From Psammoneis japonica (lineage: Eukaryota): a stretch of 50,711 nt of DNA. The notes beneath the pieces were generated by a model. The model made no database searches. It had not been told where the DNA came from and saw only the letters and a list, made by a program, of their open reading frames with translations. The stretch lies in contig QPGO01000100.1 in NCBI GenBank assembly GCA_008632985.1, positions 62,001 to 112,711 of the forward strand, given 5' to 3'. Position 1 is the stretch's first letter. The number at the start of each line of letters is the position of its first letter. Of this stretch, positions 1-50,711 are shown in pieces. A program made the translations under genes and the position numbers.

Positions 1-2592
1 AAATGTCAGTCACACTCGTGTGTGGTCTCGTGCCAGCATTTTGTGGCTAAGACCGACCCATGCTGCTTTGATGTTTGTTCATTCATTTCACCTCTTTGCT
101 CACACTTCTTTGATCTAATCTCTTCTTCACTTGTGAAAAAATTGCATTGCTTTGCGCTTGATCCAATCTCTTCTTCACTTGTGAATGGATTGCATTGCCT
201 TGCACTTGCGTTTTGGTGGGGTCATCCTCATCACATTGGCACAGGACATCCCATCAAGGAGCTGCCCTCTGCCATTGCATCTGACAATGACAACCTGTGC
301 TGTGCCAGTGGCATGCAACAGCCAAAAAACATGGTGGTGGATGACCCAATGTGATGGCATCTCATCACACGTTGGCTTTGTGGTGCCAGGAACATTGGCT
401 CTGTGTCCAGAGTGTGCAAATCCTGAGAGAAAATGTTGTTGTCTGATGATGACAGAGGAGGAGACAACTTGTGAAAGCAGTTCTGTGCCAACACCCATTT
501 GGAGGGCACAGTCCAAAGCTTTCTTTGTGTGGTGCTGAGCTGGGACTTTTGTTGTTCGACCCAATCACTTGACATGAATGTGTCCTCCACTGAAGAATTG
601 CCAAGCACTCTGCTTGGCCCTGCCCTGGGGTCAAGCAGCATCTTTGCTGTTGGTGAACTCAGCCACAAACAACCCACCGACAATGGCATCAAGAGCAGCC
701 AACACGTTCTTGCTTTGTGAGCACATGATTTAGTTCAGCACAAGCCAGAGCTGTCACATGTGCCTGATGCCATTGCTGGGGTGGTGCTCACAGTGGAAAA
801 TCCACGCGCATCAGCAGCAGCCCTTCCAAGCAGATTTGACAAAGCGTTCAAGGAAGTGCTGGAAATCAAATGCATCACATGCAACATCCTGTGCAATGCC
901 TCGTTTGACAACACTCCAAAGGATGATGACAGAGATGCTCTTTTTCTCAAGGTGAATCTTTTCAGGCAGGACAACATGAAGTTGGTGTGTGGTCTGGAAG
1001 AGGATTCTGTCAGTTGCTTGCATGAGGAGACAAACAAGCCATTGTTCATGTTTGAGAACACCACAGCAGTGGACAATGCTCAGGCTGGAGGAAATTCTTT
1101 CACAGTGCAGGTCAAGGACAGTGCAACTGGGTTTCAAAGCTGGTCTTTTGTGTGAAACTGGGTTTCAAAGCTGGGCCTTTGTCCACGTGGGCATCCTGGA
1201 AGAGGAGGAATTCCCTTGGATCTCAGAGCTGCCAGGCTGCACAGATGAGAAGGACACTCACTGCATCCTGTCCAAAATGCCTGCCTGCAAGTTTTGGATT
1301 GGTCACTTTTCACCACATGTGCATGGTGTGCCAAACAGACCATTTGAAAGTGAAAATGACATGGCTGTCACATTGGGAGGCTTGTGTTGATGGTGAGCTC
1401 TGCTTCGGAGCATTGGCCACTCCCAGTGCTTGGGGACACCATGGCTTGTCAAACTCCTTGACAGTTGGCAGATGGCTTCTGCAGCAGATTCACACATTTC
1501 AGTCCCTTGTTTGCACTGCATCTTTGTGCTGCATCAGAAAGCATCAACCTGGCAACAATTTGTGAATGTGCACTTCGCAAAGAGTGCTTTGAGATGGGCA
1601 AATCCAAAATTCCAATCCCCATGATGGACATTTTTGTCCTTGAAGCTAGAATGTGTTTGAATGCAATGTGATGCTGCAGGTGATTTACATGTGAGACATG
1701 AAGAAGCTTTGGGTCATTTCATGCTTTTTCATTGCGCCAGCAGTCGTGAAAGTTCGAACAAACCTTGTCACAGTTAAGCACCTGCATTTTCTTGCAAAAT
1801 GTGAAATGAAGGTTGTCGAAAACTGCATCTTCACAGGGTGCACCTGCCAGAAAGGAAAATGTTTTTGCCATTTCAGGACCAAGAGGCATTTAACTGCACG
1901 GCAGCTTTCAAATGTTGGAGCGCATCAGACAAGAACTTTTGTGCTGAATTTTGCATTCTGTCACAATGAACTACAAACAAAATTGTCAGTGCCACTGTGA
2001 CATGTTAGGTCTGCCACCCAAAAAGAGTTCAGTGCAGTTTCTCTACGATTAAGAAAAAGCACCTCCAAGACTTTTAGCTTTTTGGCTTTTTGGGGGGGTT
2101 TGCGTTCGGCTCGTCCATCCTTCAGCAAATCAGTCCCGTTGGTGACTGACGACCGACATGTCGTGGCATTTTCGGTTCGTGAAAAACGCGCCAAAACCTC
2201 TGTCGTGTTGTCAGCGAAAGTGCATCTTGCGTTGCTCTTTCGGTTGACCATTACTTCCATCAATGCTGTCGAATAAGGCAATAATTGGCTGAGGAATCAA
2301 TGCATTGTGAACATGAGACTACACTGCTCCAGCTCTTCCTCGTCGCCGTTGCAGCATGCGCTGATGCTTTTGTTTGTCTTTTATGATGCCGAGGCACAAG
2401 ATGAATTTTGCATTCGCAAAAAGGGGTCTAAACCTATTTTTTATTTTCTGAGAAGAGTTGTGCAAGCTTCAACAGTCCTGAGTTTACAGGAAGCTTCAGC
2501 CTTTTTGCAGTCTCACCTCCTGCTACAACTAGCTTCATCCTAATATTGACTAATCCCTTCACACTGGCGCTCTTTGATGATACTGAACGGTT

Positions 2593-4362
2593 TTAAGGGA
2601 AAGGGTATCCAGGGAAACTTGGCATTCCAGGGATACTTGGGGGGTATCCAGGGATAGTCGGGGGTGGGTATCCAGGGATAGACGGACCTGGGATATTCGG
2701 GTGTCCAGGAAGGTGCGGCTTGTCAGGGAGAGAGGGCAACCCACCACCACCAGAGTGGAAGTAGCGAGAGACGGTGATATTCATCTGCGCAATATCACCT
2801 GGCATAGCCCAGCACTTGTTCCAAACCGGGAGACCCTCCTCTTGAACAATCCCGTTGAATTCAAGAACCGTCGGGTCACAGGGTTCACCACCAGATGTAA
2901 CTCGATAGACGGCACGGCGGGTGACGTCCATACGTTGCTGCTTGAGGCATTCGACCGCTTCGGCTAACTCGTAGGTTGTCTTAATGACACTATCTCCACG
3001 AACGACAGCGTACTGGCTGCTAGCAATCTCCTGCATAGCCTCAATGTCGCTCCAGTCTTTCCAGTACTTGTTGAAGTGGGGAAGGCCATCGCACTGATAG
3101 TGGCCATCATAGACCACGAGCTGTGGGTTACCGAACTTGGTGCCAACCAACTGGAGTACGGCACGCCGAGTAGTATCGTTCGGGAGGCTGTTGAGCTTTT
3201 CCACGGCCTTTCCGAGCTCACTGCCCGTGAAGCGTCCAACAGTCACATCGCCCTGCACCACGACAAAGCCAAGCGCGTAAGTGCTCGCAGGGAACTCACC
3301 CGTGTCACCTTGAGCTGCCTCGGTTGCAGGTTTGGCCCAGTCTTCTTGACCCACACTGTAACAGAGGGAATACAAGGCACCCTGTCCGTGGTTTACCTGA
3401 TGACGAAAGTACTCGTCACACAGATAAACCTGGGCACCTTGGTCTGCAAGTTCAGTATACTGCTTCTTGTTGATCGTGAGATGACCCATGGGGATGTCAG
3501 ACCCAACCTTGTCGTGCTCTCGAAGCTGAATGGTGGTATCCTTGGTGATGTTTCCGGTCCCGTCGTCGAGGGCGATGCGGAAGTATTCTGCGTCTGGACC
3601 GGCCTTCCACTCTCCTTCGTTGAAGTATACCTCGTCATCGTCGGTCATGTGGCAAGTCCTGGGGTCTCCGTTGCCACCAGGAGGGGGGAAGAAACCTCCT
3701 CCGCTGCCATCGTGAGAGTCCAGGATCTGCTGGATGTACACATCATCCTTGCCTTCGATTGCCTGAATCATGAAAGCAGTGAGCTCAGCAACGTAGCCGA
3801 TGCACTCGCCTGCCTTCTCGAAAGCTTTTCCCATGAGCTTACGGGAGGGACGAGGGCTCTTCTTGAGAACGTTGGCGCATTCTTCAAAGACAACCTCAGA
3901 GCACTGTACAACGGCATCCATAAGGTCTTCGTTGTAGCCAGTCGATTGCTTGTGGCATATCAACCCGTGAACGCGGAGAGTCGGAACAGCCTTGAAGAGG
4001 ACGCGATAGTAGAGCTTGTATTGAGCCTTCTTCTTTCCGGTGGTCTGATTGACCACAACCTCGCCCTGGAGCGCGATGCCGCGGTAGAAATCATGCTCAC
4101 CAAGGTAGTCGTCTTCATTGCTTCCTGAGTCTTTCTCTCGAATCTTCACCTTCAACTTTTGGAGATAGGTGCAGTCGATCTCGAGGTTCATAGCCCTTTC
4201 GTCGCTGTTGTCCATCTTGATGGGGTTGTTGTAGTACACATCGGTCGACTTCCCATCGGCTTCGAGTTGGAACCAAACTTCATCGTTTCCTTTCTCTGCA
4301 CTTGAGTGGAGGCAGTCGATCTGGTAGAGCAACAGGATGATATGCTGGACACGGGTGGCCAT
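2593..4362 (-). CDS. Intronless 589-aa protein of unknown function: two N-terminal C2-like repeats, two ~85-aa repeats and a Pro-rich (PGYP) tail
   Basis: Long ATG-to-TAA ORF with normal Tyr/TpA/CpG content. Internal repeats: DEVWFQ..KIREKD..DDYLG..YKLYYRV vs DDVYIQ..QLREHD..DIPMG..YSLCYSV, and VVQGD..TRRAV..GLP.FNKYW..DI vs VVRGD..TRRAV..GLP.WNKCW..DI. Confidence 0.85.
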   Translation of the reverse strand: MATRVQHIILLLYQIDCLHSSAEKGNDEVWFQLEADGKSTDVYYNNPIKMDNSDERAMNLEIDCTYLQKLKVKIREKDSGSNEDDYLGEHDFYRGIALQGEVVVNQTTGKKKAQYKLYYRVLFKAVPTLRVHGLICHKQSTGYNEDLMDAVVQCSEVVFEECANVLKKSPRPSRKLMGKAFEKAGECIGYVAELTAFMIQAIEGKDDVYIQQILDSHDGSGGGFFPPPGGNGDPRTCHMTDDDEVYFNEGEWKAGPDAEYFRIALDDGTGNITKDTTIQLREHDKVGSDIPMGHLTINKKQYTELADQGAQVYLCDEYFRHQVNHGQGALYSLCYSVGQEDWAKPATEAAQGDTGEFPASTYALGFVVVQGDVTVGRFTGSELGKAVEKLNSLPNDTTRRAVLQLVGTKFGNPQLVVYDGHYQCDGLPHFNKYWKDWSDIEAMQEIASSQYAVVRGDSVIKTTYELAEAVECLKQQRMDVTRRAVYRVTSGGEPCDPTVLEFNGIVQEEGLPVWNKCWAMPGDIAQMNITVSRYFHSGGGGLPSLPDKPHLPGHPNIPGPSIPGYPPPTIPGYPPSIPGMPSFPGYPFP

Positions 4363-4928
4363 GGCGATAACTTACTCTCTTGCGGACGTTTGCGCAAAAT
4401 GTGTGAAATGAAAAGATACGCTTTCAGCTTGGAACTCGCATTCCAGATCGTTCATCTGGCTCTCGGCGTCGTAGAAAGTCATACACGATCAACGGGAGAA
4501 AGATACTCCTGCCGTATCTTTGTGGCCAAAGATCAACTTTCTGACGTCGCAAAATTGTAGACGTCTTGATTATTGTATCATCTAACATTTTCATGGCTGT
4601 GAATTGCGAAAGCAATTCAACGGACTAGTAACTATTATTGCTTTGTGAGAGACTGATGAGACGCGTCTAAGACCCGTCATAAGCGAGCAAAGGTACGAGA
4701 CGTGCCGAGTCCGTCTCAAACAAGACTGTGTGTGCTTCTGCACAATTATGCAAGACTTTTTGTTTTCGTCTTGGGATTGGTTTCTCAAGAAAACTATACC
4801 GGTAGCACTTCTTGTTGCAAACATTTATGAGAAAGACACTTCTAATTTGGACTGTGGGAAGAATCTCCGGCAACTTAATACATAAGGGAGCAAAGGTACA
4901 AGACTCCAAATCCGTCTGGAACAAGACT

Positions 4929-5253
4929 GTCAAAATGTCAGCAGGCATCGCAGCCTCTGCGCGCTACATTTTTCAGTTCACTTGTCCGTCGATTTTTTTA
5001 ATTAAGGGACCTCGATGAAAAATTGAAATATTTCAATCGTAGCCCGTGGTATCTTTTCTACGGAGGCGGATGCGCACGATGATGGTGCTGTCTCAGCTGA
5101 TCTCGACCCATCCGGCCTTCGTAGAAAAGATACCACGGGCTACGATTGAAATATTTCAATTTTTCATCGAGGTCCCCTAATTAAAAAAATCGACGGACAA
5201 GTGAACTGAAAAATGTAGCGCGCAGAGGCTGCGATGCCTGCTGACATTTTGAC
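4929..5253. repeat. Near-perfect long inverted repeat (foldback A): ~144-bp arms, ~36-bp loop
   Basis: 4929-5072 is the reverse complement of 5109-5253 with about 3 differences. The right arm ends at the single N at 5254. Confidence 0.9.
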
Positions 5254-8200
5254 NAATCCGAAAACTGCCACCTAACCCGGATCTTAAAGTGTTGGAACGA
5301 AGCCCTTGCCGACTGCTGCCCATGCCAAGCTTTTGACAATGCCTGACATGCCGTTCAATCCACAATCATGGGCAGGGTCAGAGTGCATGTCACTGCTTCT
5401 GGCCAATGTCTTTTCAGTCCTGGTCTTCTGTTGTGGCTGCTTCCATTGGTCTGGTGAGCCATCATGTGCCACATGGTGGTTGGAGGTGGGGTGGCCACCA
5501 GTTTTCCCAAATTCTTCTTCGACATGCCCACCCAGAATGCTGCAAGTTTGTAGAAGGTTTTTGCAGTGCCAGGCAGCAATTGCAACCCAGGATGACTCTG
5601 GCACATGAGATGCTGCATGTCAAGTGCAAGAGAGCAGTTTGTGGAGAATCCAACAGATGCCTCCCAGCTCCCCACGACAAGCACTCTGATCACTTTCCCT
5701 GCCTGGAGTCTGATTGACACCATGACATCAGTGTGAGTGACCTTCTGATTGCAACAACATCACATCACAATTGCTGTTGTTTCTTTGATTGAGCTGTCTG
5801 TCACAATGTTGGCTGTTTCTGCACTGATTTCTTCAGCAAGCACAGATTCGTCAGGTTGCTGTTTGTGTGGCAGGCAGGACCATTTGACAGGGTCATCTTG
5901 TGCTCAAGTTGTTCCATCAATGTGCAGCTGGCAGTCATGAAATTGTTGCTTCCACCATTTGGATGGCAGACTTGTTTCCCTCTGTGCTGTGCCATTGAGG
6001 ATGTCTTGAGTGGCATTCCACGCCCTTGAGTCATCCCTGATCTCCTTTGCTTGCTTTTCCTCATCATGTCTCCAGTGTGCCTTGCTCTGCTCCTGTGCTT
6101 GCCAACCCATCCACCAGCTCTGCCCATCACTTGGCATTGCGGAGAGTCTTTGTCATCTGCACAATGGCTTCTACACTCTTCAATCTGTCAAGAACAAACA
6201 AACTGAGGTGCGACCACAGTTGAGAGAAAAGAGTCTGAATGTGTCTCAGCACAATCTCAGAATGAGTGTTTGTCCATTTTTGGACTTTTTCTCACCTCTC
6301 TTTTCTCATGTGTGCTTTTTCGAGTGCAATGAAGCATGTCATGCACATCGGCATTGTTGGCAGGAAAAATTTGGCTGCAAAGTGGCATCAGCTGTTGAAG
6401 TTGTGAGGTTTGAGCATGAACAACAGCAAGAAAATCACAGAAGGAGTTTTGTTCACATTTTTGGACTCATCTCACCTCACTCTCATGGATGTGCTTGTCA
6501 GAGCAAAATGTGGCATGCAATGCATTGGTGTTGTTGGTGGGAAAAGGTTTGGCGGCACAATCTGGCATCGGCTGTTGCTGCCATCATGGTCTGTTTTTCA
6601 TTGCATGTCTTGTTTTGAGCAAGCAACATCTGGGAGATGTGTGTGCAAATTTGCCAATGCAAACAAATGACTCATGTCAAGCAATTGGTCAATTGTCATC
6701 ATGTGGTGCATCAATTGATGCCTCACGCAGCTTGTGAACTTCCCTTGTGCAGCTTGCAAAGTTGCAAGCTGCACAAGGGTGGGGGCAATGAAAAGTCACA
6801 TTGTGCAGCTTGTGAACTTCCCTCATGCAGCCAGCAAAGTTGCAAGCTGCATGAGGGAGACTTGCTTGAGGAGTGACCGTTCAGTTGGGTGTTGTCCCAC
6901 ACTGTTTGACAAGTGTCCCGGGCAGTGGGCAACAATCTCACATCATGCGGACATCACACACTGACTCCAACTGACCCGTTCATGTTCAACTGCAGTGGCT
7001 GTTGTGATGATGATTTGAAATTAAAAAACAAAGTTGTCGGTGGCATGCCAACTTGCTTGCATGTCCAGCATCCACAGTTGATTCCAACCATTGCACCATT
7101 CTTCACACCATTGTCACCATGATTTCCTTTTTTGATTCGGGCTCCAATGTTGACTCCATTGGCTCAGATGAATTTGGGTGTCATCCCACCAACAACAAAG
7201 AGGACATCTCTGACATGCTCCCACTTGCCCCACAGCAACACAATCCTGACAAATTGGATGATGAAGATGACAAAGACATGATGATGACGAAACCTTGATG
7301 GCCACCACCGCCAATGCACACAGCGCATCCCCATTGCTGCTGCTGTGCATCAGCATGAAACCAACAAAGAAAACCATCGTGACAATGCGGGGGAGGGCTG
7401 GCACCAAGCTGGTGATGATCTGTTTGACAGTGTGCTGCATGATCCAAACAACCTGTGCAGCATGCTTGGGACCATTGACACAGTGTTTGCTGGGTTGGAG
7501 TTGGAGTGGAAAAGTCCTGTTGTCATGCCCATCTGCATCACGTGTCACCAAGGGAATCCCGCCATCCCATTTTTTGGAAGACAACATCTCCAAGCATTTG
7601 GGCAGTGGCTCAAAGGAAAACATGTGCAAATGTGATGCTCTTGTTTGTTTTGATGACTCCAAAGGCCCCCCACCACCACCACCACACACCAAGGGCTGCA
7701 GCAACGCCAGTGCAAAGCACAGCTCTCTGTGTGCTGACCCACAATTGCTTGCCTGCACTTCTTGATTTGAAATGAAAGCCAACGGGTCTGGCCGAATTCT
7801 CTGCCAACCCCATCTCAAAGGCACTCGTGAAAAAGACACATGGCAGACTCTCCACCCAAGCAACTCCGGCAATGTGCACTGCAAGTCATCTCTCTGTGAT
7901 GATCGTTGTTGGAACAATTGCAAGCAAGGTCACAAAAGACAGCCTCATTGCACCCAAACCACAAAATCCATTGGTTCTGAAGGCACCTGTGGATGAAACA
8001 TGCACATCAAGTGCAACCAGTTTGGGTGTTGTTTCATTTGTGGCAATGGTTGCTGTTGTCATGAGAACCACGTGCGTCATCTTCCCAAGGAAACAACTGC
8101 AAAGGATGCAGCACCTTGGTTCATCAGAGATTGACTCCATGAAAATGCATGAGAAAGGGGTGTCTGGGTGCAGGGCAAGTTTGCAACTGCACTCCTGCAA

Positions 8201-8499
8201 ACAAGGATTTCTTTTTGACATGTTTGCAGATCCAGCATGTCATGAGAGCAGCTGACAAAGAAAATCTGTCTCCATTGCTTCCTCCATTGGATGACACTCT
8301 CCAGAATGGTGTTGTGGAGTTGTGATGATTCTTTGAAAGCAGGGAGGTCATTGACTTTTGCATGCTGGCCAGTGGCGACAATGCCACCAGACTCCCAATT
8401 GACAGCAAGACCTTTGATTTCAGTCAGTGCTGCTTTTCAATGAAGCACAAGAGTCAATGGAGAAAGGCATGTGGAAGACTTGGAGCAGTTGTGCTGTGG

Positions 8500-9860
8500 C
8501 ATGCTAGAACAGCATCAACAAGAGCATGATTCCTTCAAGCTGCATGCTCCTGTGACAATCTTTTCATTGGTTCTGCCTGGACCATTGGTGGTGAGAAGCA
8601 ATTGTTCCACATGTCACCCCACATTGCAAAGGTGGACATGACTTCTTGCTCCAACAATGAGAAGAGGGCGCTCCTCACATTTTCAGCAAGGTCACTGGAT
8701 TGATCACACTTTGTTTTTTTCTGTGTGCACTTGCCAGAACAGACTCAACCCATGTTTTGCTGGGTCTTCCAAGTTGTTCTTCCAGTGCTTTTGGACAAGC
8801 CGTCCCTCTGTGATGTGCCCACATGATGTTCACCGACAGTGATTTCCAAGAGATTGAAGAGCTGCGTGATGCCATCTGAAGGCACATGTCTTTGACATTC
8901 CAAGCCAGATGTGGATGGCACATTGTCAAAAAAAGGTTGGACAACCCACTGTCCCGGAGAAAAAAGTGTCTTGGTGGGCCCAACTCATGAACGGTTCAAG
9001 CTGCCAGTTGCCAAAATGAAGGCTTGGTTGTGCTCCTTCATGTGCCCTGGTGGTTGCAAGAACAAGGAGTAAATGATGGTGTCCAAGAAGGCTCTTCTCT
9101 TGATGTTTCTTCACAGCCTGCTTGTTCTTCAAGTCTGCAAGGGTGTTGAATCCATGCCCACTCATTTGGACAAGTGTTTGACAAAAAGAAGCCAGCTGCA
9201 CATGCTGCCAAACAAAAGAAATGGATTCAACACTGTGAAGAAGCAAACAACTTGAGTCTTGAAGGCACCAACTTTGGCATGAAAGGTCATGCTGCGCCAG
9301 TCCTGCATTTGCAAAACCTGGCCACAAGTGCAATGAACATGGCAATGCAGCAGTTGGATGTGAAGGTTGTGGAAATAATTTGTGAATCAAGTGGGGTGGT
9401 GCACACACATTGTCTTTGGTCCAAACTCCCTGCTGCCAATCATGTTGTGACAAGGTGCAAGTGCATGCCATCAAGATGTTGGAAAGCTGTCCATTGCTGC
9501 AAGGACTGGCACAAGCCAAGCAGTCAAGGCATCAACCCCAACAGTGCAATTTGGGGAAGTGGTTTGCAAACTTACAAACAAAGAAGAAAGCAACACACAA
9601 GGAAACCCAGAAGACCAAGCCTGCCAAGAACCAGGAAACAATTCAGAGGAAAGCTGTTCATTCTTCAAGCACATGCCAAAGTTTCAATGGGTGCATGTTG
9701 TTTGCATGGAAAAAACACAAGCCCTTCATTGCTCCTGCACTGATTTTCAATGCACAGGCATGGGTTGCATTTGTCAGTTGTCCACAATGAAGTTCGAGTT
9801 GGGCAACCAATTTAACGGATTCTCTCATCATGACGTTTCAATTGTGTGGTGGCAAAGCAT
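8500..9860 (+). mobile_element. Decayed MULE (Mutator-like) DDE transposase with SWIM zinc finger
   Basis: Motifs in order across stops and frameshifts: LFHMSPHIAKVDMTSCSNNEKRALL (D at 8635), MFTDSDFQEIEELRDAI (D at 8835), RCGWHIV (CxxH at 8910), ANNLSLEGTNFGMK (E at 9261), HCSCTDFQCTGMGC (SWIM-like, 9730). Confidence 0.8.
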
Positions 9861-10172
9861 TTCCACCACATGCAAAGAAGGCCACCCGTGTCACACATTT
9901 GAATTGCAACAAGCAAAGATGCATTGTGGCTTGTAATGTTGCACAACAGCTGCAACCAAGCCTTGGTGTTGGCTGCATTTGACACTGCAAACACTGCTGA
10001 AACTGTCCAACTGGAACTTGTGAAGAAGACCCGCACAATTTTCAAAGAAGGATTTTGTCAAGAAAGCTGCAGTTGGTTCAAAAGGGATGGAGTGCAACAA
10101 AGAGACAGGCCAAGAGCAAGTGACGCGTTCCAGGTCTAGGTGGGACCTCGCACTGCTGAACTGTGACATCGA

Positions 10173-10243
10173 NNNNNNNNNNNNNNNNNNNNNNNNNNNN
10201 NNNNNNNNNNNNNNNNNNNNNNNNNNNNNNNNNNNNNNNNNNN
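10173..10243. other. Assembly gap
   Basis: Run of N. Single Ns also occur at 5254 and 46664. Confidence 1.
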
Positions 10244-13200
10244 TGCAACACAACAAATGCAACTGAAGCTGTCTGACCAGTTCAAAAGGAAAGAGCTGAA
10301 GAGAAAATCGATTCCGGAAAACTTTGACAAGCATTGCAGAGTCTGTTTTTGAGACAAGCCAAAGCAAGCTGTCAAATCAACCATGCCGTTGCTTGTTCAA
10401 CACTGCCACTGCCAGATTTTTCCAAATGTCCAATGTTGAGACGAAAGATGACTGTGATGTGGACCAAGACCTGGCGTTTGGTTTCCTGGATGACGTGCAA
10501 CATTCTGGTTGTGAAGCTTGGTCTCAAAACATTGGCAGCAACCAAAGTGCTTGCAATGTTTTGGTGCCACAGACAAACACCCTGTGTGGTCTGTTTGAGT
10601 CTCAAGATGTGTCCTGTGTGGACATGCCAGGCATCAAACCCTTGGCTGCTGCCACAGACAAAATGATTGCAGAGATGTGGGGCAAGCTGCGCTCACTCCG
10701 TGTGTCTCCATTAAATGAGGAAGACAATTCTGCACCATGACAGGGGTGCTGAACTGCAGCAAGCAAGACACAAAATGCCAATGCACCCACGTGTGCCAGA
10801 ATGGTCCAACTGAATGGCCAAATGGTGACCCACATGGCAGCAGTGTGACTGCATTGTCACACATGTTGCACACACTTGGTGGGCATGTCAACACTCAACC
10901 TGGTTTTGACACATGATTCAGCAGTGCAGTCAAACACTGATTGTGTCTCAAGGAACTTTGCATGACAAATCAATGCCATCAGCACCGCTCGGTGCTGGCA
11001 GATTCACTGGATGATCCATGGTGACCATTGCTTGGGAGTCATGATTGCTTTTGGGAACACTCAAACAACTTCAGAGTCTCAACAGCAGGCAAAGTGCTCA
11101 TGCTCCTCCTGTCCACCTTCATGTTCGTGCACCTGGCCATCTCGTCCCACTCCAGCAATTCATCACCATGAGGAATTGCTTGATGACATGCTTGCACGTT
11201 CCGGTGTGTTGTCTTGTCCAGGCAAATGAACTGCAAGAAGGAACATTTTTGCACATGCGCTGAAAACAAGGGAGTGTCCTAAACAAGGCATCACAAAACT
11301 TGTGCTCTTGCAATTTGAACCACCTCTCTCTGCAGTGCTTCACCAATCCATGTTCTCTCCTTGGAATGTGCAGCAGGGTCTTGCCAAAGGTGTGAATCTC
11401 AGGTCATGATTGATGGCACCTGTGACTGCCTTTGCAGCTTTGACAAGAACAGCCTGCATTGCCACCCAGGGAGGGAGGAGGCCTGTTGCAGCATTCTGGC
11501 CAATGTCATGAGTTCAGGTTAAATCCCTGCATTGTTTCACATTGTCATTCAAAACGGAAAGGAATGACTTGCAAGCCTTGATTTGGTCAAACTGAGGAGG
11601 AACCACACCAACAGATCTCTTCCTCAGGCAAAGGCACGCTGCAGCCTGAACTTGAACCTCCAGTTTCCATTCGTCTTCAGGCATGACCTTGGCATTGGGC
11701 TTGACTGCATTGCCAAAATGTTGAAAGTCCTCTCATCCACCATGCTCCTCCTTGTGCAAGCAGAACAAGTGAGTGAAAATCTTGGACAAGCAGAAGCCAA
11801 AGCACTCATTTGCCATGTCATGTTGCAGCCCTTCCTGACTCCCAACCAAAAGCAGCACCCATGTTGCTGCACTCAAAAATCATGGATCTGGAGTGCACCC
11901 GTTTGTGTTGCACATTGGAAGGATGTCAACTCAAGGCAGTTGAGCTGAAACACCAAACACAAGTGAAGGCACACCTTGCAAGCAAGTTGGGAGCATCCGT
12001 CAGGAGCCAGGCACTTGCCAGGTGGCACTCAATCACAAATGATCTGTTTTGATCTTGGGGTGAATTGTGCTGCCAAACCTCATTGCACTGCACTGTGGAT
12101 GATTGGGGCAGGCAAATCTGTGCTGGCCCTTGGGGACAAATGTGGCCATCTCACCTGACAATCCTGCAGCAACCAAAGATTAAATCATGGCATCAACAAA
12201 GACAGGATTGGGCTCTTGTTTGCTTGAGTTGGACTTTGACTGGGGCAACCAAGTGCCTTGAAGCATGCTGGGATGGCTCTGTCCATCCGTGCTGGCATTT
12301 TGTCCCTTGGATTGGCCGCCAGTGAAGCCAATGTTGCAGGCAGTTGCTGGGTTTCTGCCACTTCACTGAATTTTTCTTTGGGATGGAATTGAATTTACAC
12401 CCATGTTCAGTGCCCTCATGGACACCACGCCAGTCAACCTCCTTTGCCAAAGCACCAGCACCTTGGTCTCTGGGCACTGTCATGGACAGCTGTCATGTTG
12501 TTGGCATGAACAAACATTTTGGGATCACAGAAATGCGCCACAGGAGCCACACCCGGAGCTTCAAAAATCTGCTTCAGTCTGCTTGTCAAAAAACCAATCT
12601 GACACTGGGCATGACCACACTCACCTTTGTGCAACAAATGTCCTTGGCATTTTGCCTGCAGTCAGAAGTGAATCTTGGACATGCACTCAAGTGTGCAGCA
12701 AACATGCAGTTTGCCTTGGTCAATGAGAGCGGATTTTTCTTCTTTGGAAAGTTGATGACAATGTCAGCAGTTTCCCTGCTGTGCACATGTTTTCTGATGG
12801 TGACCACACCAGTGTTGATGAGAGCAGTGTTCCCACTGATGTTGCCCCCCTCCCCTGGTGCCAGCGTTGATGGTGCTTCTGCCAATCCCTCTGACAAATG
12901 CTTCTGCTTGCCCACATCTCCCATCCAACCTGCACATGATTTCCAGCATTTGCACCACTCCTTGCCAGCTTCTCTGCACAAGAGTTCCATTTTCAACCAT
13001 GGCTTTTTTGCTGAGATGTTCAATGACAAGGCCGCCACTGTTCTCATCAACATCACTGGCATCAAGATTGGGAAACAGGTGATGAGGACACACAAGGCAG
13101 CAGTGTCAACAGTGGAAACCCTGGGGGGGGGAGCAGGGGAGACAAGCAGCTTGCCAACCCTGTCTCTGCTTGGCTGATGTTGAGAACTCAATGCAGAGGG

Positions 13201-16200
13201 CAGAGTTTCAAGAACAACCAAAGCAGCTGTGCCAGTGAGGAAACACCACCAAATCTTGATCTTGTCAAGCCATGCAGATGGAGAGAAGAGGTGCCCAGAG
13301 GAGGGAGTCACAGCATTTGACTCAGCACACACCTTGCAATGATGGTGCTTGCTGTCAGTGTGACATTGCAAACAATGCCTGCCCCCCAATTCACCTGGAG
13401 CAGGCTGCAAACGAGTGGTGAGGGAAGAGGACATGACATGTGTCACAATGAAAGTGAGCATCAACGAGGTGTTGGTGGGGACACTTGCTGCACGGTGGTC
13501 TTTTGCCATGGTGGCAGCTGATTTTTTTTTGGTGTGATTCAGGTCATGTGTGGGAGGAAATCCGACCATTGAGTTCAAACTGAGCATTGAGTTCAAATTT
13601 TCATCAAACATGTGTCTTGAACAAAACACAAAGCCATTGGATGGTTGGTTGATTGCACAACGCACATGACATTTGCGTGACATGGGATTGTTGCCCACCA
13701 CACAGGATGCCCAGTGCAGAGCTTTCTATGCACAGCATGCAAAAAATGCCAAAAAAATCATGGACATCACAATGATTGATTGCGTTGGTGCATTGATGCC
13801 ACAGCAATCTTTTTGGTCCAAGACTGAACAAGCAGCATGACACCCCAAGATCTGCGGCTCACAACTGAACATCTGATGTGCTGTCATGAGAAATTTCTTA
13901 CACCCAATCAAGCAGATTTGCACCAAAGTTGCAAAGGAAAGGTGCAAGACAGCAGCACTGGCAGCCACAGTGCTGCCAGAGGATGACACCATTGCTGGGT
14001 CAAGTGCTCTGTCATTGTCAGCTGCTTCTGTTGTTTGCAAGAAACAGCTTTGTGCTTTTTGCCAGAGGTGCGCTTTCTCACCAACTTGGCTCTCTCTCAT
14101 CATGGTGTGGGTTCTCAGCTTGCACAAGGCCTTGGCGTTGTTTGCAGGTGTCTGTGTGGGACATGATTGGACCACAGCTCTGAGACTGGGGTCTCATTTC
14201 TGGTCAGGCATCATGATTTCATGAGTGTCTTGGAGATTTCTGGACTGTTGCATTGACCTCTCACCGCTTGGGTGGATTTGAGTGTGCTGGCAATGCTCTG
14301 GCAGCGTCGCTGGGCAAAGGAGGTGTGCTCATGTGACAACACATTTTGCAAGTTGTCAATGTGTGAACTCACTCAATGGTGCTTGCACTTTTGCAGGTCA
14401 CCACAAAATGAAACTCCTGGAAATGATGTGGCCCAGCTCCCTGCCCGAATCACCAAATCAAACCAACAATCGGAACAGATTTGTTGCGTTGTTCATCAAT
14501 GAAAGCTGGTTTGATCATTTGCAGAACAACCTCTGGTGCTTGGTGCATGACAAGATTTCCAGCACATTTGTTTGTCTCAGGATTGTCTGATGTGGGTGGG
14601 GCAACCTCATCAAGCAAATGACCTCAACCCATTTCTAGGTTGCTGGTTCAAGCACGTGATGTGCGGAAAAAGGGAGAGGGGTGCAAAAGACCCCAAACTC
14701 ATCCAACGACCAGCGAAGCTCTGCCATTGAGCTTGCCTTTTCACTGACACATTGGAGCCAATCAGAGCATCTGATCACATCACTTGGGTGTGCCACATGT
14801 GTTGCATTGCAGTGTTGCTGAGTGCTGGTGTTTGTGCCAGCACTGAGGGCTTTCCTGCTGGCAGGCTGGCATGCTTGCAAACGCTGGACGTTGTGCATCT
14901 CATTGCCTTGGCTGGCACACCAGGGCAAAATGACCATGTCTTCCACACTGGGCTTGCAACTGGAAGGTGTGATCAGCACTTCTGGGGGGGTCACACCATG
15001 GGTTTGTGCTTGTTCCAAGTGTTTTGCTTGGAGCTTTCTAATGTTGGCTCAATCGAGGGCATCAAAGCCATGCCCCCCCCCAAGCAGGGCTTTGGGGCCA
15101 CCCACTCCTGGTTCAAGGATTTGCACCCTCAGGAGTGGGTTTGCACCCCAGGGTCAGGGTTGGGTCAGGGAGCACTCCCTTCCTGAGTTGCAGGCTTGTC
15201 ATGTGGGTGGAAGCTTGCCTGTGGAGTTGGGGTCAACTGCAAAGCAGCCACTGCAGCAAATTGCACTTGTCAGCTTTGCCATTGAGAATGTTGGAGGTTT
15301 TTGTGCAGAACAGTTTGCAGGCTCCACTGTGTCATGACTGAATGCACTGGTGCCTGCTGGATGCTGTGTGTTGAGATGAGCAAGCTCCTTGCAAAAAGAA
15401 AGAGGAGAAATGGCATGCCCAAGGGACAAGGCAAGGCACCGGGGAAGGTTTGGTGCCAGAGCCCCTTCCGTTCATGATGACAATGGGCAAACGCATCTCT
15501 GAATTGGCCACCAGTGTCAGATCTGCATGATTTTTGTTGGCAATGATGTGCAGAGATGTGGGTTTGAGACTGACTCAAAACTTGGCACCACATGAGACTC
15601 CACTGTGCATCGTTGTAGACCAGAAATGGAATTTTTGAGTCAGAATCTGAGCCCAGAAAACTTGAATTGCGCAAAACATCACGCCTTCCTTTTCAAGAAA
15701 CATGGGTGCATGTGAACTCTGTTCAGCACCAGCCCAAGAAGTGCAAGGCTCAGGCGAGGACCCAGAGCAATTGATTTTGAGTGCTTTCTGAAGGCAAAAC
15801 TCCTGAATGATCTGCACACACCACATCTGAGCAGATTGTTTCAAAAGACAAAGGAACATCATACAAACCCATTGGTTGTGCCAATGAGACAGAAGCCAGA
15901 GCCACCCCAAGAAAGCCTCACTCCATTTCCTGTGAAGCACTTGTGAGATGGGGTTCCTGTTGGCAGGAGCACAAAGTCCAGAACAACATCACTGCAGCTC
16001 ATTGATTGAGTTGTCACACTCACAATTCTGCCTTGGATTCATGGCTGCAAACCCTGTGTGTTTTTCTGCACAAGCTCTGGCGCTGATGCTGCCTTTTTCA
16101 GACGGTGCAATGATGGTTCTCACCTGCCTGTTCAGACCTGTTCTTTTGTCAACATGTCTAATTTTGTGATCATTGGCAATGTCATGCAGTGGAAAATGAT

Positions 16201-19200
16201 TGGCATCAAAAACTCTTGGTTTGTTTGCTTGGCATTCTTCTCATTTTTTTTTGTTCTTGCACGCAAAGTTTTCACACAGGTTTCAGCACAAATTCTGCAA
16301 GTTCTGCAAATCATCTCAGATGGATGACTTGCCAAACTGCTGATTGCTTTTTCTCCACACCTCTCAAGTGTCAACGGCGCCACTTCTTCCTGCTGTCCAT
16401 TTGAGTTTCCTGCATCATGTGGTGAACGTTCTCCCATTGTTGCTGTTTTCAGAAGTTTGAAGGTGAGAACAACTCAGTGCATGTTGGCCATTCTTCCATG
16501 TGCCAACAAGTCTGTGTGAGCTTCAGCGCATTTTCTGTGTGTTTCAAAGGTCATTTTGGACAATCGACTTGCCAAATTGCCAACTTCTCTCGGTCCATGC
16601 CTCTCCAGCATCAATGACTCCCCTCTTCCCATTGTCTGCTCAAGTTCTCCAGTCCATCCTGTGAACAATCCTTTGTTGTTGTTGCTCCCAGAAGTGTGAA
16701 TTTGAGCCCAGTTTAGTGCCAGTTGGTGGTCAATTTGTGCCCCTTCCTTCTCATGTTGAAACTGTTCCAGACGGCCTGTTTTGCCTTTGCTGCCTGTCCT
16801 GATCCCAGGAAGATGGTCTGATTGAAACATTGAGTGCTTTTCTTTTAAAGTTTTGTCATGCTGGGTGTGTTTTTGATGTTGTCAGCTGTTTCTAGTGGGC
16901 ACCACAGCCTTGTGTGGCATCAATCTTGACTGATTGTCATGAGCCCCTGCCACATCACATGATGTGCTGGGGGTGTGGTTTGGCTTGTCACCAGAGTTGC
17001 AGGATGGAAGCACAGCGTCACACTCAAATGGTCTGAATTGCACAGCCAAGATTAAAAAGCTGCTTTTGAACCATGCAAAGAGGCAGACAATGTTTTTTTG
17101 TGCTGAAGCTTTTGATCCCAAGATTTTTCTGCACATGGCTTGGGATCAGCTCCAGAGAAACACACCAGGCCTTTCTTGCTCAAGAAAGGTTCAAATTTGG
17201 TCAAGGCTGCTTGGTTGGCTGTCTGTCATTGGATGTGCATCAGATGTTTCTGAGTGCTGTCCCTTGATGTCCAAGACTGCTCTGCGTCCTGCATTGTTGA
17301 CTCTGCAAATTGGCTGAAGGATGGGATGTTTTGGTGTTTGGACATTTGCTTTGACAATTGGAAGGACAGAAAACCAACAAATGTTGGAAGTCTGCACCAC
17401 ATCCACATTCATCACAATTGAAACAATTCAAAATGCAACCCTGTGATGTGGACACTCAATGAATGGCATTGTCATGCTGGTGGTGAAGTTGAAACAAAAA
17501 AGGCAAGGGCTCAAGTGTTTTTTGCCATTTCAACTTAAACTTGGAACAAGCAGCTCAGGGAACACATTTGTGGTGCACTGGGACTGCCGCAGCTCAGGGA
17601 ACACATTTGTGGCACACTGGGACTGCTGCACAAATCCCGCAGCGCTCGATGCTTGGGCACCCAGTGGGCTTCTCATCATGGGGTTGACATTGCTGCAGGT
17701 TGAAACATTGGTCACTGGAAGTGCCTTGCAGAGTTGCTGAAGTGTGTTGCCAAGGGAAACAAATTGCATCATCTTGCAAGCAAAGACAACCAAGACCCCT
17801 TTTTTGTGTTTTGGCTGTTCTTTTCCCAAAATGGTCATGACGGCCTTGGCCACCACTGCCAAACAAGCCAATGCAATGCGGTCAAGGGCACCAAAATGGC
17901 AACGTGTTTTTGTGTTTTTTTGTTTTGAACAATGCCAGCACACCATTTGCTTTGCAGTTCTCAGCTTTGTTTTGATGCGGACAATCTGAGTCTCACAATG
18001 TGAAGCACAAAGCCATTTTAGATGTGTGCCACTGGTTGCCTTTCTGAGTGGTTGGCGCCTTGATTTGCCAAGTCTCCTGTGCAATGACTGTTGTTGCACA
18101 CTCATCAGACACAAGCTTTTCCCAATCCAGTTTTTAAATTTGAGCTTCATCTTTAAGCTCACCACATTGTGATGACATTTTCACCTGCTTGAGATTGACA
18201 TTGCCTGGTGGTGATCCTAGTTTCTTGATCATCCAATGAGCCTTGTGATGCTGAGCAAGCTTGGGGTCCCCACCAACATTGTGCTTCTTCAACTCAGCAG
18301 ATGACCACCATCAGGTTGGAGAGTGCACTGTTTTTTGTTTCATCTGCCACCTCTTCTTGACATGTGTGGACTGCTGGCATCATGTTTCCTTTTCTGTTTT
18401 AAAAATGGCTCAGGAACAAAATTCTTCTTTTTGCCACCTCTTGGTGAAGTCAACATTGATGAAGGCAACCGGTGGCCAAGCAGCACACCACTGAATCCTG
18501 TGCTTGTTCTTGCCAGGGCAGAGCTGGCAGGCAAGATGGATCCTGGTCTGCCTGCACCTGACAAAACCCACAACAAGTCATTTCATCTTTCATGGCTTCT
18601 GTTGAAACAGAAACTAATTTGCCTGTGAAAGGATCTGCAAAGAAGAGCACTGTGTTGAAAAGAGCAGGCTTGCTCTGACACAATCGGCTGTGCAGACCAG
18701 CTGGCAACTCCAGGCCTGTCAACCGCACCATGTTTGTTGACACCATTCCTTGTCCCACTTTCCACTCTCTTGTTGCTGAAATTGCACCAAACAGCATGTC
18801 AGCAGGAGCTTGTGAGGGTGGATGGGGGCCAGCCAAAGCCATGTTGTCATTGTGCCCTGCAGTGTTGGCAGCTTTGGCTGTGTTGTCATCCAACTCTTTG
18901 GTTTGGCTCACACATCTGACATTTCAAAAGTCGGTGACACGACGAATGAAAGCATGAAAGCGCGCCTTTTGTCGTCATTGCTCTTTTGTGAAATCTGCCT
19001 CTCAGAGCTTGGACGGATTGATCTGGAGTTTGAGTCTTGTTGATCACCACAAAAAGCCTCTGCAGGCACCTGCACTGGAGACTTCATTGGCTGATTGAGG
19101 GCCTTGACCAACAATGATCGACCCACAGAAAGCTCCCTCCAAGTCAACAGAGAGCAGTGCACAGGGGGGGGGGGGAGCAATCTCTGCCAGCCAGAGAGCA

Positions 19201-19534
19201 GAGAGTGCCACAGACAGGTGGAACTCTGCCATCACCAGCAGGTCATCCATGCAAATGAACTGCCACATCACATTGCTTGGGGCTTGCGTGATGTCCACGT
19301 GGTGGTGCTCCACCCCCCCCAACGCCGCCACCATTTTTCCAATGCTCCCCAATTGTTTTGCCATTGACAGCAAAGCGTCAAGAAACACTGCACAGGGCAC
19401 AGGGGCGCATGGATTGCATGAGGGAAAATTGATTGGAAGTGGCATCATTTGAAGGCTTCTGAACGCAACATTAGAAACGAGTTCGTCGCAGCCGGAGCTG
19501 TTGGCTGCCACTAGCTAGCTATGGGGACACACAT

Positions 19535-20137
19535 GATAAATTTGACCAGTGGTCAAAATCTCGTGTAGAATGCTACACAGAGATCCTTGTACTACAAATG
19601 TTTAAGTTTAACGTCTTTCGACATAATTTAACGCATATGTATAACTTTTTATTCATGCCTTAGAAATGCATAAATGTGGCATGCGCTTTTCTTTATTTAA
19701 TTCAAATTATTCGTTAAAGACGTTAAACACGTGCAATTTTGTACTAAAAAACAATACAAAAGTTTACGTAAGTTAAACTTGTACCAGCCTAGAATTATGG
19801 TACAAAATGCACACACATTTCACATACATGATAAATTTGACCAGTGGTCAAAAATGTGTGTACATTTTGTACCATAATTCTTTGCTGGTAGAAGTTTCAC
19901 TTACGTAAACTTTTGTATCGATTTTTAGTACAAATTTGCAGGTCTTTAACGTCTTTAACGGATTATTTGAATTAAATAACGAAAAGCGCATGCCTTATTC
20001 ATACATCTACAAGGTATGCATAAAAGGTTATACAAAAACGTTAAATTATTTGAAAAGACGTTAAACTTAAACGTTTGTAGTACCAGGATATCTGTGTAGC
20101 ATTCTACACGAGATTTTGACCACTGGTCAAATTTATC
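19535..20137. repeat. AT-rich imperfect foldback (B) with ~285-bp arms and three copies of GATAAATTTGACCAGTGGTCAAAA; MITE-like
   Basis: 19535-19820 pairs with 19852-20137 at roughly 85% identity with essentially no indels. The dyad TTTGACCA-S-TGGTCAAA occurs at 19541, 19836 and 20115. Confidence 0.9.
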
Positions 20138-20346
20138 GAGCTCTTCCTAGCTAGCTTCGGGTCATGTTGTTTTGCGCGAACTGTCGAGCGACACTCCTGC
20201 TGTCTGCGCTCTGCGCTCCGCCCGCGGCCAGCGCGAATTAGAAACAACCACACCGAACAAAAAGGCGAAACCACAACAACCAACAGCGACCACCGCAGCA
20301 ACTTACCACCATTGCAATCCGCAGCTAAATATCAACTTTAAAGCTG

Positions 20347-20952
20347 TTGATGATGGAACCTGGCTTTTCTGATAGGAAAGGGGAGGGTATCTGTGAAGAA
20401 GGTGGCATCGACACACGTGACATTCGGGTTCGGTTTAACATCAACGAAGCGGAAGAGGACCGTCGTACTGAACGTGGAATCGAAGCTCGGCGGGAAAGGA
20501 AAGAGAACAAGAAGATGGCTGAACAGAATCGCGAGGGCCGCATCACGGCGACCTTGGCGATTATTCGAAGCAACGCTCGTTCAGCAAGTCTTGTGCGGTT
20601 GTGCCGTTCAGTACACCGTGTCGAAGTTCAACTCAATTTGTTTCTCGATGAGTTTGTTGGCCAGCACCAAACTATGAGACAACGGTTGGCTGCCTTTCGC
20701 GCCTTGTCACAGAACCAGTTCACAGACCTTACGCCAGAAATGGAAGTTTCTCTCATTGCGTTGCAAGGGGAGCCTTCTTTCTCCACGACGTTTTCTGCTT
20801 ATCTCCCATCTGCTGTTGTTACCTCTGAAGATTCGAACGAGGACAGCCCTACCCCTCGAGCAAGGCGTGCCAGAAGAAGGCGGCGCCGTCGGCAACGCCA
20901 ACAAACGCGACAAGATGCAGAGAACCAACGATGTGCTGCTCCGGAGTTTTGA
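20347..20952 (+). CDS. Hypothetical protein with charged N-terminal part and Arg-rich C-terminus
   Basis: ~200-codon ORF in CpG-rich, largely unmutated DNA downstream of a CAA-rich leader. No recognisable family. Confidence 0.4.
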   Translation: MMMEPGFSDRKGEGICEEGGIDTRDIRVRFNINEAEEDRRTERGIEARRERKENKKMAEQNREGRITATLAIIRSNARSASLVRLCRSVHRVEVQLNLFLDEFVGQHQTMRQRLAAFRALSQNQFTDLTPEMEVSLIALQGEPSFSTTFSAYLPSAVVTSEDSNEDSPTPRARRARRRRRRRQRQQTRQDAENQRCAAPEF

Positions 20953-22910
20953 GATCCTGCTTTTTCTGAATCAGCCGACCGGGTTCTTGTGTCCATGATG
21001 TTGGCTCCCTGCTTTTGTGGGTTGCAGTTACTCTTCCCAGACCGCAAAAAGGAGAGCGATTTCTCTTCTAATTCTTTCTTTAGCAATCAAATTCTTGATT
21101 TGTACAGTTTTTTATCATAAACGAGAAACGTTGATGAACTTCCTTTAGTATAATGTTCGTTGGATACGCTATAACCTAGAACTTAATTTAATTGGAAAGA
21201 TGAGCTACTAGCCAGGTTTCATGTTCTTGTTGACTGATCTTGGACTCTCTGTGCTTAGTCGACGTTCGAAAGTCATAAAACTAGAAGTCACCAACAACAA
21301 CAATCTGCGCTGCATCCCCTGCCATGACATGAACCATCAGGCTCAACGGCCATCCAGGTCACAACGGTCGATCGCGGTTGTCGGTCACGCCCGCGGCGCG
21401 CCTGCCACAAAATAAAAAATAAAAAGAGGTAAGCCACCACCACCTCCTGTCCTTCGTTCGCCGAAAGGCCCTACACATATATACACATACATTATCCCGG
21501 GAATACAACCCATGTTGTATTCCGTAGTATTTCTCCGTTGTATTCTACACATTGTACTGACCGTTACCCCACTTCAGCGACCGTATCTTCCGTGTTCTTG
21601 TGGAGGAAGCACGGGAATTTTTCCCGTGTCGAAACAACTGGGTTGTTGCATGGTACGTCGCGTTTTTGATAGATTTATGCAACAACACAACCGAGACCAT
21701 GCCGTCTAAAAAGTGTTACAAGCCAACCTTGATAGCACTCACGTTATTTCTTGGCGGGGTGACTTGTCAATGTGAACAAGACTTCACCAACCAGAGGCCA
21801 TTCAAACAACCCCCAACGATGTCGTGGTGGATGGGTCTAAAGGCGTATGGAACGCCCGAACCAGGCGACAACAGCTTGCCCATGCAAGCAAGGTCAAATT
21901 GGTTGGAACACTGGAGGAAGCCGATTTCCAGCTACATGTCAAACCGGTTGGTGCCGTGGAATGTTCTGTCAAATCAAGGCAACCCGACACGATCAACTGA
22001 CGTAAAAAACCCCGTGCCATGTTTAACATTCATATTTAATATTCTTGTTACATGTAGTGCGTGTCTAGGGCTTCATTCTTCCTTGTTCAATCCACAACAT
22101 CGCTGGAGCGCCCCTTCCAATTGAAGCATCATTTCTGTGCGCACGGCATCCAATAAATCCATCTGCACAGAATGGAATTTTGCACAACAAAACCAAGCCT
22201 CTTGGATTCCTTGTACAATTTCCATTGACAATGAAACAAGAATCGCGAAAATCGGCCCAAGGGATGTTGAGATGTCACCGCCACCAACTCTTTGCCATAA
22301 ATTCCAGTGGCAGCTCAATTTTGATCATTCAACGATGAGTTCCGAAGAGAAAGTCAGCACCACAAAAACCCAAGCCCCGTGGACACCTTACAGCACATGC
22401 GTCAAAATGATGACAAGAAGTGAGAAACAACGCCAAAGGTGCCACAGTGTGTCACAAAAATCCGTCATGTTGATGCTGCATTCTCACAATTTCTGCACTG
22501 CACCTTCAGCGACAAATCCGCCTCGACGGATTGAACTCAACGCCAGCACCACCAGCCCATCATGTCACTTGCACAAAAGCTCCGAGTGCTGCGAAAAGAA
22601 ATGGGAAAATGCGGCAAAAATGGACATGGACATCAGCGACGCAAGGGAGGCCATTGTCGCGATCGTTTTCTTTTTTGGTTGTCTTCGCAGCTGCGCATCT
22701 TGGATGGTGCTGCAGGTTGATGTAGCGGAAGTCGGTGTCTGTGCTTTCCTGGTGACCCTGTAGAAGAAGCACCAGACCCTGCGCAGTTGCACCCAGGGTT
22801 GTGTGTTCTTTCCGTCTGCCTCCACAGTGCACGGGTGCTCCACCGGGCAGCCAGCCGTGCCATGCCAAACACCAGCACTTTATGCCCCACAACAACAACA
22901 TGCAAGATGA

Positions 22911-23336
22911 GAGGGATTTGCCCAAGGATGCCCTCTCAGCCCTGTCTTCGCCAGCCTGGTCCTCTCTCTGGTTCTTTGTCTGATCAACCAAGAACTTCAA
23001 GAACGAATCCCTGGCCGTTCCTCTGTCTCAGTTGGCTCCCACATTGATGATGCTCGCGCTTTCCTTCCCCATTCCGCACTCCCATGCTTCCTTGAACGCT
23101 TCTCTGCCCTCGGCGCTCCCTGCGGGATCTCCCTCAACCTCCGTAAAACCAAAATCCTCACCTCCATCACAGGTGTTAGCCCCATCCCTGCTCTTCCCCC
23201 TTCTCGTGCCGATCCTCTCCGTGCTGCACTTTCCTTCTTAAACCCTGCCAATGACCCCTCCTGCAGCCCCGAACTCACCTCTGGTGTTCGCTTCCTTGGA
23301 CAGCCCCTTGGCTCCCACGACTTTGCCACCTCCTTC
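22911..23336 (+). mobile_element. CRE-clade non-LTR retrotransposon, RT fragment (5'-truncated, part 1)
   Basis: EGFAQGCPLSP, SHIDD (YxDD with TAC>CAC at 23040), GISLNLRKTKIL, GVRFLGQPLGS, all in one frame. Confidence 0.85.
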
Positions 23337-24522
23337 TACGGACGGAACAAACAGGTGTCAGACACCAGTTTCCTGGCATTTTTCTGCTAAAATGGTCACA
23401 TGGAAATTTCGCGCAATTTCAAAAAAAAGATGAGGTTGAATCGAAAAATGCAACAGACACTCACAAAAGTGCGACGCAACACGAGAAGCGACAATGGCGT
23501 CCACAAGGGGATGAAAACAACATCCACACTAATTTTGGGCATGCGCACATGACAACGTGAACGCACTTGATTTGAGGTGGTGCGGGTGCAAAAGTGGGCC
23601 AGATTCTACGCACGTAGAGCTTAGCATGTTTTCTGCACAAATCGCCAAAGTCGGCTCGCCAACTTGAACCCTCTCCAGGACGATGGAAACTTGGACATTT
23701 CACATGACAAAGTGTTTTGACTGCTGTGTTGCACTCTCCTCGACTTGTTTGGGGAGAGAAGTTACAAGTTTTCACAGGTTTCTGAGGACACACAACGAAT
23801 CTAATCAGAAAGGTGCCGAAATCGCGACGTTCGAGTTTTAAAGAGCCACACAAAACGAGAAACCCATGGAAACTTGCAACTTCTCTTCACAAACAAGTCG
23901 AGGGGAGTGTAATTGAGTGGTCCAAACACTTTGTCATGTGAAATGTCCAAGTTTCCATCGTCCTGGAGAGGGTTCAAGTTGGCGAGCCGACTTTGGCGAT
24001 TTGTGTAGAAAACATGCCAAGCTCTACGTGCGTAGAATCTGGCCCACTTTTGCACCCGCACCACCTGAATGACACACCATTTGGCTCACTCGTGCTTGTC
24101 TAAGTGCTCCAATCGACCATTCAAGATGACACCATTGTCATCAACATTCCGTACAGTTGCTGCGCGCAATTCACGTAGAAAATTGTAGAAACAGCTGGTG
24201 ACAACAACGCCCTGAATTCAGCTGCAACCCACATCCACGGTCGATGTGGGCACATGTCTGTGCTTGTCACTGACCAAACAACATGTGTGGTGCATTTGTT
24301 GCATGCAAATTGATCAATGGCATCACCGGTGGCACGCCATTGTCAGCATCGAATGCCGCACAAAAAGCACGGGGACGACAGAAATCGACTCTTCTGTCGC
24401 ATTTGTCTGTCTGTCACCCGTTTGTCTCGTAGAATCTACGTGAAAGTTCCCATGCTTTGCGTCTGTCCATGCTTCATCTGACACCTGTTTGTTCCTCTGA
24501 CAACCGTTTGTTCCACGCTCAG
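23337..24522. mobile_element. 1186-bp non-autonomous insertion with subterminal inverted repeats, 5-bp flanking direct repeat and central foldback (C)
   Basis: CCTTC at 23332-23336 and 24523-24527. A perfect 19-bp IR GGAACAAACAGGTGTCAGA lies at 23344-23362 and 24477-24495, with a degenerate extra copy at 24496-24514. Removing the insert restores the LINE frame (GSHDFATSF-LSDTSSALSDKVDMLLTRL). Confidence 0.85.
23575..24066. repeat. Long inverted repeat (foldback C): ~210-bp arms, ~75-bp loop
   Basis: 23575-23784 is the reverse complement of 23859-24066. Many of the mismatches are TA vs TG or CA vs TG. Confidence 0.92.
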
Positions 24523-24527
24523 CCTTC

Positions 24528-26300
24528 CTCTCCGACACTTCCTCTGCTCTCTCCGATAAAGTTGACATGCTTCTCACCCGTCTTCATGACAAACAAACCC
24601 AGGCTCAACTCTTCAAGCACTGTTTTGTTCCATCCTCTGCTCACCTCCTTGGGGCTGACTTTCACTGCAACTTCGACCCCGACAATCCTCCGACCCCTTT
24701 CTCTGGACCTCTCCATTTCAAGACTTCCTCCTCACCGTCACTCACTGCTTCCTTCACTTTGCCACTTCCTTCGCCGCTCCTTTTCCTGACCATTCTGTTG
24801 CCATCGCCTTCCTTCCTGCCTCCTTGGGCGGGTTTGGTCTCTGGGATCCAACAGCTGCTGCCATTCCTTCCTTCTTGGTGTCGCTTCTCCGCTTGTTCTG
24901 CTTTGCTTCGCACGGTGTCAGCCTGCCATCTGGCACTTCTGTTTCCCTTCTGCGCTGCTTTCGGCTCTCCCTGTCTTCCTGGTCCAACCCTCGCTCTTCC
25001 CTGCAACTCTGTGCACTCTTCCGCCGTTGTGCTCCCGTTCTGGCTTCCGCCTCTACCCTTTCCTCTTCTTCCTTGGCTGCCCTGGTTAAATTGGCCACTC
25101 TTCCTGGCCTGGCCCGTCGCCTCTGCCATGAACATCAGCAGCAAGCAGTTGCCTCCATCCTTGCTAACTCATCTTACGACGTGCAATCTTTGCTCCCGTC
25201 ATTGCTGTCTCCGCTTACAAGCCTCCCTCTTCATTCCTTCTCCCGTTGCTTCCCAAGCTCCTGCCTTTCTTCGGACGCCTGCGTTGTTGCCGCCCTTCGC
25301 AAACTTCGTCTCCCCATCCTTCCTCCGTCCCTTGTCAACACTCCCTGTCCCTGTGGCCATGCAATCCTGGATGCCTGTGGTGATCATGCCTTTTCTTGCC
25401 GCCGTGCTCACAAGTCCAAGCTCTCCAATGGTCTCCGTGACACTGTTTTCATCCTGGCTCAAACTTTGGGACCTCTTGCAGAGTTCTGTCAATCCCCGGA
25501 TGACGTTCATCTCAAACCCACCAACCTGCTCCCCACCCGCCCGCTCCTCCGTCCCGCCAATGTCGGCATTTCAATTCCCCCTCCCGCGTCCCTTTCCGCT
25601 CCCTCCCGCCATCACTACATTGCAGTGGATGTTGCCATCCCTCAAGCTTCTTCTTGCCCTCCTCCAGGTCTGCCTGCTCCTCTTCTCCCATTTTAACTGA
25701 GGCACACCACTCGAGCGCAAGATTGAAGTTCCTTGGCCCCTCTGCTTCCTCTGCTGATGGATCCCTTGTTGTTTCTTTGCTCAACAACGATGGCATCTTC
25801 CTGCCCCCCTTCACTGTAGATCACCTTGGTGGTCTTGGCTGCTTTGCTCACCGCTTGCTCTTTGGTCCTGCGTCCTCCTCCAACTGCTCTCAGCCCAAGC
25901 CGCCCTGGTCCTCTTCCTCTGACTTTCGTCACTCCGATGCCTCCTGCTCCGCCTTTCTCCATGCTTTGTCATCTCCGTCTGCAATCCTTCCATCCGCTGA
26001 CTTCACATGGCGTGGCCTGTCCGCCGATTGCTTTGGGAGCGAGCACCTGCCATGCGGCCACCCCATCCCAGTGGGCCACCCAAACTCTTGGCTGCAACGT
26101 CGTTCTTCACCTTTCTACGCACATCCTCTGATTCACTTCCTCTCTCCCTGCTCCCTCCTCACCCATGCCTTCCTCTAAACGCCCTTCGTCTTGCGTCCTT
26201 TGGCCCTTCCACTCTGCCGTCTCTACACCTGCCTCCGTGCCTCCCTCTGCTGTTCCCTTCCACTCTGCATGGGCTCCCTTGATCTTCCATTTGCAAGTGG
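24528..26300 (+). mobile_element. CRE-clade non-LTR retrotransposon, part 2: thumb, CCHC knuckle and restriction-like endonuclease (frameshifted)
   Basis: LHDKQTQAQLFKHC..HLL, GGFGL, CPCGHAILDACGDHAFSC, KLSNGLRD, RPAN (RPAD with CG>CA at 25558), IAVDV, PFTVDHLGGLG. Strongly pyrimidine-rich sense strand. Confidence 0.85.
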
Positions 26301-26899
26301 TCAATGCTCCCTGAAGGGCTTTTTTTTTTAAATTTTTAATCACTCTTCATGCACCAGTGGAAAAAGTGTGCCTGTGCACATCTCACAGTTGTTGGTGCAC
26401 TGGAAAAACCGTCACAACGGCGCCTTGTTGAGGCTGAGCCAATGGCAATCTGCAACAAGTGGCAAGAACATTCGGCCAGAGGCAACAATGTGTTGATGGG
26501 TTCCATTGGAGAATGCCGCACCCACTTGACTGCCAGACTTCAAAATTGGGTGGTTTCTGTGGTCAAGCCTGGGCTGAGCTGAAGTTAAAAGAGAAAGGCA
26601 TGGCACCCCTCACTTTGCCAGGCACGCGCTGTTGCCAGCACCAGCGGGTGCCAATCCAGTGTGCTGGAAGCATGGATCAGCCAGCATCTGCCCACCCCAT
26701 GTCAGTGAAGCAGCAGCACTCTTGAGCTGGGTTTGGGTTTTCTCAATTGAGCCCTTGTCACACCAGGAGTGTGCAAACTTTCTACAGGCAATGTTTCACT
26801 GCTTTCAACAAATCTTTCAACTTTTTCTGAGCACAGCAAATTTGTGCCATGCAAGCACAACAAAGACTGAGTGGGCTCTTGTCCTGTGTCATCATTTGT

Positions 26900-26995
26900 C
26901 AAGGCATGAACACCAGGGGCGATGGCATTGATGCAAATCTTGTCTGCAGCAAATTCAAGAGCCAACCCACAAGTCAAATTGTCCAACTCAGTGGC
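26900..26995 (-). pseudogene. Short-chain dehydrogenase (SDR) C-terminal fragment
   Basis: LDNLTCGLALEFAADKICINAIAPG matches the SDR pattern LTRxLAxEx(n)IRVNAIAPG, with two Arg>Cys (CG>TG) changes. Confidence 0.55.
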
Positions 26996-29900
26996 ACATT
27001 GGACATTGGAGCACCAAACAAGATTGAGCTGCCCATGTTCGTCAACATTGATGTTTGGCTTGACTCACCAAATGCTTTTCTCATGAAGGGAAGGTTTGCT
27101 GAGCCCACACCAGATGCCAATGCCAAGATTCATTGTTTGGAGGGACAGAAGGATCGCATTGCAAGCTTGGATGAATCAAGGCTGAAGCTTGACAATGCTG
27201 ACAGCACCCAAGGTGGTCATCCAGCTGCTTTGTTTTGTGACCCAGTTGCTCAAGCCATGCCTGGCAACGCCTCTCACAAGAACTTGCACCATGCTTCAGG
27301 CATGTTTGGCATGGCGCAGGAGATTGGTGTGGAAGTGATCAAGAGCAGGCTGTTTGAGAGAGGCCTGGATCTGTGGTGTCAAGGATGTGGTGGACAGCAT
27401 TCCAGAGTTTTCCTGCACAGAGCAACAATTTGGATCCAAGTGATTTCCCAACATTCTGCCACCTGCCCATTTGCAACAAATGCAAGATGATGGAATGCAG
27501 GAAAAAGTCACAATTGCTCCAGTGGACATGCTCCAATCATCAAATGCAACTTCCGCCTGCTCTGAACAATTTAAAAACTTCTGTCATTCCTTCTTGCCCA
27601 AAGTCTTCAATTTACATTGTCTTGCAATCAGCAGTGACATGCTTGCACATGAAACCCCCATGCCTTGGTGTGTTCATTTGCCTGAACTGCAATTCATGAA
27701 CTGGAGTCCAGTGGCTGCTGGCTGGAGAGGAGCAGGCTCTTTCCCCGCTCTTGGCACCAACAGCTTTGCCATCATGGCAACAAGATGGAAACTGGCAATG
27801 CAGAGAGAACTGCCAGACTCTGGGCACTTGGCAACTGGAAATCTGGGCTGACAGAATGTGGAAGAGCTCTCAACACCTGTCAATTTGAAGAGCTCGCATC
27901 CCCAACTCAAACCAAAGCACTGCAATGACCATGATGCACATTTCCCACAAATGTTTGGACCACGATGAAAGCACAACCAGACCAACCATCACACTCTCAT
28001 GTTTCTTGCAACTTTTGCAAATCAAAGCACAAACACAGATTTGAGAGAGACTCATTTCACAACACCAGACTGGAAAAAGAGCAACAAGAAATGAGCTGAC
28101 TCCAGTGCAACAACTGCAAGAACCACTCTAAGAGGCAACAACAAGAACAAATCAACATGGGCTGCACAAAAGATTTCCTCATGAAAATTGTTCTTGTTGA
28201 TGCAGAAGCGCTTGGGGACCAAGAAGACAACTCTGGGGCACACACAGTGGTGGGCGTCAGTGCCGCCTTTCTTGCAGTCTGTGCCTGCATTTGCATTTGC
28301 CAAGAAAATGAGAATGCCGGGGTGCTGAATCCCAATGTCCCATCACCCACGTGTTTGCAACAAATGTGAGATCAGAGGAAGAGCCCAAATCATGTGCAGC
28401 AGCTGGACCCTGCAGCAAAATTCAGAAAGTCAAAATTGCTCAAAGGAACTTTGTTCATCAAACACAACTTTGGTCTGCGTGCGCTTGAAACCCCTCAACA
28501 TCCACTCTTCCTTCTTGCTCTCCACATTCAATTTGTTGGAAACCACCACAAAATGGAGCATGGCACACATGCTTTTGCTGTGCTCATCTGCCTGAACTTG
28601 AATCATTTCTTTGGTTGTCTGCCTTTCTGAACCAGAGTCCATGGGCAGCAAGAGAGAGGCCCTCATGCAGGTGACAAGCAGGGGGCATGGAAACAAAGGG
28701 GTTGCTGTCAAAAAGCTCTCTTTCTGTGGACAACATCATCACTGTTGATTGTCACAAAATTCCAAGTGCATCTCAAGCAATGCCTGGCACCCATTGTGAA
28801 CAACCATGGAAGAATTCCTGCTCCCAATGTCATTTGCTTTCTGGTGCAATGTGCAGTGCCATCCACCATTCACTGTCCACAAGCCTGGGCTGCCTGTGAA
28901 TCATCCAAGCCAGTGGTGCTTGTCAAATGCAGTTGTGCGCTGCCACAACAAATCTTGGTGGCCGCAAGTCAACAACATCATGAAATGACAACAACTTTTC
29001 AAAGGTTTTGTGCACCTTGTTTGACAGCCATGAGCTAAATTCAAAGTTGCAGTCTTGGTGCTCTGCCTCATCTCTTGTCCCAGCAAATTTGTTGGGACTG
29101 TGGCAATCACAACTGCCACACACAGACCAATTGTGACCTCAGATTCTGACCCGTGTCCTTTCAGCACAACAGCAAAAGAAGCTAGAATCATTTTGATGAT
29201 GAAAGAACACCAACAGCAAGCTGACAATGCATTTTTTGCCCACTTGCACCAAACCTGCTTTGACTGTTCTCTCACTTGAGCCATGCTTCTGTTGGTGCTC
29301 TTGGCTGCATGTGCCGCCCCTCTTTTGATGACTCTTTTGCTTGATTGGCCATTTACAATCCTCTTGTGTGTCCTTTCAGATGACAGCAAAAGGGAGTGAG
29401 CAACATTTCATCAATGACAAAACAACAGCAGCAAAACCTCCGCTGGCATTTTCAGCTCCTTGTGCCATCTCTTTTGATGACTCCTTTGCTTGATCAGCTC
29501 TTTGATCTTCTTTTGTGCACTCTTTTGGATGACAGCAAAAGGAGTGAGAACACCTCAACAAAGACAGACATCAATGAGACTGTTCAAGATGGGGCTGCAT
29601 CTCCTGCTTGGCTTTGTCAACATTGCCAAGTGATTGCAAGAGCCTTGCTGCATCAAGGTGCTGCTGAAGCTGTTGCTGCACATGACTCTGGCTCTCTGAG
29701 TTTCTTGCAGCATGGTTGTCAAGGAGGAGTTCTTGCCCTGTGCATTTCTTTGCACTTCAACACATCCACAACACATGTCAATGATGCACAAAGATCACAG
29801 TTCTTGTCTTGTGCTTTGAGCTGTCAAACACTGACTTGACATTTGAAATGTTGATGTCAGTTTTTGTTGTGTTTGTGCCTCCAAACCACATGCCGTCTCA

Positions 29901-32399
29901 TCCTTTTCCAGCAACTCTGAGTCACCCACCAACATGGCAGCACCATTGTCATTGTTAGCGCTTCTCTCTTCCAAGACATGCTTTGTTGTTGCACGTGCCA
30001 ATGTTGCAAGCTCCAAGATGCTCAGATTTGTTGAGTGCTCTTCATGGCCACCTCCAGCACTCCCCACAATGCTTGTTGGATGATGGTCAACAAATGCACC
30101 TCATGGTGCCAATGCTCATGCTGTGACAATTCTTTTTCCCTTTTGTCACCCACCTCTTTTGCAGGCTTCTGGAAAAGCTGCGGGGCTTCTCCCTTCCAGA
30201 AGACTCCACAACTCCACCATCTTCTTCTCAAGCTTCCAAGGATTCTTAAAAATTTCACCGATGAGCCCAAGAGACCATCTGGCTCAGCCAAAAAGTTGAG
30301 ATGCAGCTTTGCCCAACTGCTTCTTTGCTGCCATCAAGATGAAGCAGCGCTGGACACATGCGGGGCTGCAGCAGTGCCTGTCTGGCAAACTGTGCTCACA
30401 AGACATCTGTCGCAACTCTCTCAATGCTGCATGTGTGCACACTGGCCAAACAACTGCCTTGCCTTGGGGCATGCTGCGCCCTCCACAAAAAGCATCAGCT
30501 GCAGAAACCACTTCAGCTGGCACTCATGTGGTGTTGCTGCAATGACAGGAGATGCTGTTGCAGCTGAAGGAAGGCAGCCGGCCAAAGGAGCTCCTGTCAG
30601 CTCTTTTGCAGCCAAGAGTGCTGGCTGCAGCATGATCTTCCTTAAAGTGGTGTGGAGTGAATCCATCTCATGTCATGAGATCCAGCACAATTTCCTGCAT
30701 CATGATGACATCTTCTTCCTCAGCTGTTGGTTTGTCCAGCACACGAGAGTGCTCCTCCAGAGGAACGCAGATTCAGGCAACTCTTTTGAAATGTTGTTGA
30801 GTTGCTCAGCAGCAATGATTTTGCACTTTCTCATGTGTTCACACAGACAGGATTCACCCTTGCCAAGTTGACCCTGTGCCAATGTGCTTCTCCCCAGGGT
30901 GGTTGAGAGGGCACCCTGCTTTTTGGTCTTTGTTGGCAACATCTGCAAAGGTTGTCATGGCAGTGATGAGCAATTTTGAGACATCTGCTTTGTGAGTTGA
31001 CACAACTTTGAGAAGAGAAGCATCATGAACAATGTCCTTTGAAACAAAACTTCACCAGCAACATCCTTCATTGGCCTGGGAAGCACCTCCAACACCATCA
31101 TTTTCAAACCAACAGGGTTTGACAATGTCACATTGTTTGTTGGTTGCCAGAAAACCACCAGGCACATGCACATTTGAAGTTCACATGCAACATCACCCAT
31201 TGGTGCACCATGAGTGACAGACAGTGCAGTGGGGTGAAACAGCTTTTTGCAGGCACAGGAAATGACAGGGCTCTCAGAGATGGAGCGGCAAGTTGTTTGT
31301 GCAGTTTGGAGGAGCAGCGCCTGAGTTGGTTGGTGAGTGCTTTGGTGACAGCAAGGCTGAAGCTTTGCAAGCTCCATTGTGCAGGGGTGGCAGCATGGTG
31401 GGTGAGGCCAAATTGGGCAGAAGTGGCATTGGACCAGGCAGCTGTGGTGGCAGGGATCAGGCCAGATGGAGATGGGAAGCTGCTTGCCCTGGAGTTGGGT
31501 CAGAGATGACATCATCATGGCAGACAGATCTGTTTTGCCCTCGAGTCGGTCGCGTGAAAAAACTGGAAGACCCGCAACACAAGCACTCGTTGACGCTCGA
31601 GGAAGCTGTCGCGTTGAATGGTTTGATGAGTGGAAAACTGAAGAAACAGCTCAAAGTGATGTCCGAGCAACAGCAAGACATTGGAAAAGCCATTGCTCTG
31701 CTTGAATCTTTGTGGCTACTTCCACCTTGTCACCGCGAAAGTTCTGGCAACGTCGTAGTGTTTTCTGTGCCACCGTAGTGTAGAGAAAGCCAGTGAAGCA
31801 AAAACTTGAATGAAACTTGAGTTCCTCCTACTAGGACGCACCGATACGTCGTAGGTTGCATTGCGTGAGGCGCTTCGGCTCCGCCGCCAGCTTAAGTTTG
31901 GTGTTTGCTCAATAGTTGTTGCGATGCAATTTACTCTACTTTGCGAGATGTTTTTTTTTGTTTCGCACAATTTCACCCGCTTCCAGCTTTCTCTCCAACA
32001 GTGCGATGGTGTTTCATCCACTGCTTTTTTCATTGATCTCGAATTCATGTTTGGTATTTTCTGGTTGGTGAGCTTGTTACGAGAGCGATAGAAGCCCAAG
32101 TTAGCTAGTTTCGTCTCAGGTTGAGTCAGTATGCCCATTACCTCTCTACATAGGGTTATTTATGTGTAGTACAGCGGGTCGAGTAAACAAACCGCCGACG
32201 GACCAACTCAAACAATTCGCTCATTGAGGCCATGGCAATTTCACAACTCATGCTACCGTACTCGTCTTTGACCGGTGTTCACTTTTCGTCGCCGAGAGGA
32301 ATGGGATATAACGACCTTTTTAAGATATACACGTGCGTAGCAATCTGAGAGCAAATTCTAGACGTTGGCGGAAATCATGCACTTTTCATTGGCCAGAGA

Positions 32400-33469
32400 C
32401 TAGAGCATGTCGCCGATTTTCATCACAAGCTTGCCTCTGGTGTGTCCACTGGCTAGCATGTCGAGAATTCCTCCATCGCTCAATGCTTGTTTCCAGTCTT
32501 CCGATCCGGCCAATGCATCCAAATCAGGAGAAAGCGGCGCTGATATTCTCGCGTCACTCACAATGTGTTGAAGCAAATCTTCAATCTCCGCCGCGGGCTG
32601 CACAAATTCAAAGTTGTTCGAAAACTGTTAAAGACAGTTTGGGTGGTGACCGTCGCGCCCTTGAAAAAGACAAAACTCAAGTCCAAGCTCTCGATTGCTT
32701 CGCCAGCCACAACCAAGCAAATAGAGCCGTAGGGTCGAATCACTTTGGACAACATGCCAAACAGTTCTTGTGTCGGCTCTGCTAGGCACAAGATGTAATC
32801 CACGCTTCCCTCACGACCACCCCTGAGATTCAGTGTAATTTCGTTGTGTTGAATGACTTGCGACGCTCCCATCTTGGGACACCATTGTCGGGATGCTCCC
32901 GTCGAAGCGGTACAGATAATTTTGAGACTTGGATACAAAACTCGTGCCAGCTGTGTCGCCCATGATCCCACACCTCCGGCTCCACCCACAATTAACAGGG
33001 TGGGATCTGTACCTCGAAGCGGTGCGTTATTGCCTAGACCTAGTTTCAACAGCGCTTCATAAGCTGTACAACCACTCAATGGAACGGTAGCCGCGTCCTT
33101 TAGCGAGATTTCAAAGGGCACTGGCGCCACTGAACGTGAATCCACAAGCACATGAGTCGCATGCGCTCCCGAACGGGATGGATCACACAGAAACGCAACA
33201 CGCTTTCCGTTATTGTAGTCTCCCGATACATTTGCACCCGTCGCTTCAATGACTCCTGATCCTCCATACCCAACAATTACTGGTCCACCGGGCACGGCTT
33301 GTCCCTCTTTTGGACCGCCCGATAGCTTGTGCAAGTCCACTGGATTCAGTTCGGCGTATGCAACCTTGATGAGAACATCGTTGGGGCGGCATTCCGGCAG
33401 CTCATCCATGGAGTCCCAGTCCAACACCTTCGAGTGTGGACCATACTGCGTTGCTCCGAGAAATTCCAT
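32400..33469 (-). CDS. MDR-superfamily NAD(P)H quinone-oxidoreductase-like protein, with one frameshift near 32615
   Basis: DVLIKVAYAELNPVD, GYGGSGVIEATG, AATVPLSGCTAYEAL, LIVGGAGGVGS. The C-terminus (ASGHTRGKLVMKI) continues in another frame from about 32615. Confidence 0.85.
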
Positions 33470-33774
33470 GCTATAATAAGGCTGCTTGGGAGAGAATAAT
33501 AATGTTGTTGCAGAAATAAGCATACGGTACATGCTCGATACTCGCTTCAAAATAAATGCGTGTCAGGAAACATGAAAAAGATCTCACACAAAAAAGATCT
33601 TTGATGGAATCTCCTGCGGAAGTGCATGACCTTGTATGCGGTGCATAACTGTTTTTGATCCTCGTGTTTGAAGAGTGTACATAAAGAAACCAATTATTGT
33701 TGTCAGTGCATGCGTGCTGGAGTGTTCGCACCAGCAGCCGCCGCACTCGCCCCTGCAGGGATGGTGAGGGAGTC

Positions 33775-34180
33775 CAGCGACAAAGTTTGCACCCCCCAGG
33801 AACGCAAGGGAAACAAGTACGGTAGTTTGTTTCGTATGGTCAGCAGAACCACAGCGATAAAGTTTGCAGTACCCCATGAACCTCGACTGCAGGAAAGCAA
33901 TTGCGCGGAGGAACCACCGCGAAAAAGTTTGTAGCCCCCAAGGAACCTCCACGAGAAAGTTTGTAGCCCCCCAGGAACGCAATCGCGAGAAGTTTCTGTA
34001 GCGTCAGGAATAACAATGGAAAACTTTGTAACCCACAGGAACCCCCGCGCTATATTTGTATCCCCGGGGAACCCCGGCGAGAAAGTTTGTAGCCCCCCAG
34101 GAACGCAACAGCGAGAAGTACAGCGTCACCGGAATCACAATGGAGAACTTTGTATCCCCCCAGGAACCCCCGCGAGAATA
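33775..34180. repeat. Degenerate minisatellite, ~9 units, consensus GCGAGAAAGTTTGTAGCCCCCCAGGAAC
   Basis: Unit cores near 33782, 33858, 33924, 33956, 34021, 34052, 34082 and 34145. Higher-order duplication of ~33952-34050 at ~34077-34175. Confidence 0.8.
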
Positions 34181-34965
34181 TCCCCGAATGGGACTCGTGC
34201 TAGACTACAGAGGTGAATGTTGCATATGGGATTCAACGGATGTGACGTAGCCCTAAGTATATAAAGATGATATGAAAAAAGTATTATAAAATTAAATAAA
34301 AAGGATCTGAAAAGCTTATATAAAAACGAGAATGACCCTCACCGAATTTTCGACGCGAAAAACGACGACGCCATGGCGATAAAAGCAGCTTGCGTTGATC
34401 CCACACTACTCTATGCTACAAAACCAAGGCATGAATCGGCGCATATTATTACGAAGATATTATATTTGCACAATGTATACGATCGGTGGTAACCTTGGTA
34501 CTCAAATCGAAGGCGTACTCTTGACACCAAAAATGACGCCCTGTAGAAACCCATACAAATTCTACGCAAAAATGAAATCTCCAATCATCGGGCGCCTGCA
34601 CAAACGGCGACCGGCAACGCTACACAAACAACCTCAGCAATCAACCAACATGTCACGAGGTTTGTTAGACAATGAATGAGACGACCGTATCAATAAAAGT
34701 GCCATACCACACGAACGGCGACGACAGTGAGCGGGTCATTGTCGATGCAGCGGATTTGTGCGACTCCGATGGCCACGGATTGAGAACTTCACGCTGTGGG
34801 GGTAAAAGCGAAGACACACGGGCAGACGAAAAATGCATGACCTTCGGTCATGCATACCGGTAGAGGTTATGAGGTTACCCGCGTCATCGCATCAGGCATC
34901 GCATAGGGCCCTAGCCATGATGGATGCGATCTTTTGCCGGCGTCATTCAACAAACCCACATAGCC

Positions 34966-35535
34966 ATGACTTGTCGTCTTCTTTTCGTGTTTTCCTTGTA
35001 TTTGTCGGTAGCGAATACCTTACAGCCGAGCTGCCACAACAACGCAAAGACAATTTCGAGGCGACCGTTTCTATCCTCGTTTCTTGCGGCATCAATAACT
35101 GCGGTTGCTCCTGGAGTTGCGAATGCCGCCTATGGACAGTCAGCGAGTATTGAGCTTCCGAGTTATATCGACTTTTTGATTGAAAAGTCAAAAACTGTCG
35201 ATCCTGATTCGTTTTTATACAAGGGAGCAGATGCAGAGAGGCAATTGCAAAAGATCGCCTCGGCGGCAAAGCGATTGACCGAAATCTCGGGTTTAGCCGA
35301 GGAGAAAAAGTGGTCTCAAATCTCGGGAATTCTAACCGGACCGCTGGGAGAGTTGATGCAAACCATGACTCTAGTCAGTGGTAGCTCGAACGATTCCAAG
35401 GAGGCGGCGAAAAAGGTCAAGGCAGACTTGTATGCTATTGGAAATGGTGCAGCCAAAAAGAGTGAATCGGCATGCAAAGAGGCAACTGCTGCGACTCTTA
35501 AGGACTTGGAGGCGTTTGTCAAGATTGCATTTTAG
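34966..35535 (+). CDS. PsbQ-like thylakoid lumen protein with signal peptide, transit peptide and Tat presequence
   Basis: Hydrophobic signal, SRRPFL twin-arginine motif, ANA-A cleavage site, then KKWSQISGILTGPLGELMQTM resembling the PsbQ/CyanoQ W..(H)GPLG.L helix motif. Confidence 0.75.
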   Translation: MTCRLLFVFSLYLSVANTLQPSCHNNAKTISRRPFLSSFLAASITAVAPGVANAAYGQSASIELPSYIDFLIEKSKTVDPDSFLYKGADAERQLQKIASAAKRLTEISGLAEEKKWSQISGILTGPLGELMQTMTLVSGSSNDSKEAAKKVKADLYAIGNGAAKKSESACKEATAATLKDLEAFVKIAF

Positions 35536-35792
35536 AAGGGATCATCATCAGGGTGCTAAGAACATGCTTGAGTTGTTCCAAACAGTGCCAAGCGAGATGC
35601 GAGATGATCCTTCTCTGAAAGAGAGTGAAGTTCAGCTTCACCCACTCATAACGACTAGGCGTTCGACGTTGACGCCAGCAGATTCTTAACAGGCTAGCTA
35701 GACCGCGATGCGTTTTCCAGGATGAACTTATGCGAAAAGAAAATCTAGAATCAAAATGGTACTTTGTGAACCAGGCGCCGCACGTATGCTCC

Positions 35793-35874
35793 CAACATGG
35801 TCATGTTTGCTCAGGTATGGCAAAAGGAACAATATCCATTAACGCCATACCGTCATTTCACACCAACCATGTTG
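35793..35874 (-). promoter_or_regulatory. SECIS element in the 3' UTR of the SelT gene
   Basis: Minus strand: helix I CAACATGGT/ACCATGTTG, ATGAC/TGAG quartet, helix II GGTATGGCG/TGCCATACC, unpaired AA, and an apical GGA/TCC mini-stem (form 2). Confidence 0.88.
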
Positions 35875-35926
35875 TAGAAATAATGTGCGTTGACAGAGAA
35901 CCCAGGCGATATACCGGGACGTGGCT

Positions 35927-36607
35927 CTACCTCTGCGCAGAAGCAAGTCCGGCACTCACCAGGGGCAACGTTAGATCATCCATATTCGGAAGCCGCCCCT
36001 TTTCAAGCTTGGAAAAGACAAGGTTTCCATCCAATTCAACCTCAAAGGCTCCACTAATCACAAAGCTTTGTAGAACTTGCGGTAAAATCAAAAAGAAAAG
36101 AATACCGAGCTGCATCCCGTATTCTTTCGCCTTGAACCAAATCTCGGGAGGGTTCATTTTCAACAGACTCCACAACTTATCACCCATGAGTAGACCTGCA
36201 AGAAAGAACAGTTGAATTGCCGCCAACACCTTCAACAGGACACCCACCGTGGGTGGCGGAGGATAATTCTCTCCCGAAACGTGTCCGCGTAATTCGGGGA
36301 AGGAAGCTTCGAGGAACTCTCTCACCCGGAGATAGTTCCTCTGCATACCTCAGCTAGCACAGTACTGAATATGAACTGAACGAAACTCCGGTACGGCTTC
36401 TGCTTTTACGTCGTTCTGGTCAAACTCGGACTTGGCGCAGCAGTTATTCGTCACAAAAACACGGTGTGAGTGTAGGGGTCGAATTATGACGTTTGAAATA
36501 CAGAATCACGGCCTCTATTCTCCTACCTCGGCGTTTATTGATATTGAAAGAAGAGCAAGACCCAATAAAAGCCATGCTAGCTTTTGCAACGGCCGTCGCT
36601 TCATCAT
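35927..36607 (-). CDS. SELENOT: Selenoprotein T (Rdx family), 2 exons, in-frame UGA-Sec
   Basis: Exon 1 36607-36527 encodes a signal peptide, intron 36526-36431 is GT..AG, and exon 2 reads VHIQYCASUG (TGA at 36352-36350), GENYPPP, SGAFEV, FSKLEKGRLP. A SECIS lies downstream. Confidence 0.92.
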
Positions 36608-37206
36608 GGTGACGGGCTTTCCGACGAAGTCTTTGTGTTTTTGGAATTGGTCTGCAGGCAAGTTCCCCCCCCCCCTTCTCGTACCGGTAGACTTCAGTAT
36701 GCACGACTCCTACGCGGAGGGGGAAAACCCGTGGAACCACCCGGTAGACTTACAGACTGTCTGTCTGTACGCACGGGCGGGCGGTAATACAGTAAGGTTA
36801 TTAGTAAGCCGGATCGCAGCCTCCTTTGCCTTTTGCTCTAGCGGTAGCTTTCAACGAAGTTACCTACCATATGCAGGACTAGTAACATCTGTGACATCAT
36901 CCTCTACTGTATGCGTATCATTCCTAGCTTGAACGCTAAAGAACGTTTCCACCCAGCTGTCGAAACGATTCGTGAGACGAACACCTTGCTTTGTCGAAAC
37001 GCCGCAAACATGACTCTAGCATGGGGGGCATCATGCCGAATTCAAAATACAAGTCTTCCGACTTCTCTTTGATATATCGTTCACTATCTAAGACGCAGTT
37101 CAACTCCAAACATTTTAATAGTTTTTGGCTGTCGAACCTTTCTTTTCCTCCTCGGTTCTGAGGGCGATTTCGTAGATACGATCCCTGCTTTTCTACCGCA
37201 CCAAAA

Positions 37207-37796
37207 TTATTGTGGCAAATACCGATTCACAATGTGCGGCGCAATCAGCAAGAGGAAAATCCCAATTTGAATGCCGCCCTGCTTGGCAGTCCACCAAAAA
37301 TCGGGTGGGTTCTTTATCATGAATAGGTTCCAAACACCGTCGCCCAAAAAGCATGCAGCAACAAAGAATAGTTGTGTGAACCATAAGGCATATCGTACCG
37401 TCATGGTCCAGAATGCTCGGCTTTGCAACAGCCTCACCAGTCGTCGCCCATAATCCTCAAGTACTTTCATAATATCATCTGTGCCAAACTCTTGCTTTGC
37501 TTCATCAGCCGGAGGATTCTGTTCATGCGCCATGTTCACTTGGTTGTCATCTGGCTTTGCTCGCCGCTCGGTTACGGTTTCTGTGACTGCGTCGGGGTCC
37601 TTATGCACACAGAGAAATGGCACAGTAAGAAATGCACACGCTTGTAGGCGTCAACGATGTCAATCACGCATACTCTCGGGGACGCAGCAACGAAACATAC
37701 CTCTGCTTTTGCAACAGGAACAATTGTGAAGGAAAGCAAGAAACTAACTCCAATTATCAGCCACAATGCTGCTGCGATACGTGATAGTCCCTTCAT
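37207..37796 (-). CDS. Truncated SelT paralog retaining the signal peptide and hydrophobic segment only (~162 aa, 2 exons)
   Basis: Exon 1 37796-37701 ends ..AE followed by GT, intron 37700-37600. QLFFVAACFLGDGVWNLFMIKNPPDFWWTAKQGGIQIGIFLLLIAP aligns with SelT QLFFLAGLLMGDKLWSLLKMNPPEIWFKAKEYGMQLGILFFLILP. Confidence 0.8.
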
Positions 37797-40028
37797 GTTC
37801 TTTTGTGGTTTGTGTTGCTCTTATAGTTGGAGCTGTGTCTTTATGACATCATGGCCGACGACGATGCATGACGCCGACCCGCCCAGACGCGAGGCGCGAT
37901 GACCGAAAGTCTCTGCACGTAGCATACATACCAACTCCTACGGTACGTTACATAGGATTGCAACGAGTGGCGTTTTAAGTCGTGCATGGGACTCGAATCT
38001 GCTGTCCGTCTATCTGTGGAATGGCTTCCGCCAGCACCACAATGTCCTTGCTTTCCAAAACTGGAGTGTGTTGTCACTTACCTCTTTTTGTGCACCAGTC
38101 TGTTTCAGCACACTGACTGTTTTGGGCACGTCCCACAGTGTGAAATCTTCAAAGTCAAAGTTGTTTGCGCTTTGAAGCCCCAGCCACCTGTGCACTCTCT
38201 TGTGCACAAACCAATTTCGTGGCTCCCGCCATGTTTGCAGGTGCAGCTCTCAGCTGCAGAACAAAGCCAAAACAGCGTCTCTTTTGTTTGCACATGTTTT
38301 GTCAAAAAAGAAGACCTGCCACTGCAGCACACCCCCAGACAAAAGCACAAGCTGGTGCTCTTCTCATGCATCATGTGTGATCCCCTCCATTTTTGTTGCT
38401 CTTCAGCTGAGCATCACAGCTTGCCAAACAAGGGTTGTTGAAGTTGGGGGCAAACTTCTGTTTGTCCTTTTGAGTGAACAAATTGATGAAACTTTCCACT
38501 GTGCAAGCATTGTTTGTTGGTGGAAATCAGCAAAACCCACAAATTTGGCAGCAGTTTGTTGGCTTGCGCAAAAAGAGTTTTTTCCAATGGCCACAGCAAC
38601 AATGCTTGTGCCAACAGACATGTGGAAGGAACTTCACATGCACTGTGCTGCACACAGAATTCTGTGTGGAATGATGCACATTTTTTGCACCATGGCAGTG
38701 CGTGTGTGTTTTTCAAGAGAATGTCTTGACTTTGCAGCTGCGAAGGTGCCGAGCCAATCGACGGCGCAAGAAAGTGGGCATGACGTCATGCGCCATGAAG
38801 AGAATGGCAAATTGCAGAGCATTCATTGCCAAAATGGACCTGCCACATTCAAAAGATTTTGTGAGTCATGAAATCAGCATGCACCCAAGGCTGCTGAAGC
38901 ACAAATCTGCACAACACAGAAGCGGGGGGCGCCATTTGGGCGCCAGCTCAGAAGTGGCTGGTCAACAGGTTGTGCATGTGTTGAGCACTTTCAGTGCAGG
39001 AGGTTAAAACATGCCCAGCAGAAGAGGGTGCAAAAGTGTTTCACTTCACAATGTTTGTCATGTTGGAAAATTTGCTTCTCATCAAAACAAAACCCAAGCC
39101 CCAGCACATTTGAAGGTGCGCGGCTGGAGACACTTCCACCCTGCAACTCCGGCAACAAGCTGGCCCACACCCCCAGCACACTGATGTGCAGCAAGAGCCT
39201 GCATGAAACATTTCATGCAATGCATCCCATTCTAGAGCCAAGGTGTTCGGAATGTGATGCCGCTGAAAGAGCGCCGACTCAGCGCCGAAAAAAGACATCT
39301 TTTCATCAGACAAAGGAGAGGCAGTGTGGGATGAAAGTCAGAAACGGCAAAGTTTGCTTCTCATTGAGAAAATGACCCCATTAAAATGTGCACAGGGCAC
39401 TTGAATTTCTGACTCTGGTGTTTGAGGCAAACGCATTTGAGTGCGCTCTGACAAAAGCCAGGTGCTGGAGCACGCCATGACCACAGCACATTTGAGCTGG
39501 TTTTGCAACATGTCTTTCTGACATCTTAACTGGCAACTAAAATCCAGATGATGGTTGTGGTGTGCCAGCAGCAAGCATTTGGTGAGGATCTCCGTTGCAG
39601 TTGTGGGTGAGGTGCAAGGCTTTGGCACCAAGTGGCACCTCTCGAATGAAGCAGGCCGACTTTCATGCTGCCGCGCAAGTGCAAGATCTTGCAAATGTCT
39701 GATGTGCGTTCATGACCCAGTGCATGAGTGACGAATCTCTTCGACAAGACTGCCTTTAAACAACTGTTTCATTTCGTCACGATCCACTCTGTTGACCACA
39801 TAGCCTGGCATCCAATGACCCTGTCGAACAGACAGGATGATGTCAACTTGCTCTCTACAGCACTAGCTAGAGAGGGTCCTGTGTCACAGGCACATGATGA
39901 CTTCACTCACGAACTTGTGTGCCCGCCACGATCCAAAATTCTTGTGGTGCACGGAACAAATAAATCACACTCCTTGGCAATGTACATGATTTCGAAACAT
40001 CACCTCGAACGTGCTCGATAAAAGAAAA

Positions 40029-42046
40029 ATGAAGCTGTCTACTTCTTTCGCAGTGCTGGCGATTGCTGGAACAGCTCGAGCCTCGTCCATCAAGATGGAT
40101 TTTCTTCACATGGCTCACGTCAGAACCGACCCAATCATTTCTCCAGGAGACCTCTCGGATCATGTCCATGCATTTTATGGAGCCACGGAAGTCAGGCCAG
40201 AGACCACCTACGAAGATCTGCGCAATGCTCATGGAAACAGTGGCAACGTCGAGGAGAACAAGAGTCTGTGCTGGCATCCGACGATCTACAAAGTAGACTC
40301 GAGAACAGGAGTCAAGACGATTGCAAACATGTGCGTGGGAAGTGGTGAGTGCCCATTTTGTAAACGAAATGCCACCATGCAATCCGACCTTGCAAGTCAT
40401 GCTCAGTTGCCTGTCATTTTAGCACACTGCATTTGGACTCCTGGAGAAGCTAAGGCTTTCCCAGACGGTTTCAAGATGGTTGCCTTCGCGGAGGAAACCG
40501 TCGATTTCTTCCCAAATGAACCGGAAGATGAACTTGAAACCGAGATTTGGTTCCCTGGCAAGCAATTTCACTGATTCTCATGGTTCCCACTCACTGTCTT
40601 TTGTTTCTTACGCACCCTTGCTTTCCTGAAGATTGCTGGGATTGCAAAAATGTTGATTCATCCGATCACATTAGTCATGTTGCATGCTCCTCGAATCGGG
40701 ACGTTACCGGCATTTGCCCTGAATCGCATCCGTGCAAAATCCCAAAGATTGAGTTTTTCGCAAGGGTTTCTCCGCACGAAGGAGGTCCTCATGTCTTTTC
40801 GGATGGCTCCACCAGGTTGCATGCAGACTGCTTCTCTGGATGGCAAGTGCATCAACCGTTTTTGCTTTCGACGAATTCAAGAACTCGTCTCATCTGACAG
40901 CTTGTTCTGTCGTGATTTTCTTGCCAGGAATGAAACGTTTCTCCAGGGGGTCTTGGACAACTGCAACAATCCTTCGTTTGAATCTGCTCCAGACTTTTGG
41001 TGCGAAGACTTCTTGACTTTTCGTGACACTCCCAAGCAGTTCAGTGAATGCGAGACTCTAAATTCGTTCAAAGCAAAACTTGAGCCTTGTCAACCTAATC
41101 CGATTGATGCCTCGACGATCACAACCGAGGCATCAATGATGTTGTAGACCTCCCAAGAGGTGAAGGCATGGGCCTGTTGCTCCCTCGCCAGCCCGGGCTG
41201 CCTGCAACTCTCCCCCCTGCTCCTAGGATTTCTTCGGCCGATGCAATGGAAAATTGCGATGAAGACGGAGGTGAAGAGGATTCCGAGGCCGAGAACACCG
41301 AGGAGGGAGGGTCTGATGACGGAGAAGGCTCCGAAGAGGCGTCAGAGGCCGAGCCTTTGTCAGGCGGAGGATCAGAGGAAGAAGAAGGATCTGATGATGG
41401 AGAGGGCTCCGACGAGGCTTCAGAAGGTGAGGGTTCGTCTGGCGGGGCATCAGAGGAGGGAGGATCTGATGACGGGGAAGGCTCCGAAGAGGCGTCAGAG
41501 GCCGAGGCTTTGTCAGGCGGAGGATCAGAGGAAGAAGAAGGATCTGTCGACGGAGAGGGCTCCGACGAGGCTTCAGAAGGTGAGGGTTCGTCTGGCGGGG
41601 TGTCAGAGGAGGGAGGATCTGATGACGGAGAAGGCTCCGAAGAAGCGTCAGAGGCCGAGCCTTTGTCAGGTGGAGGATCAGAGGAAGAAGAAGGATCCGA
41701 TGACGGAGAGGGTTCCGAAGAGGCTTCAGAAGGCGAGGGTTCGTCAGGTGGGGCATCAGATGAGGAAGACGGATCTGATGACGGAGAGGGCTCCGAAGAC
41801 GCGTCGGAAGGCGAGGGTCCATCAGGATCTGGTTCCCAGCTAGAGTCTGATGTGGCATCAGAAGAAGAGTCAGAGGGCGAGGGCTCCTCAGGCGGAGGAT
41901 CAGAGGAAGCATCCGGCATTTGTGAATCATCCGGCACTATGAGTCCTTCGAAGCATCAGCGTCTTACGAATCGTCCGGTTCGGAAGGAGTGCACTCCGAA
42001 GAGGAGGACAGCGTTGACAACGTTTTTGACCTCGAACGCAAGCTGA
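40029..42046 (+). pseudogene. Secreted DUF1996-domain gene with acidic Gly/Ser/Glu repeat tail, disrupted by TpA mutation
   Basis: Signal peptide, RTDPIISPGDLSDHVHAFYG, ENKSL(C)WHP, FPDCWD, DHISHVA(C), HAD(C)FSGW, FLQGVLDNC. Introns 40345-40422, 40558-40631 and 40843-40927 (the last two start GCAAG). Frameshift near 41130. Confidence 0.82.
41290..41915 (+). repeat. Coding tandem repeat, 153-bp (51-aa) higher-order unit built of 25/26-aa subunits
   Basis: EEGGSDDGEGSEEASEAEPLSGGGS-EEEEGSDDGEGSDEASEGEGSSGGAS occurs about 3 times plus degenerate copies. Confidence 0.9.
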
Positions 42047-43341
42047 CGAAGTCTTTGCGTGGTTCCTTTCCAGAAAAGCCGAATCACAACAAAGCCATCC
42101 ATGCCATGCAGGCTCTGTGTCTCCACCAATGCATTTTTCTTGATCAAGTGGTTCTGCTTCATACACAATTTTTTTAACCTCTCAGTGATTGTCTTGAGCA
42201 AAACTCGCCGAATCATTGATTTTTCTCGACACTGTTTCGGTTGTTAGTTTCCTTGGCTTGTAAAAATCATCGCCATGCGGAAACATTCCATCACATCATT
42301 TCTCTGTCTTTCTCTAAAATCTTGTTTGATTGATTCGCGGTTCTGAAACGATCAGGTCAACTTCGACAAGGTCGAAGGTCGTTCACTTCAACATTTCTGC
42401 GACACGCTCTCTCATCTCCAAAATGAAACCGGTTTGCACACGAAAGCTCTCGGAATGACTCTCGCGGCGAATGCGTGAAAATGTTGCACCATGCGCAGCT
42501 GGATCCAAGAATGGCTTTGCTCTTTCTAGAGCGCATCTTTCCACGCTTTTCCTTTTAGCTCGTTGGCTGGTTCTACAAAAGCTCAGATGCTTTCGTTCAG
42601 AATCCGTTACAACTGACAACATCGGTCCATGTCGTGGCGATCTCCCTGCGATTGTCGCACACTTGGAGCTCGTTTCTGTCATCCTCACAGTTCCAGAACC
42701 CCACACGACGGAATTCATAACAAGTTCATTCAGGATAATATGCATCTCATCCGTCGTTTTTCAAGTAGGATGCAGACCCCATCGACCCACATGTTGCTGC
42801 TTGCTGCAGATTGAAACAAAGATTCGTTCCGGCGTTTTCATCCGTCTTGATTTTCTTTTGCCATGGGTCCTCTCTGGATATCCAAAAAGTCCCTTTCTCA
42901 ATCCATTTGCTGTGTCTTCTTCGAGGGGCCTTGGTTTGGTTGCCTTAAACACTACCTGTAAGATCAATTTGTAATTCACACATCACCGCGGCTATTTTCG
43001 AGCGACCGCGGTGCGGGAACGCGCATCATCGCGCGATGGATCTTCCAAAGATATACATCCGGGTGTCCCAGCGCAGAACTTTCTCATCGCGACGCGCTTG
43101 GTTCGTCATTATGTGCTGCCGACGATGGGACTGCAAGTTTGCGACGGCTAGAGTAGACGCTGAACGCATAGCGAAAGGGAAAGCTATACGCCTACTAGGG
43201 CTCTTGCTGTCTTGATACTGACTGTACAGTAGACCCACTTTCTACGTGGATGATATCATAAAACAGTGCCGGTAGATTCTCTGCATCAAACGCGTTGATT
43301 GTTGATTGTTCAGGTTCTTCAAGCACAGGCAGACAACGACA

Positions 43342-44552
43342 ATGTTCTATTCTGGCAGCATGTTGGCAACGGGCCGTCTTGTCGCATATTCACGCACTAC
43401 ACGTGCACAAGGTAGTTTGATTTTGCGTCGACAACTCTTTGAAGGGAGAAAGCCGAGGAACCCGTACCAGCCTCGAGTCACGGCTGCCAAGCGATCGCCG
43501 CCCATCCGAGAAGATCCACTGGCTACGCCTCGACCGAGACAGCCTTCCCCTTGGGACGAGACGTCCATTATCCAGCGAGGTCCTATTCCTAGAATCTTTT
43601 ATACTCGACACGATAGTACCATTCTACGACCGCAATTCTCGGGTGCCGAGGCGTGGGTTGGTCTGGGTGCTCTGACAGGGATCAATCTCTTTGTTTTGGG
43701 CATGTGGAATGCTCAAGACGACGAAAACGGTGATGGCAACGAGGAATTCATGATGCGGAATTTCACAACTGATATTACAAACATTGTCGAGGGACGACCT
43801 TGGACACTCGCCACTGCGTAAGTGCCCTGTAGGAAACTGAACGTCCGAACCACTGCTTACAATGGCAGAATTAGCTCGCTCATCCTCCGCTGTGCTTGTT
43901 CTGTTTTTCACTTTTTCGCAGGTCCATTTCGCATTTTAACTTTGCACATTTCGGAGGAAACATGTTTGCAATGTGGCTGTTTGGTTTTTACACGTATAGA
44001 GTGATTGGGACTGCCGCTTTCTATGGCCTCTATCTGGCTGGTGGTATGGCTTGTTCCTTGACTCATGTTGTTCACAATATCACAACGGGCAAAACTCAAC
44101 CGCCACTGACCAAAGAGGAACGTGACAGGCTCGAGCTGTATGCCAGTGAATATGGACCGCACGCGATCAATCAACTCCCACCTGAAATTACGCAACGCCT
44201 TGCAAAAGCCGACAAGCCTTCTCTCGGTGCCAGTGGCTCCGTCATGGCGATTTCGGCAGCCGCGGCAGCTCTCTTTCCGCTCGACCAGATTCGCTACAGA
44301 CACTTGTTTCTTCCCTTGCCACTTGCTGTGTGTATTTTTGTTCTTTCCGATCTGTCTGGTCTGGTATCAGAGGGTAGTCCCACAGACCATGCTGGGCACT
44401 TGGGTGGTTTGATCATGGGAGCAGCCTATGTGACGGCTGCTTGGTACTCGAAGCGAGTTGGTAGCTTTCGAATCCTGCGAAGCATTACAGGAGGCGATTT
44501 GCCTATTGTTTATCGGTACAAAGAAATGATGCGAAGTCGAGGAATGAGATAG
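43342..44552 (+). CDS. Rhomboid intramembrane serine protease (PARL-like, probably mitochondrial), 2 exons
   Basis: Intron 43818-43921 (GTAAGT..CAG). ISHFNFAHFGGNM, LGASG (catalytic Ser) and DHAGHLGG (catalytic His) are present, and the N-terminus is Arg-rich. Confidence 0.9.
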
Positions 44553-46099
44553 GGTTTGATAACTTTATCTGGTTTTCAACAATTGGACTCGGTGTATGAG
44601 TCCTGCCTTACGTGTTTCACATAATTTCAAAGAATGACTCGAGATCGAGCATCAATAGCGTCTATTTACATCAACTAGTGCAGTACTCTAACTTCCCCAG
44701 AATCTAGTGGGAGTGACAAGCGCAGTATTGCGGAGCACGCGATCTATGATAGCTCGTGAAATTTAAATTGGCACGACCAAAGACGAATCCCCAGCGAACG
44801 CCATCCTTAGGGCAAACAGTCTAAGTTGGACTCCGCTGCACTCTGATGTTTCTCGCTTCAAATGAACAGAAAGTAATAATCATTCGCTCGTTGCCATCTA
44901 CGACTTGATCACCATGTTCTCTACAACTTGGTTGGGATTTCGCATCATCCACTCCTCGCGCAACCCACCCTCCGTTTCAGCTGTTTGTTTCATTTTCAAG
45001 AGTCTGTGACGGTTGTCCATCAGCAGACGATTCACATAGCCAACCACCAAGGTACGTTCCATTTCCGGCGGAATGGAAGCTCGTCCATGCAAGACTCGCC
45101 AATTGTTGGTGACCAGCTTGTGTGTTCGGGCCACGCAAAGGACTTGACAAACTTGGTTTCGTCCTCACACAGGTTGATCCACAAATGGCATGCATCCACA
45201 ATGGCATCGTACTCCTCAAACGCAAAGGCTGAGACACCTCGCTTGGATTCACTTTGAATGATGCGTTCAATCAGATCCGTTTCCTTGTTGAGATCAGCAA
45301 TGGGATGGGTATGAACCAACTCAAAGTGGAACGAATTGCCAGCCGTACTCATGTCACTCAAGTCTCGCGGCTGACCCGATCGTGTGCCCCAAGCATGTTA
45401 TCTATCGCGCGCAACCGTTCGAGCGAAAAAAAAGTTGAACGGCCCACGCGGGCGCAGAATTTTTTTCAATTTTGCGTGCATCGGAAGGCAAAATCTGCCT
45501 CCATGACGGTCATTTGCCGTCTCTTTCGCTTTTTTAGATGGTTTGAAGCCGATAAACCAAGCAATATCGTTGGCGCTTGATCTGAAGAACACTATAGGCG
45601 CTTCAAATAAACAAATACATCCACTAGAAGCTTTTTAATCCATTCAACACACGCTTGAAAAGGGTGAATCGACACGGCGCATTGCGCATCATGGTCGAAC
45701 ATTGCACTACTTGCCTTCGACTTAATCGTATCTATTCGCCGTATATAACATGGAGAAGGTATGTAAAAATATGTTTGGTTGTTGTAGTGAACCAACGACT
45801 TGCATTCCTGATTTTTGTGCGAGTGGGTGCCGAGCTGAACACATCATTTTCAACAGTTCCATCCCATGTTTACAGGCAAATGGTGCGGCAAAGACCGTGT
45901 CAACTGTGATTTGCAATGCACGCTTGACGAATACATAGAATCCAAAATGCGGAAGCATTGTGTGTCCCATTTGGACCGCATCACGTCGGTGTGGATGTTG
46001 GATGGAACTTGAGTGCAACCACGATGACGTCGGACGAGTCGTCGAGTGGCGGTGCGTCCAGAACAAAATGAATGAGGCGGCTGACGTTGGAGCCATGCC

Positions 46100-46300
46100 G
46101 GCAGTGGCTCAATGGTTGCTCGTTCTTGCATTGACAGAATGAACCCGAAGCCGCCGATGAATGTGCCGAGCAGGCGACAACGACATCTTGGAGGCATGGT
46201 TGTGGGAATGTTTTCGAGTGTGCCTTCTGACGCTCCCACCTCGGGCACCTGAGATGAACCCAATTGAGCTGCTGTGGAATTGTCCGGTGGAGTGTCTTTC
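46100..46300 (+). mobile_element. IS630/Tc1-like transposase fragment
   Basis: ILEAWLWECFRVCLLTLPPRAPEMNPIELLWN matches the LPxxSPELNPIExxW catalytic-Glu motif. Confidence 0.75.
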
Positions 46301-46834
46301 ATGTCAGTCCATTTGGATGACTGCCTTTTTGGGGAGAGCACCGGGTGGCCTGCCATGCAGCTGCTGTCGTTGGCTGCCCACCGCCACTGTGACTGCCAAG
46401 TCCAGCTGCAGCAGAGTCAACTCTGACATTGTCATCTGTGATCATCAATGTGTTGCATTCTTTTGCCGTTTTTAAAATACACTCTAGCTAGAGTGCAGTT
46501 GCCGGTGGATGCGGGACAGTGGGATGAAAAGCCTGCTTCGGATTCTCCCAGCTTGCTTCTCCCGTTGTCGAACTGTGATGGCACACCATGTCGCTGGCAC
46601 CATCACGGCATGTGCTCCAGCCCGGAGGACTCTCTCTTCCTGCAACGGTGGCAGAGGTGGGGGNGGCAGAGGTGGGGGGGGATGGAAATGGGGGTGGCCT
46701 GCTGTGGGTTCGTTCCCGATTTTCACCCGCAGTGCTGTTGCAACAGCACAGTCTGTCACTGGCATTGTCATGCACTGCTCTCCAGCCCACTGCAGAGGAA
46801 GGACTGGCTGTGCTGGAGGTGGTGGCGGCTGAGA

Positions 46835-47100
46835 CGGCATGGTATGCTTCAGGATGATGTTTTCGAACGTAATCGGCAATGGCCAATCCATCTGCAACCT
46901 TGGAGGTAACGGACCCTTGTGCTTGATACATGAATTGCAAGAATCCAGGAGTCCCGTGGTAAGGAGAATGATCGGTATGCATACCCAGAGGACTGCTAAA
47001 GTCGTAGTCCTTACCATGGTTGATAGCGGCATTCCTTTTCATGTACGCGATGCGATGTTTTCAAATGGGATGGGCATTGATCTTGCCCAAAAAGGAAAAG
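46835..47100 (-). pseudogene. TauD/gamma-butyrobetaine-dioxygenase-like 2OG-Fe(II) dioxygenase fragment
   Basis: PLGMHTDHSPYHGTPGFLQF..VADGLAIADYVRKHHPEAY carries the HxD motif. There is an in-frame TGA just upstream, and the 3' part is replaced by unrelated TpA-free GC-rich DNA. Confidence 0.7.
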
Positions 47101-47510
47101 ACCAGCGAAAGCAAGATCTGTTTCATGATAACTAGCTACGCTGCGATCGGTGCTGCTATGTACACGCCTTGTGCCTTAAACGGAAGATGATCGAGTAGCC
47201 TACGGTGAAGATAATAAAACATAATAGTGCAGCTGATGAGAGGGAAATCATTTGTCTCCCAATGCTTCATTTGGGGCTTCAAGCCTTGATGCAGGCTACT
47301 AACTTTCTGAGTACTGTATGCTAGTTCATGACTAAATATGAAATCTTTCAGAATGCGGCTACAAGCACCGCATGATCATTGTGGCTTATCAGCAGAGAAA
47401 GCCGCCAAAGCTTTGTCGTCATAATCCAATCTCGTGATAGGAGTTTGATTGAATAACATATACCGTGCAACTGAACTCCGAGGCGAAACTTTCTGATCCA
47501 CCACTCATAC

Positions 47511-48293
47511 CTAATATCCTCGCGCTTCCAATTGGAAGTTTGTCATTTCCTCAATCGCTGATACTGAAACGTATTTAGCATCTGCCATTTCTACGCTCTT
47601 GGCTTTACCCAAAAAGCACGCCGCTCCCAATGTAACAACAGTGGCCACGAACAGCGCTTCAATCACAAGCGCGGCACCCACGGTATTCATATCAAGCTCC
47701 ACACAGCATGTGTTGAGTCCTGCCGTAGACAACCATACACCATTGACTACCAAAAGATACCACCCCAAAACATATGCCAAAGTCGACTTTGGATAGCATA
47801 CAGAATAGCCAAATGCCGCCGCCGCCATAAGGTTGATGTTGGCCTGGAGTAGATGGACTCGTGCGTCAGCCATGTCTGTCTTGCTCAGTCCGTGTTCATA
47901 CCATAATACGTACTGAAGAAAAAAGTCAAAGCTTAAAGCGACGCGGTGGGAATTAGGCATGACCAAGCGGTGGGATTCTAGACAGACGACAAGGCCGACA
48001 AAAAGGAAGCATAGGTAGAGGGTATAGTGTGCCAACTGGAAGAAAACGTCAACGCCTGCCTGAACTTGGAAGAAAACCTCAATCAAAATTCCCACCGTTG
48101 TACACACCATCGTTAGCAGACCAAGCCGATGGAGAAGGAACATGTTGCGTTCAGGAACGTGAGCCTCGCACAACGATTTGCCGCCTTGAAGGTTCCGGCA
48201 TCGGTTGAGGGTAAGGAGAAGGAAGAAGGTTCCGAACCCAAAAAAGAAAAGCCCCGGAACGGCGTGGCCGATGAAGTTTACTGATCCTCTCAT
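47511..48293 (-). CDS. TMEM45/DUF716-family multi-pass membrane protein
   Basis: The N-terminal NFIGHAVPGLFF matches the family's F.GH..PG.FF start, followed by ~7 hydrophobic segments with spaced His residues. Confidence 0.8.
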   Translation of the reverse strand: MRGSVNFIGHAVPGLFFFGFGTFFLLLTLNRCRNLQGGKSLCEAHVPERNMFLLHRLGLLTMVCTTVGILIEVFFQVQAGVDVFFQLAHYTLYLCFLFVGLVVCLESHRLVMPNSHRVALSFDFFLQYVLWYEHGLSKTDMADARVHLLQANINLMAAAAFGYSVCYPKSTLAYVLGWYLLVVNGVWLSTAGLNTCCVELDMNTVGAALVIEALFVATVVTLGAACFLGKAKSVEMADAKYVSVSAIEEMTNFQLEARGY

Positions 48294-48582
48294 TCTCACT
48301 AACAGAAAGTCTTGATGTCTTTTCAGCCGGGGTGTTGCTTTTGTTGCTTTGGTCGCTTTGTGGTCGTTCTGTAGTTTCGCAGTTTGTTTCAAATTTGAAA
48401 TTTGAAAACGGCTATTATTTTATATTTAATATAATATATGGAGGTTGAAATATGTTTATCCGCCCGGCGCGAAACACGTTATTTGTACACAATTTGTCAT
48501 ACAAGATGATTCTGTCGCAAACAGCAAAATCCAAAACGGCACACCTTCGAACGCTTTTCGCTTTTCCTCACTCATCTCTCTA

Positions 48583-50417
48583 CCGGAGGACTCAACCGGT
48601 CCCGGCGTCCGTGACTGAAATTTCACCACGGTGAAGCACGAGAGTCGAATAATTCGATTGGACTCAACCGGTCCCGATTTTGCATTGAAAACGGCATGTT
48701 GTACTTTGATGCATCTCGCCATGGCATACATCGTTGGGTCGATGTATCTTTCATGTGGGATCTTTTTCTATCGTTGTTATAAAGAGGTTGATGCATTGGT
48801 TTGGTTTCCTGGGGGGCTTTGGTGGCGACACACGGTACAAACGGTTGCGTGCCTCGACTCGTGACTCGATTGCTGCACGGTACGGGTGACATCTGAATGG
48901 TCGACAACGTTGCCGTGGTAAGTTCTTTCTGTGTTTTCTCATTTTATACCGTTTATCTACTCACTAAAGATGTTGTTTGTGCTTGTTACAGCTTCATAGG
49001 AGGATATATCGTCTCGTACGGTCGATTGTTGCATCTGCAATATTGGCATCTTTTTCACGTCGTCGTCATCACAAAAGCGCATCCGTTTGGGAGCCTTGTG
49101 CTTCATCCCACTCCACATCTTTTGGTACATCTATTTTGACTATTTATTTGGACTTGTGACAAGCTTGATATGTTTTTGAAGGTCTTGGTCGGCTCGTAAT
49201 CACATCATGTCGTTTTTCGGCGACAACAATTTCTTGAAAGTGCATGCCGTGGGAACAAAACGATGCGATGGAGTCTCGGGGATACTCACGACATTGGCAT
49301 TTGTCAGACAGCCTTTCCATAGTCCAAAGAAGGTAACCCTGTGAGCATGTTGTGATTGATTGAGTTTTGGACTCGTTTTGACGAAACTTGCATACCTCAC
49401 GAGCCTTTTTTGGTGCGTCTCGATCATGCGCACAGGTGTCTGGTCCTTTTTGACCCTTTCCACCTACCCTTCAACCGCATTATCATCATTATCTAAGACA
49501 CAATATTGTCCACGTTATTTTGGGAGATCTTTGTGGTGTAACTACGACTCTAGGCTTTGCAATGGGTGAAATGGGAAGGTTGAGGCTTGTGTTGGCGGGT
49601 TCATCGCCTCCTCTTGAATGCGCGGATGCCACGAACCGCTGATGTTACTTGGGGGCATAAAAATTAGTAAGGCGACTCAGCTCTACATTTAAAAGGTGCC
49701 CTAGTGAGCATGCTGTGACATGTAACCCCAATGGATTATTGTTGTGTACGTTGTTCCACTCACATTTTCATTTTGCCTGTCATTTTCCAGTGTGACTGTC
49801 GTTGACCGTTAAAGCTTGCAGTGGCATTTCCAGGCCCATGTTCTACATGACAGATATCTTTTGATACTCTTTGCTCATATGGGGAAATCAGATCCTGGAG
49901 CACTCAGTTCCTGGTCGGGTGTAGAGAGGTGCAAGTGCAATGGATGAAATTTGGACCAGGGCACAGATGGAGTTGGGGCGAACGTGCTGTTTCTTCTCGC
50001 TGGTAGAGTTAGTTAGTGTGGGTGTGCGTGCGGATGGCCTCTCTATTTAGGGCTACTACTCTCTAGAGTGCTACAGTGCCACTCTAGAGTGGGGCTTGGC
50101 GCAAAAGGTAAGAGATCAATTTTTTTGTGATTTTCGACTCGTCGCGGCATCTTCGGCGTTGTCCGTTGACGACGACAAGCAATCCATTGAAATGACTTAT
50201 AGACTTGTGGCATTTTGTTGTTCTTTAGAGATATGATTGTATAGCTTCTAGTATTCTAGCTTTCTTCAAGGGTAGGATTGTATCGCATGTCCTTCGGGAA
50301 GAAGTCGCTTCATCCATCGCGGCGGCTTGTGCGTAGGGCTACGCACTAATTCTAGCGAGCGTCCGTCAGTCAGCCGGCGGGACCGGTTGAGGCAGCGGGA
50401 CCGGTTGAGTCCGCCGG
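48583..50417. mobile_element. Non-autonomous TA-targeting DNA transposon (Tc1/mariner/IS630-type ends), 1835 bp
   Basis: TA|CCGGAGGACTCAACCGGTCCCG ... CGGGACCGGTTGAGTCCGCCGG|TA. Inner copies of the TIR core lie at ~48660 and ~50378. No intact transposase is visible. Confidence 0.85.
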
Positions 50418-50627
50418 TAGCTCTCATCCCTTACTATTTACTAAAAATAAGTTTCCGATTCCTAAAAATAAATCCGTGACGTGGCAAGAATTATGTGTGT
50501 ATCGCGTGCATGAGCCGCCGCCGGCGCGTTACAACATGTACATCTCTGATGTTGAGTACACACGGTTAGACCCACACGACGCGATCGCGATCTCATCAAA
50601 AAATCAAACATCAAACATCAACCCACC

Positions 50628-50711
50628 ATGAACGAAGCAACTCCTTCCGTTTTATGGAGCGAAATAGAAAGCAAAGCAAGCACAATGATGGTTGGTGCTT
50701 GTCGTCACAAC
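50628..50711 (+). CDS. 5' end of a probable gene running off the window
   Basis: ACCACCATG after an (ATCAAAC)n leader, open to the window end (MNEATPSVLWSEIESK...). Confidence 0.4.
   Translation, partial: MNEATPSVLWSEIESKASTMMVGACRHN

Follow-up and report, generated by a model that had tools for sequence, protein, structure and literature searches.

The closest described system is the TpA-only hypermutation of the alga Bigelowiella natans, for which ADAT2 has been named as a candidate agent (Mettrop et al., bioRxiv 2026, 10.64898/2026.01.13.699255). According to that preprint, the two silent viral inserts of mutation-accumulation lines had acquired 231 mutations, of which 230 were A>G or T>C, with TpA as their only context. 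A local de novo rate raised ~1000-fold in living lines belongs to the description of this type, and across the genome there are clusters poor in TpA and rich in CpA+TpG, in which RT and DDE domains are over-represented. A sequence-only reading of the locus studied here had stated that no such system was described in algae, a statement which the preprint puts out of date; for diatoms, our literature search turned up nothing on TpA-specific hypermutation. Fungal RIP, known from ascomycetes, responds to duplications during the sexual cycle; it converts CpA to TpA (C>T) and makes the DNA richer in AT. In animals, APOBEC3/AID and ADAR hyperediting are deaminase-based mutational defences with a dinucleotide context, directed at C in DNA and at A in double-stranded RNA, respectively. 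Adenosine deaminases active on DNA include amphioxus BjADAT2 (PMC10354150) and, as cited in the B. natans preprint, Trypanosoma ADAT2. Among diatoms, ~6% of the Phaeodactylum genome is methylated (PMC6604790, citing Huff & Zilberman 2014 and Veluchamy et al.), and the mutagenic contexts named in the available part of a P. tricornutum mutation-accumulation paper are CG, CC and TG.

The analysis of a 50,711-nucleotide stretch of the diatom Psammoneis japonica (the window) indicated that a context-specific mutator has worked to near-saturation, and on both strands independently, in discrete nuclear domains. Dinucleotide counts in the block 5300–19490 gave 34 TA against 942 expected (O/E 0.04) and 152 CG against 816 (0.19), together with an excess of CA (1585 against 845; 1.88) and TG (1677 against 909; 1.84), and the GC content of depleted DNA was unchanged at 0.48. 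TA and CG O/E were 0.05 and 0.20 in 1–1960, 0.09 and 0.40 in 22100–31700, 0.06 and 0.38 in 38040–39760, and 0.10 and 0.62 in 45950–46830. The gene-bearing blocks between the depleted ones had TA O/E of 0.58–0.70 and CG O/E of 0.90–1.08, with one of these intervening blocks, 39761–45949, at TA 0.39. A Viterbi segmentation with two states, contrasting TA with TG/CA, called six depleted domains (4–1967, 5290–19469, 22074–23600, 24192–31713, 38015–42160 and 45943–46840) with TA O/E of 0.04–0.14, separated by blocks at 0.51–0.71, and the borders were abrupt, being located to within a few YpR sites (Table 1). The sequence-only reading had described ~33 TpA in the ~14-kb block, far below expectation, a large excess of TG/CA, the same pattern in four other blocks, and sharp borders with neighbours normal in TpA; the counts, the TA values of adjacent DNA and the segmentation, which recovers the other blocks nearly to the base, agree with it on all these points. 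The depletion it reported for 38040–39760 was likewise found, but not the right edge, since the domain runs to ~42160. An assembly gap (10173–10243), with very high-copy sequence on its flanks, lies inside the main domain.

Table 1 Features of the window and their composition (O/E values; TA and CG as dinucleotides)
Feature	Coordinates	Strand	Details
TpA/CpG-depleted domain	4..1967		TA 0.05, CG 0.20, TG+CA 1.85; 7 TA left; continues past the window's left end
TA-normal palindromic element	4929..5253		37 bp outside the main domain's left border; 93% self reverse-complement
Main saturated TpA/CpG-depleted domain	5290..19469		TA 0.04 (33–34 left), CG 0.18–0.19, TG+CA 1.86
TA-rich palindromic element	19535..20137		66 bp outside the main domain's right border; 63 TA in 603 bp
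Partly mutated retroelement copy	22074..26236	+	TA 0.11–0.28, CG 0.62–0.82 (Viterbi)
Reverse-transcriptase relic	22911..23336	+	RVT_1, E 1.1e-4; YxDD box reads HIDD
Palindromic (foldback, MITE-like) insertion splitting the RT element	23572..24069		Self reverse-complement match 83%
Downstream part of retroelement ORF	24519..25657	+	tblastn to P0048, L001-L003, L006-L010
Saturated TpA/CpG-depleted domain adjoining the retroelement	26238..31713		26238–31536: TA 0.04, CG 0.14, TG+CA 1.83
PsbQ gene in normal block (control and host marker)	34921..35532	+	PF05757
Saturated TpA-depleted domain	38015..39729		TA 0.05, CG 0.36, TG+CA 1.82
DUF1996 gene relic, four frame pieces	40029..41317	+	PF09362, E 3.7e-15; TA 0.15–0.24, CG 0.86
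Short TpA-depleted domain	45943..46840		TA 0.10, CG 0.63, TG+CA 1.62

The sum of TA, CG, TG and CA (YpR) per 10 kb was 2449 in normal and 2401 in depleted DNA, and this unchanged total means that TA and CG were turned into TG/CA by transitions. The other twelve dinucleotides had O/E within ~0.2 of their normal values; AA/TT, the other WA motif, was not depleted (1.28/1.21 against 1.18/1.17). The substitutions are thus TpA transitions giving TpG or CpA as read from a footprint, not as de novo events. Part of the pattern is accounted for by a CpG deficit matched by TpG/CpA gain (CG 0.14–0.24 in saturated domains), and heterozygous CG/TG and CG/CA sites are present in the block.

Analysis of the flanking bases revealed that TA survival was 0.003 for RTAY, 0.027 for RTAR, 0.065 for YTAY and 0.23 for YTAR, the remaining TAs being mostly of the last class, and per strand 0.006 for TAT, 0.038 for TAC, 0.090 for TAG and 0.157 for TAA (TAR versus TAY, Fisher test p = 2.6e-19). 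These values agree with two independent strand hits (0.055 × 0.48 = 0.026), and in the partly depleted regions RTAY was the class lost first (0.025 versus 0.20–0.37). The survival pattern indicates that the target is 5'-TAY-3' on either strand, mutated ~4 times faster than 5'-TAR-3'.

The loss of TA is further advanced than that of CpG and independent of it. TA was lost with CpG largely kept in the DUF1996 region (TA 0.15–0.24, CG 0.86) and in the RT element (TA 0.11–0.28, CG 0.62–0.82), and if both dinucleotides decay exponentially, these values correspond to a TA decay ~4–8 times faster than that of CpG. CpG had been called scarce in the sequence-only reading, which is correct for 5300–19490 but not uniformly, as the same two regions (22160–26236 and the DUF1996 relic) demonstrate.

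The direction of change was examined in the DUF1996 relic by comparison with 45 homologs over 204 conserved columns, 154 of which were identical. The 12 conserved Tyr columns read Tyr in 3, Cys (TGC) in 4, His (CAC) in 2 and another residue in 3, and 7 of 13 single-transition replacements were TA>TG/CA. The PsbQ control, whose closest named matches are from Thalassiosira at ~50% identity, was identical at 74 of 78 conserved columns, kept 3 of 3 Tyr and had no TA-type change. In the RT relic, 51% identical to its closest relative (P0048), SYLDD of the relative reads SHIDD, and only one of four conserved Tyr columns of the element reads His, in a low-identity alignment. Conserved Tyr residues replaced by His or Cys had been noted before, and they are evident at 6 of the 12 DUF1996 columns and in the RT motif, both relics lying outside the 14-kb block, inside which no protein relic was recognisable. 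Together these comparisons show that the polarity of mutation is TA to TG/CA.

The retroelement ORF frame begins at 21561 and its 5' kilobase is TA-normal, so the depletion border falls within the element. Along the ORF pieces, from 5' to 3', Tyr made up 4 of 187, 1 of 212, 2 of 208 and 0 of 399 residues; the last of these, an open frame at 24501–25697, contains 10 His and 14 Cys, and its comparison with a representative library gave two weak matches of no use. All ten metagenome relatives gave tblastn matches to the RT element, and they have TA O/E of 0.56–0.77 and 1.8–3.4% Tyr, which means that intact relatives of the element are TA-normal. The k-mer depth of the family was ~1100–2600 against ~55 for single-copy sequence, which corresponds to about 20–45 copies, and the high-depth family letter was TA at two of four listed sites where the window has TG/CA. 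The arms of the palindromic insertion that splits the element differed at three places in their first 146 bp, two of these being TA/TG.

The targets of the mutator are a retroelement copy, a host-type gene relic and unrecognisable DNA. The recognisable ones amount to this single retroelement copy and single host-family gene relic, and ~25 kb of depleted DNA is without recognisable homology. Six-frame translation of 5290–19469 read through stops gave no Pfam family at E ≤ 0.01, the five ORFs of 120 aa or more that were scanned in 4–1967 gave no Pfam match, 26238–31713 gave none above noise, and in 21000–31800, where 163 ORFs reach 45 aa, a Pfam scan of the 134 that remained after the shortest were dropped yielded RVT_1 plus noise only. 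No viral genes were recognisable in the depleted domains, no deaminase domain was found among the window ORFs scanned, searches of the window for tRNA genes and Rfam families were negative, and its tandem repeats are all of an ordinary kind. The 379-aa ORF at 12586–13722 (minus strand) had no usable Protein Atlas match; an ORF of this length was attained in 4 of 300 Markov simulations, which weakly suggests a coding ancestry. Self-BLAST of the window revealed no repeats in common among the depleted blocks, and most of the 14-kb block is now single-copy at the k-mer level. A second mutator acting on silenced or repetitive DNA had been proposed from the letters; what stands of this is a mutator, separate from CpG decay, that converts TpA to TpG/CpA within discrete and probably silenced domains. 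Repetitive DNA as the trigger is not supported: the block is now mostly single-copy, and one target is a host-type gene relic.

The letters themselves were compared with k-mer contigs built from a public sequencing run whose platform is not on record and which is probably from the same sample as the assembly. Contigs of depth ~50–58 covered ~10.4 kb of the 14-kb block with 31 differing letters, and since they reproduce this much of it, a base-calling artefact is very unlikely. Normal TA density over the same ~10.4 kb would give ~435 TA, which 31 differences could not restore. Strand-discordant base reading would leave a mixture at every such site, but each site had one definite TG or CA. A sequencing or polishing artefact from modified bases, to which the unrecorded platform and the probably shared sample lend some room, is therefore almost certainly not the explanation: an even depth of ~55 in contigs of up to 3.7 kb requires accurate reads, and the heterozygous CG/TG sites look ordinary. 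Among the same-locus differences listed between block and run contigs, six of eight were CG<>TG/CA and none was at TA, so that these differences give no sign of current TA mutation, with only 33 TA left as targets. The totals over all 603 differing places (A>G 104, G>A 104, C>T 106, T>C 105, transversions 13–23 each) showed a bias to transitions and no polarity.

Of the processes that could produce such a footprint, we consider likely an A:T>G:C mutator that is targeted to domains and works next to 5mC decay; it is probably a DNA adenine deaminase. A thymine-directed chemistry would lead to the same TA>CA/TG outcome: a TET/JBP-type dioxygenase would oxidise the T of 5'-RTA-3' in silenced chromatin to 5-hydroxymethyl- or 5-formyluracil, and 5-formyluracil would mispair with G (T>C). 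A hit on A in TAY and a hit on T in RTA, being on opposite strands, look identical in sequence. The replacement of T by 5-hydroxymethyluracil in dinoflagellates favours TpA and TpC, and 5-formyluracil leads to A:T>G:C transitions; we know of no modification of this kind in diatoms. We regard this route as unlikely, as the only experimental work with the same signature puts forward adenine deamination, although as a proposal there. The sequence-only reading had offered error-prone repair beside an adenine deaminase, with T:G mismatches from 5mC deamination recruiting non-canonical mismatch repair and polymerase eta, which would misincorporate opposite T at WA. TA is the strongest A>G hotspot of polymerase eta and the saturated domains have also lost CpG; however, TA loss precedes CpG loss and is advanced in the DUF1996 region and the RT element with CpG near intact, AA/TT is kept, and the typical A>T and A>C transversions of this polymerase are not seen at TA, the conserved YpR sum implying their absence. 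Removal of 96% of TA would moreover require implausibly many repair patches, so that this route is very unlikely, and the TA-preferring DNA adenine deaminase would be the better of the two candidates.

Native composition, that is, foreign or satellite DNA which was always without TA and CG and was not mutated in place, would suit a 14-kb block without a recognisable homologue. This we find highly improbable, because single transitions have removed Tyr codons from the two relics whose relatives are TA-normal, and because graded, partly depleted zones exist, such as 22074–26236 and 39732–42160; we know of no genome class with a TA O/E of 0.04. Copies mutated before insertion would arise if double-stranded transposon RNA underwent A-to-I editing and was then reverse transcribed and inserted; this route would draw on the reverse transcriptase encoded by one affected element and on the preference of the editing enzymes for U before the edited A, as given in the B. 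natans preprint (10.64898/2026.01.13.699255). It is an extremely improbable source of this pattern, however, given that the 14 kb without a recognisable retroelement and a host-type gene relic are also depleted, that the gains of TG and CA are equal (1677 versus 1585), that the depletion border lies inside the retroelement ORF with a TA-normal 5' kilobase, and that a palindromic insertion inside the domain has arms differing mainly at TA.

Under the adenine-deaminase reading, the domains would be silenced chromatin that recruits the mutator, adenine in DNA would be enzymatically deaminated to hypoxanthine and read as G at the next replication, and the agent may be an ADAT2/TadA-like or other deaminase-fold enzyme. 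ADAT2/ADAT3 and TadA deaminate A following U/T, as in the TA context here, and the natural site of TadA, U-A-C, is consistent with TAY; natural targeting of these enzymes to chromatin domains of DNA is not known to us. In the older parts of the domains, CpG would also have given way to TpG/CpA, as is usual where silenced DNA carries cytosine methylation, and the outcome would be an irreversible inactivation of mobile or foreign DNA, as an A-directed counterpart of fungal RIP. The likeness to RIP lies in irreversible, dinucleotide-specific transitions that inactivate unwanted DNA within sharp borders, with neighbouring genes unaffected. RIP as the process here was rejected, since TpA is destroyed (0.04) and CpA/TpG created (CpA 1.88) with GC unchanged at 0.48, where RIP would leave excess TpA and a higher AT content. 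5mC decay shares the CpG>TpG/CpA half of the pattern but cannot remove TpA, the loss of which is faster here and occurs without CpG loss. The targets of the deaminase-based defences of animals are C in DNA or A in double-stranded RNA, whereas the changes here are A:T>G:C in chromosomal DNA on both strands.

In its footprint, the signature here matches the TpA-only hypermutation of B. natans: TpA>TpG and TpA>CpA only, in discrete regions with normal neighbours, a long-term record of scarce TpA with abundant CpA+TpG, and RT-bearing sequences among the targets. The two differ in host (a diatom, that is, a stramenopile, here and a rhizarian chlorarachniophyte there) and in degree, with a saturated O/E of 0.04 here against 0.45 for the viral insert in the preprint, which sets its cluster cut-off at 0.43. 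CpG decay accompanies the loss here, and a TAY-over-TAR rule was found; the main text of the preprint mentions no CpG and contains no analysis of flanking bases. The rate, measured there, is inferred from the footprint here. Diatoms and B. natans are both photosynthetic protists of the SAR supergroup. Tentatively, and with considerable doubt, this could be extended to diatoms carrying a chromatin-guided 5'-TAY-3' DNA adenine deaminase that, with cytosine methylation, erases mobile, duplicated or foreign DNA, to the same machinery in Bigelowiella, and to a 'reverse RIP' defence ancestral to much of SAR.

Targeted A:T>G:C hypermutation of chromosomal DNA previously rested on one 2026 preprint on one unrelated alga, and its saturated footprint in a diatom extends the process to a second major lineage, which is ecologically weighty and includes species with genetic tools. 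New here are the 3'-neighbour rule (TAY > TAR), which any candidate enzyme will have to reproduce, and a TA loss that is independent of CpG decay and faster. Should the agent be a natural DNA adenine deaminase, it would be relevant to base editing, as a natural DNA adenine editor awaiting isolation. For annotation, the domains conceal transposon and gene relics from homology-based searches, because Tyr codons and TAA/TAG stops vanish and long spurious ORFs arise. Borders that cut through an element suggest that the targeting signal is chromatin state and not sequence identity.

Both borders of the main domain are accompanied by palindromic elements situated just outside it (Table 1). The right-hand one, at 19535–20137, has CTAGCTAGC on both flanks, which looks like a target-site duplication. 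Counts of TA/TG mismatches between palindrome arms, in small numbers, were four in the element inside a domain and four in the element outside.

Dinucleotide counts in 5300–19490 revealed 34 TpA against 942 expected from base composition (observed/expected, O/E, 0.04) and 152 CpG against 816 (0.19), with an excess of CpA (1585/845, 1.88) and TpG (1677/909, 1.84). Two-state Viterbi segmentation set the domain limits (Table), and the four further blocks named in the sequence-only reading showed the same pattern, while TpA was normal (0.58–0.70) and CpG ~1 in the gene blocks between them. Counts and segmentation thus confirmed that observation with two corrections: CpG scarcity is not uniform, reaching 0.62–0.82 in the retroelement (TpA 0.11–0.28) and 0.86 in the DUF1996 gene relic, and the depleted block placed at ~38040–39760 extends farther right, to 42160. 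The window is diatom nuclear DNA; it contains the nuclear gene PsbQ, for which the best matches among named proteins come from Thalassiosira (~50% identity), as well as alcohol-dehydrogenase-like, rhomboid, DUF716 and DUF1996 genes.

Table. Depleted domains and relics within them
Feature	Positions	Remarks
Depleted domain	4–1967	two-state Viterbi segmentation
Depleted domain	5290–19469	two-state Viterbi segmentation
Depleted domain	22074–23600	two-state Viterbi segmentation
Depleted domain	24192–31713	two-state Viterbi segmentation
Depleted domain	38015–42160	two-state Viterbi segmentation
Depleted domain	45943–46840	two-state Viterbi segmentation
RVT_1 match of retroelement relic	22911–23336	
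Continuation of retroelement relic	24519–25657	
DUF1996 gene relic	40029–41317	partly depleted zone, TA 0.15–0.24, CG 0.86

The depleted sequence is very probably real DNA. A public sequencing run, of a platform not on record and probably from the source sample of the assembly, contains 80% of the words sampled from 14000–23000. Its k-mer contigs (pieces ≤3.7 kb, even depth ~50–58) cover ~10.4 kb of the 14-kb block and differ from the window at 31 letters in total, far too few to restore the ~435 TpA of normal density. The contigs of this one run reproduce the depleted letters at sites where the sequence-only reading had allowed that reads might carry TA. If a modified base were misread in a strand-dependent way, CA and TG would appear mixed at each site and such contigs would break up.

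The four pyrimidine–purine steps summed to 2449 per 10 kb in normal and 2401 in depleted DNA, the O/E of the other twelve dinucleotides stayed within ~0.2 of normal-DNA values, and GC was 0.48 in both; thus TA and CG were turned into TG and CA by transitions, in losses that are similar in size and offset each other in GC content. Three lines of evidence, from the DUF1996 relic, a PsbQ control and the retroelement copy, point to the direction TA to TG/CA. Aligned with the 45 best of 68 homologs, the DUF1996 relic was identical in 154 of 204 conserved columns; its 12 conserved Tyr columns read Tyr (3), Cys (TGC, 4), His (CAC, 2) or another residue (3), so that the suspected Tyr-to-His/Cys change was found at six. 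Single transitions account for 13 of its 50 replacements, including seven TA>TG/CA and three CG>TG/CA. PsbQ, in a normal block, kept 74 of 78 conserved columns and all three Tyr, with no TA-type change. Immediately 3' of the DUF1996 relic lies a 153-bp (51-codon) tandem repeat (41300–41826, plus strand; 3.3 copies, 92% match), which is in the frame of the last relic piece and codes for an acidic segment rich in Gly, Ser, Glu and Asp.

The retroelement relic, split by a palindromic insertion, likewise reads SHIDD for the SYLDD of its closest relative, the metagenome protein P0048. Along its reading frame, Tyr content declines from 4/187 to 0/399; in ten metagenome relatives TA O/E is 0.56–0.77 and Tyr makes up 1.8–3.4%. 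Among the four differences listed, the high-depth family letter restores TA at two and CG at one. P0048 has 6.4% His, versus 2.5–4.2% in ten more distant relatives, and 2.3% Tyr, and may itself stem from another diatom's copy that had undergone partial TA mutation.

The 73 TpA surviving in ~25 kb of saturated DNA, where TA is nearly gone, do not form a random sample. Compared with normal DNA, the surviving fraction was 0.003 for RTAY, 0.027 for RTAR, 0.065 for YTAY and 0.23 for YTAR, consistent with independent hits on two strands (mixed classes, 0.055 × 0.48 = 0.026); per strand it was 0.006 for TAT, 0.038 for TAC, 0.090 for TAG and 0.157 for TAA (TAR versus TAY, Fisher test p = 2.6e-19). These classes identify the target as A in 5'-TAY-3', equivalently T in 5'-RTA-3', and RTAY is the first to go in partly depleted zones. 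Since TA is low where CG is still 0.62–0.86, prior CpG loss is not needed; if both decays are exponential, that of TA is ~4–8 times faster. Same-locus differences between window and run contigs in the saturated block (6/8 CG<>TG/CA, 0/8 at TA, with 33 TA left as targets) show that ordinary CpG decay continues there.

Our preferred reading is an A:T>G:C mutator that acts on DNA and is targeted to domains. Its most likely chemistry would be enzymatic deamination of adenine, a choice we hold tentatively, at somewhat below even chances. Thymine oxidation would leave the same footprint and stays the main alternative, because sequence cannot separate the two chemistries. The evidence speaks against polymerase-eta repair, a candidate of the sequence-only reading: AA/TT shows no depletion, transversions are not seen, and the loss of TA is independent of that of CpG. 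An origin in edited RNA that was then reverse-transcribed is also disfavoured, since DNA outside retroelements is affected, both strands are equally hit, and one border lies inside an element. This border (~22070) falls within the retroelement reading frame, the first kilobase of which has normal TA; by inference, this favours targeting through a signal of position, of the chromatin type, rather than through the identity of the element. The targets are a copy of a multi-copy retroelement, a host-family gene relic and the 14-kb block, now mostly single-copy at the k-mer level, in which a search found no recognisable protein relic.

The finding is real and striking, yet its kind has been described once before, although the sequence-only reading knew of no description of one in algae. 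A 2026 preprint on Bigelowiella natans (10.64898/2026.01.13.699255) measured the same signature directly: two silent viral inserts carried 231 mutations, of which 230 were A>G or T>C, every one of these at TpA, and the rate was ~6e-7 per site per generation. It also describes an enrichment of RT and DDE domains in TpA-poor, CpA+TpG-rich clusters and names an ADAT2 candidate. CpG, diatoms and flanking bases go unmentioned in its main text. Our literature search found nothing comparable reported for diatoms; the mutagenic contexts given in the part available of a Phaeodactylum mutation-accumulation study are CG, CC and TG (PMC6604790). Fungal RIP is chemically the reverse of this process, and the feature that defines it is not found here. 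New here are the lineage, the saturated state, the TAY rule, the independence from CpG decay and borders cutting through an element.

Three unrelated palindromic (foldback, MITE-like) elements were observed. Those at 4929–5253 and 19535–20137 are TA-normal and lie on either side of the main block, 37 and 66 bp beyond its borders; the second has CTAGCTAGC on both flanks, resembling a target-site duplication. The arms of the third (23572–24069, within the retroelement) show 3 mismatches over 146 bp, of which two are TA/TG. The main block includes a 71-N assembly gap (10173–10243) flanked by a very high-copy repeat (9706–10339; run k-mer depth ~25,000, many loose contig ends at 10122–10172). Open frames are inflated across depleted domains by the loss of TAA/TAG stops; a 379-aa frame (12586–13725, minus strand) in the main block, without a match in Pfam or Atlas, may be a real-gene relic, as this length arose in 4 of 300 second-order Markov simulations. 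A 592-aa frame (2593–4371, minus strand) in a TA-normal block, without a Pfam family, may be a lineage-specific gene. Directly upstream of the minus-strand alcohol-dehydrogenase-like gene is a 32-bp tandem repeat (33909–34117; 6.5 copies, 66% match).

Follow-up and report, generated by a model that had tools for sequence, protein, structure and literature searches.

How could a gene of a host family lose most of its TA steps and yet keep its CpG? The question is raised by a gene at 40029..42046 of the window, by which we mean the whole stretch of Psammoneis japonica DNA that was analyzed (50,711 nt). The initial annotation of this DNA had read it as a host gene of the DUF1996 family partway through mutation.

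The gene model and the homolog alignments identify 40029..42046 as a four-exon DUF1996 gene of the diatom type. The DUF1996 profile (PF09362) matched with 57.3 bits over profile positions 1-100 and 45.3 bits over positions 150-237, the Pfam gathering cut-off being 27, and the exon junctions agree with the tblastn alignments of six homologs. A database protein search with the gene returned 86 matches, all of those with a named source being from diatoms, where DUF1996 is a widespread, multi-member family; the nearest database protein was 53% identical. On sequence grounds the gene is a host family member, as it belongs to a diatom-widespread family and has spliceosomal introns. Its features are listed below.

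40029-40344, + strand: exon 1, encoding the DUF1996 head after a start that resembles a signal peptide; Tyr81 changed to Cys, aa 50, 61, and 87 still Tyr
40345-40422, + strand: intron 1, 78 nt, GTGAGT...TAG, open in frame by chance
40423-40557, + strand: exon 2, Tyr107 changed to His and Tyr108 to Cys
40558-40631, + strand: intron 2, 74 nt, GC donor GCAAGC followed by AATT; homologs require the junction FP-DCW
40632-40842, + strand: exon 3, with Gly155 to Cys, Tyr169 to Cys, Tyr199 to His, and Tyr217 to Cys, and the DUF1996 tail H-x-D-x3-GW
40843-40927, + strand: intron 3, 85 nt, GC donor GCAAGT, no TA (TA = 0); homologs require the junction GW-NET
40928-41147, + strand: exon 4, ending at the in-frame TAG 41145-41147, with a frame break near 41130
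41132-42046, + strand: shifted-frame continuation; like the closest homologs it has a linker and then an acidic tail of Ser/Glu/Gly/Asp
41300-41826, + strand: tandem repeat in the tail; the 153-bp unit is present in 3.3 copies (41300-41805), and an alternative 78-bp unit gives 6.7 copies

A gap of 26 residues was found exactly at intron 1 in 6/6 homologs tested. The frame changes between 41129 and 41132, a point through which the homologs are continuous by tblastn. The shifted-frame ORF spans 41108-42046, and the other-frame tblastn matches at 41132-41317 came from four homologs, all acidic-tailed (P0002, P0003, P0004, and P0006). Apparently one base is missing near 41130, and the break could be an assembly error. 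The base is not in a homopolymer, and the break was not among the points of the initial annotation. A search by sequence found no solved relative of DUF1996. For homolog P0003, an AlphaFold model with a mean pLDDT of 76 gave no Foldseek match at E<=0.001 and a best Z of 2.5 with VIA-align; this lack of matches does not point to a new fold. When the exon-3 ORF (40538-40897, near lengths) was used in a protein search, 2 candidates came up and neither scored.

The spliced model carries the DUF1996 signatures DPIISP (D-x4-P), HVH (H-x-H), CP, and HADCFSGW (H-x-D-x3-GW). The S-x-YW-x-P motif is present without its Tyr: the model reads S-L-C-W-H-P at a column that holds Tyr in 137/138 homologs. Judging from the alignment, this SLCWHP variant marks a mutated DUF1996 member, not a separate family. 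This column is one of six Tyr columns in which the gene has a Cys or His codon: aa 81 (TGC, 40269), 107 (CAC, 40425), 108 (TGC, 40428), 169 (TGC, 40685), 199 (CAC, 40775), and 217 (TGC, 40829). The substitutions that the initial annotation had pointed out were thus found where it had placed them. Among 70 homologs, Tyr occupies these columns in 70/70, 70/70, 69/70, 66/70, 70/70, and 69/69 and, among 138 homologs, in 137, 138, 137, 121, 126, and 112, respectively. All six losses are single steps, TAC>TGC or TAC>CAC. Taking nine Tyr columns together, the gene has Cys or His in 6 and each of the 138 homologs in at most 1; no homolog carries the same Cys/His set, so that the contrary case named by the initial annotation, orthologs sharing these residues, was not found. 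Conserved Tyr residues changed at 6/8 positions versus 3/80 for other conserved positions (Fisher p=4e-6). The Gly155 of the CWDG motif, Gly in 70/70 and in 128/138 homologs, also became Cys, and this is not a TpA change. The retained Tyr residues (aa 50, 61, and 87) all lie inside the first 261 nt, in agreement with the earlier remark that roughly the first 300 bp keep Tyr codons.

The two GC donors reported earlier, GCAAGC at 40558 and GCAAGT at 40843, were confirmed, and 2/3 donors are accordingly non-canonical. No GT donor that would yield the conserved junctions FP-DCW or GW-NET was found in the window sequence. In the donor at 40558, both C's fit TpA>CpA changes from a putative ancestral GTAAGTAATT. 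Most likely the two donors were originally GTAAG and became GCAAG by the process that removed TpA.

To place these changes in their surroundings, the expected TA counts were set at the level of host DNA; the host ORFs in the window have a TA o/e of 0.48-0.63 and a CpG o/e of 0.80-1.13. The exons of the gene contain 11 TA versus 39.8 expected (o/e 0.19) and the introns 3 versus 11.4. Exon CpG o/e is 0.86, so that CpG is still abundant, as the initial annotation had noted. Exon TG (o/e 1.28) and CA (1.23) are inside the host-ORF range, some host ORFs having values at least as high. About 70% of the TA steps in the gene have been rewritten to TG or CA. Three neighboring tracts are also poor in TA.

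38080-39004, no strand: fully erased block, TA 0 versus 43.1 expected, CG o/e 0.32, TG 1.81, CA 1.95
39005-40028, no strand: upstream flank or promoter region, TA 13 versus 46.7 expected (o/e 0.19), CG o/e 0.54
42047-42520, no strand: 3' flank, TA 5 versus 24.8 expected (o/e 0.14), CG o/e 1.09 (normal); right end of the low-TA domain

The gene sits inside a low-TA domain of 4.4 kb (38080-42520) and adjoins the fully erased block. At the left limit TA o/e drops from 0.91 to 0.14 near 38000, the edge of the erased block itself being sharp (38011/38079); at the right limit it rises from 0.11 to 0.41 (42501-43000) and stands at 1.08 from position 43001 onward. Four consecutive parts spanning 3.5 kb have values of 0.19, 0.19, 0.09, and 0.14, after which the domain ends sharply. 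The erased block gave 0 Pfam matches among its ORFs and no recognizable transposon protein, a search with its 231-aa ORF (38176-38868) found no protein relative (69 candidates, none of which scored), and its comparison with the rest of the window returned only a 56-bp match elsewhere. The upstream flank is partly TA-erased, with CpG half decayed and with raised TG (1.82) and CA (1.52). Within it, 56 bp (39133-39188) belong to a high-copy repeat and match 17010-16956 at 82%, and contigs assembled from a public run (X1) have loose ends at 39131-39184, where the depth spikes to 3086. Since the introns and both flanks are TA-poor as well as the exons, the change happened in place on DNA.

The gene is depleted in TA, yet its CpG o/e is 0.86, which makes TpA loss and CpG decay distinct in target, timing, or both. 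Across the window, TA and CG o/e are correlated (Spearman 0.82), and among 500-bp windows (n=100) 15 were TA-low with normal CpG and 0 were TA-normal with low CpG. The rims of other erased blocks, at 31501-31750 and 2001-2250, also combine low TA with normal CpG. The proposal that TpA loss is separable from CpG decay is thereby upheld. The further proposal that TpA loss comes first is consistent with the counts, although these tracts may never be methylated.

A second version of the gene was recovered in the X1 contigs, which cover 39896-40220 and 40271-41088 and may represent an allele or a very recent duplicate. The contig over 40271-41088 has 12 differences from the window, 6 of them listed, and the allele counts given here refer to the listed differences. 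The initial annotation had asked how TA-type changes would compare with others: among the differences listed at 39675-40429, 7/10 are TA-type, versus 3/26 listed difference sites in the host-gene part (Fisher p=0.0013). Three doublets are TG in one version and CA in the other (40169/70, 40400/01, and 40425/26, the last being the Tyr107 codon). The other version retains TA at 40051, 40404, and 40429 (the Tyr108 codon) and the window copy retains it at 40020. At the Tyr107 and Tyr108 codons the other version reads TGC and TAC, so that Tyr107 has been lost there too, through a different change. Different outcomes at the same ancestral TA mean that the two versions were hit independently; the process was thus at work after their divergence and may be going on today. 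Contigs from another run of the same sample (X2) skip the intron-like stretches 36430-36527 and 37598-37700. Their cover is absent over 37871-41260, which says nothing on silence there.

The TA steps that survive have a sequence context of their own. The share of YTAR rises from 18% in host DNA to 41% in partly erased tracts and 68% in erased blocks, and that of RTAY falls from 32% to 4% and 2%. Within 40029-42520, 10/23 survivors are YTAR and 1/23 is RTAY. The predominance of YTAR fits a preference for T-A-Y, which predicts GTAAGT>GCAAGT, and both GC donors are as predicted. The TG/CA doublets lie at RTAY sites in 3/3 cases, as the rule also predicts, and 2/10 directed events go against it (40020 and 40404). 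By our tally, the directed events in the window copy comprise 6 TG and 7 CA, both strands being hit about equally.

Taken together, these observations make it probable that a host DUF1996 gene was caught in a 4.4-kb domain (38080 to ~42520) targeted by a TpA-specific A:T>G:C mutation process. The same process would have left hardly any TA in the repeat-like blocks of the window, where TA o/e is 0.01-0.07. It would act on chromosomal DNA in place, turning T-A into T-G on one strand or the other (TA>TG or TA>CA), at a rate that appears highest where that A precedes C or T. In the gene it would be ~70% complete, having converted at least 6 invariant Tyr codons from TAC to TGC or CAC and two GTAAG donors to GCAAG, and having thinned TA in introns and flanks with CpG left undecayed. 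Adenine deamination is the presumed chemistry, and silent chromatin may be the targeting signal. The TpA changes, the Gly>Cys in CWDG, and the frame break near 41130 suggest that this copy is most likely dead or dying. The suggestion that TpA loss can hit a gene that is not a transposon is borne out, since a gene in a diatom host family carries the TpA>TpG/CpA changes.

We considered whether the gene was chosen for its homology, not for its location, in a manner like RIP, the trigger being its internal 153-bp repeat or a paralog elsewhere. The initial annotation had offered both as possible attractants. The repeat was confirmed (3.3 copies) and is the largest tandem array in the window; one doublet that is CA in one repeat copy and TG in another, at unit columns 148-149, shows hits after duplication; and a family with many members in diatoms makes paralogs plausible. 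However, the left edge of the low-TA domain lies 3.2 kb before the array, the domain continues ~700 bp past it, and the array itself shows no peak. It is continuous with the fully erased block, and, as noted, the rims of other blocks are likewise low in TA with normal CpG. A smaller array (32 bp, 6.5 copies, 33909-34117) lies in TA-normal DNA. No DUF1996 paralog was found elsewhere in the window, where the internal array is the sole duplication, and the closest database protein is the one at 53% identity. A homology trigger is therefore unlikely, and the attraction once proposed is not borne out.

A gradient along the gene had also been proposed. The three kept Tyr rank 1, 2, and 4 of 9, an arrangement matched or beaten by 2/84 orderings, but taken in 250-bp steps TA o/e does not change steadily in either direction. 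The retained Tyr codons are in a YTAY context in 3/3 cases and 4/6 of the lost ones were RTAY, so that the context of the Tyr codons, not a gradient, may be behind the pattern. The early position of the kept codons stands; as a gradient, the effect is weak.

A slightly less likely alternative, and one that we doubt, is that the mutation process did strike the gene but the gene still works, with the Tyr>Cys/His changes tolerated, the GC-AG introns spliced, and the frame break an assembly error. The gene has kept 77/80 of its other conserved residues as well as the head and tail signatures. GC-AG introns have a general frequency of 1%, and those starting GCAAG can be spliced by the major spliceosome. 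Against this, six Tyr that are near-invariant in 138 homologs have been lost together with Gly155, the second version has lost Tyr107 as well by another change, two of the three donors are non-canonical, and the missing base lies outside a homopolymer.

It is very improbable that the changes were first made in RNA, by ADAR-like A>I editing that prefers a 5' U, and that the edited transcripts were then reverse-transcribed and re-inserted. An A>G change with a 5' T/U preference does resemble ADAR (10.64898/2026.01.13.699255, as far as the available text of that preprint goes), but three introns are kept at junctions that homologs require, TA is as scarce in the introns, on the promoter side, and in the 3' flank as it is in the exons, and the 6 TG and 7 CA events fall about equally on both strands. 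A host gene with introns that is hit in exons, introns, and flanks argues for DNA mutation in place, not for edited RNA copies. The least credible explanation is a sequencing or assembly artefact or ordinary codon or dinucleotide bias. The window does contain 73 N and TA is low in most genomes, but the X1 contigs confirm the TA-poor sequence independently (1 difference in 553 nt at 39155-39707), TG-versus-CA doublets are no error type, invariant residues have changed, and host ORFs in the same window have the TA o/e given above (0.48-0.63).

With mutation of a chromosomal domain as the preferred reading, we give an even chance to the broader view that this diatom has a currently active adenine mutator that prefers T-A-Y, works in place on chromosomal DNA, is directed to chromatin domains and not to homology, and destroys the host genes within a domain allele by allele. 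If true, it would be a standing source of gene loss, Tyr>Cys/His recoding, and GC-AG introns, beyond transposon defence. On the preferred reading, transposons are not the only victims of this scarcely described mutation process, since host genes can be wrecked too. The T-A-Y preference predicts which residues and splice sites would fall and provides a fingerprint by which the enzyme could be sought. As a natural assay, the locus offers Tyr codons and GTA donors as reporters.

Among known systems, the fungal DUF1996 vacuolar proteins Vlp1-3 of Beauveria bassiana define family signatures (PMC4738358, in the text available). They belong to the same Pfam family as the window gene, which shares D-x4-P, H-x-H, CP, and H-x-D-x3-GW with them; unlike them it has Cys for the Tyr of S-x-YW-x-P, and its diatom relatives carry, in addition, a linker and a tail of acidic character. 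CpG decay by 5-methylcytosine deamination also yields TpG and CpA and co-occurs with TpA loss in older blocks, but it is absent from the gene, as its CpG o/e indicates.

In Leptosphaeria maculans, RIP leaks into single-copy genes, AvrLm6 and its neighbors (PMC2973834, to the extent of the text available). The likeness is that point mutation damages a gene beside a mutated repeat and that alleles differ in load. RIP, however, is a fungal C>T change at CpA tied to the sexual cycle and to duplication. The direction TA to TG/CA, polarized here by the homologs and by the doublets between versions, is the reverse, A:T>G:C at TpA. According to the same text, RIP falls with distance in L. maculans, whereas TA o/e here is flat (0.09-0.19) over 3.5 kb up to the sharp end. 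The codons that kept Tyr are those closest to the erased block.

The literature search for local TpA hypermutation found one report, a preprint of 2026 (Mettrop et al., bioRxiv 10.64898/2026.01.13.699255; the comparison follows the available text), which concerns Bigelowiella natans, an unrelated alga. In its mutation-accumulation lines, A>G or T>C changes made up 230/231 of the mutations recorded in hypermutable regions, all 230 at TpA (210/211 in the NCLDV region and 20/20 in the virophage region), with the rate per generation raised ~1000-fold. The NCLDV region has a TpA o/e of 0.45, and an adenine deaminase was proposed, not demonstrated. Diatom and chlorarachniophyte differ in the target, which here is a host-family gene with introns and not viral DNA, and in extent, the erased blocks of the window reaching a TA o/e of 0.01-0.07. 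A 3' neighbor preference like the T-A-Y seen here was not found in the Results and Discussion of that preprint. Nevertheless, both systems show A>G or T>C changes at TpA, low TpA, and a bounded region, the edges of the low-TA domain lying near 38000 and 42500-43001.

The window consists of diatom-type nuclear DNA, in which gene islands (TA o/e 0.55-0.87, CpG about 1) alternate with erased blocks (TA o/e 0.01-0.09, CpG o/e 0.10-0.33, TG/CA about 1.7-2.3). The DUF1996 locus sits between two islands, the left one carrying ADH-like, PsbQ and Rdx genes and the right one a rhomboid and a DUF716 gene. In ORFs of this locus the Pfam DUF1996 profile scores 57.3 and 45.3 bits (cut-off 27). Of 814 candidate proteins from a word-indexed search, 86 proved to be relatives (best identity 53%); those with a source name come from diatoms (Seminavis robusta, Thalassiosira exigua and MMETSP diatom transcriptomes). 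At E<=0.001 an exhaustive search returned 340 proteins. Exon junctions were set by tblastn of six homologs:

40029-40344, plus strand, exon 1
40423-40557, plus strand, exon 2
40632-40842, plus strand, exon 3
40928-41147, plus strand, exon 4

Intron 1 (40345-40422) falls at a 26-residue gap in 6/6 homologs; its 78 nt contain no in-frame stop, which fuses exons 1 and 2 into one 194-aa ORF, and it could be missed by a gene caller. The homologs have FP|DCWDG at the intron 2 junction and GW, then N/D-E, at that of intron 3. The donors of introns 1, 2 and 3 are GTGAGT, GCAAGC and GCAAGT; the latter two had been pointed out in the initial annotation, and no GT donor at introns 2 and 3 yields the conserved junctions. 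In the closest homologs the end of the DUF1996 domain, a linker and an acidic tail follow uninterrupted. The window tracks them past the domain only after a frame change at 41129-41132, where the apparent missing base lies outside any homopolymer; the frame as assembled meets TAG at 41145. The tail contains a 153-bp unit in 3.3 copies. Copies 1 and 3 have CA where copy 2 has TG (41448-41449 versus 41601-41602; Ala versus Val), which marks an ancestral TA mutated after duplication of the unit. Beyond the acidic tail, ORF 41108-42046 encodes a basic, non-acidic stretch (region 41915-42180), and the frame at 41926-42177 a Ser/Glu-rich continuation with two Tyr codons retained; there may be another frame break near 41935.

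The Cys and His residues claimed at family-typical Tyr positions were confirmed. Six columns (aa 81, 107, 108, 169, 199 and 217) are Cys or His in the window where 66-70 of 70 aligned homologs have Tyr, every change being a single TA>TG or TA>CA step (TAC>TGC or TAC>CAC). In a wider alignment of 138 homologs, each of at least 250 aa, Tyr is found at these columns in 137, 138, 137, 121, 126 and 112. Over nine Tyr columns (the six plus aa 50, 61 and 87, which are kept) the window has six Cys/His and any homolog at most one, and the window's set occurs in none of the 138. At 90% conservation or above, 6/8 Tyr positions and 3/80 positions with other residues were changed (Fisher p=4e-6); one of these three, Gly155>Cys in the CWDG motif, is G>T and not of TpA type. 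Relative to the six closest homologs, two further Tyr are seemingly lost, at aa 68 (His) and aa 102 (Cys).

The loss of TA extends over the whole low-TA domain, which ends sharply near 38050 on the left and between 42500 and 43000 on the right.

TA steps observed, and expected at the host o/e of 0.69
Block 38080-39004 (fully erased): 0 observed, 43.1 expected
5' flank 39005-40028: 13 observed, 46.7 expected
Exons: 11 observed, 39.8 expected
Introns: 3 observed, 11.4 expected
Tail: 3 observed, 22.1 expected (amino-acid bias alone would depress tail TA)
3' flank 42047-42520: 5 observed, 24.8 expected

Five host ORFs of the window have TA o/e of 0.48-0.63. A change made through an RNA copy is argued against by the introns present in the DUF1996 gene and by the non-coding parts, which are depleted in TA equally. 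Our preferred reading is a TpA-specific A:T>G:C process that alters the DNA in situ and stays within the limits of a domain. As had been claimed, CpG remains abundant in the exons (o/e 0.86) despite their TA loss, with values of 0.32 for the block, 0.54 for the 5' flank and 1.09 for the 3' flank. Both TA and CpG are low in 42 of 100 windows of 500 bp; in another 15 TA is low but CpG normal, and in none is CpG low with TA normal, which upholds the proposal that TpA loss is separable from CpG decay.

Elsewhere, the TA-low, CpG-normal state covers a 4-kb tract (22250-26250; TA o/e about 0.18, CpG o/e about 0.69), where 22911-23387 weakly matches reverse transcriptase (22.4 bits; cut-off 29.6) and strand composition is strongly skewed at 24000-26000; the tract looks like a younger element, TpA-erased but not yet CpG-depleted. 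At two 250-bp rims of erased blocks TA is low and CpG normal (31501-31750, 0.06 and 0.88; 2001-2250, 0.25 and 1.08), so that TpA loss extends about 250 bp beyond CpG decay. Otherwise host-like DNA also contains short tracts of low TA (o/e 0-0.26) and normal CpG, at 20501-21000, 45001-45500 and 46001-46250, and their ORFs have no Pfam match. Just upstream of the gene, a 56-bp piece (39133-39188; 82% match to 17010-16956) has a depth of about 3086 in X1, a run stored as contigs, with loose ends on both sides, and resembles a fragment of a repeat with very high copy number.

One sample carries the stretch, in three runs, all contigs and none recorded as RNA. The X1 contigs differ from the window by 5 letters over 39896-40220 and 12 over 40271-41088. 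Thirteen differing positions, making 10 sites, are listed between 39675 and 40429; the counts refer to listed sites only, 96 difference rows, six of them in 40430-41088, being outside the listing.

TA-type differences between the window and the other version of the gene
40020: window TA, other TG
40051: window CA, other TA
40169/70: window TG, other CA
40400/01: window TG, other CA
40404: window CA, other TA
40425/26: window CA, other TG (Tyr107 codon: window His, other Cys)
40429: window TG, other TA (Tyr108 retained in the other version)

Counting TA changes against others, as had been suggested, thus gave 7/10 listed sites of TA type, the remaining three being one CpG-type and two other, versus 3/26 and no TG/CA doublet among the sites listed in host genes (Fisher p=0.0013). 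Two independent opposite-strand mutations of one ancestral TA would leave such a TG-versus-CA doublet. The second version is compatible with an allele and with a recent duplicate, which cannot be told apart. At 32084-33480 the sample holds two different sequences, X1 being 12 letters and X2, another run, 3 letters off the window.

Surviving TAs were classed by their flanking letters. YTAR accounts for 30/44 survivors in erased blocks, 29/70 in partly erased tracts and 136/751 in host DNA, and RTAY for 1/44, 3/70 and 240/751, which indicates that a T-A step loses its A most rapidly when C or T comes next. At 40029-42520, 10 of 23 survivors are YTAR and one is RTAY, and the doublets between versions are at RTAY sites in 3/3 cases. 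A purine precedes the codon in both Tyr>His changes; the two lost Tyr codons that follow a pyrimidine are both now Cys. At G|GTAAG the same rule would favour the lower-strand A and give GCAAG, which fits both GC donors, and the C at position 6 of GCAAGC, with A after it, agrees with the rule too. The X2 contigs (a run guessed to be DNA) skip 36431-36526 and 37600-37700, which have minus-strand GT..AG ends, and X2 therefore looks transcript-derived; both skipped stretches begin GTA and look like host-gene introns with GTA donors. The gradient claimed along the gene came out weak: the observed Tyr order is equalled or beaten by 2/84 orderings, but context rivals it as the cause, since kept Tyr codons are YTAY (3/3) and lost ones mostly RTAY (4/6; Fisher p=0.17).

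Under in-place change of the DNA, the domain would be old at its left end, and the DUF1996 gene a part of it that was reached later or is changing more slowly. The nearest analogue of such collateral damage is the leakage of fungal RIP into single-copy genes (PMC2973834); its chemistry is opposite to the TpA process, and it weakens with distance, whereas no such decay is seen at the DUF1996 locus. Our literature search found no diatom report and a sole precedent, a preprint on Bigelowiella natans (bioRxiv 10.64898/2026.01.13.699255). In that study, 230/231 mutations in hypermutable regions were A>G or T>C, all these on TpA (NCLDV region 210/211, virophage region 20/20), and the larger target was transcriptionally silent. 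By analogy with the proposal made there, adenine deamination could be the chemistry and silent chromatin the targeting signal. New at this locus are the reach to an intron-bearing host-family gene, in line with the claim that non-TE genes can be hit, the retention of CpG, the probable origin of GC donors from the process and the independent mutations in two versions of one gene.
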